Positions 1-64,000 of a DNA stretch of 64,000 nucleotides are shown here, one piece after another (positions within the stretch are counted from its first letter, which is position 1; each line of letters starts with the position of its first letter). This DNA comes from Eledone cirrhosa (taxonomy: Eukaryota), in assembly GCA_964016885.1 (NCBI GenBank), contig OZ024743.1:235538001-235602000 (forward strand), in the 5' to 3' direction. Position numbers and translations under genes: made by a program. The notes beneath the pieces are model-generated. The model did no database searches and had not been told where the DNA came from. It worked only from the letters and a program-made list of their open reading frames with translations.

Positions 1-3000
1 GTGTCACACACTGTGTCACATACTTTGTCACACTAACTGTAATATGTCTTCCATGTCACACTGTGTCACACTGACTGTAATATGGCTAGATATGTCACAC
101 ACTGTGTCACATTGACTATAATATGTCCAGACATGTCACACTGTGTCACACTGACTGTAATGTGTCCAACCATGTCACACTGTGTCACACTGACTGTAAT
201 ATATCCAACCATGTCCCATCTTGTCACACTGACTGTAATATGTCCAACCATGTCACTGTCACACTGACTGTAATATATCCAACCATGTCACACTGTGTCA
301 CACTGACTGTAAAATATTCAACCATGTCACACTGTGTCACACTGACTGTAATATGTCCAACCATGTCACACTGTGTCGCACTGACTGTAATATGTCCAAC
401 CATGTCACACTGTGTCACACTGACTGTAATATATCCAACCATGTCACACTGTGTCACACTGACTGTAATATGTCCAACCATGTCACTGTCACACTGACTG
501 TAATATATCCAACCATGTCACACTGTGTCACACTGACTGTAATATATCCAACCATGTCACACTGTGTCGCACTGACTGTAATATGTCCAACGATGTCACA
601 CTGTGTCACACTGACTTAATATATCCAACCATGTCACAGTATCACACTGACTGTAATATGTCCTCCATGTCACACTGTGTCTCAATGACTGTAATATATT
701 CAACCATGTCACAGTGTCACACTGTGTCACACTGACTGTAATATATCCAACCATGTCACAGTGTCATACTGACTGTAATATGTCCTCCATGTCACACTGT
801 GTCACACTGACTATAATATGTCCTCCATGACACACTGTGTCACACTGACTGTAATATGTCCAACCATGTCACTGTCACACTGACTGTAATATATCCAACT
901 ATGTCACAGTGTCACACTGACTGTAATATGTCCGACCATGTCACACTGTGTCACACTGAATGTAATTTGTCCAACCATGTCACACTGTGTCACACTGACC
1001 GTAATATGTCTAACCATGTCACACTGTCACACTGACTGTAATATGTCCAAACATGTCACACTGTGTCACACTGACTGTAATATGTGCAACCATGTCACAC
1101 TGTGTCACACTGACTGTAATATATCCAACCATGTCACACTGTGTCACACTGACTGTAATATGTCCAACCATGTCACACTGTCACACTGACTGTAATATAT
1201 CCAACCATGTCACAGTGTCATACTGAGTCAGATTGACTGTAATATATGCAACCATGTCACACTGTGTCACATTGACTGTAATATGTCCAGACATGTCACA
1301 CTGTGTCACACTGACTGTAATATATATTCCATGTCACAATGTGTCACACTGACTGATATATGTCCAAACATATCACACGGTGTCACACATTGTGTCACAC
1401 ACTGTGTCACATACTTTGTCACACTAACTGTAATATGTCTTCCATGTCACACTGTGTCACACTGACTGTAATATGGCTAGATATGTCACACACTGTGTCA
1501 CATTGACTATAATATGTCCAGACATGTCACACTGTGTCACACTGACTGTAATGTGTCCAACCATGTCACACTGTGTCACACTGACTGTAATATATCCAAC
1601 CATGTCCCATCTTGTCACACTGACTGTAATATGTCCAACCATGTCACTGTCACACTGACTGTAATATATCCAACCATGTCACACTGTGTCACACTGACTG
1701 TAAAATATTCAACCATGTCACACTGTGTCACACTGACTGTAATATGTCCAACCATGTCACACTGTGTCGCACTGACTGTAATATGTCCAACCATGTCACA
1801 CTGTGTCACACTGACTGTAATATATCCAACCATGTCACACTGTGTCACACTGACTGTAATATGTCCAACCATGTCACTGTCACACTGACTGTAATATATC
1901 CAACCATGTCACACTGTGTCACACTGACTGTAATATATCCAACCATGTCACACTGTGTCGCACTGACTGTAATATGTCCAACGATGTCACACTGTGTCAC
2001 ACTGACTTAATATATCCAACCATGTCACAGTATCACACTGACTGTAATATGTCCTCCATGTCACACTGTGTCTCAATGACTGTAATATATTCAACCATGT
2101 CACAGTGTCACACTGTGTCACACTGACTGTAATATATCCAACCATGTCACAGTGTCATACTGACTGTAATATGTCCTCCATGTCACACTGTGTCACACTG
2201 ACTATAATATGTCCTCCATGACACACTGTGTCACACTGACTGTAATATATTCAACCATGTCACAGTGTCACACTGACTGTAATATGTCCTCCATGTCACA
2301 CTGACTGTAATATGTCCAACCATGTAACAATGTCACATTGACTGTAATATGTCCTCCATGTCACACTGTGTCACACGGACTATAATATGTCCTCCATGTC
2401 ACACTGTGTTACACTGACTGTAATATATCCAACCATGTCACAGTGTGTCACACTGACTGTAATATGTCCAACCATGTCACTGTCACACTGACTGTAATAT
2501 GCCCAACCATGTCACACTCTGTAACACTGACTGTAATATATCCAACCATATCACAGTGTCGCACTGACTGTAATATGTCCAACCATGTCACACTGTCACA
2601 CTGACTGTAATATGTCCAACCATGTCACTGTCACACTGACTGTAATATATCCAACCATGTCACACTGTGTCACACTGACTGTAATATATCCAACCATGTC
2701 ACAGTGTCACACTGTGTCAGATTGACTGTAATATATGCAACCATGTCACACTATGTCACATTGACTGTAATATGTCCAGACATGTTACACTGACTGTAAT
2801 ATATCCTCCATGTCACAATGTGTCACACTGACTGATATATGTCCAAACATATCACACTGTAATATGTCTTCCATGTCACACTAACTGTAATATGTTCAAC
2901 CATATCACACTGTGTCACACTGACTATAATATGTCCTCCATGTCACACTGTGTCACACTGACTGTAATATGTCCCCCATGTCACACTGCGTCACACTGAC

Positions 3001-3115
3001 TATAATATGTCCAACCATGTCACACACTGTTTGTAATATGTCCAGACATATCACACACTGTGTCACACTGACTGTAATATGTCCAGACATATCACACACT
3101 GTGTCACACTGACTA
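1..3115. repeat. ~39-bp minisatellite (gtgtcacactgactgtaatatgtccaaccatgtcacact), runs off window start
   Basis: Directly visible tandem units with length variants; 1-857 is repeated at 1392-2248 (offset 1391, identical ORF translations in the track). Confidence 0.95.
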
Positions 3116-3298
3116 CATGTAATGAAATAGTCCGACTTTGTCACATATTGTATAACCCTTATTGTGTTTGGTAAATATGTTATGGGTAGATCTTGGGTAA
3201 AACAAGAGATATAGGGTAAAATAATAGGTAAAACATATCGATGACAAATTACAGAGCCAATCCTTTTACAACACAGCACAAAGAGAGATACAGAAAGA

Positions 3299-3440
3299 AT
3301 CGACGCCAGTACATGACTAGTACTTTATCGACTTGGAAACGCTGAAAGTCAATGTTGACCAGGGCGTGATTTGAACACAGACTGCAGTGAGTCAACTATT
3401 CAGACATAATCCAATGACCTAACCACTCTGCCACTTCTCC
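3299..3440 (-). mobile_element. Degenerate tRNA-derived SINE
   Basis: Reverse strand reads ...ggcagagtggttagg...gtgttcaaatc...ggtcaacattgactttcagcg...gtcgataaagtactag, collinear with the SINE copies at 8443-8648 and 59623-59814. Confidence 0.6.
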
Positions 3441-3629
3441 AGAGAAATACTGTAGCTGTGTTTTATATTGACACCAACAACTCTTCCTGGCAACTCTAAA
3501 CCAAAACATTGAAATCAATAAATGAGGGTCAAATATTGGGAATTAATTGATCGAAGTCTTTAATTGATGATTAATAACGTAGAACAGTATGTTACAACAT
3601 TCAATTGGCCAATTGATTAAACAATAATA

Positions 3630-3913
<284 letters not shown>

Positions 3914-3932
3914 TGTGTCGATGCTGTCGTTA

Positions 3933-4797
3933 AGGCGGTGGATTGCCAGAATTATTGACATGTTAAGTGAAGTACTTTTACTATTTCTTTACTGTATACC
4001 CTATATCCCGAGTTCAAACCCCACCAAGGTCAACTTTACTCTCCCACTCCCTATATCCCGAGTTCAAACCCCACCAAGGCCAACTTTACTCTCCAACTCC
4101 CTATATCCCGAGTTCAAACCCCACCAAGGTCAACTTTACTCTCCCACTCCCTATATCCCGAGTTCAAACCCACCAAGGCCAACTTTACTCTCCCACTCCC
4201 TATATCCCGAGTTCAAACCCCACCAAGGTCAACTTTACTCTCCCACTCCCTATATCCCGAGTTCAAACCCCACCAAGGCCAACTTTACTCTCCCACTCCC
4301 TATATCCCGAGTTCAAACCCCACCAAGGCCAACTTTACTCTCCCACTTCCTATATCCCGAGTTCAAACCCCACCAAGGCCAACTTTACTCTCCCACTCCC
4401 TATATCCTGAGATCAAACCCCACCAAGGCCAACTTTACTCTCCCACTCCCTATATCCTGAGATCAAACCCCACCAAGGTCAACTTTACTCTCCCACTCCC
4501 TATATCCTGAGATCAGACCCCACCAAGGTCAACTTTACTCTCCCACTCCCTATATCCCGAGTTCAAACCCCACCAAGGTCAACTTTACTCTCCCACTCCC
4601 TTTATCCTGAGTTCAAACCCCACTAAGGTCTACTTTACTCTCCCACTCCCTATATCCCGAGTTCAAACCCCACCAAGGCCAACTTCACCTTTCATCCTTC
4701 TGGGGCTTGATAAAGTAATGTACCAGTCATATATAACTGACTTCCCCCCACCACAGCTTGTTGACCGTCTGACTAAATTGAAAAACACTATTAATAT
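3933..4797 (+). mobile_element. tRNA-derived SINE with internal tandem amplification of its B-box segment
   Basis: 5' head aggcggtggattgccagaattattga; after the array the SINE body resumes (cctttcatccttctggggcttgataaagtaatgtaccag) and ends before a (CAT)n tract. Confidence 0.75.
3999..4686 (+). repeat. 50-bp minisatellite, 14 copies, each with GAGTTCAAAC (11 intact, 3 GAGATCA variants)
   Basis: Period 50 (ctatatcccg at 4001, 4051, 4101...). Confidence 0.95.
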
Positions 4798-4866
4798 CAT
4801 CGTCACCATCATCATCATCATCATCCTCATCATCATCAACACCACCATCATCATTATCATCAACAC

Positions 4867-4906
<40 letters not shown>

Positions 4907-4931
4907 GTCATCACCATCGTCATCATCACCA
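4797..4931. repeat. (CAT)n microsatellite
   Basis: Directly visible. Confidence 0.9.
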
Positions 4932-5479
4932 TTTTACATTCAACACCCTTCCAGCCACTAAACTCTGTGTTCCGGGTATCTAAACTATATTAAAGTAAGG
5001 AGTGCGGGACTGCGTACGGTTTATAATTTTTTATCCCGTTTGTAAAATAAGTTGGATTACATTGAATAAATAATGAATGAATATTACATAATTTATCTAC
5101 TAAATTTCGTGGCTGTTGATTAAATATATTTTATTGTTTATTTAAAGATTTACTTCTTTAAAATTTCTGCAATGTCAACACTTCAATTTGGCCATCGCTT
5201 AAATAAACATTCATATATTTCCGTCACTAATTTTCTCCTAATGCAGTTTATATATAATATCGTGTTTTTTTTTATGTATCATGGATTACGTTACTGATTA
5301 CATAAGACAGTGTAACGCAGTCTTCGTTCAATTTCTGTGTTTATTGTCAATTACGATGTTATTTGATGTATCATATCTACATATATATATATATACCTGC
5401 GTATAATATCAATATACACACTACACATGCTAGAAAAACACCACCAGAAATGTGGTTTTTCTGCTAGCGTTTTATAATG

Positions 5480-8090
5480 GTTATTATTATTGTTGTTGTT
5501 GCTATTATTGTTATTATGGTTATTAGTGTTATTACTATGGTTATTACTACAGTTACTGTTATTACTGTTGTTGTTGTGGTTATTACTACAGTTACTGTTA
5601 TTACTGTTGTCGTGGTTATTACTACAGTTACTGTTATTACTGTTGTAGTTGTTGTTGTTGTGGTTATTACTACAGTTACTGTTATTACTGTTGTTGTTGT
5701 GGTTATTACTACAGTTACTGTTATTACTGTTGTAGTTGTTGTTGTTGTTGTTGTGGTTATTACTACAGTTACTGTTATTACTGTTGTAGTTGTTGTTGTT
5801 GTGGTTATTACTACAGTTACTGTTATTACTGTTGTAGTTGTTGTTATTTCTATGGTTATTACAACAGTTACTGTTATTACCGTTGTGATTATTACTACAG
5901 TTACTGTTATTACTGTTGCTGTTGTTGTTATTGTTGTCGTTATTACTACAGTTACTGTTATTACTGTTGTTGTTGTTGTCGTTGTTATTACTACAGTTAC
6001 TGTTATTACTGTTGTTGTTATTGTTGTGGTTATTACTATAGTTAGTGTTATTACTGTTGTTGTTGTGGTTATTACTACAGTTAATGTTATTAGTGTTGTT
6101 GTTGTTGTTGTTGTGGTTATTACTACAGTTTCTGTTATTACTGTTCTTGTTGTGGTGGTTATTACTACAGTTACTGTTATTACTGTTGTTGTTGTGGTTA
6201 TTATTACAGTTACTGTTATTAGTGTTGTTGTTGTTGTTGTTGTTGTGGTTATTACTACAGTTTCTGTTATTACTGTTGTTGTTGTGGTTATTATTACAGT
6301 TACTGTTATTACTGTTGTTGTTGTTGTGGTTATTACTACAGTTACTGTTATTACTGTTATTGTTGTGGTTATTACTACAGTTACTGTTATTACTGTTGTT
6401 GTTGTGGTTAATACTACAGTTGCTGTTATTACTGTTGTTGTTGTTGTTGTTGTTGTGGTTATTACTACAGTTACTGTTATTACTGTTGTTGTTGTGGTTA
6501 TTACTACTGTTACTGTTATTACTGTTGTTGTGGTTATTACTACAGTTACTGTTATTACTGTTGTTGTTGTGGTTATTACTACTGTTACTGTTATTACTGT
6601 TGTTGTTGTGGTTATTACTACTGTTACTGTTATTACTGTTGTTGTGGTTATTACTACAGTTACTGTTATTACTGTTGTTGTGGTTATTACTACAGTTACT
6701 GTTATTACTGTTGTTGTGGTTATTACTACAGTTACTGTTATTACTGTTGTTGTTATTGTTGTGGTTAATATTACAGTTACTGTTATTACTGTTGTTGTTG
6801 TGGTTATTACTACAGTTACTGTTATTACTGTTGTTGTTATTGTTGTGGTTATTACTACAGTTACTGTTATTACTGTTGTTGTTGTGGTGGTTATTATTAC
6901 AGTTTCTGTTATTACTGTTGTTGTTGTGGTGGTTATTACTACAGTTATTGCTATTACTGTTGTTGTCGTTGTTATTACTACAGTTATTGCTATTACTGTT
7001 GTTGTTATTGTTGTGGTTATTACTATAGTTAGTGTTATTACTGTTGTTGTCGTTGTTATTACTACAGTTACTGTTATTACTGTTGTTGTTATTGTTGTGG
7101 TTATTACTATAGTTAGTGTTATTACTGTTGTTGTTGTGGTGGTTATTACTACAGTTACTGTTATTACTGTTGTTGTTGTGGTTATTACTACAGTTACTGT
7201 TATTAGTGTTGTTGTTGTTGTTGTTGTGGTTATTACTACAGTTTCTGTTATTACTGTTGTTGTTGTGGTTATTATTACAGTTACTGTTATTACTGTTGTT
7301 GTTGTTGTTGTTATTACTACAGTTACTGTTATTACTATTATTGTTGTGGTTATTACTACAGTTACTGTTATTAGTGTTGTTGTTGTTGTGGTTATTACTA
7401 CAGTTACTGTTATTACTGTTGTTGTTGTTGTTGTGGTTATTACTACAGTTACTGTTATTACTGTTGTTGTTATTGTTGTGGTTATTACTACAGTTACTGT
7501 TATTATTATTGTTGTTGTTGTGGTTAATATTACAGTTAATGTTATTACTGTTGTTGTTGTTATTGTTGTGGTTATGACTACAGTTTCTGTTATTACTGTT
7601 GTTGTGGTTATTACTACAGTTACTGTTATTATTATTGTTGTTGTTGTGGTTATTACTACAGTTACTGTTATTACTGTTGTTTTGGTTATTACTACAGTTA
7701 CTGTTATTACTGTTGTTGTTGTGGTTATTACTACTGTTACTGTTATTACTGTTGTTGTTGTGGTTATTACTACACTTACTGTGTATTACTGTTGTTGTTG
7801 TGGTTATTACTACAGTTACTGTTATTACTGTTGTTGTGGTTATTACTACAGTTACTGTTATTACTGTTGTTGTGGTTATTACTACTGTTACTGTTATTAC
7901 TGTTGTTGTTGTGGTTATTACTACAGTTGCTGTTATTGCTGTTGTTGTTGTTGTGGTTATTACTACAGTTACTGTTATTACTGTTGTTGTTGTTATGGTT
8001 ATAACTACAGTTACTGATATTTCTGTTGTTGTTGTTATTGTTGTTGTTATCAAACTATTGTTGTTATTGTTGTTGTTGCTATCAAACCAT
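5480..8090. repeat. Trinucleotide-based compound minisatellite ((GTT)n-gtggttattactacagttactgttattact)
   Basis: Directly visible; produces spurious poly-Asn/Val/Leu ORFs in several frames. Confidence 0.95.
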
Positions 8091-8442
8091 TGTTGTGATT
8101 GTTATCAAACCCTTGTTATTGTTATATATCGACATATCAATATCACCATACCCACAAAAGACAATCATTGTTTTTTTTAAAACCTTTTCTTCCGCCATAT
8201 TTGTTGTTTGATTTTATTTATTAATTTATTGTCTGATATTTTAGCAGACGCCAAATATTTTTCCCAGTTGTGGGGGCGTGTTTCCTGGTCAGAAATGTAA
8301 AAGGTCGCTGAGCACAACAAGCAGTTTTAAATGTCTGTTTGTTGCGGCTGTTTTTATCATAATAAACTAGAAATGTTTTCATGAAATTTCTATTCACCTT
8401 TTCAGTTAACTCCAAACGAATTAGAAGTTATTAATTTTGAAA

Positions 8443-8648
8443 TAATAATAATATTAATAATTGTTTCTACTTTTGGCACAAGGTCAGCAATTATCCCAGT
8501 GCATTACTGGTACTTTATTTTATCGACCATGTAAGGATGAAAAGCAGAGTTAACCTCGGTGGAGTTTGAACTCACAATGGTAAGGGCCGTAATTCTATGC
8601 GTCAAAGCATGCTGTCCGACCCTCTACCGATACTTCCAATCCCCGCCC
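8443..8648 (-). mobile_element. tRNA-derived SINE with (TTA)n tail
   Basis: Minus strand: gggcggggattggaagtatcggtagag (A-box-like) ... gagttcaaactcc (B box) ... cttttcatccttacatggtcgataaaataaagtaccag ... ccttgtgccaaaagtagaaacaattatt; closely similar to the + copy at 59623. Confidence 0.85.
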
Positions 8649-8714
<66 letters not shown>

Positions 8715-8720
8715 AATAAT
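8649..8720. repeat. (TAA)n microsatellite
   Basis: Directly visible. Confidence 0.95.
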
Positions 8721-10147
8721 GTATGCAATTTGGTATTAGTAAGTGTGGAGTCCTTGTGATGAAGAGAGGGTAAATTGAGCAGAAGCAACGGAATCCAGGT
8801 ACCAACAGGTGAGATGATAAAGGAAATTGACACTGAAGAAGGATACAAGTATTTGGGTGTTCTGGAGGCTGATGACATCAAGAACAAAAAAATGAAGCAA
8901 TTGATAAGATCTGAATACATTCGGAGAGTAAGGAGCGTATTAAAGTCACATCTGAACAGTAGGAATGCCATAAGTGCAGTAAATTCCCGAACTGTGTCTA
9001 TTATTAGGTACAGTGCGGGAATTGTGAGATGGAATGTTGCTGAACAAAAAGAAATGGATAGGAAGACTAGGAAGCTATTGACTATCTACAACATGTTCCA
9101 CAAGAGGAGTGATGTCGATAGACTCTACTTAAGGAGATCTGAAGGTGGAAGAGGTCTTATCAGCATAGAGGACTGTGTTCAGATGGAGAAAAACAACCTA
9201 CACAAATACGTGACTGATAGTAGGGAGCCAATGCTCAGAACTGTATTGAAGGAGAGGACAATAGACCAGGAGATTTCCAAGGAGGAAATAACAACAAGGA
9301 GAAAGAGTAGCCTTCATTAAAAATCCCTTCATAGTACCTTCTTTGAGAAAACTGAATTCAGAGATCCACAAACATGGAACTGGTTGAAAAGAGGAGACCT
9401 TAAAAAGGCTACAGAAGGAATGTTAATGGCTGTGCAAGAGCAGGCTCTCAAAACGAAGTGGTTGAAACACCATATTTACAAGGAGGAGGCTAGCCCACTG
9501 TGCAGGATCTGTGGAGAGAGAGGAGACTGTGGCTCACATTGTATCCGAGTGTAAACACCTAGCCCAGACTCACTATAAGGGCTGGAGACATGATGTAATG
9601 GGCAGGGTGATCCACTGGCACCTATGCAAAGTAAACAATTTACCACATTCTGAGAAGTGGTATGAGTATAAGCCAGAGGCGGTGATAGAAAACGATCAGG
9701 TGAAGGTGCTGTGGGATTTTAGGATACAGACGGACAAGAAACTGGAACACAATAGACCTGACCTGGTGGTTTTGGACAAAGAAAAAAAGATCGTGCCTGA
9801 TTGTGGATGTGGCCTGCCCATTCGACACGAGAGTGCAGAGAAGGAGAGGGAGAAAATTAACCGATACCAGGACTTAAAGTGGAAGGTAAAAAGGATTTGG
9901 AACTGCCATGAAGTCAAAGTGGTCCCGATTGTCATAGGCACACTAGGTACTATCTCAAAAAGTGTCCAGGGATGGTTAAAGAAAATTGGCCCCGCCACGC
10001 TTTTTGGAACGCTTCAAAAGGCATGCTTGCTGGGAACAGCAACAACCCTTCGATACTTCCTGAATATCTGAGGCTGCAGGTAGTGGCTTGATATTCATTT
10101 CAACAAACTTTCCAGTTAACTAACATCAATGACTGAGACTCAAAGAG
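8721..10147 (+). mobile_element. 5'-truncated R4/Dong-like non-LTR retrotransposon with restriction-like endonuclease (pseudogenised)
   Basis: RT thumb YKYLGVLE and RLYLRRSEGGRGL; CCHC finger (CRIC..ETVAHIVSEC); RHD motif; RPD-type RLE (WDFRIQTDKKLEHNRPDLVV; EKINRYQDL; VPIVIGTLG); stop at 9318-9320 and frameshifts; 3' UTR ends in (TAA)n; 5' flank is (TAA)n. Confidence 0.9.
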
Positions 10148-10472
10148 TAATAACAATAATAATAATAATAATAATAATGATTTCTTTATTGGCCACAAGG
10201 GCTGACATCAAGAAAAACATTACAGACGGTACAGGACGGTACGATGTGGGTTTTGTGCGTGTAAATATTTTTATTATTTATATAAGAAAAGAAAAAAAAA
10301 GGACATAAAACATATATATATATAAACAATAAAAATGAAAATTGAAACAATGAAAAATTCCCCAATAGGAGGTAAACCTCCGAGGGTTACTCGTGGTGAA
10401 AACCACACAAAAGACTACGGCCACCCTGACCACCAGGGCAAGCGCCCTCTCTCAATTTTTCCATCTCTCAAA

Positions 10473-13400
10473 CTACAGACGTATATTCAGAGTGGTTACG
10501 TTCACTTGGACCATTCTCGCTACATTCACCCACCTTTCAACAAACTTGCTAGATGGCAGCACTTGCCTCTCCACCCTGATTTTCCTCTTCAAGTGAAACT
10601 TGAAAAAGTTAATTAGGGATTCGCCGAAGAGGAAAGTGTCTGTCTTTAACCCTTTTAACCTTGTCCACCACACAATCTCTTTCGCCATGGCCACCAGGCA
10701 GATGAAAACCGCCTGCCCTTCCTCCTCGAAGGAAGACGGCGAGACCATCTGCACAATGGATTCAGTCGACAACCGGATCAGTCCCACACGTGACAGCAAC
10801 TGTTCGACATAGCTCCACAAGTCAGCAATACTCGGGCACTGAACGAGTGCGTGCACGACGGTTTCGTCGCTCTGCGCGCATCTCGGACAGGCTCGGCTGA
10901 CGGCACTTCCGTGCCTGTAGAGCTTATCTCGAACCGGCAGCGCTCCCCGGTAGCACTGCCAGGCCAGGGATTTTTGGAAGTTATCCGGAAGAGAGCAAAC
11001 AGCTGATCTTCGACACCCAGGATCTCTCCGAGAATGTCGTCGCTCTTCCCCTCCACTAGTCCTCTATAGAACGCCGAGGTGGATGTTCCACCGATACTTG
11101 TGCCCAGCTGGCAGAGGGCAGTGAGCGCCTGGAGGCCTTCCAGTTTCCAAGCGCTATCCCTCGGTCTTTTTCTGACCCAGGACTGCAGCTCCGTCAAGGA
11201 GACGAGCTGTGGAAAAATGTGCCTGGCGAACGGCGACCACACCTGTTCACCATCAAGGAAGCACCAGAGATGTCGCAGCCTCGGCGCAGGCTTGCGCATC
11301 ATCAGCCATGGCATGCTCAGTCCTCCACGTAACGGGTGTTGACAGCAGATGGATCGTCTGACCATTGGAGCGCGTCCCTTCCACAAAAAGCGGAAGAGAA
11401 GGCGCTCCATTTTGGTGAGAGTTGGGCTGGAGCAAGGGACGACGGTGAGGCGGTAGCAGATGACGGATGCGATGTACGCATTTTCCACCTCCACCCGGCC
11501 TTTCAGGGACAGCTTCCTCTCAGCCCATTTCTGGGTGAGGGAGGCCACCCAGCTCGTCACCTCGTTCCAGTTTTTCTCCATCTGGAGGTCCGGTCCGAAC
11601 CAGACCCCGAGCAATTTAACCGGTCCGTCCGTCCAACGCCCCACGACGCTGTCGGGCGGCATGGACTTGCCTCTCCAGGTGCCGAGCTGCAAGCCCACCG
11701 ACTTTTCCTGGTTTATCTTTGCTCCTGTCACCGTTTCGTATTCCTTGAGAGCGGTGCCGAGCATCTGGACGTGTCTGGTGCTCGACACCACCACGGTGAC
11801 GTCGTCAGCGTAAGCCGACTCGGATTTCCGCATCCAGGTTCGCGTGGGACGCCCCTCATCGCCCCCAGTTTGTGCAGTAACGGCTCGAGAGCCAATACGT
11901 ACAAGAGGGACAAGTGGGGACAACCCTGGCGGACTGAGCGCATGATGCTGAACGGCTGCGACAGGTGACCGTTCACCCTCACAACTGAGCAGATGTCGTT
12001 GTACATTGCTGCGATCCAACCCCTGAAAACGGGCCCGAAACCGGCTGCCTCGAGGACCGTCGCCAGGTACCGATGGTCGACCCTATCGAATGCTTTGGAT
12101 TGATCCAAGTTGATCAGGGCCACACCCTTGCCAGGTTCCTTAACCCCCTCTCTATGATGTATCGCATGAGGTGGAGGTTGTCGTGTATGGATCTGTCCGG
12201 AATGGCGCATGTCTGCGCCTCTCCCACCAGACCCTTGACGACAAGCGCCAACCTCGTTGCTAACACCTTGGCCAAAATCTTGAACTCTGCGTTTAGCAGG
12301 GTTATGGGCCTGAAATTATCGATAACATCCTCCTTGTTCGGGTCTTTTCTCAGCAGCGCCACTGCTCCCCGGCTCACAAAACTGGGAATGCTCCCGTTCT
12401 GCTAAGAGGTCACCGAACAAGTCTGGCATAAATGCATAAAGTTCGTAGGGCAGACCATCCAAACTTGGCGATTTACCCCTTGTGCAGTTAGCTATCGCTT
12501 CCCGTATTTCACCGGTTGTTATTGGCTTTTCGCAACACTGTGCTACGGTCGTCGAGAGCCGAGGCAGTCCGTCGAGGTATGCACTGAAGTCCATGCCCCG
12601 ATCCGGGCCGCCGCCGCTCCCGAACAGTTCAGCAAAGTGCTGTTGAAAAGCTTCACACATCCGCTCGGGTTCGAGCATCACGCACCCGTTTTGGTCAGAC
12701 AAAGACCGAATTGTGGCTTTGTTGTCACGTCGCGCCTCTGCCACCCGGGCCCATTGGACGACTTTTTTCCCCTCGTGTTTCAGAGCACGCGCTCTAGCTC
12801 TGACAACGCAGCCTTCGTGTTTTGCGTTGAATAATTGGTCGAGTGCCAATCTCGCCGCAAGCACGTCGGTTGCGATGCCTGTCCTAAACGCCTCTTCTAG
12901 CTTTCTGACTACCTCTCTCTCTACTCTATTTTCCTCTATCACTACTCCTTTGCTAAACCTAATCGACTCTACTTTAATTGCTCTTTTCAGGGCGAACCAC
13001 CACCTGTTGTTGACGTCCGCTCCCGTCAACGCCCGCTTAACTAATACGCTAATCCGGTCTCTGTAGGCTTTGCGCGCCGGGAAAGACGCGTTCAGCTTCC
13101 AGTAACCAGGCCCTTGTCTATGAAGTCTGTCTATGTCGATCTCACAGATCACAAATTTGTGGTCTGTGTAGTCGACTATTTCAAATTGTGGACAACTTAT
13201 ACTAGCCTTATCTAGTTCTCTGCAGAATACCCTATAGAGATACGATCTGTATGACCCGATGCGGTTTGTCCATGTCCACATTGGCACATTCGGTTGATCC
13301 AGTCGATACCTGTCAGACAATTCAAAACGTCTGAGCAGGTTGGTGAGGCTCTTGCACCCTCCTCCCTATCCACTACCCCCACACGATCCCAGCGTGCATC

Positions 13401-13637
13401 CAAGATACCGTTCCAGTCGCCCACTAACACTAAAGAGCGGGACGTTCCAAGAAAGGTCTCTAGACGTCTGAAGAAATCTGGCCGTCTTGCCCCTGTTGGG
13501 GCGTAGACGGCTACTAGCCTGAAAGCATTGCCTTCGCTGCCGGTCACGTCCAGCACCACCGACTTACCTTCTGGGTCTAGGAAGATGGCCCGTATCGCGA
13601 GATCCAAGCCTCTCCGAAAAAGGATGGCAACCCCTCC
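10473..13637 (-). pseudogene. Tx1-like ORF2 (EN-RT-ZnF) of copy A, fragmented
   Basis: Track ORFs 13212-13607, 12316-13320, 12114-12377, 11728-12210, 10778-12019, 10473-10856 are successive frames of one ORF2. Confidence 0.85.
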
Positions 13638-15365
13638 GTGTTTGCGTTGTTGGTGTTTTTGGTGATGCTGGTGGTGGTGTGGTTGTTGTTGTCAGTGATG
13701 CTTGTGGTGGTGATGGTGGTAGTGTTGCTGCAAGTTTCCTTGCTGCCTTTACCCCTCTTTGTATGCCTTCGCTCTTGGAGGGTGAATCTAAGGGTTTTTT
13801 TTGTTTTTTGTTTTTTGTGGCAGACCGTTTGCCACTTCACTCCCGCTTCAAACTCCATGTCGGATTCTGTGGCGTCTGGGAGGGGTATGTGCTCCACGGC
13901 TGTTGGTGGTGGTAGTGGAGCCCTCTTCGGCAATTTTGTTGCTGGTGTAGCTACTTCAAATGTAGCTATTGGTGTTGCCGCCACTGATGATGATGCTTTT
14001 AGTTGTCCATGGCCTTGGTACGGGTACTACGGACGTTGCCCTCCTACTCACCGTGGAAGGGGCTTCTTCGTTTGTTGCCTGCCCTGCTCTTGGTAGCAGC
14101 GGACCAGGTATTGGAAGGAGAGGGGTCTTCTTCGCTGTCTTCTGCGGGCAAAAGGTCCTGAGGTGACCCTTCGACCCACAGAGATAACATTTTGGCCGTC
14201 TTCCTTCTACACTTATAGGGAGTTGGAGTCTTTCCTCGATGTCTATGATATCGAGGATAGCGTCGATACATTCCTGGTCAGTTTGTATAAGCATTTGCAT
14301 CCCTATATCTGACCAGTTCTCTCTTCCTATTTTTTCTACTTGCAGCATGGTCGTCCTGTTCTCGATTCCAGCAAGGACAGACGCGGCCAGCCAAGGTATG
14401 GGCACGTCGGGTGGGATCTGGGTCACTTTGACCCTCACAATTTTCTGCCCGCAGTAGGAGGGCACCAAGACTATCTCCTCACTCTTTAGGGTTTCCAAAG
14501 AGTGAGACTTTGCTTCCTGGGGGGGGGAGGGGGCGAAAAGTACGTCTACTGTGGCGTACTTTCTGCCTCGGGTGATGTGGGTTTTGCGTGCCCAGACGCA
14601 CCCCAAGGCCTTTTGGATTTGAGCCTCCGTGGCTTTCTCCACCCGATGTGAGATTTTGCTTACGGTGCGGTAAGTCACCGTCCGTAGCTGCTGGTCCTTG
14701 AAAAAATCGGGTGGAGGTTTCAGGTAGACTCTATTTGCGCTTCTTGTCACCATGGCCCTTGCGACTGCCATCTCCTCCTCTGTGACTAACACTGTACGAT
14801 ATTTCGGGCGACACCTGCAAAAGAAGTGGTCCCTTTTTCAGCAGCACCACTATTGCTGCCGCTACTGGTCTTACTGGTGGTGCTGAGATCGCTATTACAG
14901 GTATCGGTGTCATTGTTGTTGTTTTCGTTGGTACAGTTGTTGGTGTTGTTGTTGTTCTTTCCGTTGATACTGTTGCTGTTGTTACTGTTATTGTGGCTGT
15001 TGTTATTATTGTTGTTTTTGTTGATACTGTTCCTACTATTATTGTTGTTGTGGCTGTTGTTATTGTCATTGTTATTGTCGTTCTCAACCTTACCGCTGTT
15101 ATTTTTTGTTATTGTCGTTCTCGACTTTACCGGTGTTATTTTTGTTGTTGCTGTTGTTATTGATGGTATTGCTGTTGGTGTTGTTGTTGGTATTGTTTGT
15201 GTTAGAAATATTTGTTAATTTTAAATCTGTAACAATCTTCTTTTCCTTTGTAATATTTTCGTTTATATTTACCTCCGCTGGAACGCTGTCTTGTTGACAT
15301 GCTGATAAAGTCTCCCTCTCTCTGTGTTGTCTGACAGCGCTTTCTCTCTTTCTTGTATTATCCAT
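13638..15365 (-). pseudogene. Tx1-like ORF1 (gag-like zinc knuckle) of copy A, frameshifted
   Basis: ATG at 15365; low-complexity N/T tract; core homologous to copy C ORF1 (RKTHITRGRKYATVDVLF; LPISVEGRRPKC). Confidence 0.75.
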
Positions 15366-15557
15366 GTTGACATTTTTCAAAAAAATATTTTTACACAAAT
15401 ACGAATACGACACCCCGTAAAGTGGTGCCGTATTATTTACGAGTGAACCCCTGTATTAGGTGGGTCACTTCTTCTAAACTTTTATCAAATTTAAAACTTG
15501 AATAAAAGGTTTAGAACGGTTGAAAACGAGGTAAAACGTTGAAAAAAACTGGAGGCG

Positions 15558-15610
<53 letters not shown>
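15558..15610. repeat. (TAA)n linker between Tx1 copies A and B
   Basis: Directly visible. Confidence 0.95.
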
Positions 15611-15611
<1 letters not shown>

Positions 15612-18600
15612 TTTTCTTTATTAACCACAAGGGTTTACATAAAGTAGACATTAAGGACAGTACAGGACAATACAGGACGGTACAAATGGGCATTTCTGCG
15701 TGTAAAAAAAACAGAGGTTGAAATAAAATAACAAAGAAAAATTCCCCAATAGGGGGGAGACTTCCGAGGGACATTTGTGGAGAAAGCCCATTAAAAGACC
15801 ACAGTGGCCCTGACCACCAGGGCAAGTGCCCTCTCCCAGTTTTCCACCTTTAATTTACAGACACATACTCAGAGAAGGCCCATTCATTCGGGCCATACTT
15901 GCTTCTCTCACCCATCTTTCAACAAAATGCTGGGAAGAGAGCACTTCCCTCTCTACCCTGATTTTCCTTTTCAAATGAAATTTGAAAAAGTTAATCAGGG
16001 CATCACCGAAGAGGTAAGTGCTCGTCTTCAGCCCTTTCAAACGTGTCCACCATACTATCTCTTTCGCCATGGCCACCAGACAGATAAAAACTGCCTGCCC
16101 TTCCCGGCTAAAGGAAGGGGGCGGGGCAATCCTCACGATGGACTCAGCTGATAGCTGGATCCGTCCTACACGTGACAGCAGGTGTTCGACATAAACCCAC
16201 AAGTCAGCAATGCTCGGACACTGGACGAGTGCGTGCAGGACGGTTTCGTCGCCCTGCGCGCATCTCGGACATGCCCGGCTGACGGCACCTCCATGCCTGT
16301 AGAGTTTATCCCGAACTGGCAAAGCTCCTCGGTAGCACTGCCAGGCCAGGGATTTCTGGAAGTTATCCATAGGCCCCGGTCCGAAAGTCCTTCCGAAGAG
16401 ATTGGCTAGTTGATTTTCGTCGACGCCTAGAGTTTCTCCAAGTACGTCGTCGCTCTTCCCCTCCACTAATCCCCTATAGAACGCCAAGGTGGAGTTTCCA
16501 CCGATCACATTGCCCGATTGGCCGAGGGCTGTGAGCGCCTGAAGACATTCCAGTCTCCAAGCGCTCCCTCTCGGTCTTCGCTTGACCCAGGACTGCAGCT
16601 CCGTCAAGGAGACGAGCTGGGGAAAAACACGTCTAGCAAACGGCGACCACACCTGATCACCGTCGAGGAAGAGGTGGAGATGTCGTAGCCTGAGCGCGTG
16701 TCTGCGCATCATCAGCCACGGCATACCCAGCCCTCCACGTAGCGGGTGTTGACAGCAGATGGACCGCCTGACCATCGGAGCGCGTCCCTTCCACAAGAAG
16801 CGAAAGAGCAAACGCTCCAGCGCAGTCAGGCGGGGCTTAGGACAAGGTACGACGGTCAGGCGGTAGTAGATGACGGATGCGATGTACGCATTCGCCACCT
16901 CCGCTCGACTTTTCAGGGATAGCTTCCTCTCGGCCCATTTCTGGGTGAGAGAAGCCACCCTGCTCGTCACCTCGTCCCAGTTTTTGTCCGTCTGGAGGTC
17001 TGGACCGAACCAGACCCCTAGCAATTTAACCGCTCCGTCCGTTCAGCGCCCGACGACGCTGTTGGACAGCATGGACCTGCCTCTCCAGGTGCCGAGCTGC
17101 AGGCCCACTGACTTTTCCTGGTTGATCATTGCTCCTGTCACCGCTTCGTATTCTCTTCGTGTAGTGCCGATCGCCTCGATGTGTTTGGCGTTCGACACCA
17201 CTACAGTGACATCGTCCGCATATGCTGACACGGATCTTCCGCATCCTAGTTCGCGCGGGACCCCCCTCAACGTCTCCAGTTTGTGCAGTAATGGCTCGAG
17301 AGTCAATACGTACAATAGGGACGAGAGGGGACATCCTTGGCGGACCGAGCGCATGATGTTGAACGGTTCCGAAAGGTGACCGTTCACTCTCACTACAGAG
17401 CAGATGTCGCTGTGCATGGCAGCGATCCAGCCTCTGAAGACGGGCCCAAAGCCAGCCGCCCTCAGGACTGCCGCTAGGTAACGATGGTCGACCCTATCGA
17501 AGGCTTTCGACTGATCTAAATTGATCAAAGACCCACCCGTGCCAGGTTCCCTAGCTACCCTCTCTACGATGTATCGCACGAGGTGGAGGTTGTCGTGGAT
17601 GGATCTGTCGGGAATGGCGCATGTCTGTGCCTCTCCCACCAGACCACCAACGACAAGCGCCAACCTCTTTGCTAGCACCTTGGCCAAAATCTTGAACTCT
17701 GTGTTTAGCAGAGTTATGCGCCTAAAATTATCTATGTTATCCCCCTTGTTCGGATCCTTTCTCAGCAGTGCCACCGCTCCTCGGCTCACAGAGCTGGGAA
17801 TTCTCCCGTTCTGTTGCCAGTTGCAGTAGACGTCCGCCAAGAGGCCTCCGAACAAGTTTGGCATTTGTACGTAAAGTTCATAGGGCAGACCATCCAAACC
17901 AGGCGATTTACCCCTTGTGCAGCCAGTCATTGCCTCCCTTACTTCAGCGGTTGTTATCGGCTTTTCGCAACACTCCGCCTCAGTGGCCGAAAGCCGCGGC
18001 AGTCCGTCGAGGTAGACACTAAAGTCCATCCCTCGATCCGGCCCGCCACTGCCCCCGAACAGTCGAGCGAAGTGTCGCTGAAAAGCTTCACACATTTGCC
18101 CGGGATCGAGTAGCATGCGCCCGTCGTGGTCCACCAAAGACCGGATCGTGGCTTTGTTGCCACGACGCGCCTCCGCCACTCGGGCCCATTGAACGGCTTT
18201 CATCCCCTCATGTCTGAGAGCACGCACCCTTGCTCTGACAACGCAGCCTTCGTGCTTTGCATTGAAGAATTGGTCAAGGGCCAATTTCGTCGCAAGTACG
18301 TCGGTCGCGATGCCTTTGCTAAGCGCCTCATCTAATTTTCTAACTAATTCTCCCTCTGCTCTATTTTTCTCTATTGCTAAAGTCTTACTAAACCTAATGG
18401 ACTCTATTCTAATTGCTCTTTTCAGAGCAAACCACCACTTGTTGTTGACGATGGCCCCCGTCAACGCCCGCTTAACTAGTTCGCTAATCCAGTCTCTGTA
18501 GGCCTTGCGCGCTGGTAAGGACGCGTTTAGCTTCCAGTAGCCGGGTCCTTATCTATGAAGCCTATCTAAGTCAAGCACACAGATCACGAATTTGTGGTCC

Positions 18601-19358
18601 GTGTAGCTGACTATCTTGAATTGTGGACAGCCTATGCTAGACCTATCTATTTCCCTACAAAATACTCTATCTAGATATGATCTAGATGACCCTATGCGAT
18701 TTGTCCAAGTCCACATTGGTACATTCGGGAAATCCATTCGGTACCTGTCAGACATTTCAAAACGTCTGAGCAGGTTGGTGAGACTCTTGCACCCTCCTTC
18801 CCTATCCACTAATCCCACACAATCCCAGCGTGCATCTAAGATCCCGTTCCAGTCGCCCACTAACACTAAAGAGCGGGACGTTCCAAGAAAGGTCTCCAGA
18901 CGCCGGAAGAAATCAGGCCGCCCTGCTCCTGTCGGGGCATAGACGGCCACTAACCTGAAAGCTTGCCCGTCTCCGCTGGTCACGTCCAGCACCACCAACT
19001 TACCTTCTGGGTCCAGGAAGATGGCCCGTATGGCAAGATCCAAAGCTCTCCGAAAAAGCACAGCAACTCCTCCCCCCGATCCCGGACGGCTGGGAGATGC
19101 GTACACATCGTAGCCGCCGAAGATCGGTGCGAAAGCCTGTGCTTCGGAGATTCTGGTCTCGCTGATGGCCACTACATCTATGTTTAGTGACCTGAGGTCG
19201 TTGAGCAGGTGGCCCTGCTTCCATGACGACCCCAAGCCACGCGCATTTATGCTGCCTATTCTGAGTGAGGTCATGTTGAAAAGGAGTGGAAAAGATGGGA
19301 AAGACCACTTACCTTACTTCTCGTAGGGGAAGGACGGTTTTTCCATCCTTTTCACTGC
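15611..19358 (-). mobile_element. Tx1-like LINE copy B: inter-ORF spacer + ORF2 + 3' UTR only
   Basis: Begins at the position equivalent to the ORF1 stop of copy C; 3' AATAAA and (TTA)n tail. Confidence 0.92.
15855..19274 (-). pseudogene. Tx1-like ORF2 of copy B, ~1139 codons in one frame with two nonsense codons
   Basis: Track ORFs 18549-19274, 17043-18464, 15855-17024 share a frame; EN starts MTSLRIGSINARG...ISET; YADD; CPRCAQGDETVLHALVQC. Stops at 18549-18551 and 17043-17045. Confidence 0.9.
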
Positions 19359-19622
19359 TTAATAATAATAATGATTTCTTTATTAACCACAAGGGTTTAC
19401 ATAAAGTAGACATTAAGGACAGTGCAGGACAATACAGGACAGTACAAATGGGCATTTCTGCGTGTAAAAAACAAAAACAGAGGATGTAACAAAAAAATAA
19501 CAATGGCAAATTCTCCAATAGGGGGAGACTTCGGAGGGACATTTGTGGAGAAAGCCCAGTAAAAGGCCACAGTGACCCTGACCACCAAGGCAAGTGCCCT
19601 CTCCCAGTTTTCCACTTTTAAT

Positions 19623-22229
19623 TTACAGATATATACTCAGAGTAGGCCCATTCACTCGGGCCATTCTTGCTTCTCTCACCCATCTTTCAACAAAATGCTG
19701 GGAAGAGAGCCCTTCCCTCTCTACTCTGATTTTCCTTTTCAAATGAAATTTGAAAAAGTCAATCAGAGCATCACCGAAGAGGTAAGTGCTCGTCTTCAGC
19801 CCTTTCAAACGTGTCCACCATACTATCTCTTTCGCCATGGCCACCAGACAGATAAAAACTGCCTGCCCTTCCCGGAGGGCGGGGCAATCCTCACGATGGA
19901 CTCAGCTGATAGCCGGATCCGTCCTACACGCGACAGCAGGTGTTCGACATAAACCCACAAGTCAGCAATTTTCGGACACTGGACGAGTGCGTGCAGGACG
20001 GTTTCGTCGCCCTGCGCGCATCTCGGACATGCCCGGCTGACGGCACCTCCATGCCTGTAGAGTTTATCCCGAACTGGCAAGGCTCCTCAGTAGCACTGCC
20101 AGGCCAGAGATTTCTGGAAGTTGTCCATAGGCCCTGGCCCGAAAGTTCTTCCGAAGAGATTGGCTAGTTGATTTTCGTCGACGCCTAGAGTTTCCCCAAG
20201 TACGTCGTCGCTCTTCCCCTCCACTAATCCTCTAGAGAACGCCGAGGTGGAGTTTCTACCGATCACATTGCCCGATTGGTCGAGGGCTGTGAGCGCCTGA
20301 AGACATTCCAGTCTCCAAGCACTCCCTCTCGGTCTTCGCTTGACCCAGGACTGCAGCTCCGTCAAGGAAACGAGCTGGGGAAATACGTGTCTAGCAAACG
20401 GCGACCACACCTGATCACCGTCGAGGAAGAGGTGGAGATGTCGTAGCCTGAGCGCGTGCCTGCGCATCATCAGCCACGGCATGCCCAGCCCTCCACGTAG
20501 CGGGTGTTGACAACAGATGGACCACCTGACCATCGGAGCGTGTCCCTTCCACAAAAAGCGAAAGAGTAAACGCTCCAGCGCAGTCAGGCGAGGCTTAGGA
20601 CAAGGTACGACGGTCAGGCGGTAGCAGACGACAGACGCGTTGTACGCGTTCGCCACCTCCGCTCGACTTTTCAGGGATAGCTTCCTCTCCGCCCATTTCT
20701 GGGTGAGAGAAGCCACCCTGCTCGTCACCTCGTCCCAGTTTTTGTCCGTCTGGAGGTCCGGACCGAACCAGACCCCTAGCAATTTAACCGCTCCGTCCGT
20801 CCAGCGTCCGACGATGCTGTTGGACAGCATGGACCTGCCTCTCCAGGTGCCGAGCTGCAGGCCCACTGACTTTTCCTGGTTGATCATTGCTCCTGTCACT
20901 GCTTCGTATTCTCTTCGTGTAGTGCCGATCGCCTCGATGTGTTTGGCGTTCGACACCACTACGGTGACATCGTCCGCATATGCTGACACGGATCTTCCGC
21001 ATCCTAGTTCGCGCGGGACGCCCCTCAACGTCTCCAGTTTGTGCAGTAATGGCTCGAGAGTCAATACGTACAAGAGGGACGAGAGGGGACATCCTTGGCG
21101 GACCGAGCGCATGATGTTGAACGGTTCCGACAGGTGACCGTTCACTCTCACCACAGAGCAGATGTCGCTGTGCATGGCAGCGATCCAGCCTCTGAAGACG
21201 GGCCCAAAGCCAGCCGCCCTCAGGACTGCCGCTAGGTAACGATGGTCGACCCTATCGAAAGCTTTCGACTGATCTAAATTGATCAAGGACCCACCCGTGC
21301 CAAGTTCCCTAGCTACCCTCTCTACGATGTATCGCCTGAGGTGGAGGTTGTCGTGCATGGATCTATCCAGAATGGCGCATGTCTGCGCCTCTCCCACCAG
21401 ACCACCAACGACAAGCGCCAACCTCTTTGCTAGCACCTTGGCCAAAATCTTGAACTCTGTGTTTAGCTGGTAAGGACGCGTTTAGCTTCCAGTAGCCGGG
21501 TTCTCGTCTATGAAGCCTATCTAAGTCAAGCACACAGATCACGAATTTGTGGTCCGTGTAGCTGACTATCTTGAATTGTGGACAGCCTATGCTAGACCTA
21601 TCTATTTCCCTACAAAATACTCTATCTAGATATGATCTGGATGACCCTACGCGATTTGTCCAAGTCCACATTGGCACATTCGGGAAATCCAATCGGTACC
21701 TGTCAGACAGTTCAAAACGCCTGAGCAGGTTGGTGAGGCTCTTGCACCCTCCACCCCTATTCGCTAATCCCACACAGTCCCAGCGTGCATCTAAGATCCT
21801 GTTCCACTCGCCCACTAACACTAAAGAGCGGGACGTTCCAAGAAAGGTCTCCAGACGCCGGAAGAAATCAGGCCGCCCTGCTCCTGTCGGGCCATAGACG
21901 GCCACTAGCCTGAAAGCTTGCCCGTCTCCGCTGGTCACGTCCAGCACCACCAACTTACCCTCTGGGTCCAGGAAGATGGCCCGTATGGCGAGATCCAAAC
22001 CTCTCCGAAAAAGCACAGCAACTCCTCCCCCCGATCCCGGACGCCTGGGAGATGCGTACACATCGTAGCCGCCGAAGATCGGTGCGAAGGCCCGTGCTTC
22101 GGAGATTCTGGTCTCGCTGATGGCCACTACATCTATGTTTAGTGTCCTGAGGTCGTTGAGCAGGTGACCCTGCTTCCATGACGACCCCAAGCCACGCGCA
22201 TTTATGCTGCCTATTCTGAGTGAGGTCAT
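19623..22229 (-). pseudogene. Tx1-like ORF2 of copy C (EN-RT linker deleted, stop and frameshift near C-terminus)
   Basis: Track ORFs 21363-22229, 20087-21445, 19823-20080, 19623-19844. Confidence 0.85.
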
Positions 22230-22312
22230 GTTTAAAATAGAGTGGAAAAGATGGGAAAGACCACTTACCGTACTTTTCGTAGAGGAGGGATGGTTTTTCC
22301 ATCCCTTTTCAC

Positions 22313-24376
22313 TTAATCGTCTGGTGAAGGGACCGTTGAATCGTCCCTTCGGCTGGTCGTCGGCTCTTCTATGAGTATGTCCGAATATACTCTTCGGTTG
22401 ATAGTTCCTCCTAGGTCTCTGAAATCACCAACTGCGTTGGGGAATTTCGTTTTAATGTTTGTGTATTGTTTCTGTGCTATTTTTAGCAGTCTTATGTTAG
22501 TTGGCGTTTTGATTGGTGCTGGTATTATGTAGTCGTGTTGTGAAATGTCTGTGTGTTCAATTATGTAAGTCATTAGTTTCTTGTTGTGTGTATTTATTGC
22601 CGTGCATTTGTTTTTCTGGGAGTGGGGGGTGGTTCTGCTATTTTCTTGTCGTTGTTGCTGGGTGTGTGTGTTTTGTTGTTGTGTTTGCAATGTTGGTGCT
22701 TGTGGTGGTGGTGTTGAAGGTGTTGTTGGCGGTGGGGTTGTCGCCGGTGGTGATGGTGGTGCTAGTGTGGGTGGTGATGGTGTTGGTGGTGTTGCTGCTG
22801 TGAGTCTCTTTGCAGTAGACTTTACCCTTTTTTCATTTCTTTCCTCCCTTTTCAAAGGCGACGATGCGCTGCTTCTGCGTTTGTGCCTTCTTTCGACCTT
22901 TTGCCATCCCTCTCCCACCTCACACTCCATGTCTGATTCTGTGAGGTCGGGGAGGGGTACCAGCTCCACTCTTTCACTTGTTGTTGTTGGTGATGTTTGC
23001 ACTGGAGTCTCTGTTGCAGCTGCATTTGGTATTGCTGTTGTTGTTGTTAATACTTCCACTGCTGCTGCTGTTTTTGATTTCCGTGGCGTGGGTATGGGTG
23101 CCACGGACCTATCGTTCCTGGTTGCCGCTTGTCCTGTTGCTGGTAGCCGTGGAGCCGGTTTCGGAAGGAGGGGGTTTTCTCCTTTGTCAGGGTCTTCTCG
23201 TTGCAGAAGGCCCTGAGGTGAGTCTTCGATCCACAGCGAAAGCATTTCGGGCGTTTGCCCTCAACACTTATGGGCAGTTGAGTGCCGTTATCGAAGTCTA
23301 TCACATCCGGGATAGCTTCGATGCACTCCTGGTTGGTTTGGATTAACATCTCAATGGAGGTGCCGACCCAATCTTCTCTTACTTTTTTCTGTACTTGCAG
23401 TACAATTGTTTTGTCCTCGATACGACGAGGACAGACGCGGCCAGCCAAGAAGGGGCCATCCCGGGGGGGGGGGGGGCGTGGGTCAGTTTGACCCTCACAA
23501 TTTTTTGTCCGCAGTAGGAGGGCACCAACACCATTTCCTCGCTCCTTAGGGTCACTACGGATTGAGCCTTTGCCTCCTGGCGTGTGGCAAAAAGTACGTC
23601 TACGGTGGCATATTTCTTGCCTCGGGTGATGTGCGTTTTCCGCTGCCACACAGACCCCAAGGCTTTTTGTATTTGAGCCTCTGTGGCTCTTTCAACCCTA
23701 CGGGATTTTGTACTTACTGTACGGTACGTGACCGTACAGTGCTGTTGGGTTTCGAAAATATTTTCCGCTGCCTTGCAGATTGCTCGGTGTCCAGTTTTTG
23801 TCACCATCTTCTTCGCTTCCTCTAATTCCTCATTTGTTATGAGGATTGTTTCTAGGTTCTTCGCGGTACCTGCAAACGAGATTGGTTTTTCTTTGCTGCT
23901 GTTGTTGTTGTTGTTGTTGTTGTCGTCAGAGCTGCTGTTACTTTTGTTGTTGCTGCAGGTACTACGACTACTGCCGCCGCCGCTGTTGCTGTGGTTGTTG
24001 TTGTTGCTGCTGCTAATGCTGTTGTTGTTTATGCTGCTGCTGATGCTGTTGCGGCTGCTACTGTTGTTTTCATTGTCACTGTTGCTGTTGTTATTACGGC
24101 TGTTACTTCTATTATTCCTGACGTCAGACGAATGAAATGGGTTTTCGTATTTCCCGCACACCTGTTTCGTCGTTGTCGTCGTCGTCGTGGAGAAATCTTG
24201 CACGCTTTGCACGAGACTTTTTTTTCTGTCGTCGCTTGCGAAAGAGAAGGGAGGGAGAGAGATACATTTAAAGAAGGGAGGGAGAGAGACAATCTTCTCT
24301 CTGCTGTAGTGACGATTGAGGAAGAAGAAATCGGAATGAGTGGGAGTGACCTATGAAAATTCTTTTTCGTAGCCAT
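22313..24376 (-). pseudogene. Tx1-like ORF1 of copy C, frameshifted
   Basis: MATKKNF start; N/S-rich tract; zinc knuckle CFRCGSKTHLRAFC; Pro/Thr-rich C-terminal part; TAA at 22313-22315. Confidence 0.8.
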
Positions 24377-24592
24377 GTTTTTTTTTTTGTTTAAAATAAA
24401 TATTGGGCACAAAACCCCAATAAGCAGTTATTTAACCCGGAAGGGCCAAATAACGGGCAGAAAGACCCCTCTCACGAGGAGGAGGGTGTTTTTGTCTACA
24501 AGTTGGTTAAAGTTTTAAACAATTTACAATTGTCATAGCGTTCAAAATTTACAATACCTTACAGAGCCGAGCCTCCGTCAACCATAGCATTC

Positions 24593-24630
<38 letters not shown>

Positions 24631-24849
24631 TATGAATAGACTGAATTGATGACCCGGTCAAAATAAAAATCAAAGCAGCACAGCAACAACGAAAAACGTA
24701 AAGAAAATAAAAATGAAGAGAAAAACAAACAGACGGACAGAGAAGGGAAGGGAAAAAGTAAGTCAGACATTCAAACAATACATTACAATGAAACTTATGC
24801 TTATTCATTTTGGGTTTTTTTTTGCCTGTTCGTTTGTTTGTTTATTTAT

Positions 24850-26067
24850 GTTCGTCTACAGCGTGATAATGCCACACAAAAATCACGTGGAGTGACGAAA
24901 CCACCGGAGGCGATAAATTCACCGGTGGTTATGTAACCATACATTCGCCAATCCTCGATAAGAGTGTTTAAATGTCGAACCTAAAGAGTTCGAATAACGG
25001 TGAAATGGAGACTAGAATGTCATGTGACAGACTCTCACCCAACAGGTGCTCCCTGGCTCAGCAGCAGGGACCTGGCTGTCAACCAAATACTGCTGATGTT
25101 GGAGGAAGGAGAAGAAAGAAAGGGTCCAGAACCAACTGGACGAAAGAATTGAATAGAACTGTTATGCAATGTTATCTGAAGAGTAACCCCAAGGAGAAAG
25201 GCTATAGGAAACGGATGCATAACATCTGGAACGAGATTGGTCTATTTAAATTAGATGAACAAAAATTGGCCGGGCAGTCTCGGGTAATAAGAACTAATGG
25301 GTGGATAAGCGAGCTGGAACTGGAGGAACTGAGCAGAGAGATTAGCTTGGAGATGGAGAGTGGAGTATGCCAGGCAAACGAGCCAGTGGGAAATGAAGGT
25401 GAAGAGGTCGAGAGAACGGAGGAACCACCCGAAGCAGACAATGATCTGAATGCTGAGATAAATAATACCTGGAACAGAGATACAGCCACTGAGGAGATGA
25501 ATGCTGACGGGCTAGGACAAGATTTGGTTGATATCCTAAACTTAGTGGTAGATGAATTGAACAATGATAGTGGGAGACCTACGAACCTAAGATTTGTAGA
25601 CAGGAAAAAGTTAAAAGAAACAACAGCTAAGGTAAACAAAGTCATCCCATACCTTGAGGCGAGGAGCCTTCACCAGTGCAACAATATCCTCAAAGCAGCA
25701 GCAAATGCGGTGAGGAAACTACTTGGTATAAAAGCGAGAGGAAACAACAGACAAGAAAGAGCAGAGCCTTGGTGGAAGAAACGACTGAGTGGTCAAATCA
25801 GGGAAATGAGAAATGACATTGGAAAGCTTGAGTCCCTACTGAATGGGACACTAAAAAACATAGACACTAAAAATAGACTGGAAATAAAGTACAAAACTAG
25901 GAGGAAAAAGCTAAATATTATCATAGAGGAACTGAAGCAACGCATTGTAGCAAAGAGTGCAAAACCCTCCGATACGTTCTGAATGTCTGAGGCTGCAGGT
26001 AGCGGCTTGATATTCATTTCAACAAACTTTCCAGTTAAATAACCTGAATGACTGAGACTCAAAGAAC
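24850..26067 (+). mobile_element. Internally deleted R4/Dong-like element (5' region + ORF N-terminus fused to extreme 3' end); 5' boundary uncertain
   Basis: ORF 24972-25982 has the N-terminal motifs typical of this group (WTKELNRTVMQCY, GYRKRMHNIW, EQKLAGQSRVIRTNGWISELELEEL, PWWKKRL); from ~25964 it matches the last ~110 bp of the 8721-10147 element. Confidence 0.8.
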
Positions 26068-26276
26068 AATAATGATTTCTTCTTTAGGCACAAGGCCAGC
26101 AATTTGTAGGTGAGTGGAAAGTCGATTAAATCGACTCCAGTGCGTACTTTATTTTATCTGTAAGGATGAAAGACAAAGCTAACCTCGACCGGATTTGAAC
26201 TCAGAGCGTAAAGGGCCCTAACTCTATGCTGCAAAGAATTATCCGACGCTCTACTGATACAGCCAATCCACCGCCC
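26068..26276 (-). mobile_element. tRNA-derived SINE
   Basis: Minus strand: gggcggtggattggctgtatcagtagag ... gagttcaaatcc ... tctttcatccttac ... ggccttgtgcctaaagaagaaatcattatt. Confidence 0.85.
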
Positions 26277-26300
26277 TCTATAATAATCATAATAATGATG

Positions 26301-26766
26301 ATGGAAAACAAGCAGGTGACGGCGTTATGGGATTTCAGGATACAGACTGATAAAGAATAAGAACACAATAGGCCTGACTTGGTGGATTTCGACAAAGAAA
26401 AAAAGACGTTGCTTGATTATAGATGTAGCTTGCCCCTTCGACACAAGTGTACAGGAAAAGGAGAGGAAAAAATTAACCGGTACCAGGACCTGAAGTGGGA
26501 ACTGAAAAGGATTTGAAACAGTCATGAGATCAAGGTCATCTCATTGTTATGGGAGCACTGGGTACTATCTCGAAGAGTTTCCAAGGCTGACTAAAGACCA
26601 TCAGCCCACCACACTGTTTTGGAACACTTCAAAATACATTCCTACATGGAACCGCAAGGACCCTCCGATACGTCCTGAATATCTGTGGCTGCAGGCAGCA
26701 GCTTAATATTCATTAGGGGAATTATTCCAGTTGAATAACATCAATGACTTAGACATCAAGTAAAAA
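26301..26766 (+). mobile_element. 3' fragment of R4/Dong-like RLE LINE
   Basis: Homologous to 9690-10147 (WDFRIQTDK, HNRPDLV, INRYQDLKW; same 3' UTR), flanked by TAA tracts. Confidence 0.85.
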
Positions 26767-26782
26767 ATAATAATAATGATAA

Positions 26783-27535
26783 TTTGTTTATTGGCCATTA
26801 GGGCCGAAACATAAAGGACCATATAAAAAAATGGATGGAAGGGATTTACATGAAACGTGTAAAACCAGGAAAACAGGAAATAATTAACGATAAACAAATA
26901 ACAATAAAATTCCCCCAATAGTGTGGAGTACCGCCTAGGGGTAACTTAGGAATCCCACAGATCCTAAACCACTGTAATCACCCAGAGCACCATAGGAAGT
27001 GGGGGTTCTCATCTTTAAACACTCCATCCAACATGGTCAGACAAGGTCCAATCCCTTGGGCTATCCTCGCTACGTTCCACCACTTTTTAACAAATGTACT
27101 CGGGGCAGTGTTTCCCTATCTCACTCTCCTTTCCAAGTAGAACTTGGAAATGTTGATGAGAGCCTGGCCGGAAAGGGAAGTGTCTGTCTTCAGTCGCTTC
27201 TCCACACACTCTCTTTCACCACCAGACAGAGGAGAACTGTTTGCCCTTCCCAGCCAAAAGAAGGCGGTGGGGTGATCGTCACGATAGAGTCGGTCAGTAG
27301 CCAGATCTGCTCTACACAGGAGAACAGTTGTTTGACAAAACTGAACACATCAGCAATACCTGGACAGTGGAGGAGTGCGTGCAGAAGAGTCTCGCCACTA
27401 TGTGAACATCTCGGGCAGATACGTCTGACAGCACTTCTGTGTCTGTAGAGTTTGGCTCGACCTAGCAGTGCTTCCCAGTAGCACTGCTAGGGCAGGGCCT
27501 TCTGGAAACTGTTCATAGTCCCCGAACGGAGAAGG
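26783..27535 (-). mobile_element. 3' fragment of a divergent Tx1-like LINE subfamily
   Basis: Minus strand encodes GTMNSFQKALP..KLYRH..CPRC..ETLLHALLHCPGIAD; 3' end ccctaatggccaataaacaaattatcattatt. Confidence 0.8.
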
Positions 27536-27635
27536 AGATAAAGAAAGAGTGGATGGATTGAAGGGGGACAAGCAGGAAGGGCAGGAGGGAGTGAGGAACG
27601 AAGGAAGAAAGAAAAAGGATGGAAGGAAGTAGAAC

Positions 27636-27666
<31 letters not shown>

Positions 27667-28100
27667 AAAGGGGAAAAGAAGTGTAGAAGAAAGACAGGAA
27701 GTGAGGGAGTAGAGGAGGAATGAGAGATGGAAGGAAGAACAGAAAGAAAGAAAAGAGGAAAAGAAGTGTAGAGGAAGACAGGAAGTGAGGGAGTAGGGGT
27801 GGGAGGAAGTGAGGAAGGGGGAAGGGGATAAACAAATGAAGGAAGGAAAGAAAGAAAAAAGAAGCGAGGAAGAAATAAAGAAAGAAAGCAAGGAAAAAGG
27901 AGGAAAAGAATTGTGAAAGAAAGACAAGAAGGAATAAAAGAAAGACTTCAGGGTGATTGAGAAAATATTTGCTAGGAAAGGAAGGAGAAAAAAAGATAAA
28001 AGAAGGAAACTAACAAAAACTATTGGGGGGGGGGGGGGGTATGAAGGAATAAGAAAATACTGAAGGAGAATAAAAGGTAAAAAGATAGAAAAAGGAAAAA
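27536..28100. repeat. Purine-rich low-complexity tract ((GAAA)n/(GGAA)n-like)
   Basis: Directly visible. Confidence 0.8.
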
Positions 28101-28244
28101 ATATTTAGTGAAAGATATTGTAAAAGAGATTTGTTTAGATTGACTTAACTATAGATGAAAGAATATTAGTGAAATATCGATCTAAAACTGATATTTTGTA
28201 ATATAGAAAGTGGTGATTGTTGGAGAATATTGAATAACTATGGA

Positions 28245-28410
28245 GGAATTATAGAAAGATGGTTTTATACTTGAATTATAGAAAGACGGTATTATACTGA
28301 ATTATAGAAAGATGGTTTTATACTTGAATTATAGAAAGATGGTTTTATACTTGAATTATAGAAAGATGGTTTTATACTTAAATTATAGAAAGATAGTTTT
28401 ATACTTGAAA
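28245..28410. repeat. 27-bp tandem repeat (gaattatagaaagatggttttatactt), ~6 copies
   Basis: Directly visible. Confidence 0.9.
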
Positions 28411-28520
28411 CTAGTTTCGCTAGAGACAATATAGCGACAAGGATTATTGCAAGAATGTCTTAGTTCACAAAGAATTTATAATAAAATACATCATGCAAGC
28501 TTACTTAAACATATTGTGCT

Positions 28521-28551
<31 letters not shown>

Positions 28552-28587
28552 ATATATATAAGATACAAATACGACTAAGAAATATGC

Positions 28588-29282
28588 TTGGTTATTTGGA
28601 AGTCTGACAATGCGTGTTTGGTAAAAATAGGGAGGTAGTAAGAAAGTAGAGGGAGAAAAGAAGAGAGGGAAGAAAAGTGAGGACAATAGAGAGTTACCTA
28701 AGTAATTTTTAATGATCCAAAATATTTTCGGATTTTTCATCCATTATCAAGGAGAGTCGGGGGAGGGTGGACCTCAGAGAGATAACTGAGAAATGTCGCG
28801 GGCAGCTGTTTGATTTAATTTATTCCTTATTGGCTTTGAGTGGTTAGATAGCAGACAAAATATGTTTCTGACCAAACTACGCCCACACACTTTTGCTTCT
28901 TTATCCCTTTAAAATGTGTTCTTCACTACACATACACACTTACACCCGTGCACACATGCACACATGTATCATACACATACTCACACCCGTTCTCCTTACA
29001 CACATGCGCAAACAACATTCAATTTTAACATTTTTTATTCAAATTAAATTGAACAGCTGCCCACGATATTACTCAAGTTTTTCTCTGAGGGTGTCCCACC
29101 ACACCCCGCACGGACTTCCCTGGATGAGAAATCCGAAAATATTTGGGATCATTAAACATTGCTAAGGTAAATATCTACTGTCTTCGCCATTTCACTTCAG
29201 TTCACTCTCTTCTTTTTATTCCTCTTTTTTATTACCTTGACAGTTTTACCAAACACGCATTGTCGGGCTTCCAAATAACCAA
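28588..29282. repeat. Diverged long inverted repeat (arms ~28588-28821 and ~29041-29282) containing degenerate hammerhead motifs
   Basis: ttggttatttggaagtctgacaatgcgtgtttggtaaaa is mirrored by ttttaccaaacacgcattgtcgggcttccaaataaccaa; gggcagctgtttgatttaattt is mirrored by aaattaaattgaacagctgccc. Confidence 0.85.
28716..28754 (-). ncRNA. Degenerate minimal hammerhead ribozyme motif (U3-A8 core)
   Basis: Minus strand tcc-TTGATAA-t-ggat-gaaaa-atcc-GAAA-atat-tt-tgga; the mirror copy at 29117-29148 lacks the core heptamer. Confidence 0.5.
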
Positions 29283-29614
29283 ACTTGTGTATAATCCCCA
29301 CCCCGAGGTCTAAATCCGACCCTGAATAAAGCTATCTGTATATAAACATCTACACATATCTACTCAACCAGTTAATAATTCTCCTAGTCATTTGAACTAT
29401 TTTAGTTTAACTTCTACTCAAATGCAACATGGGATTTAGCATAAGACAACAGCCCCACAGACATTCATTCTAATTAGTATTTACATCTATTTAAATCAGT
29501 AATTCCCAGTCTATCTAGGCATTAAAATTGCAGCTCCAGTAATTGTAAATCGTTTTTTGTTTTCAATTATATCTAAAAACAACCTGAAATTGAGAAGAAA
29601 ATTCGAAGTCCGCC

Positions 29615-29907
29615 TATTTTGGAGTAACGTTACTCGATTAAGTGCATAGTTCAGTGATGAGAAAGTCATTCAAGGTAGAGCTGCTACTTCTCCGAATTGA
29701 GAGATCACAGCTCCGGTACTATGGACATGTGGTTAGAATGTCTCAAGAAAGAATCGCTGGGCAGATTTTATGGTCAAAACCAACCAGCAGGAGACCCAGG
29801 GGTAAACCCATGAGCTTGGCTGGTCTCACTTAGGGATCCAGACGTATCTGTTGGAGAAAGGTTCAATGGAAGGAGTGTCTGAGGACTCTGACCCCACGAC
29901 CCTCACA
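29615..29907 (+). mobile_element. RTE-clade LINE 3' fragment
   Basis: Encodes IERSQLRYYGHVVRM...RRPRGKP, the characteristic RTE ORF C-terminus; followed by (GAA)n. Confidence 0.75.
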
Positions 29908-29996
29908 AGAAGAAGAAGAAGAAGAAGAAGAAGAAGAAGAAGAAGAAGAAGAAGAAGAAGAAGAAGAAGAAGAAGAAGAAGAAGAAGAAGAAGAAG
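29908..29996. repeat. (GAA)n microsatellite
   Basis: Directly visible. Confidence 0.95.
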
Positions 29997-30383
29997 GTAC
30001 TAAGTTGATTTCCTCCTACAATTTTGTATTTTATAACCTATAAAAGTCTCATTAATTTATCATTCCTATTCTGTGCGCCTGTTCCTGATTAGCTGATCAT
30101 AACAGAAATGATGTAGTTCAGGGGTTGGTTTAAAATTTCTTCTTTAATCAAAACAGGATGGAGGTAAATTTAGTTTAGAAAAGTGATTATGGAGTAAACG
30201 GGACAAAAAACAAAATGGCTGCCAAGCGCTCATTTAAACCTGGCTACGTTACATGGCTTTTATTGTTTTGCAAGGGAGAGAATCGAATGATTTATTTCGT
30301 TCTCTTTACTTTTCTATCTTTTCTTCTTAGTAACCTAACACATTATGTATGTTCCTCGAAACTAAATATATTGAAAATATATG

Positions 30384-30484
<101 letters not shown>

Positions 30485-30635
30485 CACAAGCCGAATCAAA
30501 TTGGTACCGCTGTCGGGATATTACCTATCTCTATACCCACTCTACATTTCCACATGCATTAAGTACTCCCATGGTCTCTCCTGTCTCTCTCTACCTCTCT
30601 ATCTCTTTCTATCTTTATGTCATTACCACACCAGA

Positions 30636-30720
30636 GGTCCGACGAGCTTTTGATTCCGGAATCGGGCCAGATCGATACAGATCGAACCTTGAGCTGATCA
30701 ATAGCGAAACGCGCGTCACC
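30636..30720 (+). ncRNA. Hammerhead-like motif (Penelope-type remnant), core CCGACGA
   Basis: ggt-CCGACGA-gcttttgatt...gatcaatagc-GAAA-cgcgcg-TC-acc, then AATAAA at 30725. Confidence 0.6.
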
Positions 30721-30773
30721 AACCAATAAACGTAATGAAGACAATAAATCGTCCTTTTATAATTATATATATT

Positions 30774-30804
<31 letters not shown>

Positions 30805-31307
30805 ACATATTTGTGTGTGTGTGTAATTGTGTGTTTATGAGTGTGTGTGCACGTGTGTATGTCTGTATGCCTGTGTGTGTGTGTGGGCGTGCTTATGCAG
30901 ATTGTGCAAGTGGGATTAACTGGTTTTAGTTTAGTTAGGATTGTAGAGATAAGGAATATTCAAGGGAGAGAAGTCATATTGAATTATATTTCTCAGTCTT
31001 AATACAAGATGTCTCACGCTTCACTTAACACAAATCCAGCCTCGGCCATATTCTCTAAGATAATCCACTATAAGACCTCTCCATACATGTGTGTACCCCA
31101 CATGTACACTCAAACTGTGTGTGTTTATATGTGTGTGTGTATGTGAGTGTGTGTGTGCGTGTGTGTGAGTATGTGTGTGCGTGTGTACATCAATCTAAAA
31201 AACAATCTTAGTTATTAAATGTTTCATTATTGGCAGTGCCACAGCATGGCATCAGCCTCTCGGCTGGAACACATGATAGTGTAATAGAGTAATATTACTC
31301 CAGTTCG

Positions 31308-34300
31308 ATATCATAGAATATTACACCCACTCAATAGATATCATAGAATATTACCCTCCACACTCAATAGATATTTTAGAATATTACCCCCACACTCAAT
31401 AGATATCATAGAATATTACCCCCACACTCAATAGATATTATAGAATATTACCCCCACACTCAATAGATATTATAGAATATTACCCCCACACTCAATAGAT
31501 ATCATAGAATATTACCCCCACACTCAATAGATATTATAGAATATTACCCCCACACTCAATAGATATTATAGAATATTACCCCCACACTCAATAGATATCA
31601 TAGAATATTACCCCCACACTCAATAGATATCATAGAATATTACCCTCCACACTCAATAGATATTATAGAATATTACCCCCACACTCAATAGATACTGTAG
31701 AATATTACCCCCACACTCAATAGATATCATAGAATATTACCCCCACACAGTCAATAGATATCATAGAGTATTACCCTTACACTCAATAGATATCATAGAA
31801 TATTACCCCACACTCAATAGATATATAATATTACCCTCCACACTCAATAGATATTATATAATATTACCCCCACACTCAATAGATATTATAGAATATTACC
31901 CCCACACTCAATAGATATCATAGAATATTACCCCCACACTCATTAGATATTATAGAATATTACCCCACACTCAATAGATATCATAGAATATTACCCCCAC
32001 ACTCAATAGATATCATAGAATATTACCCCCACACTCAATAGATATCATAGAATATTACCCTCCACACTCAATAGAAATCATAGAATATTACCCCCACACT
32101 CAATAGATATTATAGAATATTACCCCCACACTCAATAGATATCATAGAATATTACCCCCACACTCATTAGATATTATAGAATATTACCCCCACACTCAAT
32201 AGATATCATAGAATATTACCCCCACACTCAATAGATATCATAGAATATTACCCCCACACTCAATAGATATCATAGAATATTACCCTCCACACTCAATAGA
32301 TATTATAGAATATTACGCCCACACTCAATAGATATTATAGAATATTACCCCCACACTCAATAGATATCATAGAATATTACCCCCACACTCAATAGATATC
32401 ATAGAATATTACCCCCACACTCATTAGATATTATAGAATATTACCCCACACTCAATAGATATCATAGAATATTACCCCCACACTCAATAGATATCATAGA
32501 ATATTACCCCAACACTCATTAGATATTATAGAATATTACCCCCACACTCAATAGATATCATAGAATATTACCCCCACACTCATTAGATATTATAGAATAT
32601 TACCCTCACACTCAATAGATATCATAGAATATTACCCCCACACTCAATAGATATTATAGAATATTACCCCCACACTCAATAGATATTATAAAATATTACC
32701 CCCACACTCAATAGATATTATAGAATATTACCCCCACACTCAATAGATATAATAGAATATTACCCCCACACTCAATAGATATCATAGAATATTACCCTCC
32801 ACACTCAATAGATATCATAGAATATTACCCCCACACTAAATAGATATTATAGAATATTACCCCCACACTCAATAGATATCATAGAATATTACCACCACAC
32901 TCAATAGATATCATAGAATATTACCCCCACACTCAATAGATATCATAGAATATTACCCCCACACTCATTAGATATTATAGAATATTACCCCCACACTCAA
33001 TAGATATCATAGAATATTACCCCCACACTCAATAGATATTATAGAATATTACCCCCACACTCAATAGATATCATAGAATATTACCCTCCACACTCAATAG
33101 ATATCATAGAATATTACCCCCACACTCATTAGATATTATAGAATATTACCCCCACACTCAATAGATATCATAGAATATTACCCCCGCACTCAATAGATAT
33201 TATAGAATATTACCCCCACACTCAATAGATATCATAGAATATTACCCCCACACTCAATAGATATCATAGAATATTACCCTCCACACTCAATAGCTATTAT
33301 AGAATATTACCCCCACACTCAATAGATATTATAGAATATTACCCCCACACTCAATAGATATCATAGAATATTACCCCCACACTCATTAGATATTATAGAA
33401 TATTACCCCCACATTCAATAGATATTATAGAATATTTCCCCCACACTCAATAGATATTATAGAATATTACCTCCACACTCAATAGATATCATAGAATATT
33501 ACCCCCACAGTCATTAGATATTGTAGGATATTACCCCCACACTCAATAGATATCATAGAATATTACCCCCACACTCAATAGATATCATAGAATATTACCC
33601 CCACACTCAATAGATACCGTAGAATATTACCCCCAAACTCAATAGATATCGTAGAATAATACCCCCACACTCAATAGATACTGTAGAATATTACCCTCAC
33701 ACTCAATAGATATCATAGAATATTACCCTTACACTCAATAGATACTGTAGAATATTACCCCCACACTCAATAGATATCATAGAACATTACCCCCACACTC
33801 AATAGATATCATAGAATATTACCCCCACACTCAATAGATACTGTAGAATATTACCCCCACACTCAATAGATATCATAGAACATTACCGGCACACTCAATA
33901 GATATCATAGAATATTACCCCAACACTCAATAGATATCATAGAATATTACCCCCACACTCAATAGATACTGTAGAATATTAGCCCCACACTCAATAGATA
34001 TCATAGAACATTACCCCCACACTCAATAGATATCATAGAATATTACCCCCACACTCAATAGATATCATAGAATATTACCCCACACAGTCAATAGATATCA
34101 TAGAATATTACCCTTACACTCAATAGATACTGTAGAATATTACCCCCACACTCAATAGATATCATAGAACATTACCCCACACTCAATAGATATCATCGAA
34201 TATTACCCCCACACTCAATAGATATCATAGGATATTACCCCCACACTCAATAGATATCATAGAATATTACCCCACATAGTCAATAGATATCATAGAATAC

Positions 34301-37300
34301 TCAATAGATACTGTAGAATATTACCCCCACACTCAATAGATATCATAGAACATTACCCCCACACTCAATAGATATCATAGAATATTACCCCAACACTCAA
34401 TAGATATCATAGAATATTACCCCCACACTCAATAGATATCATAGAATATTACCCCCACACTCAATAGATACCGTAGAATATTACCCCCACACTCAATAGA
34501 TATTATAGAATATTACCCCCACACTCAATAGATATCATAGAATATTACCCCAACACTCAATAGATATCATAGAATATTACCCCCACACTCAATAGATATC
34601 ATAGAATATTACCCCTACACTCAATAGATATCATAGAACATTACCCCCACACTCAATAGATATCATAGAATATTACCCCCACACTCAATAGATATCATAG
34701 AACATTACCCCCACACTCAATAGATATCATAGAATATTACCCCAACACTCAATAGATATCATAGAATATTACCCCACACAGTCAATAGATATCATAGAAT
34801 ATTACCCCCACACTCAATAGATATCATAGAATATTACCCCCACACTCAATAGATATCATAGAATATTACCCCCACACTCAATAGATATCATAGAATATTA
34901 CCCCTACACTCAATAGATATAATAGAATATTACCCTCACACTCAATAGATATTGTAGAATATTACCCCCACACTCAATAGATATTATAGAATATTACCCC
35001 CACACTCAATAGATTTTATAGAATATTACCCCCACACTCAATAGATATCATAGAATATTACCCTCACACTCAATAGATATTGTAGAATATTACCCCCACA
35101 CTCAATAGATATTATAGAATATTACCCCCACACTTAATAGATATTATAGAATATTACCCCCACACTCAATAGATATCATAGAATATTACCCCTACACTCA
35201 ATAGATACTGTAGAATATTACCCTCCACACTCAATAGATATTATAGAATATTACCCCCACACTCAATAGATATTATAGAATATTACCCCCACACTCAATA
35301 GATATCATAGAATATTACCCCCCACACTCAATAGATATCATAGAATATTACCCCCACACTCAATAGATATTATAGAATATTACCCCCACACTCAATAGAT
35401 ACCGTAGAATATTACCCCTACACTCAATAGATACTGTAGAATATTACCCCCACACTCAATAGATACTGTAGAATATTACCCTCCACACTCAATAGATATT
35501 ATAGAATATTACCCCCACACTCAATAGATATCAGAATATTACCCTCACACTTAATAGATGTCATAGAATATTACTCCCACACTCAATAGATATTATAGAA
35601 TATTACCCCCACACTCAATAGATATCATAGAATATTACCCTCACACTCAATAGATATCATAAAACATTACCCCCACACTCAATAGATATTATAGAATATT
35701 ACCCCCACACTTAATAGATATTATAGAATATTACCCCCACACTCAATAGATATCATAGAATATTACCCCCACACTCAATAGATATCATAGAATATTACCC
35801 CTACACTCAATAGATACTGTAGAATATTACCCCCCACACTCAATAGATATCATAGAACATTACCCGCACACTCAATAGATATCATAGAACATTACCCCAC
35901 ACTCAATAGATATCATAGAATATTACCCCCACACTCAATAGATATCATAGAACATTACCCCCACACTCAATAGATATCATAGAATATTACCCCAACACTC
36001 AATAGATATCATAGAATATTACCCCACACAGTCAATAGATATCACAGAATATTACCCCCACACTCAATAGATATCATAGAATATTACCCCCACACTCAAT
36101 AGATATTATAGAATATTACCCCCACACTCAATAGATATCATAGAATATTACCCCCACACTCAATAGATATCATAGAACATTACCCCCACACTCAATAGAT
36201 ATCATAGAATATTACCCCCACACTCAATAGATATCATAGAATATTACCCCCACACTCAATAGATATTATAGAATATTACCCCCACACTCAATAGATATCA
36301 TAGAACATTACCCCCACACTCAATAGATATCATAGAATATTACCCCCACACTCAATAGATATCATAGAATATTACCCCACACAGTCAATAGATATCATAG
36401 AATATTACCCCCACACTCAATAGATATCATAGAATATTACCCCCACACTCAATAGATATCATAGAATATTACCCCCACTCTCAAGAGATATTATAGAATA
36501 TTACCCCCACACTCAATAGATATTATAGAATATTACCCCCACACTCAATAGATATTATAGAATATTACCCCCACACTCAATAGATATCATAGAATATTAC
36601 CCTCACACTCAATAGATATTATAGAATATTACCCCCACACTTAATAGATATTATAGAATATTACCCCCACACTCAATAGATATCATAGAATATTACCCCT
36701 ACACTCAATAGATAATGTAGAATATTACCCCCACACTCAATAGATATTATAGAATATTACCCCCACACTCAATAGATATTATAGAATATTACCCCCACAC
36801 TCAATAGATATCATAGAATATTACCCCCCACACTCAATAGATATCATAGAATATTACGCCCACACTCAATAGATACTGTAGAATATTACCCCTACACTCA
36901 ATAGATACTGTAGAATATTACCCCCACACTCAATAGATACTGTAGAATATTACCCTCCACACTCAATAGATATTATAGAATATTACCCCCACACTCAATA
37001 GATATCAGAATATTACCCTCACACTCAATAGATATCATAGAATATTACCCCCACACTCAATAGATATTATAGAATATTACCCCCACACTCAATAGATATC
37101 ATAGAATATTACCCTCACACTCAATAGATATCATAGAATATTACCCCCACACTCAATAGATAATATAGAATATTACCCCCACACTTAATAGATATTATAG
37201 AATATTACCCCACACTCAATAGATATCATAGAATATTACCCCCACACTCAATAGATATGATAGAATATTACCCCTACACTCAATAGATACTGTAGAATAT

Positions 37301-40300
37301 TACCCCCCACACTCAATAGATATCATAGAACATTACCCCCACACTCAATAGATATCATAGAACATTACCCCCACACTCAATAGATATCATAGAATATTAC
37401 CCTACACAGTCAATAGATATCATAGAATATTACCCCCACACTCAATAGATATCATAGAATATTACCCCCACACTCAATAGATATCATAGAATATTACCCC
37501 CACACTCAATAGATATCATAGAATATTACCCCCACACTCAATAGATATGATAGAATATTACCCCTACACTCAATAGATACTGTAGAATATTAACCCCCAC
37601 ACTCAATAGATATCATAGAACATTACCCCCACACTCAATAGATATCATAGAATATTACCCCACACAGTCAATAGATATCATAGAATATTACCCCCACACT
37701 CAATAGATATCATAGAATATTACCCCCACACTCAATAGATATCATAGAATATTACCCTCCACACTCAATAGATATTATAGAATATTACCCCCACACTCAA
37801 TAGATATTATAGAATATGACCCCCACACTCAATAGATATCATAGAATATTACCCCCACACTCAATAGATATCATAGAATATTACCCCCACACTCATTAGA
37901 TATTATAGAATATTACCCGCACACTCAATAGATATCATAGAATATTACCCCCACACTCAATAGATATCATAGAATATTACCCCAACACTCATTAGATATT
38001 ATAGAATATTACCCCCACACTCAATAGATATCATAGAATATTACCCCCACACTCATTAGATATTATAGAATATTACCCTCACACTCAATAGATATCATAG
38101 AATATTACCCCCACACTCAATAGATATTATAGAATATTACCCCCACACTCAATAGATATTATAAAATATTACCCCCACACTCAATAGATATTATAGAATA
38201 TTACCCCCACACTCAATAGATATAATAGAATATTACCCCCACACTCAATAGATATCATAGAATATTACCCTCCACACTCAATAGATATCATAGAATATTA
38301 CCCCCACACTAAATAGATATTATAGAATATTACCCCCACACTCAATAGATATCATAGAATATTACCACCACACTCAATAGATATCATAGAATATTACCCC
38401 CACACTCAATAGATATCATAGAATATTACCCCCACACTCATTAGATATTATAGAATATTACCCCCACACTCAATAGATATCATAGAATATTACCCCCACA
38501 CTCAATAGATATTATAGAATATTACCCCCACACTCAATAGATATCATAGAATATTACCCTCCACACTCAATAGATATCATAGAATATTACCCCCACACTC
38601 ATTAGATATTATAGAATATTACCCCCACACTCAATAGATATCATAGAATATTAACCCCGCACTCAATAGATATTATAGAATATTACCCCCACACTCAATA
38701 GATATCATAGAATATTACCCCCACACTCAATAGATATCATAGAATATTACCCTCCACACTCAATAGCTATTATAGAATATTACCCCCACACTCAATAGAT
38801 ATTATAGAATATTACCCCCACACTCAATAGATATCATAGAATATTACCCCCACACTCATTAGATATTATAGAATATTACCCCCACATTCAATAGATATTA
38901 TAGAATATTTCCCCCACACTCAATAGATATTATAGAATATTACCTCCACACTCAATAGATATCATAGAATATTACCCCCACAGTCATTAGATATTGTAGG
39001 ATATTACCCCCACACTCAATAGATATCATAGAATATTACCCCCACACTCAATAGATATCATAGAATATTACCCCCACACTCAATAGATACCGTAGAATAT
39101 TACCCCCAAACTCAATAGATATCGTAGAATAACACCCCCACACTCAATAGATACTGTAGAATATTACCCTCACACTCAATAGATATCATAGAATATTACC
39201 CTTACACTCAATAGATACTGTAGAATATTACCCCCACACTCAATAGATATCATAGAATATTACCCTACACAGTCAATAGATATCATAGAATATTACCCCC
39301 ACACTCAATAGATATCATAGAATATTACCCCCACACTCAATAGATATCATAGAATATTACCCCCACACTCAATAGATATCATAGAATATTACCCCCACAC
39401 TCAATAGATATGATAGAATATTACCCCTACACTCAATAGATACTGTAGAATATTAACCCCCACACTCAATAGATATCATAGAACATTACCCCCACACTCA
39501 ATAGATATCATAGAATATTACCCCACACAGTCAATAGATATCATAGAATATTACCCCCACACTCAATAGATATCATAGAATATTACCCCCACACTCAATA
39601 GATATCATAGAATATTACCCTCCACACTCAATAGATATTATAGAATATTACCCCCACACTCAATAGATATTATAGAATATGACCCCCACACTCAATAGAT
39701 ATCATAGAATATTACCCCCACACTCAATAGATATCATAGAATATTACCCCCACACTCATTAGATATTATAGAATATTACCCCACACTCAATAGATATCAT
39801 AGAATATTACCCCCACACTCAATAGATATCATAGAATATTACCCCAACACTCATTAGATATTATAGAATATTACCCCCACACTCAATAGATATCATAGAA
39901 TATTACCCCCACACTCATTAGATATTATAGAATATTACCCTCACACTCAATAGATATCATAGAATATTACCCTCCACACTCAATAGATATCATAGAATAT
40001 TACCCCCACACTAAATAGATATTATAGAATATTACCCCCACACTCAATAGATATCATAGAATATTACCCCCACACTCAATAGATATCATAGAATATTACC
40101 CCCACACTCATTAGATATTATAGAATATTACCCCCACACTCAATAGATATCATAGAATATTACCCCCACACTCAATAGATATTATAGAATATTACCCCCA
40201 CACTCAATAGATATCATAGAATATTACCCTCCACACTCAATAGATATCATAGAATATTACCCCCACACTCATTAGATATTATAGAATATTACCCCCACAC

Positions 40301-43300
40301 TCAATAGATATCATAGAATATTAACCCCGCACTCAATAGATATTATAGAATATTACCCCCACACTCAATAGATATCATAGAATATTACCCCCACACTCAA
40401 TAGATATCATAGAATATTACCCTCCACACTCAATAGCTATTATAGAATATTACCCCCACACTCAATAGATATTATAGAATATTACCCCCACACTCAATAG
40501 ATATCATAGAATATTACCCCCACACTCATTAGATATTATAGAATATTACCCCCACATTCAATAGATATTATAGAATATTTCCCCCACACTCAATAGATAT
40601 TATAGAATATTACCTCCACACTCAATAGATATCATAGAATATTACCCCCACAGTCATTAGATATTGTAGGATATTACCCCCACACTCAATAGATATCATA
40701 GAATATTACCCCCACACTCAATAGATATCATAGAATATTACCCCCACACTCAATAGATACCGTAGAATATTACCCCCAAACTCAATAGATATCGTAGAAT
40801 AACACCCCCACACTCAATAGATACTGTAGAATATTACCCTCACACTCAATAGATATCATAGAATATTACCCTTACACTCAATAGATACTGTAGAATATTA
40901 CCCCCACACTCAATAGATATCATAGAACATTACCCCCACACTCAATAGATATCATAGAATATAACCCCCACACTCAATAGATACTGTAGAATATTACCCC
41001 CACACTCAATAGATATCATAGAACATTACCCCCACACTCAATAGATATCATAGAATATTACCCCAACACTCAATAGATATCATAGAATATTACCCCCACA
41101 CTCAATAGATACTGTAGAATATTAGCCCCACACTCAATAGATATCATAGAACATTACCCCCACACTCAATAGATATCATAGAATATTACCCCCACACTCA
41201 ATAGATATCATAGAATATTACCCCACACAGACAATAGATATCATAGAATATTACCCTTACACTCAATAGATACTGTAGAATATTACCCCCACACTAAATA
41301 GATATCATAGAACATTACCCCACACTCAATAGATATCATCGAATATTACCCCCACACTCAATAGATATCATAGGATATTACCCCCACACTCAATAGATAT
41401 CATAGAATATTACCCCACACAGTCAATAGATATCATAGAATACTCAATAGATATCATAGAATATTACCCCCACACTCAATAGATATCATAGAACATTACC
41501 CCCACACTCAATAGATATCATAGAATATTACCCCAACACTCAATAGATATCATAGAATATTACCCCCACACTCAATAGATATCATAGAATATTACCCCCA
41601 CACTCAATAGATACCGTAGAATATTACCCCCACACTCAATAGATATCATAGAATATTACCCCCACACTCAATAGATATCATAGAATATTACCCCAACACT
41701 CAATAGATATCATAGAATATTACCCCCACACTCAATAGATATCATAGAATATTACCCCTACACTCAATAGATATCATAGAACATTACCCCCACACTCAAT
41801 AGATATCATAGAATATTACCCCCACACTCAATAGATATCATAGAACATTACCCCCACACTCAATAGATATCATAGAATATTACCCCAACACTCAATAGAT
41901 ATCATAGAATATTACCCCACACAGTCAATAGATATCATAGAATATTACCCCCACACTCAATAGATATCATAGAATATTACCCCCACACTCAATAGATATC
42001 ATAGAATATTACCCCCACACTCAATAGATATCATAGAATATTACCCCTACACTCAATAGATATAATAGAATATTACCCTCACACTCAATAGATATTGTAG
42101 AATATTACCCCCACACTCAATAGATATTATAGAATATTACCCCCACACTCAATAGATTTTATAGAATATTACCCCCACACTCAATAGATATCATAGAATA
42201 TTACCCTCACACTCAATAGATATTGTAGAATATTACCCCCACACTCAATAGATATTATAGAATATTACCCCCACACTTAATAGATATTATAGAATATTAC
42301 CCCCACACTCAATAGATATCATAGAATATTACCCCTACACTCAATAGATACTGTAGAATATTACACTCCACACTCAATAGATATTATAGAATATTACCCC
42401 CACACTCAATAGATATTATAGAATATTACCCCCACACTCAATAGATATCATAGAATATTACCCCCCACACTCAATAGATATCATAGAATATTACCCCCAC
42501 ACTCAATAGATATTATAGAATATTACCCCCACACTCAATAGATACCGTAGAATATTACCCCTACACTCAATAGATACTGTAGAATATTACCCCCACACTC
42601 AATAGATACTGTAGAATATTACCCCCACACTCAATAGATATTATAGAATATTACCCCCACACTCAATAGATATCATAGAATATTACCCCCCACACTCAAT
42701 AGATATCATAGAATATGACCCCCACACTCAATAGATATTATAGAATATTACCCCCACACTCAATAGATACCGTAGAATATTACCCCTACACTCAATAGAT
42801 ACTGTAGAATATTACCCCCACACTCAATAGATACTGTAGAATATTACCCTCCACACTCAATAGATATTATAGAATATTACCCCCACACTCAATAGATATC
42901 AGAATATTACCCTCACACTTAATAGATGTCATAGAATATTACCCCCACACTCAATAGATATTATAGAATATTACCCCCACACTCAATAGATATCATAGAA
43001 TATTACCCTCACACTCAATAGATATCATAAAACACTACCCCCACACTCAATAGATATTATAGAATATTACCCCCACACTTAATAGATATTATAGAATATT
43101 ACCCCCACACTCAATAGATATCATAGAATATTACCCCCACACTCAATAGATATCATAGAATATTACCCCTACACTCAATAGATACTGTAGAATATTACCC
43201 CCCACACTCAATAGATATCATAGAACATTACCCGCACACTCAATAGATATCATAGAACATTACCCCACACTCAATAGATATCATAGAATATTACCCCCAC

Positions 43301-46300
43301 ACTCAATAGATATCATAGAACATTACCCCCACACTCAATAGATATCATAGAATATTACCCCAACACTCAATAGATATCATAGAATATTACCCCACACAGT
43401 CAATAGATATCACAGAATATTACCCCCACACTCAATAGATATCATAGAATATTACCCCCACACTCAATAGATATTATAGAATATTACCCCCACACTCAAT
43501 AGATATCATAGAATATTACCCCCACACTCAATAGATATCATAGAACATTACCCCCACACTCAATAGATATCATAGAATATTACCCCCACACTCAATAGAT
43601 ATCATAGAATATTACCCCCACACTCAATAGATATTATAGAATATTACCCCCACACTCAATAGATATCATAGAACATTACCCCCACACTCAATAGATATCA
43701 TAGAATATTACCCCCACACTCAATAGATATCATAGAATATTACCCCACACAGTCAATAGATATCATAGAATATTACCCCCACACTCAATAGATATCATAG
43801 AATATTACCCCCACACTCAATAGATATCATAGAATATTACCCCCACTCTCAATAGATATTATAGAATATTACCCCCACACTCAATAGATATTATAGAATA
43901 TTACCCCCACACTCAATAGATATTATAGAATATTACCCCCACACTCAATAGATATCATAGAATATTACCCTCACACTCAATAGATATTATAGAATATTAC
44001 CCCCACACTTAATAGATATTATAGAATATTACCCCCACACTCAATAGATATCATAGAATATTACCCCTACACTCAATAGATAATGTAGAATATTACCCCC
44101 ACACTCAATAGATATTATAGAATATTACCCCCACACTCAATAGATATTATAGAATATTACCCCCACACTCAATAGATATCATAGAATATTACCCCCCACA
44201 CTCAATAGATATCATAGAATATTACCCCCACACTCAATAGATACCGTAGAATATTACCCCTACACTCAATAGATACTGTAGAATATTACCCCCACACTCA
44301 ATAGATACTGTAGAATATTACCCTCCACACTCAATAGATATTATAGAATATTACCCCCACACTCAATAGATATCAGAATATTACCCTCACACTCAATAGA
44401 TATCATAGAATATTACCCCCACACTCAATAGATATTATAGAATATTACCCCCACACTCAATAGATATCATAGAATATTACCCTCACACTCAATAGATATC
44501 ATAGAATATTACCCCCACACTCAATAGATAATATAGAATATTACCCCCACACTTAATAGATATTATAGAATATTACCCCCACACTCAATAGATATCATAG
44601 AATATTACCCCCACACTCAATAGATATGATAGAATATTACCCCTACACTCAATAGATACTGTAGAATATTACCCCCCACACTCAATAGATATCATAGAAC
44701 ATTACCCCCACACTCAATAGATATCATAGAACATTACCCCCACACTCAATAGATATCATAGAATATTACCCCACACAGTCAATAGATATCATAGAATATT
44801 ACCCCCACACTCAATAGATATCATAGAATATTACCCCCACACTCAATAGATATCATAGAATATTACCCCCACACTCAATAGATATCATAGAATATTACCC
44901 CCACACTCAATAGATATGATAGAATATTACCCCTACACTCAATAGATACTGTAGAATATTACCCCCCACACTCAATAGATATCATAGAACATTACCCCCA
45001 CACTCAATAGATATCATAGAATATTACCCCACACAGTCAATAGATATCATAGAATATTACCCCCACACTCAATAGATATCATAGAATATTACCCCCACAC
45101 TCAATAGATATCATAGAATATTACCCCCAGACTCAATAGATATTATAGAATATTACCCCCACACTCAATAGATATCATAGAACATTACCCCCACACTCAA
45201 TAGATATCATAGAATATTACCTCCACACTCAATAGATATCATAGAATATTACCCCACACAGTCAATAGATATCATAGAATATTACCCCCACACAGTCAAT
45301 AGATATCATAGAATATTACCCCCACACTCAATAGATATCATAGAATATTACCCCCACACTCAATAGATATTATAGAATATTACCCCCACACTCAATAGAT
45401 ATCATAGAATATTACCCCCACACTCAATAGATATCATAGAACATTACCCCCACACTCAATAGATATCATAGAATATTACCCCCACACTCAATAGATATCA
45501 TAGAATATTACCCCCACACTCAATAGATATTATAGAATATTACCCCCACCCTCAATAGATATCATAGAACATTACCCCCACACTCAATAGATATCATAGA
45601 ATATTACCCCCACACTCAATAGATGTCATAGAATATTACCCCACACAGTCAATAGATATCATAGAATATTACCCCCACACTCAATAGATATCATAGAATA
45701 TTACCCCCACACTCAATAGATATCATAGAATATTACCCCCACTCTCAATAGATATTATAGAATATTAACCCCACACTCAATAGATATTATAGAATATTAC
45801 CCCCACACTCAATAGATATTATAGAATATTACCCCCACACTTAATAGATATATTTCTTTTATTTGCCACTAGGGCATCAAAAGTGGGACAAGTACAAAGG
45901 GGGGAGTTTACACAAAAAGGCTACCCCCACACTCAATAGATATCATAGAATATTACCCCTACACTCAATAGATACTGTAGAATATTACCCCCACACTCAA
46001 TAGATATTATAGAATATTACCCTCACACTCAATAGATATTATAGAATATTACCCCCACGCTCAATAGATATCATAGAATATTACCCCCCACACTCAATAG
46101 ATATCATAGAATATTACCCCACACAGTCAATAGATATCATAGAATATTACCCCCACACTCAATAGATATCATAGAATATTACCCCCACACTCAATAGATA
46201 TTATAGAATATTACCCCCACACTCAATAGATATCATAGAACATTACCCCCACACTCAATAGATATCATAGAACATTACCCCCACACTCAATAGATATCAT

Positions 46301-49300
46301 AGAATATTACCCCCACACTCAATAGATATCATAGAATATTACCCCCACACTCAATAGATATTATAGAATATTACCCCCACACTCAATAGATATCATAGAA
46401 CATTACCCCCACACTCAATAGATATCATAGAATATTACCCCCACACTCAATAGATATCATAGAATATTACCCCACACAGTCAATAGATATCATAGAATAT
46501 TACCCCCACACTCAATAGATATCATAGAATATTACCCCCACACTCAATAGATATCATAGAATATTACCCCCACTCTCAATAGATATTATAGAATATTACC
46601 CCCACACTCAATAGATATCATAGAATATTACCCCTACACTCAATAGATAATGTAGAATATTACCCCCACACTCAATAGATATTATAGAATATTACCCCCA
46701 CACTCAATAGATATTATAGAATATTACCCCCACACTCAATAGATATCATAGAATATTACCCCCCACACTCAATAGATATCATAGAATATTACCCCCACAC
46801 TCAATAGTTACCGTAGAATATTACCCCTACACTCAATAGATACTGTAGAATATTACCCCCACACTCAATAGATACTGTAGAATATTACCCTCCACACTCA
46901 ATAGATATTATAGAATATTACCCCCATACTCAATAGATATCAGAATATTACCCTCACACTCAATAGATATCATAGAATATTACCCCCACACTCAATAGAT
47001 ATTATAGAATATTACCCCCACACTCAATAGATATCATAGAATATTACCCTCACACTCAATAGATATCATAGAATATTACCCCCACACTCAATAGATAATA
47101 TAGAATATTACCCCCACACTTAATAGATATTATAGAATATTACCCCCACACTCAATAGATATCATAGAATATTACCCCCACACTCAATAGATATGATAGA
47201 ATATTACCCCTACACTCAATAGATACTGTAGAATATTACCCCCCACACTCAATAGATATCATAGAATATTACCCCACACAGTCAATAGATATCATAGAAC
47301 ATTACCCCCACACTCAATAGATATCATAGAATATTACCCCCACACTCAATAGATATCATAGAATATTACCCCCAGACTCAATAGATATTATAGAATATTA
47401 CCCCCACACTCAATAGATATCATAGAACATTACCCCCACACTCAATAGATATCATAGAATATTACCCCCACACTCAATAGATATCATAGAATATTACCCC
47501 CACACTCAATAGATATCATAGAACATTACCCCCACACTCAATAGATATCATAGAATATTACCCCCACACTCAATAGATATCATAGAATATTACCCCCACA
47601 CTCAATAGATATTATAGAATATTACCCCCACACTCAATAGATATCATAGAACATTACCCCCACACTCAATAGATATCATAGAATATTACCCCCACACTCA
47701 ATAGATGTCATAGAATATTACCCCACACAGTCAATAGATATCATAGAATATTACCCCCACACTCAATAGATATCATAGAATATTACCCCCACACTCAATA
47801 GATATCATAGAATATTACCCCCACTCTCAATAGATATTATAGAATATTACCCCCACACTCAATAGATATTATAGAATATTACCCCCACACTCAATAGATA
47901 TTATAGAATATTACCCCCACACTCAATAGATATCATAGAATATTACCCTCACACTTAATAGATATTATAGAATATTACCACCACACTTAATAGATATTAT
48001 AGAATATTACCACCACACTCAATAGATATCATAGAATATTACCCCTACACTCAATAGATACTGTAGAATATTACCCCCACACTCAATAGATATTATAGAA
48101 TATTACCCCCACACTCAATAGATATTATAGAATATTACCCCCACGCTCAATAGATATCATAGAATATTACCCCCCACACTCAATAGATATCATAGAATAT
48201 TACCCCCACACTCAATAGATACCGTAGAATATTACCCCTACACTCAATAGATACTGTAGAATATTACCCCCACACTCAATAGATACTGTAGAATATTACC
48301 CTCCACACTCAATAGATATTATAGAATATTACCCCCACACTCAATAGATATCATAGAATATTACCCTCACACTCAATAGATATCATAGAATATTACCCCC
48401 ACACTCAATAGATAATATAGAATATTACCCCCACACTTAATAGATGTTATAGAATATTACCCCCACACTCAATAGATATCATAGAATATTACCCCCACAC
48501 TCAATAGATATGATAGAATATTACCCCTACACTCAATAGATACCGTAGAATATTACCCCTACACTCAATAGATACTGTAGAATATTACCCCCACACTCAA
48601 TAGATACTGTAGAATATTACCCTCCACACTCAATAGATATTATAGAATATTACCCCCACACTCAATAGATATCAGAATATTACCCTCACACTTAATAGAT
48701 GTCATAGAATATTACCCCCACACTCAATAGATATCATAGAATATTACCCCTACACTCAATAGATACTGTAGAATATTACCCCCCATACTCAATAGATATC
48801 ATAGAACATTACCCCCACACTCAATAGATATCATAGAACATTACCCCCACACTCAATAGATATCATAGAATATTACCCCCACACTCAATAGATATCATAG
48901 AACATTACCCCCACACTCAATAGATATCATAGAATATTACCCCAACACTCTATAGATATTACAGAATATTACCCCCACACTCAATAGATATCATAGAATA
49001 TTACCCCCACACTCAATAGATATCATAGAACATTACCCCCACACTCAATAGATATCATAGAATATTACCCCCACACTCAATAGATATCATAGAATATTAC
49101 CCCCAGACTCAATAGATATTATAGAATATTACCCCCACACTCAATAGATATCATAGAACATTACCCCCACACTCAATAGATATCATAGAATATTACCCCC
49201 ACACTCAATAGATATTATAGAATATTACCCCCACACTCAATAGATATCATAGAACATTACCCCCACACTCAATAGATATCATAGAATATTACCTCCACAC

Positions 49301-52300
49301 TCAATAGATATCATAGAATATTACCCCACACAGTCAATAGATATCATAGAATATTACCCCCACACTCAATAGATATCATAGAATATTACCCCCACACTCA
49401 ATAGATATTATAGAATATTACCCCCACACTAAATAGATATCATAGAACATTACCCCCACACTCAATAGATATCATAGAATATTACCCCCACACTCAATAG
49501 ATATCATAGAATATTACCCCCACTCTCTATAGATATTATAGAATATTACCCCCACACTCAATAGATATTATAGAATATTACCCCCACACTCAATAGATAT
49601 TATAGAATATTACCCCCACACTCAATAGATATCATAGAATATTACCCTCACACTCAATAGATACCGTAGAATATTACCCTCCACACTCAATAGATACTGC
49701 AGAATATTACCCCCACACTCAATAGATACTGTAGAATATTACCCTCCACACTCAATAGATATCATAGAACATTACCCCCACACTCAATAGATATCATAGA
49801 ACATTACCCCCACACTCAATAGATATCATAGAATATTACCCCCACACTCAATAGATATCATAGAACATTACCCCCACAGTCAATAGATATCATAGAACAT
49901 TACCCCCACACTCAATAGATATCATAGAATATTACCCCCACACTCAATAGATATTATAGAATATTACCCCCACACTCAATAGATATCATAGAACATTACC
50001 CCCACACTCAATAGATATCAGAATATTACCCCCACACTCAATAGATATCATAGAATATTACCCCACACAGTCAATAGATATCATAGAATATTACCCCCAC
50101 ACTCAATAGATATCATAGAATATTACCCCCACACTCAATAGATATTATAGAATATTACCCCCACACTAAATAGATATCATAGAACATTACCCCCACACTC
50201 AATAGATATCATAGAATATTACCCCCACACTCAATAGATATCATAGAATATTACCCCCACTCTCAATAGATATTATAGAATATTACCCCCACACTCAATA
50301 GATATTATAGAATATTACCCCCACACTCAATAGATATTATAGAATATTACCCCCACACTCAATAGATATCATAGAATATTACCCCCACACTCAATAGATA
50401 TCATAGAATATTACCCCCACACTCAATAGATATCATAGAATATTACCCCCACACTCAATAGATATTATAGAATATTACCCCCACACTCAATAGATATCAT
50501 AGAACATTACCCCCACACTCAATAGATATCATAGAATATTACCCCCACACTCAATAGATGTCATAGAATATTACCCCACACAGTCAATAGATATCATAGA
50601 ATATTACCCCCACACTCAATAGATATCATAGAATATTACCCCCACACTCAATAGATATCATAGAATATTACCCCCACTCTCAATAGATATTATAGAATAT
50701 TACCCCCACACTCAATAGAGATTATAGAATATTACCCCCACACTCAATAGATATTATAGAATATTACCCCCACACTCAATAGATATCATAGAATATTACC
50801 CTCACACTCAATAGATATTATAGAATATTACCCCCACACTTAATAGATATTATAGAATATTACCCCCACACTCAATAGATATCATAGAATATTACCCCTA
50901 CACTCAATAGATACTGTAGAATATTACCCCCACACTCAATAGATATTATAGAATATTACCCCCACACTCAATAGATATTATAGAATATTACCCCCACACT
51001 CAATAGATATCATAGAATATTACCCCCCACACTCAATAGATATCATAGAATATTACCCCCACACTCAATAGATACCGTAGAATATTACCCCTACACTCAA
51101 TAGATACTGTAGAATATTACCCCCACACTCAATAGATACTGTAGAATATTACCCTCCACACTCAATAGATATTATAGAATATTACCCCCACACTCAATAG
51201 ATATCATAGAATATTACCCTCACACTCAATAGATATCATAGAATATTACCCCCACACTCAATAGATAATATAGAATATTACCCCCACACTTAATAGATGT
51301 TATAGAATATTACCCCCACACTCAATAGATATCATAGAATATTACCCCCACACTCAATAGATATGATAGAATATTACCCCTACACTCAATAGATACTGTA
51401 GAATATTACCCCCCACACTCAATAGATATCATAGAACATTACCCCCACACTCAATAGATATCATAGAACATTACCCCCACACTCAATAGATATCATAGAA
51501 TATTACCCCCACACTCAATAGATATCATAGAATATTACCCCCACACTCAATAGATATCATAGAATATTACCCCAACACTCAATAGATATTATAGAATATT
51601 ACCCCCACACTCAATAGATATCATAGAATATTACCCCCACACTCAATAGATATCATAGAACATTACCCCCACACTCAATAGATATCATAGAATATTACCC
51701 CCACACTCAATAGATATCATAGAATATTACCCCCACTCTCAATAGATATTATAGAATATTACCCCCACACTCAATAGATATTATAGAATATTACCCCCAC
51801 ACTCAATAGATATTATAGAATATTACCCCCACACTCAATAGATATCATAGAATATTACCCTCACACTCAATAGATACCGTAGAATATTACCCTCCACACT
51901 CAATAGATACTGTAGAATATTACCCCCACACTCAATAGATATTATAGAATATTACCCCCACACTCAATAGATATTATAGAATATTACCCCCTCACTCAAT
52001 AGATATCATAGAATATTACCCCCCACACTCAATAGATATCATAGAATATTACCCCCACACTCAATAGATACCGTAGAATATTACCCCTACACTCAATAGA
52101 TACTGTAGAATATTACCCCCACACTCAATAGATATTATAGAATATTACCCCCACACTTAATAGATATTATAGAATATTACCCCCACACTCAATAGATATC
52201 ATAGAATATTACCCTCACACTCAATAGATATCATAGAATATTACCCCCACACTCAATAGATATTATAGAATATTACCCCCACACTTAATAGATATTATAG

Positions 52301-54150
52301 AATATTACCCCCACACTCAATAGATATCATAGAATATTACCCCCACACTCAATAGATATCATAGAATATTACCCCTACACTCAATAGATACTGTAGAATA
52401 TTACCCCCCACACTCAATAGATATCATAGAACATTACCCCCACACTCAATAGATATCATAGAACATTACCCCCACACTCAATAGATATCATAGAATATTA
52501 CCCCCACACTCAATAGATATCATAGAACATTACCCCCACACTCAATAGATATCATAGAATATTACCCCAACACTCAATAGATATCATAGAATATTACCCC
52601 ACACAGTCAATAGATATCATAGAATATTACCCCCACACTCAATAGATATCATAGAATATTACCCCCACACTCAATAGATATTATAGAATATTACCCCCAC
52701 ACTCAATAGATATCATAGAATATTACCCCCACACTCAATAGATATCATAGAACATTACCCCCACACTCAATAGATATCATAGAATATTACCCCCACACTC
52801 AATAGATATCATAGAATATTACCCCCAGACTCAATAGATATTATAGAATATTACCCCCACACTCAATAGATATCATAGAACATTACCCCCACACTCAATA
52901 GATATCATAGAATATTACCCCCACACTCAATAGATATCATAGAATATTACCCCACACAGTCAATAGATATCATAGAATATTACCCCCACACTCAATAGAT
53001 ATCATAGAATATTACCCCCACACTCAATAGATATTATAGAATATTGCCCCCACACTCAATAGATATCATAGAACATTACCCCCACACTCAATAGATACCA
53101 TAGAATATTACCCCCACACTCAATAGATATCATAGAATATTACCCCCCACACTCAATAGATATCATAGAATATTACCCCCACACTCAATAGATATCATAG
53201 AATATTACCCCCACACTCAATAGATATTATAGAATATTACCCCCACACTCAATAGATATTATAGAATATTACCCCCACACTCAATAGATATTATAGAATA
53301 TTACCCTCACACTCAATAGATATCATAGAATATTACCCTCACACTCAATAGATATTATAGAATATTACCCCCACACTTAATAGATATTATAGAATATTAC
53401 CCCCACACTCAATAGATATCATAGAATATTACCCCTACACTCAATAGATACTGTAGAATATTACGCCCACACTCAATAGATATTATAGAATATTACCCCC
53501 ACACTCAATAGATATTATAGAATATTACCCCCACACTCAATAGATATCATAGAATATTACCCCCCACACTCAATAGATATCATAGAATATTACCCCCACA
53601 CTCAATAGATACCGTAGAATATTACCCCTACACTCAATAGATACTGTAGAATATTACCCCCACACTCAATAGATACTGTAGAATATTACCCTCCACACTC
53701 AATAGATATTATAGAATATTACCCCCACACTCAATAGATATCAGAATATTACCCTCACACTCAATAGATATCATAGAATATTACCCCCACACTCAATAGA
53801 TATTATAGAATATTACCCCCACACTCAATAGATATCATAGAATATTACCCTCACACTCAATAGATATCATAGAATATTACCCCCACACTCAATAGATATT
53901 ATAGAATATTACCCCCACACTTAATAGATATTATAGAATATTACCCCCACATTCAATAGATATCATAGAATATTACCCCCACACTCAATAGATATCATAG
54001 AATATTACCCCTACACTCAATAGATACTGTAGAATATTACCCCCCACACTCAATAGATATCATAGAACATTACCCCCACACTCAATAGATATCATAGAAC
54101 ATTACCCCCACACTCAATAGATATCATAGAATATTACCCCCACACTCAAT
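31308..54150. repeat. 32-bp satellite (cactcaatagatatcatagaatattaccccca), ~700 copies
   Basis: Period 32 (atattacccc at 31381 and 31413); homogeneous, with recurring diagnostic variants. Confidence 0.98.
45852..45921 (-). mobile_element. ~70-bp LINE-like 3' end inserted in the satellite
   Basis: Minus strand ...gccctagtggcaaataaaagaaat resembles Tx1 3' ends gcccttgtggccaataaagaaat (10179) and gccctaatggccaataaacaaat (26783). Confidence 0.55.
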
Positions 54151-54449
54151 CACTGTCAAAACATTACTCTGAGACGCCATTACATTTCACAAGACACAAC
54201 ATCACCTTCAGTGAATTATAAATCACAATATTCATTCACTGTAAGAAATCGATATTATACTTTGATAACAATGTCTGGATAAAGATTGTGATTTGACGTC
54301 AGATTGGGAGAAAGTGACTCTAACAAGCAGATTACTCTAAATTTCCATATTACACCCTAATGCCCGACATATTGTCCTTCTTGGGTTTTCTGCCCTGCTA
54401 CAGATCTACGTCACAGATTCAATAAAATATCTCCCTCATATCGATAAGA

Positions 54450-54720
54450 ATTGATAACTGGTACGCTATCGGTTATGACGACGAATGTTCCATTTGATCC
54501 GATCAACAGAACAACCGGCTCGTGAAATTAAGGTGCAAGTGGCTGAGCATTCCACAGCCAGACGTACCCTTAACGTAGTTCTCAGGGAGATTCAGTGTGA
54601 CACAGAATGTGACAAGGCTGGCACCTATGAATTACAGGTACAACTCATTTTCGTCACTTGAGTGGACTGGAGCAACGTGAAATAAAGTGTCTTGTTCAAG
54701 GACATGTACATGGTGACCAG
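54450..54720 (-). mobile_element. SINE of a second family (partial)
   Basis: Minus strand contains tgtccttgaacaagacactttatttcacgttgctccagtccactc, a conserved SINE central-domain-like block recognised from memory; boundaries approximate. Confidence 0.55.
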
Positions 54721-54956
54721 TACTGATCTACTGGCATCTATAAAGATCACATATATAGTAAACACTTGACCCGTACTGATCATTATTGATCTGCTAGAAT
54801 CTATAAAGATCACTGCTAGCTAAGTAGACACTAGAGTGTGTCAGTATTTTAGTCGATGGTGTCGTATCTTGGTTACAAAAGACAACAAATATTGTGAAAG
54901 TAGCTTGGAGTTTAACTACGTTTTATGTCGTTACCTTGACCTTTAAGGGGAGGGGT

Positions 54957-55223
54957 CACACACACTCCTTCTCTCTCTCACACACACTCTCTCTCATACA
55001 CACATTCCCTCTCTCTCTCTCTCATACACACACACTCTCTCTCTCTCTTTCAGACACACACACACGCACTCTCTCTCTCACACACACACACATTCTCTCT
55101 CTCTCTCTCTTAGACACACACACATTCTCTCTCTCTCTCTTAGACATACATACTCCCCCTCTCTCTCAGACACACGCACACACACACTCTCTCTCTATCT
55201 CTCTCTCTCTCTCACACACACAT

Positions 55224-55255
<32 letters not shown>

Positions 55256-55459
55256 AGACACACACACATTCTCTCTCTCTTTCTCTTAGACACACACACT
55301 CCCCTTCTCTCTCAGACACACACACACTCTCTCTCTCTACTTCTCCATATGTGTGTATTTGTACATGTTATAGTTATAGGATACTAAATCATTCAACTCA
55401 AGTGTGTGTATGTCACTCAGTCTGTCTGTGAGTGTGTCTTTCTGTCTTTAACTCTCTCC

Positions 55460-55499
<40 letters not shown>

Positions 55500-55549
55500 G
55501 TATGTGTGTCTCTATATATGTGTATGTCTGTCTCTCTGTCAGTGTGCAT

Positions 55550-55614
<65 letters not shown>

Positions 55615-55714
55615 TGTATGTCCGTCTGTGTGTCTGTCTGTCTCTGTGTGCGTGTATACATATCCCTCTGTCCATCTGTGTATCTGTGTATCTGTGTGTG
55701 TCTGTCTGTCTGTT

Positions 55715-55760
<46 letters not shown>
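54957..55760. repeat. Compound (CT)n/(CA)n/(GT)n microsatellite field
   Basis: Directly visible. Confidence 0.9.
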
Positions 55761-55763
<3 letters not shown>

Positions 55764-55864
55764 GCCTGTTTCAAATTCCAGCAGAGAGCAGGGGAAGCAC
55801 TGTCCTGATGGTGGCCACAGCCAGAAACATGTTGGCAGTTGTCCCCCGCTACTTCTGCTGGAAT

Positions 55865-55880
55865 CCGCTAGATGGCGCTA
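55865..55880 (+). promoter_or_regulatory. Candidate CTCF binding site
   Basis: CCGCTAGATGGCGCTA closely matches the CTCF core consensus and lies in a short GC-richer unique island. Confidence 0.45.
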
Positions 55881-56085
55881 GCAATCAGCTTTTCAGCATT
55901 CATAGATAAAAGGCTTTCCTTCCAAATGTTTATTCATAAACATACCATATATCATTAGATATACGAAATTCACATACTTATTTGTATACAGCTATGTGTG
56001 AGCAGAAACTTTAATATGCATATATATATATATATAAAATATTATAAAAAGGAATAATAGATACAATATACCAATTTTTCTTAAG

Positions 56086-56176
56086 TCCCGACTGTACAGT
56101 TTCGCTGGTCACAATGCAAGAATGCTATATCATAGATATACAATATTGTTGTGAGGTAAGCCAGCTTATCAAGAGA
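56086..56176 (-). ncRNA. Hammerhead ribozyme, U3-A8 variant core
   Basis: Minus strand tctc-TTGATAA-gctgg...ccagc-GAAA-ctgtacag-TC-ggga. Confidence 0.7.
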
Positions 56177-56413
56177 GCACCTCAGGGAAGAGCCCTAACT
56201 ACATACGTCCGTAGCATGCGAGAACATCTCAGAAAGTCGGAGGGAGACTCTATCACGTGATACACCGGTCAAGAAAGGGGATTAATCCCTTGTAGCAGTG
56301 AAAATATCTCAGAAGGCAGAGGGAGATATTGATATGATAGAGTCCCCCTCCGCCTTTCTGAGATTTTCTCGCATGCTACGGGCGTATGTAGTTAGGGCTC
56401 TTCCCTGAGGTGC

Positions 56414-56504
56414 TCTCTTGATAAGCTGGCTTACCTCACAACAATGTTACATATCTATGATATAACATTTTTGCATAGTGACCAGCGAAACTGTACAGTC
56501 GGGA
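56414..56504 (+). ncRNA. Hammerhead ribozyme, U3-A8 variant core
   Basis: tctc(56414)-TTGATAA(56418-24)-gctgg...ccagc-GAAA(56487-90)-ctgtacag-TC(56499-500)-ggga; GUC triplet; palindromic helix III ACTGTACAGT. Confidence 0.7.
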
Positions 56505-56757
56505 CTAAAGAAAAAAATAGGTATATTGTATCTATTATTCCTTTTTATAATATTTTACATAACTCTGATGTGTCAATTTAATTATTTCGATTATTTTGTC
56601 TCTCATAATCATAGAGTAACACTGGTTAAGGTCGACAACATACAATCTCACATACTTGTGAAAAATATATGTTTATATATACATGTATATGTATGTATAC
56701 ACATATATTTGTATACCTCTCATTAATGTATAACCACAGACCCTCCATCTCAACTCA

Positions 56758-56795
56758 CCTTTTGAAAAGCAGAAGAACTGCGAAACCGGTAAAGG
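56758..56795 (+). ncRNA. Minimal hammerhead motif, U3-A8 variant core
   Basis: cctt-TTGAAAA-gcag-aagaa-ctgc-GAAA-ccgg-TA-aagg, followed by AATAAA. Confidence 0.6.
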
Positions 56796-56926
56796 AACCA
56801 AATAAATATATATATTTAAAAAAAAAATAAGACTTCAGTTGCATTTTCGATTTCATCTCTTTTTCTTTATACTTTCACTCGTGTAGGACACCTCGGTTAT
56901 TTTTCATTTTGTAAAAAAAACCTCAC

Positions 56927-56964
<38 letters not shown>

Positions 56965-57226
56965 GATTTCGCTTCAAGCATAGCGTTATACAAATATGTA
57001 TAGAAATTTCGTACACATACACGCACACACATATATATATATACTGTATATATATATGCACACCATGTATATATATATATAACCAAAGATTAATATGATT
57101 CAATGATTACTCAATGAATATAGTTTTACAATAGATTAAAAGCACTCGACAGTAAAAGTTTTCTGGAGTTAGTAATATTATTCGAAATATTAATAAATGA
57201 ATACGTTCACATAATCAAAATATATG

Positions 57227-57288
57227 TTTTATTATATATATTTCGGAGGTACTGTGCTGTTTTTTCAGTACGCCCTCATCAGATAAAA
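57227..57288 (-). ncRNA. Minimal hammerhead ribozyme, canonical core CUGAUGA
   Basis: Minus strand ttttat-CTGATGA-gggcgtactg...cagtacctcc-GAAA-tatata-TA-ataaaa. Confidence 0.8.
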
Positions 57289-57412
57289 TATATGAATTGA
57301 TGTGTGACATACCTCAACTATCTTGATGGTTCAATTCCAGTATTGACAGTACTGCCAAGACTGGAATTGAACCATCAAGACCGTTGAGGTATGTCACACA
57401 TCAATTCATGTA

Positions 57413-57474
57413 TTTTATCTGACGAGGGCGTACTGAAAAAACAGCACAGTACCTCCGAAATATATATAATAAAA
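57413..57474 (+). ncRNA. Minimal hammerhead ribozyme, canonical core CUGACGA
   Basis: ttttat-CTGACGA(57419-25)-gg.gtactg...cagtac.cc-GAAA(57457-60)-tatata-TA-ataaaa; 6-bp helix I. Confidence 0.8.
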
Positions 57475-57520
57475 CATATATTTTGATTATGTGAACGTAT
57501 TCATTTATTAATATTTTGAA

Positions 57521-57538
57521 TAATATATATATATATAC

Positions 57539-57589
<51 letters not shown>

Positions 57590-57622
57590 CACATACACCA
57601 TGTGATATAAGGTGTTATCAAG

Positions 57623-57697
<75 letters not shown>
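57521..57697. repeat. (TA)n microsatellites
   Basis: Directly visible. Confidence 0.9.
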
Positions 57698-57699
<2 letters not shown>

Positions 57700-58157
57700 A
57701 TGTGATATATGCCAGGTTATATAAAACCAAATTCTTGTGACTATTTATAGAAATTCTATGGACGCCATTGGTGGTGTTCAAGTGCTATAAATATCTATAG
57801 CCGCCAAATCGAAATAATCAATAATTCAATGTATGCTACATAATGTATTGATTTTTTTTTTTTTGCTTTGTATGTGAAGTGTTACTTTGAGCTCTCGTTC
57901 TAATCAGTAATCGATTTCTTTATAAATCGATATAAATTTGCCAGGTTCCAGTGTATATAGAGAGGTAAAACAGGATAGCAGTGACAATATCAAACACTTG
58001 GTTATTGAGATGAGTAAATGATTTCATAGCCTTTATATGGTTGATTGGCCTGCTAGAAATAGTAGCTACATCTCCCTCATATCACACGCTATTGATTTTA
58101 AAAGACATATTGGATAATGTAATGTATTTAGATCATCATTTCATAACTGTTTTGTCT

Positions 58158-58695
58158 GCATAACAACAACAGACGCATACTAATGTATTACATAACAACA
58201 ACAGACGCATACTAATGTATTACATAACAACAACAGACCTATATTAATGTGTTACATAAAAACATTATATTAATTTATTACATAACAACAACACTATATT
58301 GATTTATTACATACCATAGTCTTATATTAATTTGTTACATAACAACAACAACATTATGTTAATTTATTACATAACAGCAACAGACTTATATTAATTTATT
58401 ACATAACAACCGTGTTATATTAATTTATTACATCACAGCCGTCTTATATTAATTTATTACATAACAACAACAACCTTGTATTAATTTATTACACAACAGT
58501 ATATTAGTTTATTACATAACAACCACCTTATATTAATTTATTACACAACAATCGTCTTATATTAATTTATTACATAACAACAACCGTCATGTATTAATTT
58601 ATTACACAACATTAAATTAATTTATTGCATAACAACCGCCTTATATTAATTTATTACACAACAACATCATTATATTGATTTATTACATAACATTA
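58158..58695. repeat. Degenerate ~30-bp AT-rich minisatellite (tattaatttattacataacaac...)
   Basis: Directly visible recurring motif. Confidence 0.85.
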
Positions 58696-58919
58696 ACATT
58701 ACTTTTAACGACTGGTGAGGGAGAATCCCTGAAAGGGCCGTTCCACCATTTAGGACTCACTTTTACAAACAGCCATCTCTCTCTCTCTCTCTCTCTCTCG
58801 CAATCACTCACTCTCTATCTATCTATCTATCTCTCTTTCTCCCTTTCTCCCCCCTCTCTCTCTCTCTTTCTCTCTTGCTTGCCTATGGATGGTCCTGCCA
58901 CTTCCAGCTTGTCCCTGCC

Positions 58920-59455
58920 ACACAGACTTCCTGCCTCTGCTGTCAGCACTTCTTGCCTCTGCTGTCAGCGCTTCCTACCTCCGCTATCTACTCTTCCTGT
59001 CTCTGCTGTCAGCACTTCCTACCTCTGTTGTCAGCGCTTCCTGTCTGTTGTCAGTGCTTCCTACCTCTGCTGTCTACACTTCCTGCCACTGCTGTCTACA
59101 CTTCCTGCCTCTGCTGTCTACACTTCCTGACCCTACTACCCACACTTCCTCTCTCTACTACCCACACTTCCTTCCCTGCTAGCCACATTTCCTGTCCCTG
59201 CTACCCACACTTCCTGTCATTGCTACCCACACTTCCTCTATCTACTACCCACACTACCTTCCCTGCTACCTACACTACCTGTCCCTCCTACCCACACTTC
59301 CTGTCACTGCTACCCACACTTCCTGTCCCTCCTACCCTCACTTCCTGTCCCTGCTACCCACACTTCCTGTCCCTGCTACCCACACTTCCTGTCCCTCCTA
59401 CCCACACTCCCTTCCCTGCTACCCACACATCCTGATCCTACTACCCACACTTCCC
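58920..59455. repeat. 22-bp minisatellite (cacttcctgcctctgctgtcag grading into cacttcctgtccctgctaccca)
   Basis: Period 22 (cttcctg at 59341, 59363). Confidence 0.9.
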
Positions 59456-59513
59456 ATCATTTTTCTGTCAATCCTGACCATAATAGCAGTAAGATGTTTT
59501 CTACCTACTGGAA

Positions 59514-59902
59514 CAGCGTTTTTCAAACTTGTTTTTCTGGTGGAACCCTTGAAATAGTTTCTGTGTCTCAGGGAACCCCTGAGACATAAAAATTATTATA
59601 TACCATTATTAACATCTATCTCAGGGCGGGAAATTGGCAGTATCGGTAAAAGGTTGGACATGCTTTCCAGCACAGTTACCTCCCTTTACGATCTGAGTTC
59701 AAATCCCAACGAGGTTAACTTTGCCTTGCATCCTTACGGGGTCGATAAAATAAAGTCCCAGTAATGTACTCGGTAATTGCTGGCCTTGTGCCAAAAGTAG
59801 AAACAATTGTTATTATCTATCTCTTTTTCGGTTTCTCTCGGAACCCGTAGCGACCTCTTTCGGAACTCTAGGGTTCCAAGAAACACCAGTTGATAAGACT
59901 AG
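59514..59902. mobile_element. Degenerate hAT-like MITE interrupted by a SINE
   Basis: Starts cagcgtttttcaaact, ends agttgataagactag (imperfect TIR); repeated subterminal ggaaccc/gggttcc motifs. Confidence 0.5.
59623..59814 (+). mobile_element. tRNA-derived SINE with 9-bp target-site duplication
   Basis: TSD atctatctc at 59614-59622 and 59815-59823; B box gagttcaaatc; tail gaaacaattgttatt. Confidence 0.9.
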
Positions 59903-60175
59903 TTTTCCTATCATTGTACACGTCTGTCCTCCTTTTCAGTTGAACACACTTTGTTTAATCTGAATCTATTGTTTTAGTTAACCTCAGACATGAAACTTTA
60001 TTATTTAGTGGTTCTTGTATAATGTTTTATTTTATATATAAGACAATTTTATTTCGTAGTAGAGTTATATAAACATAAGGAAAAGAGGACAGTATTGGAA
60101 AGAACTATAAATACCATAAATGAGAGAAGGAAATACCTTTGTCCTGTACGTCACCCAGCTAATTATATTTAATCA

Positions 60176-61251
60176 TAGCTAATGACATTATCAGGCCCCA
60201 GTCATAAGACTTTAGCTAATGACATTATCAGGCCTCAGTCATAAGACCTTAGCTAATGACATTATCAGGCCTCAGTCATAAGACTTTAGCTACTGACATT
60301 ATCAGGCCTCAGTCATAAGACCTTAGCTAATGACATTGTCAGGCCTCAGTCATAAGACCTTAGCTAATGGCACTATTAGGCCTCAGTCATAAGACCTTAG
60401 CTAATGACATAATCAGGCCTCAGTCATAAGACCTTAGCTAATGATATAATCAGGCCTCAGTCATAAGACCTTAGCTAATGACATTATCAGGCCTCTGTCA
60501 TAAGACCTTAGCTAATGTCATTATCAGGCCTCAGTCATAAGACCTTAACTAATGGCACTATCAGGCCTCAGTCATGAGATCTTAGCTAATGACATTATCA
60601 GGCCTCAGTCATAAGACCTTAGCTAATGACATTATCAGGCTTCAGTCATAAGACCTTAGCTAATGACATTATCAGGCTTCAGTCATAAGACCTTAGCTAA
60701 TGACATTATCAGGCTTCAGTCATAAGACCTTAGCTAATGGCATTATCAGGCCTCAGTCATAAGACCTTAGCTAATGACATTGTCAGGCCTCAGTCATAAA
60801 ACCTTAGCTAATGACATTATCAGGCCGCAGTCATAAGACCTTAGCTAATGACATTATCAGGCCTCAGTCATAAGACCTTAGCTAATGACATTGTCAGGCC
60901 TCAGTCATAAGACCTTAGATAATGACATTATCAGGCCTCAGTCATAAGAGCTTAGCTAATGACATTATCAGGCCTCAGTCATAAGACCTTAGCTAATGGC
61001 ATTATCAGGCCTCACTCATAAGACCTTAGCTAGTGACTTTATCAGGCCTCAGCCATAAAGCCTTAGCTAATGACATTATCAGGCCTCAGTCATAAGACCT
61101 TAGCTAATGACATTGTCAGGCCTCAGTCATAAGACCATAGCTAATGGCACTATCAGGCCTCAGTCATAAGACCTTAGCTAATGACATTGCCAGGCCTCAG
61201 TCATAACACCTTAGCTAATGGCACTATCAGGCCTCAGTCATAAGACCTTAG
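60176..61251. repeat. 37-bp minisatellite (agctaatgacattatcaggcctcagtcataagacctt), ~29 copies
   Basis: Directly visible. Confidence 0.95.
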
Positions 61252-62300
61252 GGTTTCTTAAATAATGTATTTTATTTGTCCTTCCTTTTTGGAGGGCCTC
61301 TATCCTGTAGATTGGCCAGCTAACTATATTAATAGCTATAGGCTCTATCAAGAAAGTGGTTTAGATTTGTAAAACCGAAACTGCATTTGTAACCCCGGAA
61401 AATAGTATTTTTTGTGCCAGTTTCTGTTTTTGTTTATTTACTACCTTCACTAAGTTTCAGTATATTTAAAGCCCGTTTATCAGCTTAAACCTATATCCAC
61501 ATAGCCTAAATAAATTTAACAAAATAGCAGTGTTGCCTTAGAAATTAGCATAATCAGCTAATTGTTGCCCAATATAACAAACCTGAAAGAAACTCTTTTT
61601 ATATTTTCCACTTCTCAGAAGAAACAAATCAGTTTTTCTACCTTTTCTCTTATCTTTCTCGAATCTAAAGTCTTAGAAAAAATTCTCAGTTAACTTTTCG
61701 ATTTAATCTTCCTATTTTCGCGTTAATTCTCTTTCTGAAGAATAGAAAGCACAAAACAAAAGTAATGCTTCTTTGAAGCAGGTAAAAGTCTTAATAAGAT
61801 CCAACTCAGTAACTACTCTGACGATTCTTTCTTCTAAAACTAATCAATATATTTAGTCGTCATTACAGAAGAAATGTAAATAGACTTAAAAATACAATTT
61901 TGACTTCCATTTTTATTTTATCAAGAGAATGTATCAGGAGAAACTATCACAGAGGAAATGAAAGATTTTCACTTAAAAGAGCGGCACAGATCTTGAGGTT
62001 TTTAAAACTAACAATCAAAACTCTCTGTTTGTGTGTGTGTGTGTGTGTGTGTAGGTGTGTGGGTGGGTGTGTATTGGTATGTGTGTGGGGGGGGTATGTG
62101 TGTGTGTAAGGGGATGCATGTCAATATATGTATATATATGAATGCGTATGAGTAAGATTGTGTATGTGTACACATGTGTATGACTGTATGTGTGTGTATG
62201 TAAATGTGTGGCTATATGTATGTGTATATGTGTGTATGTGTGTGTGTGTGTGGGGGGGTGTATGTGTGTGTGAGAGGATGCATGTCTGTATATGGATATA

Positions 62301-63196
62301 CGAGGTGTGTCAGAAAAGTTCCAGGGCTGATGTCACAAAAGATTTATTTCAAACCCAAACTTCACACTAAGAGTTTTCTCCTTCAAAGTAATCCCCCTGG
62401 AGTCTAATGCACTTTTCTATCCTTTTCTGTCATGCTTGCATGCACTCCTGGAAGGATTCTTCCGGGATCCTCCGTAGTTCCGTCGTCACGGCCTTTTTGA
62501 TGTCGTCCACGTCTTTAAAACGGGTCCCCTCCGGGTCGTACTCGAAGATCCATGACTCATCACCAGTGATGACTGTCCCTAGCAAGTCTGGTTCGGTTTC
62601 AAGACGCTCGAGGAGGTCCTGGCACACTTGCATGTGTCGACCCTTCTGGTCATCGTTCAGGAGTTTTGGCACCATCTTCGCGCAGACTTTCCGCTTGTCT
62701 AAATCTTCAGTGAGAATCTTCCAGACGCTGTCCCGATTCATGTCCAGCTGATTTGCCATCAGTCGAACAGTCAGCCGACGATCGCTACGCACCATCTGCC
62801 TGACGCTCTCAACGTTGACCTCAGTCCTGGTTGTTGAGAGCCTTCCGCTCCTGGGGTCGTCTTCCACGTCCTCGCGTCCTTCTTTAAACCTCTTGCACCA
62901 CTCAAAAACACGCGAGAGTGACATCGTCTCATCTCCATACACTTGCTGCAGCAATCCCAGTGCTTCTGACGGAGTTTTCAAGTTTGTTCGTTGCTCTGTG
63001 CTCATTGCTTGACGACCTGAAACAGAGGACATGTATATAAAATTATGAAGAAAAAAGTTTGATCGCTGCAGAGAGCTAAGATTACAGTTACATACTCCAG
63101 GGGGATTATTTTGAAGGAGAAAACTTTTAGTGTGAAGTTTGGGTTTGAAATAAATCTTTTGTGACATCAGTCCTGGAACTTTTCTGACACACCTCG
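62301..63196 (-). mobile_element. Internally deleted mariner (Tc1/mariner) transposon with ~103-bp inverted ends and TA TSD
   Basis: ta|cgaggtgtgtcagaaaagttcc...ggaacttttctgacacacctcg|ta; transposase HTH (VFEWCKRFKEGREDVEDDPRSGR), KMVPKLL, first catalytic D (ITGDESW) then a jump to C-terminal GTRFKDVDDIKK. Confidence 0.93.
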
Positions 63197-63582
63197 TATA
63201 TGTATGCATATTACTAAGCTTGTGCATGTGTACACATGTGTATGATTGTATGTGTGTGTATGTGTGTGTGTGTGTGGGGGGGGTATGTATATGTGTGTAT
63301 GTGTGTGGGGTGTCCGTATGTGTGTGTGAAGGGATGCATGTCTGTATGTGTGTATGTGTATGGATGTGTGTGGGTGTGTATGGATGGTAGTATATGTATA
63401 TATAAGTGTGTATATGTGTGCATATGAGTAAGCTTGTATATGTGTACTTGTTGATATACAAATCTGTATATGTTTATATATATATATATATATGAAATAT
63501 GCATGTATACGTATGTGTGGGCATGTCTGTATGGGGTGTGTATATATATATATGTTATATATATATATATATATATATATTA

Positions 63583-63997
63583 CTAGCAGCCATACCCGGC
63601 GTTGCCCGGGTGTAAGTCTACCATTAGTAAATCATTTTTTTAAAGAGAAAACAACGTAGCACGAACCCCCTAAAAACATTTATTTTTAACCATAAGAAGT
63701 ATGTGTTGTTCGATGTAAAAACGGTAAAATGTTATGGCATATGAAAGGTGAATGAGTGTAAAAGTGTGACGTTGACGCGGTGAAGCTCCAAACGCGAACT
63801 ATGCCACAAGGAAGTCAGCAGCCCAAAAGTGAGCCACATGGAATTTATGACAATAAATTACATCAGAGATCCTGTTTTCGTATTTTTTTTACACGCAGAA
63901 ATGCCCATTTGTAACGTCCTGTATTGTCCTAAACTGTCCTTAATGTCTACTTTATGTAAACCCTTGGGGTTAATAAAGAAAGCATAATTATATATAG
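63583..63997 (-). mobile_element. Non-autonomous Helitron-like element (3' terminus clear, 5' end uncertain)
   Basis: Minus strand ends cccgg-gcaacg-ccggg (hairpin) tatggctg CTAG|T, the Helitron 3' signature, next to a (TA)n tract. Confidence 0.55.
63883..63990 (+). mobile_element. ~105-bp 3' end of the Tx1-like LINE (copy B/C subfamily)
   Basis: ttttacacgcagaaatgcccatttgta...aaacccttggggttaataaagaaa is the reverse complement of 15613-15710. Confidence 0.9.
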
Positions 63998-64000
63998 TTT

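What the first reader, a model, noticed from the sequence alone, without database searches (positions are those of the whole stretch)
8443..27535. 19-kb retroelement nest built on (TAA)n tracts with a strict strand rule
Seen: junctions at 8649-8720, 10148-10178, 15558-15610, 19360-19372, 24593-24628, 26068-26073, 26279-26300 and 26767-26782 are all TAA runs. All three R4/Dong-like pieces are on +; all four Tx1-like pieces and both SINEs are on -. The order SINE(-)/TAA/Dong(+)/TAA/Tx1(-) occurs twice (8.4-10.2 kb and 26.1-26.8 kb) with non-identical copies. Established: Dong (R4 clade) is a (TAA)n-targeting element. Inference: two unrelated LINE machineries (RLE and APE) and a SINE share one microsatellite niche in opposite orientations, and each tail regenerates a target for the next insertion.
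Basis: partly seen in the sequence, partly recalled or inferred. Interest (0 to 1): 0.75.

Follow-up and report, generated by a model that had tools for sequence, protein, structure and literature searches.

The report
Jumping genes stacked in TAA tails
Nine jumping genes sit side by side in an animal genome, separated only by short TAA repeats; one type is already known to aim at such repeats, while the other type and a small passenger element share the same end signal and appear to keep landing in the repeats they leave behind.

Summary
Nine retroelements (18.8 kb) lie side by side, none inside another, separated by eight TAA runs of 10-72 nt; three Dong-like pieces are on +, four Tx1-like pieces and two SINEs on -. 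Random insertion gives this at most 3e-8. The reading needs two changes. First, there are two engines, not three players: SINE and Tx1 end in the same small hairpin, 15 nt before an (ATT)n tail, with compensatory base changes, so the SINE is probably the Tx1's passenger. Second, the Tx1/SINE preference is not strict: 3 of 8 copies in the window have no TAA run at the 5' junction, and one SINE carries its own tail inside a 9-bp duplication. Best model: Tx1/SINE copies deposit (ATT)n tails and re-insert into them head-to-tail, while Dong, a known TAA specialist, enters the same tracts from the other strand. Dong-on-TAA is known. A TAA-preferring Tx1 and an animal SINE with a Tx1-type 3' hairpin were not found in nine literature searches; Repbase could not be searched. 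The genome-wide 5' flank test could not be run.

The parts
8441..8461 (+). TAA run J0: tail of SINE1, left end of the nest
   Evidence: 20/21 match to pure TAA
8462..8648 (-). SINE1: tRNA-type SINE with Pol III A- and B-box-like motifs and a Tx1-like 3' end
   Evidence: one stem base of the hairpin is mutated
8649..8720 (+). TAA run J1 between two 5' ends (head-to-head); not the tail of either neighbour
8721..10147 (+). Dong1: 5'-truncated RLE-type LINE (end of RT, CCHC finger, PD..D nuclease, 3' UTR); coding homology starts at 8720, the last base of the TAA run
   Evidence: tblastn to P0192 aa 709-1158, 64% over the two long segments; motifs visible in ORFs
10148..10178 (+). TAA run J2, tail-to-tail Dong1/Tx1a
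10179..15557 (-). Tx1a: near full-length Tx1-like LINE; ORF1 with CCHC knuckle (13959-14786), broken ORF2, deletion at about 13637 removing the ORF2 start
15558..15610 (+). TAA run J3, pure, head-to-tail Tx1a/Tx1b
   Evidence: 53/53
15611..19359 (-). Tx1b: 5'-truncated about 90 nt above ORF2; ORF2 (19268-15858, APE-RT-zinc finger) has 2 stops and no frameshift
   Evidence: short TAAT microhomology at the truncation
19360..19372 (+). TAA run J4, head-to-tail Tx1b/Tx1c
19373..24592 (-). Tx1c: full-length Tx1-like LINE with an internal deletion of about 800 bp at 21467
   Evidence: other copies run on at 21467 (136 and 205 contigs)
24593..24627 (+). TAA run J5, pure, head-to-head Tx1c/Dong2
   Evidence: 35/35
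24628..26064 (+). Dong2: 5' UTR and N-terminal ORF (24972-25964) joined by a large internal deletion to the 3' end
   Evidence: tblastn aa 28-348 of P0192; 3' end 90% like Dong1; other copies continue the ORF at 25964 (8 contigs)
26065..26073 (+). Short impure TAA run J6, tail-to-tail Dong2/SINE2
26074..26279 (-). SINE2, with small indels and 29 nt more than SINE1 and SINE3 near the 3' end
26280..26301 (+). Impure TAA run J7, head-to-head SINE2/Dong3
   Evidence: 19/22
26302..26762 (+). Dong3: short decayed 5'-truncated Dong-like piece
   Evidence: 3 stops and 3 frameshifts in 125 codons
26763..26783 (+). TAA run J8, tail-to-tail Dong3/Tx1d
26784..27524 (-). Tx1d: 5'-truncated, most divergent Tx1-like copy; no TAA at its 5' junction; candidate founder
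10191..10203 (-). Example of the shared 3' hairpin (3-4 bp stem, CUUGU loop); counterparts in SINE1, Tx1b, Tx1c, SINE2, SINE3 and, with changed loops, Tx1d and Tx1e
59614..59823 (+). SINE3 outside the nest: body 59623-59805, own tail of three ATT-like units 59806-59814, 9-bp target-site duplication at 59614-59622 and 59815-59823
63883..63991 (+). Tx1e outside the nest: 109-bp 3' fragment, 94% like Tx1b, no TTA run at its 5' side

Best explanation
The nest is a self-renewing landing pad run by two engines. Engine 1 is a Tx1-like APE LINE. Its RNA ends in a small hairpin followed, 15 nt on, by (AUU)n. The tRNA-type SINE carries the same hairpin and tail and borrows this engine. Each insertion leaves an (ATT)n tail, which reads (TAA)n on the other strand. 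Engine 1 nicks that TAA strand, the RNA's AUU repeats pair with the freed end, and the new copy lands head-to-tail with the old one. Engine 2 is a Dong-like RLE LINE that primes on the opposite strand of the same tract, so it always faces the other way. The nest probably began as the tail of Tx1d at the right end. Shown: layout, strands, shared end, element-borne SINE tail, independent origin of the copies. Inferred: which strand is nicked, RNA-DNA pairing, use of the hairpin by the Tx1 protein, the order of insertion. The Tx1/SINE preference is soft, not strict.
For: No element lies inside another: P at most 2.9e-8 over all insertion orders, and at most 7e-5 for the six Tx1/SINE copies alone. 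With the Dongs removed, 5 of 5 neighbouring Tx1/SINE pairs are head-to-tail with only TAA between; two of them (J3, J4) involve no Dong. Three head-to-head junctions (J1, J5, J7) hold TAA that neither neighbour's tail explains, and three mid-element truncations (Dong1, Dong3, Tx1b) abut TAA directly. The heptamer CCTTGTG occurs 10 times in the window's two strands; 6 of the 10 lie exactly 15 nt before the tail of a SINE or Tx1. Hairpin: 29 of 32 cells paired, 3 of 4 pairs change on both sides, slid controls 12-50%. SINE ends resemble the Tx1a end (z 3.9-5.0) and no Dong end on either strand (z below 1). SINE3 has its tail inside a 9-bp duplication. In two public runs, 918 and 778 contigs leave the SINE 3' end into a TAA-type consensus. 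Tx1b vs Tx1c pN/pS is 0.17 in the RT part and 0.47 in the EN part, as expected for separate source copies.
Against: 3 of 8 Tx1/SINE copies in the window have no TAA run at the 5' junction. The shared end is only about 25 nt; SINE similarity to Tx1b-e is weak (z 1.4-3.4), and a score like SINE1-Tx1a is reached at five unrelated places in the window with higher score and two with equal score. No hairpin is more stable than shuffles, and SINE1 does not fold it. The structure was read from these same eight sequences, which are related. No duplication of 7 nt or more joins the two outer flanks, so the founder has no TSD. The age gradient is only suggestive: Tx1d against Tx1b+c over the same region, p = 0.14. 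The window was chosen for this nest, so it cannot give a genome-wide rate.
Confidence: 0.62

Rival explanations
1. Strict specificity: one old, long (TAA)n microsatellite was split repeatedly by Dong and by a Tx1 whose endonuclease is as specific for TAA as Kibi and Koshi are for TC and TTC.
For: 8 of 9 5' junctions in the nest abut TAA. Microsatellite-specific Tx1 families are published (PMC4494074).
Against: No TAA at the nest's right end; SINE3 and Tx1e sit at non-TAA sites; SINE3 brings its own tail.
Confidence: 0.13
2. Only Dong targets TAA. The Tx1/SINE chain arose by template jumping: the reverse transcriptase ran off one RNA onto the tail of the next, giving head-to-tail copies in one or a few events.
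For: It predicts head-to-tail order with a tail between. Tx1b and Tx1c are 95% alike and could be of the same age. Non-TAA 5' sites exist.
Against: The six copies span three Tx1 subfamilies (65-95% identity) and two SINEs 80% alike. Decay differs: 2 stops in 1137 codons for Tx1b, 3 lesions in 163 codons for Tx1d. Spacer purity differs along the nest. Five jumps would be needed.
Confidence: 0.12
3. The stacking is as in the best model, but the SINE rides a different LINE (RTE, CR1, L2 or Dong) and the shared 25 nt with Tx1 is chance or an old relic.
For: The shared stretch is short and AT-rich, and best with one subfamily. SINE/L1-group pairs are rare: three among 58 (PMC3472496). Other LINE families of this genome were not seen.
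Against: Exact 15-nt register, same loop, compensated stems and same tail polarity. No similarity to Dong ends, and the SINE faces away from Dong.
Confidence: 0.11
4. Local tandem or segmental duplication, or mis-assembly, made the repeated order.
For: The SINE/Dong/Tx1 order recurs; Tx1b and Tx1c are 95% alike.
Against: Recurring units are 65-80% alike with different truncation points. Tx1b/Tx1c differences show purifying selection. No public contig spanned the stretch laid, so the assembly itself was not checked.
Confidence: 0.02

Closest known systems
Dong (Bombyx mori), DongAg, DongBg and ostracod Dong elements; R4 clade
   Same: RT with C-terminal CCHC finger and RLE-type nuclease; inserts in (TAA)n with TAA on the sense strand. 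TAA is the target in most insects, molluscs and cnidarians (PMC7998251, passages; PMC3812793, passages).
   Different: Nothing found. Here the TAA is supplied by another family's tails.
Microsatellite-specific Tx1-clade LINEs: Kibi (TC)n, Koshi (TTC)n, crocodilian Tx1 in (TTCC)n/(TTTC)n
   Same: APE-RT LINE closer to Xenopus Tx1 than to human L1; stacks in a simple repeat.
   Different: Repeat is (ATT)n on the sense strand, not listed in the passages read (PMC4494074). The preference looks soft and tied to the element's own tail.
SINEU with Tx1-Mar (crocodilians)
   Same: A SINE moved by a Tx1, sharing its target, often in tandem (PMC4494074, passages and section 16).
   Different: That pairing was inferred from shared target, age and snRNA heads. 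Here the head is tRNA-like and the link is a shared 3' hairpin and tail.
Stringent SINE/L1-clade pairs: maize and sorghum SINEs with LINE1-1_ZM; SINEX-3_CR with L1-1_CR
   Same: Shared 3' end; the monocot pair has a hairpin with conserved loop and compensated stem (PMC3472496, PMC3747384, passages).
   Different: Those are plant and algal; the algal pair ends in poly(A). This one is an animal Tx1-like element with an (ATT)n tail.
Shared-target pairs: Keno (APE) and Utopia (RLE) in U2 genes; TRAS and SART in telomeric repeats
   Same: Two machineries on one target (Keno/Utopia: PMC4640811, passages). Opposite orientations in one repeat (TRAS/SART: recalled, not read).
   Different: Keno and Utopia share a host gene; TRAS and SART are one clade. 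Here the target is renewed by the elements' tails.
RTE-related retroposons whose 3' repeats steer the insertion site
   Same: Tail repeat proposed to select or pair with the primer site (PMC6007223, passages).
   Different: Different clade; no stacking described in the passages read.

Membership tests
Dong / R4 clade | RT followed by CCHC finger and restriction-like nuclease, no APE domain | tested here: met
   CCHC, RHD and PD..D motifs visible in the Dong1 ORFs. The full-length relative P0192 has only RVT_1 on record and scores 105 bits on R2 against 58 on L1.
Dong / R4 clade | Insertion in (TAA)n, TAA on the sense strand at both ends | tested here: met
   3 of 3 copies; two of the six flanking runs hold only 6 nt of pure repeat.
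Dong / R4 clade | RT groups with named R4/Dong elements, not NeSL or Hero | not testable with these tools
   All 18 homologues returned are unnamed. The name rests on architecture, target and recall.
Dong / R4 clade | N-terminal Myb/SANT-like domain | tested here: inconclusive
   Pfam gave one unrelated sub-threshold hit; Atlas look-alikes are unnamed, mostly arthropod clusters. No profile-profile test.
Tx1 clade | Two ORFs; ORF2 = APE endonuclease + RT + zinc finger | tested here: met
   Exo_endo_phos, RVT_1, zf-RVT.
Tx1 clade | ORF1 with CCHC zinc knuckle | tested here: met
   zf-CCHC E 0.0087, below Pfam's cut-off; motif present in Tx1a and Tx1c; Atlas look-alikes are CCHC proteins.
Tx1 clade | RT phylogeny with Tx1 and apart from L1 | tested here: inconclusive
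   Same query scores 210 bits on Xenopus Tx1 ORF2 and 114 on human L1 ORF2p. The 47-row tree has no L1 reference and an open backbone; Tx1b groups 100/100 with 17 unnamed proteins.
Sequence-specific Tx1 (Kibi/Koshi type) | Most copies flanked by the target repeat on both sides | tested here: inconclusive
   5 of 8 Tx1/SINE copies in a window chosen for the nest; genome-wide 5' flanks not obtained.
tRNA-derived SINE | Pol III A and B boxes in the head | tested here: met
   A box 1-2 mismatches, B box 0-1, against recalled consensus motifs. No tRNA call from ARAGORN or Rfam.
tRNA-derived SINE | Dispersed high-copy repeat with TSD | tested here: met
   3 copies in the window, one with a 9-bp TSD; hundreds of contigs with differing flanks.
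Stringent SINE/LINE pair | Shared 3' sequence with conserved stem-loop | tested here: met
   short (about 25 nt), eight sequences only.
Stringent SINE/LINE pair | LINE protein moves the SINE in trans and needs the hairpin | not testable with these tools
   Needs a cell assay.
Octopus SINEs OK/OR1/OR2; CORE-SINE | Match to the published consensus or CORE domain | not testable with these tools
   The alignments are in figures that are not held. The one supplement seen in part showed bivalve SINEs only. The resemblance is recalled.

The most novel reading that the evidence does not exclude
An animal Tx1-clade LINE uses stringent, hairpin-based RNA recognition and an (AUU)n tail in place of poly(A), drives a very abundant tRNA SINE, and homes on its own and the SINE's tails. 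Together they manufacture the (TAA)n niche that the unrelated Dong elements then occupy from the opposite strand. If the host is an octopus, as recalled features suggest, this names the partner LINE of one of its large SINE expansions and explains part of its TAA microsatellites and TE hotspots.
Probability: 0.4. Interest if true: 0.65.

Novelty: new variant of a known kind. Interest (0 to 1): 0.45.

Why it matters
Dong piling into TAA tails is expected. The useful part is the Tx1 side. L1-group LINEs are usually taken to grab any poly(A) RNA, and a survey found only three SINEs with L1-clade tails among 58 pairs, in plants and an alga (PMC3472496). A compensated hairpin shared by an animal SINE and a Tx1-like LINE gives a small, directly mutable signal for testing RNA recognition in this clade. 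A tail that doubles as target would also explain how TE hotspots and TAA microsatellites grow together, and the pair offers two unrelated nucleases cutting opposite strands of one repeat.

Tried and rejected
No genome is held for this window, so no genome-wide count. Reads laid on 19340-26850: the two raw-read runs matched little beyond a TGG-rich patch and tell nothing; in the two contig runs the tool skipped the repeats at 24586-24639 and 26757-26850 and showed 23 loose-end rows with 6276 left out, so 5' flanks of other copies were not seen. No RNA holder was listed; no conclusion drawn. Pattern scans for the SINE middle and the Tx1 end found nothing in viral contigs or prokaryote genomes, nor did a protein scan of viral contigs. 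Eighty metagenome loci of distant relatives (27-43% identity): 1 of 80 has a TTA run of 9 nt or more after the longest ORF, and 2 of the 63 with at least 100 nt of 3' sequence hold the heptamer, neither followed by the tail; too distant to inform. ORF1 had no sequence homologues. Rfam found no tRNA match for SINE1 and no ribozyme above noise in the Dong2 5' region. No TSD across the nest. The host could not be named from protein hits: all close homologues are unnamed. Look-ups of earlier findings by sequence, relatives and the seven-word query were empty. Rejected: duplication and Dong as the SINE's partner.
Full report
Observation. The stretch 8441-27524 holds nine retroelement pieces, 18,807 nt in all, separated by eight spacers of 10-72 nt. 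Left to right: SINE1(-), Dong1(+), Tx1a(-), Tx1b(-), Tx1c(-), Dong2(+), SINE2(-), Dong3(+), Tx1d(-). Every spacer is a TAA-type run on the + strand, from 53/53 pure down to 8/10. Runs of three or more TAA units number 8 in the nest and 1 in the remaining 44.9 kb; the nest has no TTA-sense run. A ninth run closes the left end. The right end has none.

More than chance. If each later element landed anywhere in the growing nest, the chance that all eight miss every element body is at most 2.9e-8 over all orders, even granting all spacer DNA from the start; for the six Tx1/SINE copies alone it is at most 7e-5. Orientation adds a factor of 1/128 (my arithmetic, SINE pooled with Tx1). This null is conditional on one locus that was picked for its look, so it shows targeting here, not a genome-wide rate. 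Duplication is unlikely: the recurring units are 65.6-80.2% alike, and Tx1b and Tx1c differ mostly at silent sites (pN/pS 0.17 in the RT part, 0.47 in the EN part), as expected if they came from separate active sources.

The elements. The minus-strand LINEs have ORF1 with a CCHC knuckle and ORF2 with APE endonuclease, RT and zinc finger. The RT half scores 210 bits on Xenopus Tx1 and 114 on human L1. My tree lacked an L1 reference, so clade membership is likely, not proven. The plus-strand pieces map to one full-length unnamed relative with RT, CCHC finger and RLE-type nuclease, which is nearer R2 than L1. The name Dong rests on this architecture, on the TAA target and on recall. The SINE has Pol III A- and B-box-like motifs. 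The host is not given; from recall the SINE and the simple-repeat load look like an octopus. In Octopus vulgaris, Dong-R4, L1-Tx1 and SINEs are among the main recently active groups (PMC13282606, parts 1-2 of 3 read). That fits but does not identify the host.

What the junctions say. A run at a 3' end may be just a tail, so the strand rule is partly built in. The 5' junctions carry the information: 8 of 9 abut TAA. Three runs (8649, 24593, 26280) lie between two 5' ends. Three truncated copies meet the run in mid-element; Dong1's coding homology starts on the last base of the run, and Tx1b breaks where its own sequence reads TAAT. Take out the Dongs and six Tx1/SINE copies remain, all head-to-tail with only TAA between. 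Two of these five joins involve no Dong at all, so Dong's known habit cannot explain the whole nest.

SINE and Tx1 share an end. The heptamer CCTTGTG occurs 10 times on the window's two strands; 6 of these lie exactly 15 nt before the (ATT)n tail of SINE1, SINE2, SINE3, Tx1a, Tx1b and Tx1c. It is the loop and closing pair of a 3-4 bp hairpin. Across eight ends, 29 of 32 cells pair and 3 of 4 pairs change on both sides, including a G-C/C-G swap between two SINEs and the Tx1 copies; slid controls pair 12-50%. The stem appears in the lowest-energy fold of 7 of 8 ends (in Tx1e extended by one pair), but none is more stable than shuffles, and SINE1 has a broken pair. SINE ends score z 3.9-5.0 against Tx1a, 1.4-3.4 against Tx1b-e, and below 1 against Dong ends on either strand. 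The raw score alone is not rare: five unrelated places in the window beat SINE1-Tx1a and two equal it. The case rests on exact register plus compensation, in a structure I read from these same sequences.

The tail belongs to the element, and the preference is soft. SINE3, outside the nest, has three ATT-like units inside a 9-bp duplication at a site without a TAA run. In two public runs, 918 and 778 contigs leave the SINE's 3' end into a TAA-type consensus with otherwise mixed flanks (agreement 0.41). Tx1e, a 109-bp fragment 94% like Tx1b, has no TTA run at its 5' side. With Tx1d, that makes 3 of 8 Tx1/SINE copies without the run at the 5' junction. The decisive genome-wide count was not possible: no genome is held, and the read tool skipped the repeats.

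Mechanism. In target-primed reverse transcription the primer is the strand opposite the element's sense strand (established knowledge). For Tx1/SINE that is the TAA strand; for Dong, the TTA strand. Opposite first nicks give opposite orientations. The Tx1 copies carry AATAAA just before the tail yet end in (ATT)n and not poly(A), which suggests that copying starts at the AUU repeats, placed by the hairpin and paired with the nicked DNA. Such tail-primer pairing is proposed for RTE and other LINEs (PMC6007223, passages). These steps are inferred. The founder is probably Tx1d: it alone lacks TAA at its 5' end, it is the most divergent, and the right-hand copies show more lesions (Tx1d 3 in 163 codons, Dong3 6 in 125, Dong1 2 in 157; Tx1b 2 in 1137) and mostly shorter, less pure spacers. 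This is suggestive only: p = 0.14 over the matched region, and no TSD brackets the nest. I put the whole model at 0.62. Rivals: strict Kibi-like specificity 0.13, template jumping 0.12, another partner LINE for the SINE 0.11, duplication or mis-assembly 0.02.

What is known. Dong targets (TAA)n in insects, molluscs and cnidarians (PMC7998251 and PMC3812793, passages; the latter lists Dong among APE-type elements, the former as RLE-type). Tx1 families target (TC)n, (TTC)n, (TTCC)n and (TTTC)n, and crocodilian SINEU rides Tx1-Mar and forms tandems (PMC4494074, passages and section 16). An APE and an RLE family share one site in U2 genes (PMC4640811, passages). Only three of 58 SINE/LINE pairs had L1-clade tails (PMC3472496 and PMC3747384, passages). 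I also read passages of PMC8967140, PMC4758252, PMC9115989 and PMC5786205, and passages, one section and parts of the supplement of PMC4824008; none named a partner LINE for an octopus SINE in what I saw. Kojima and Fujiwara 2004, Xiong and Eickbush 1993 and Ohshima and Okada 1994 I saw only as citations. Nine searches turned up no TAA-preferring Tx1 and no animal SINE with a Tx1-type hairpin. The library lacks subscription journals and Repbase Reports, and figures and most supplements were not seen, so prior annotation is quite possible. Earlier notes of this scan describe Dong stacking in other LINEs' TAA tails in two other genomes; I did not check them.

Verdict. A real feature, and mostly an expected one on the Dong side. 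The new part is a Tx1-like LINE and a tRNA-type SINE that share a 3' hairpin and an (ATT)n tail and appear to re-enter those tails. New variant of a known kind; interest 0.45, rising to about 0.65 if the genome-wide flank test and the partner test hold.

Noticed in passing
window 27525-28040: Tx1d's 5' flank is a GA-rich tract, i.e. TC/TTC/TTTC-rich on the element's sense strand, like the targets of Kibi/Koshi-type Tx1. The far flank of the nest is not, so it may be chance.
   Followed up: partly
window 22352 and 24611-25865, runs X1 and X4: Summed contig depth falls just above the ORF2 start (about 3-fold in X1, 493,000 to 156,000 between adjacent bins), close to where Tx1b is truncated. The Dong2 body is deep in X1 and nearly absent in X4 at 85% likeness, while Tx1c and the SINE are deep in both. 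Depth is no copy number.
   Followed up: no
window 24628-26064: Dong2 keeps its 5' region and N-terminal ORF without stops and joins the 3' end across a deletion with a short shared AAA. It may be a one-off deletion; 8 contigs of X1 continue the ORF there.
   Followed up: partly
window 5481-8100: 2.6-kb TGT/TTA-rich minisatellite (39-84 nt units) about 340 nt left of the nest, with short TTA runs in the opposite polarity to the nest. Its make-up resembles the low-complexity start of Tx1a ORF1.
   Followed up: no
window 22-3114, 3999-4685, about 31300 to at least 40500, about 60180-61230: Four tandem arrays (39-nt, 50-nt, about 30-nt and about 36-nt units); the third runs for more than 9 kb.
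   Followed up: no
window 59500-59900: SINE3 sits inside what looks like a small DNA-transposon remnant with inverted ends (resemblance recalled, not tested). Short TTA-like stretches lie just upstream of its TSD.
   Followed up: no
window 62300-63200: Mariner-like transposase remnant on - (HTH_48 and HTH_32 hits) between near-inverted ends.
   Followed up: no
window 56100-56500 and 57130-57530: Two long inverted duplications of 170-200 nt are visible by eye.
   Followed up: no
window 29620-29996: A short LINE-like 3' fragment ends in a pure (AAG)30 run; possibly another tail-derived microsatellite.
   Followed up: no
P0002-P0037: A clade of unnamed proteins 40-53% identical to Tx1b ORF2, some clusters with hundreds of members on long contigs. 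Their flanks could show how old the hairpin and tail are, but could not be fetched.
   Followed up: partly

Follow-up and report, generated by a model that had tools for sequence, protein, structure and literature searches.

A palindromic pair of hammerhead motifs in Eledone cirrhosa left by a Penelope-like retrotransposon of the Hydra clade

Within a 64,000-nucleotide stretch of Eledone cirrhosa DNA (hereafter the window; contig OZ024743.1, positions 235,538,001 to 235,602,000), a palindrome carries one hammerhead motif on each strand, and by sequence comparison it represents the minimal form in which a Penelope-like retrotransposon (PLE) of the Hydra clade is inserted. We propose, at a probability of about 0.62, that this promoter-less insertion was made by twin priming at two reverse-transcription start sites, followed by run-off at the predicted transcription start site (TSS). 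The layout itself has already been published, as the available portions of PMC8557442, PMC3846280 and PMC4209133 show, and the palindrome is a new family member rather than a new kind of element. What is new here is the position of the centre at the initiator A behind a TATA box, the rule by which a long arm is joined to a short one, and the lack of ends at the ribozyme cut site. Taken by itself the palindrome is unremarkable: the genome contains about 1,300 such stumps, and the class of retrotransposon is known. Its value lies in the data. How PLEs form inverted pLTRs and tails is still treated as open in those parts of PMC3846280, PMC8557442 and PMC11167929 that were at hand, and the family supplies natural products by the thousand, in which two ends are fixed and the 5′ limit falls sharply at a position defined by TATA box and initiator. 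It further yields a specific, testable model that joins an in-vitro result of two start sites with the genomic layout.

Geometry of the unit and its centre

The inverted repeat consists of two arms of 176 nt each, at 57175–57350 (minus strand) and 57351–57526 (plus strand), which are 96% complementary and separated by a spacer of 0 nt; the seven mismatches lie 5, 9, 31, 32, 60, 73 and 167 nt from the centre and are mostly family polymorphisms. The spacer-less 352-bp palindrome described in the earlier note is thus real. Its reported extent, 57175–57526, was right for the palindromic part and missed both the flanking (TA)n and a one-sided tail: the left arm extends a further ~93 nt, to about 57082, before it meets (TA)n, whereas on the right (TA)n borders the arm itself. 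The whole unit, larger than the bare palindrome and asymmetric, begins with the (TA)n target run of the long end (57068–57081), followed by the tail (57082–57174, minus strand), which comprises ~93 nt of the element 5′ UTR, is present on the long arm only and ends at a site denoted L (~+269), which resembles a reverse-transcription start site. The long arm follows, representing +1 to +176 of the element RNA from the centre outwards; beyond the centre (57350/57351), the short arm represents +1 to about +173–176 and ends at a second site of this kind, S, before the (TA)n target run of the short end (57527–57584). In full-length copies, the tail sequence also precedes the start of the ORF. A TATA box is absent from the unit (57068–57584), from which we predict that it is silent unless read through.

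The centre falls on A(+1) of a conserved initiator-like motif, TCA(+1)CT, on each arm, and on the basis of promoter motifs we predict that this base is the TSS of the element. In copies that read through the position, the first arm base is the A of TCACT; in 18 arms, picked by their TATA/TCACT pattern from 23 read-through arms and belonging to several subfamilies with differing spacer sequences, a TATA box starts 31–33 nt before +1. Breakpoints were scored in 63 arms, a sample that comes from one chromosome arm, was chosen by the exact core pattern and includes segmental duplicates; 23 of these arms read through the promoter and 40 break. Half of the breakpoints (20/40) lie at −2 to +4, nine of them exactly at +1; the remaining breakpoints are spread downstream, except for three between −4 and −18 and one, at L115, that was mis-scored at −39 through a TA match. 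A distribution cut off sharply on the upstream side and drawn out downstream would be expected from run-off at the 5′ end of the RNA and subsequent trimming. The position of the centre at the predicted TSS suggests that each half was probably copied on its own, one from either cut end of the target DNA. A TATA box plus TCACT has been described in a rotifer pLTR, along with an inverted pLTR that is 37 bp shorter than the full one (PMC3846280). The reading of such centres as TSS run-off was not found stated in the literature searched, coverage of which was incomplete, for example for older Penelope promoter work. Moreover, a search for other copies with the same centre, as the earlier note had advised, returned 13 loci that match a 28-nt centre pattern, with none in the control.

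A Penelope-like family of the Hydra clade

A genome search with the arm returned 1,637 candidates, 40 of which were scored, and an 18-nt core pattern had 11,299 exact matches in the genome (0 in the control). Head-to-head core pairs total about 1,300, with at least one locus falling in two gap bins: 392 pairs have gaps of 79–109 nt, 781 of 110–140 nt and 134 of 141–171 nt, and exact +1/+1 joins yield core gaps of 126–134. The genome consequently holds more than 1,000 near-perfect hairpin templates, which could putatively give dsRNA if read through. Around RT hits, both ends of the element were present in 4 of the 16 stretches taken. Full-length copies (L193, L192, L198 and L202) display a TATA box, +1, ACTRCC, the hammerhead, S, L, an ATG near +325 and RRVRWR; SDKT occurs in L193, L192, L198, L199 and others, and DKA in L202. 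Downstream in the family ORFs lie YRDD, CNCx5C and YIG, these three in most full-length copies, and CxxC..E..N..CxH, with motif letters such as CNCRRKSEC or CNCRNRPDC and NCNLCNLET...INKK...CLH. In L193, L192, L198 and L202 the terminal repeat is linked to an ORF with RT and a GIY-YIG endonuclease (EN), and the hammerhead lies inside the family pLTR. The description of the structure as an inverted Penelope-type end was therefore borne out, in that full-length family copies carry a Hydra-clade RT/GIY-YIG ORF.

The translated family ORFs carry stops or frameshifts; a Pfam search returned no significant family for three ORF fragments, and the assignment rests on motifs and on printed Hydra proteins. 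A C-terminal EN of GIY-YIG type, the CxCx5C linker, the DKT motif, the lack of CCHH and the (TA)n insertion target are Hydra-clade traits found in the family and, together with a canonical hammerhead, are listed for the clade in the available text of PMC8557442. The CxxC/CxH around E and N is a further such trait, and RWR stands at the place that matches the Hydra-clade RWK, a conservative change. Judged by eye, the likeness to the printed Hydra-1_Obim protein (PMC8557442) runs motif by motif; compared with that element as presented there, ours has RWR for RWK, another hammerhead sequence and a longer 3′ UTR, and is a different family. Assignment to Naiad was rejected, given that the EN of the family is C-terminal. 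A non-LTR retrozyme was likewise rejected: such elements are described, in the accessible part of 10.64898/2026.07.22.740005, as monomers repeated in tandem, head to tail, with a type I hammerhead in every one, whereas the present unit is head-to-head and its family has its own ORF. Because an RT search of the genome returned 25,521 candidates, Hydra-type PLEs are, as far as such matches indicate, very abundant in it. At L049:3355–4908 (minus strand), another PLE family of Hydra type is open over 517 aa.

Head-to-head inverted ends, a palindromic junction and a tail at one end are all shared with EN+ PLE insertions as described in the sections of PMC3846280 and PMC8557442 available to us; in contrast to those, the unit in the window has no element body and a tail of ~93 nt, and breakpoints in its family pile up at the initiator A.

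Two fixed 3′ ends and the origin of the inverted arms

We analysed 56 stretches from C1, namely the first exact-core matches, as far as 37 Mb, and two additional palindromes. Among the 95 element pieces in them, 45 end at S, 38 at L and 12 elsewhere. No piece (0/95) has either of its ends within 6 nt of the ribozyme cut site, even though that site is a 9-nt (AT) run, and ribozyme-cut RNA as the template was rejected on this ground. Arm types were then compared in 29 distinct head-to-head pairs, drawn from all loci collected by that stage: 25 join a long to a short arm, that is, an inverted 5′-truncated copy with a one-sided tail, one joins short to short, none joins long to long, and three are unclassified (p~8e-7). 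S also terminates copies that carry the element body, and in full-length copies both S (~+173) and L (~+269) fall on AUAU-like letters, which could pair with a cut (TA)n. The tail between them measures 104 nt as defined by alignment (~93 nt without TA), compared with the 30–40 nt reported for other PLEs. Furthermore, inverted pieces that do not overlap were found at L084, L091, L098, L070 and L130/L132 (the last being one duplicated event), and in all of them the long piece covers only sequence beyond S.

In the mechanism that we propose, the endonuclease would cut both strands within (TA)n; one cut end would prime reverse transcription at L and the other at S through AUAU microhomology, and both cDNAs of the 5′ UTR would run off at +1. 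End-joining with trimming and a short snap-back fill would then seal the head-to-head centre. That the two arms are mutual nearest neighbours in 15 of the 29 pairs suggests that the pair of cDNAs generally derives from one RNA, through strand displacement, or from one source locus; arm similarity is also expected from fold-back or from arm-to-arm conversion. In L1 twin priming, two primers meet on one RNA. The non-overlapping pieces beyond S fit two primers meeting in this way and cannot be self-copies. In vitro, a purified PLE protein cuts both strands of AT-rich DNA and extends each of them; the tail is delimited by two internal sites where reverse transcription begins, and hammerhead cleavage is dispensable (PMC11167929). 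This TPRT system, PAc from Anolis Poseidon, has in common with our model the two start sites, the extension of both strands and the dispensable cleavage; it belongs to a different clade, and inverted pLTRs and run-off at the RNA 5′ end are not among the topics of the available part of that paper. In a broader form, which we put forward tentatively and at slightly less than an even chance, the inverted pLTRs of PLEs would be double strong-stop products, primed by both target strands on the 5′ UTR of one RNA, whose centre maps the TSS, formed without an antisense template or fold-back, with TA-to-TA recopying of finished palindromes. Several findings count against twin run-off. Snap-back pieces of the first ~9–40 nt are present at L093, L098, L099, L108 and L117, indicating that fold-back synthesis does occur locally; the window arms are not mutual nearest neighbours (rank 3), the tail is longer than in other PLEs, and the TSS is motif-based.

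The main rival to twin priming is fold-back, in which a cDNA started at L would have reached +1, folded onto itself and served as its own template up to S, an idea related to the self-priming on an antisense template by which PMC3846280 explains palindromes. The zero spacer at the centre, the 15 pairs of mutually nearest arms and the snap-back pieces at five junctions all agree with it, yet the self-copy would have to stop exactly at S, which is the end of body-carrying copies too, after skipping a better (AT) microhomology at +110 to +118 where none of the 95 pieces ends, and the non-overlapping long and short pieces cannot have arisen by self-copying. The earlier note had favoured fold-back priming for the second arm; in view of the two fixed arm ends and the non-overlapping inverted arms at some loci, we regard this origin as unlikely, and what fits fold-back is confined to the short pieces at the junctions. 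The window unit may itself be a second-hand copy, which is compatible with twin priming as the origin of the first copy. Apart from the window, just two loci, both on C574, carry its long-arm haplotype; these sisters share with it the junction and five arm-specific variants, and in unrelated flanks the TA-to-TA unit alone is common to them, for which reason segmental duplication of the three loci was rejected. Three other repeated junctions tested proved to be segmental duplicates, flanks included. Given the junction and arm-specific variants in common with the C574 loci, the finished unit was probably copied at a later time from TA to TA, at the RNA or the DNA level, or was spread by conversion; the routes would be RT acting in trans on read-through RNA, TA-to-TA copying in DNA repair, or non-allelic conversion that overwrote another palindrome. 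Re-mobilisation at the RNA level, as a non-autonomous element, is improbable: the copies number no more than three, copying of DNA accounts for them just as well, and a +47 variant present on both window arms only points to conversion.

Two further explanations have very little probability. Viroids and ambisense-ribozyme circular RNAs carry one hammerhead per polarity within a rod, the two ribozymes being distinct and part of a circular replicon. The earlier note saw a viroid-like hallmark in the opposite-polarity hammerheads of the predicted rod, which an integrated RNA of this type, or a purpose-built dsRNA/ribozyme switch, would share. Here the rod is built from inverted DNA copies instead of distinct sequences, and the hallmark is left without support: both ribozymes are copies of one motif in one retrotransposon 5′ UTR, no monomer repeat ends at the cleavage sites (again, 0/95 genomic pieces begin or stop less than 7 nt from the cut), the promoter is missing, and ~1,300 similar stumps have variable junctions. 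Spacer-less palindromes can also arise as chimeras, and a fold-back chimeric read could have introduced this one during assembly. Against such an artefact, which we consider scarcely credible, stand the seven arm mismatches together with the one-sided tail, the recurrence of the junction at two other loci, and short-read contigs of 57 and 56 nt that cross the centre without differences; these contigs reach 30+27 and 30+26 nt around the centre, below the 31/31 bridging rule, and derive from one sample, possibly the assembled one. Reads placed at 95% identity were mostly from other family copies.

An ADAR origin of the arm differences was rejected, as at most two of the seven, assessed by hand, fit A-to-G on plus-strand RNA, and one of these two is a common family variant. 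In one of the sister palindromes, a ~33-bp satellite of 6.8 kb (L078; G000:C574:125913–132767) adjoins and truncates the long arm. A further inverted match of ~600 nt lies next to a family palindrome in L206/L207 (~1707–2301).

Hammerhead motifs and neighbouring repeats

The long arm contains a type I hammerhead at 57227–57288 (minus strand; core CUGAUGA, C3 at 57282, predicted cut 57233/57232) and the short arm another at 57413–57474 (plus strand; core CUGACGA, C3 at 57419, predicted cut 57468/57469). Each reads outwards from the centre as CUGAYGA, GAAA, a helix III of only 2 bp with the palindromic loop AUAU, the cleavage triplet AUA and a 6-bp helix I (UUUUAU/AUAAAA); the CUGANGA, GAAA, NUH and three helices of type I hammerheads are all present. 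Stem II comprises G10.1–C11.1, one G·U, one C×C mismatch and six more pairs. The claim of an intact hammerhead on each strand holds for the core letters, found on both strands; as cleaving ribozymes the two are putative. The AUA triplet was found in 48 of 51 scored arms, nine of 60 having been dropped for anchor misfit. In an alignment of 30 copies (the two window arms and 28 chosen from the arms scored for the triplet), 97.2% of 599 cells are paired in the hammerhead structure, against 32–52% when it is slid. All changes among the 30 copies are one-sided, none being a two-sided compensatory change in the hammerhead fold, and shuffles score as well as the real fold in this pairing test; the pairing thus reflects conservation and is not proof of covariation.

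Rfam yielded 0 hits at the gathering score and no hammerhead among 52 matches at E≤10. In folds of 76-nt and 106-nt pieces, stem II formed and the full hammerhead did not. The minimum-energy fold of the short-arm RNA (+1 to +176) already contains helices I and II, and the full hammerhead fold is predicted to lie 3.5 kcal/mol above the minimum in the short arm and 5.0–5.6 kcal/mol above it in the long arm. The read-through hairpin has a computed energy of −264.7 kcal/mol, against −28.7 kcal/mol for the short-arm RNA held in the hammerhead fold; these energies predict that the ribozyme is masked within the hairpin, in agreement with the self-silencing that the earlier note had envisaged. RNAalifold, applied to the 30 copies, gave a different helix that covers the catalytic core. 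In alignment A1 (columns 7–52; window ~57389–57433), a conserved upstream stretch can pair over the core and the 5′ side of stem II; its 12 pairs are nearly all retained in 30 copies, none of them compensatory, and the helix may be an off-state fold that competes with distal helix I.

The hammerheads are likely passengers in the template that need a dimer or protein help. Low, dimer-dependent activity has been reported for such motifs, as have dual hammerheads on opposite strands, 100–700 bp apart, in Schistosoma PLE remnants (PMC4209133). Like the PLE hammerheads covered in the available part of that paper, those in the window are of type I, with a short palindromic helix III and predicted dimeric action; unlike them, they retain a helix I of 6 bp, for which a distal extension is predicted, and lack an additional nucleotide ahead of helix II.

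Another pair of hammerheads arranged head-to-head, belonging to an unrelated family, lies at 56040–56730 with arms of 181 nt. Its hammerhead has the core UUGAUAA, a stem II of GCUGG/CCAGC with a long loop, and GAAAC-UGUACA-GUC; the UUGAUAA-type U3–A8 variant is named in PMC4209133. The family has 1,263 genome candidates; its copies stop at either of two fixed 3′ sites, near query positions ~227 and ~398, and tandem units of ~580 nt occur (L184), which makes it look retrozyme-like. Between the two palindromes, at 56735–56935, is a third repeat ending in (TA)n, other copies of which have an inverted partial partner (1–201 with 1–137), again with a long and a short end. The window additionally contains a 32-bp satellite at 31307–54150, with 713 copies and 92% matches. 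At 62296–63201 lies an internally deleted element with terminal inverted repeats of 108 nt and, on the minus strand, a transposase fragment that we take from its motifs to be mariner-like.
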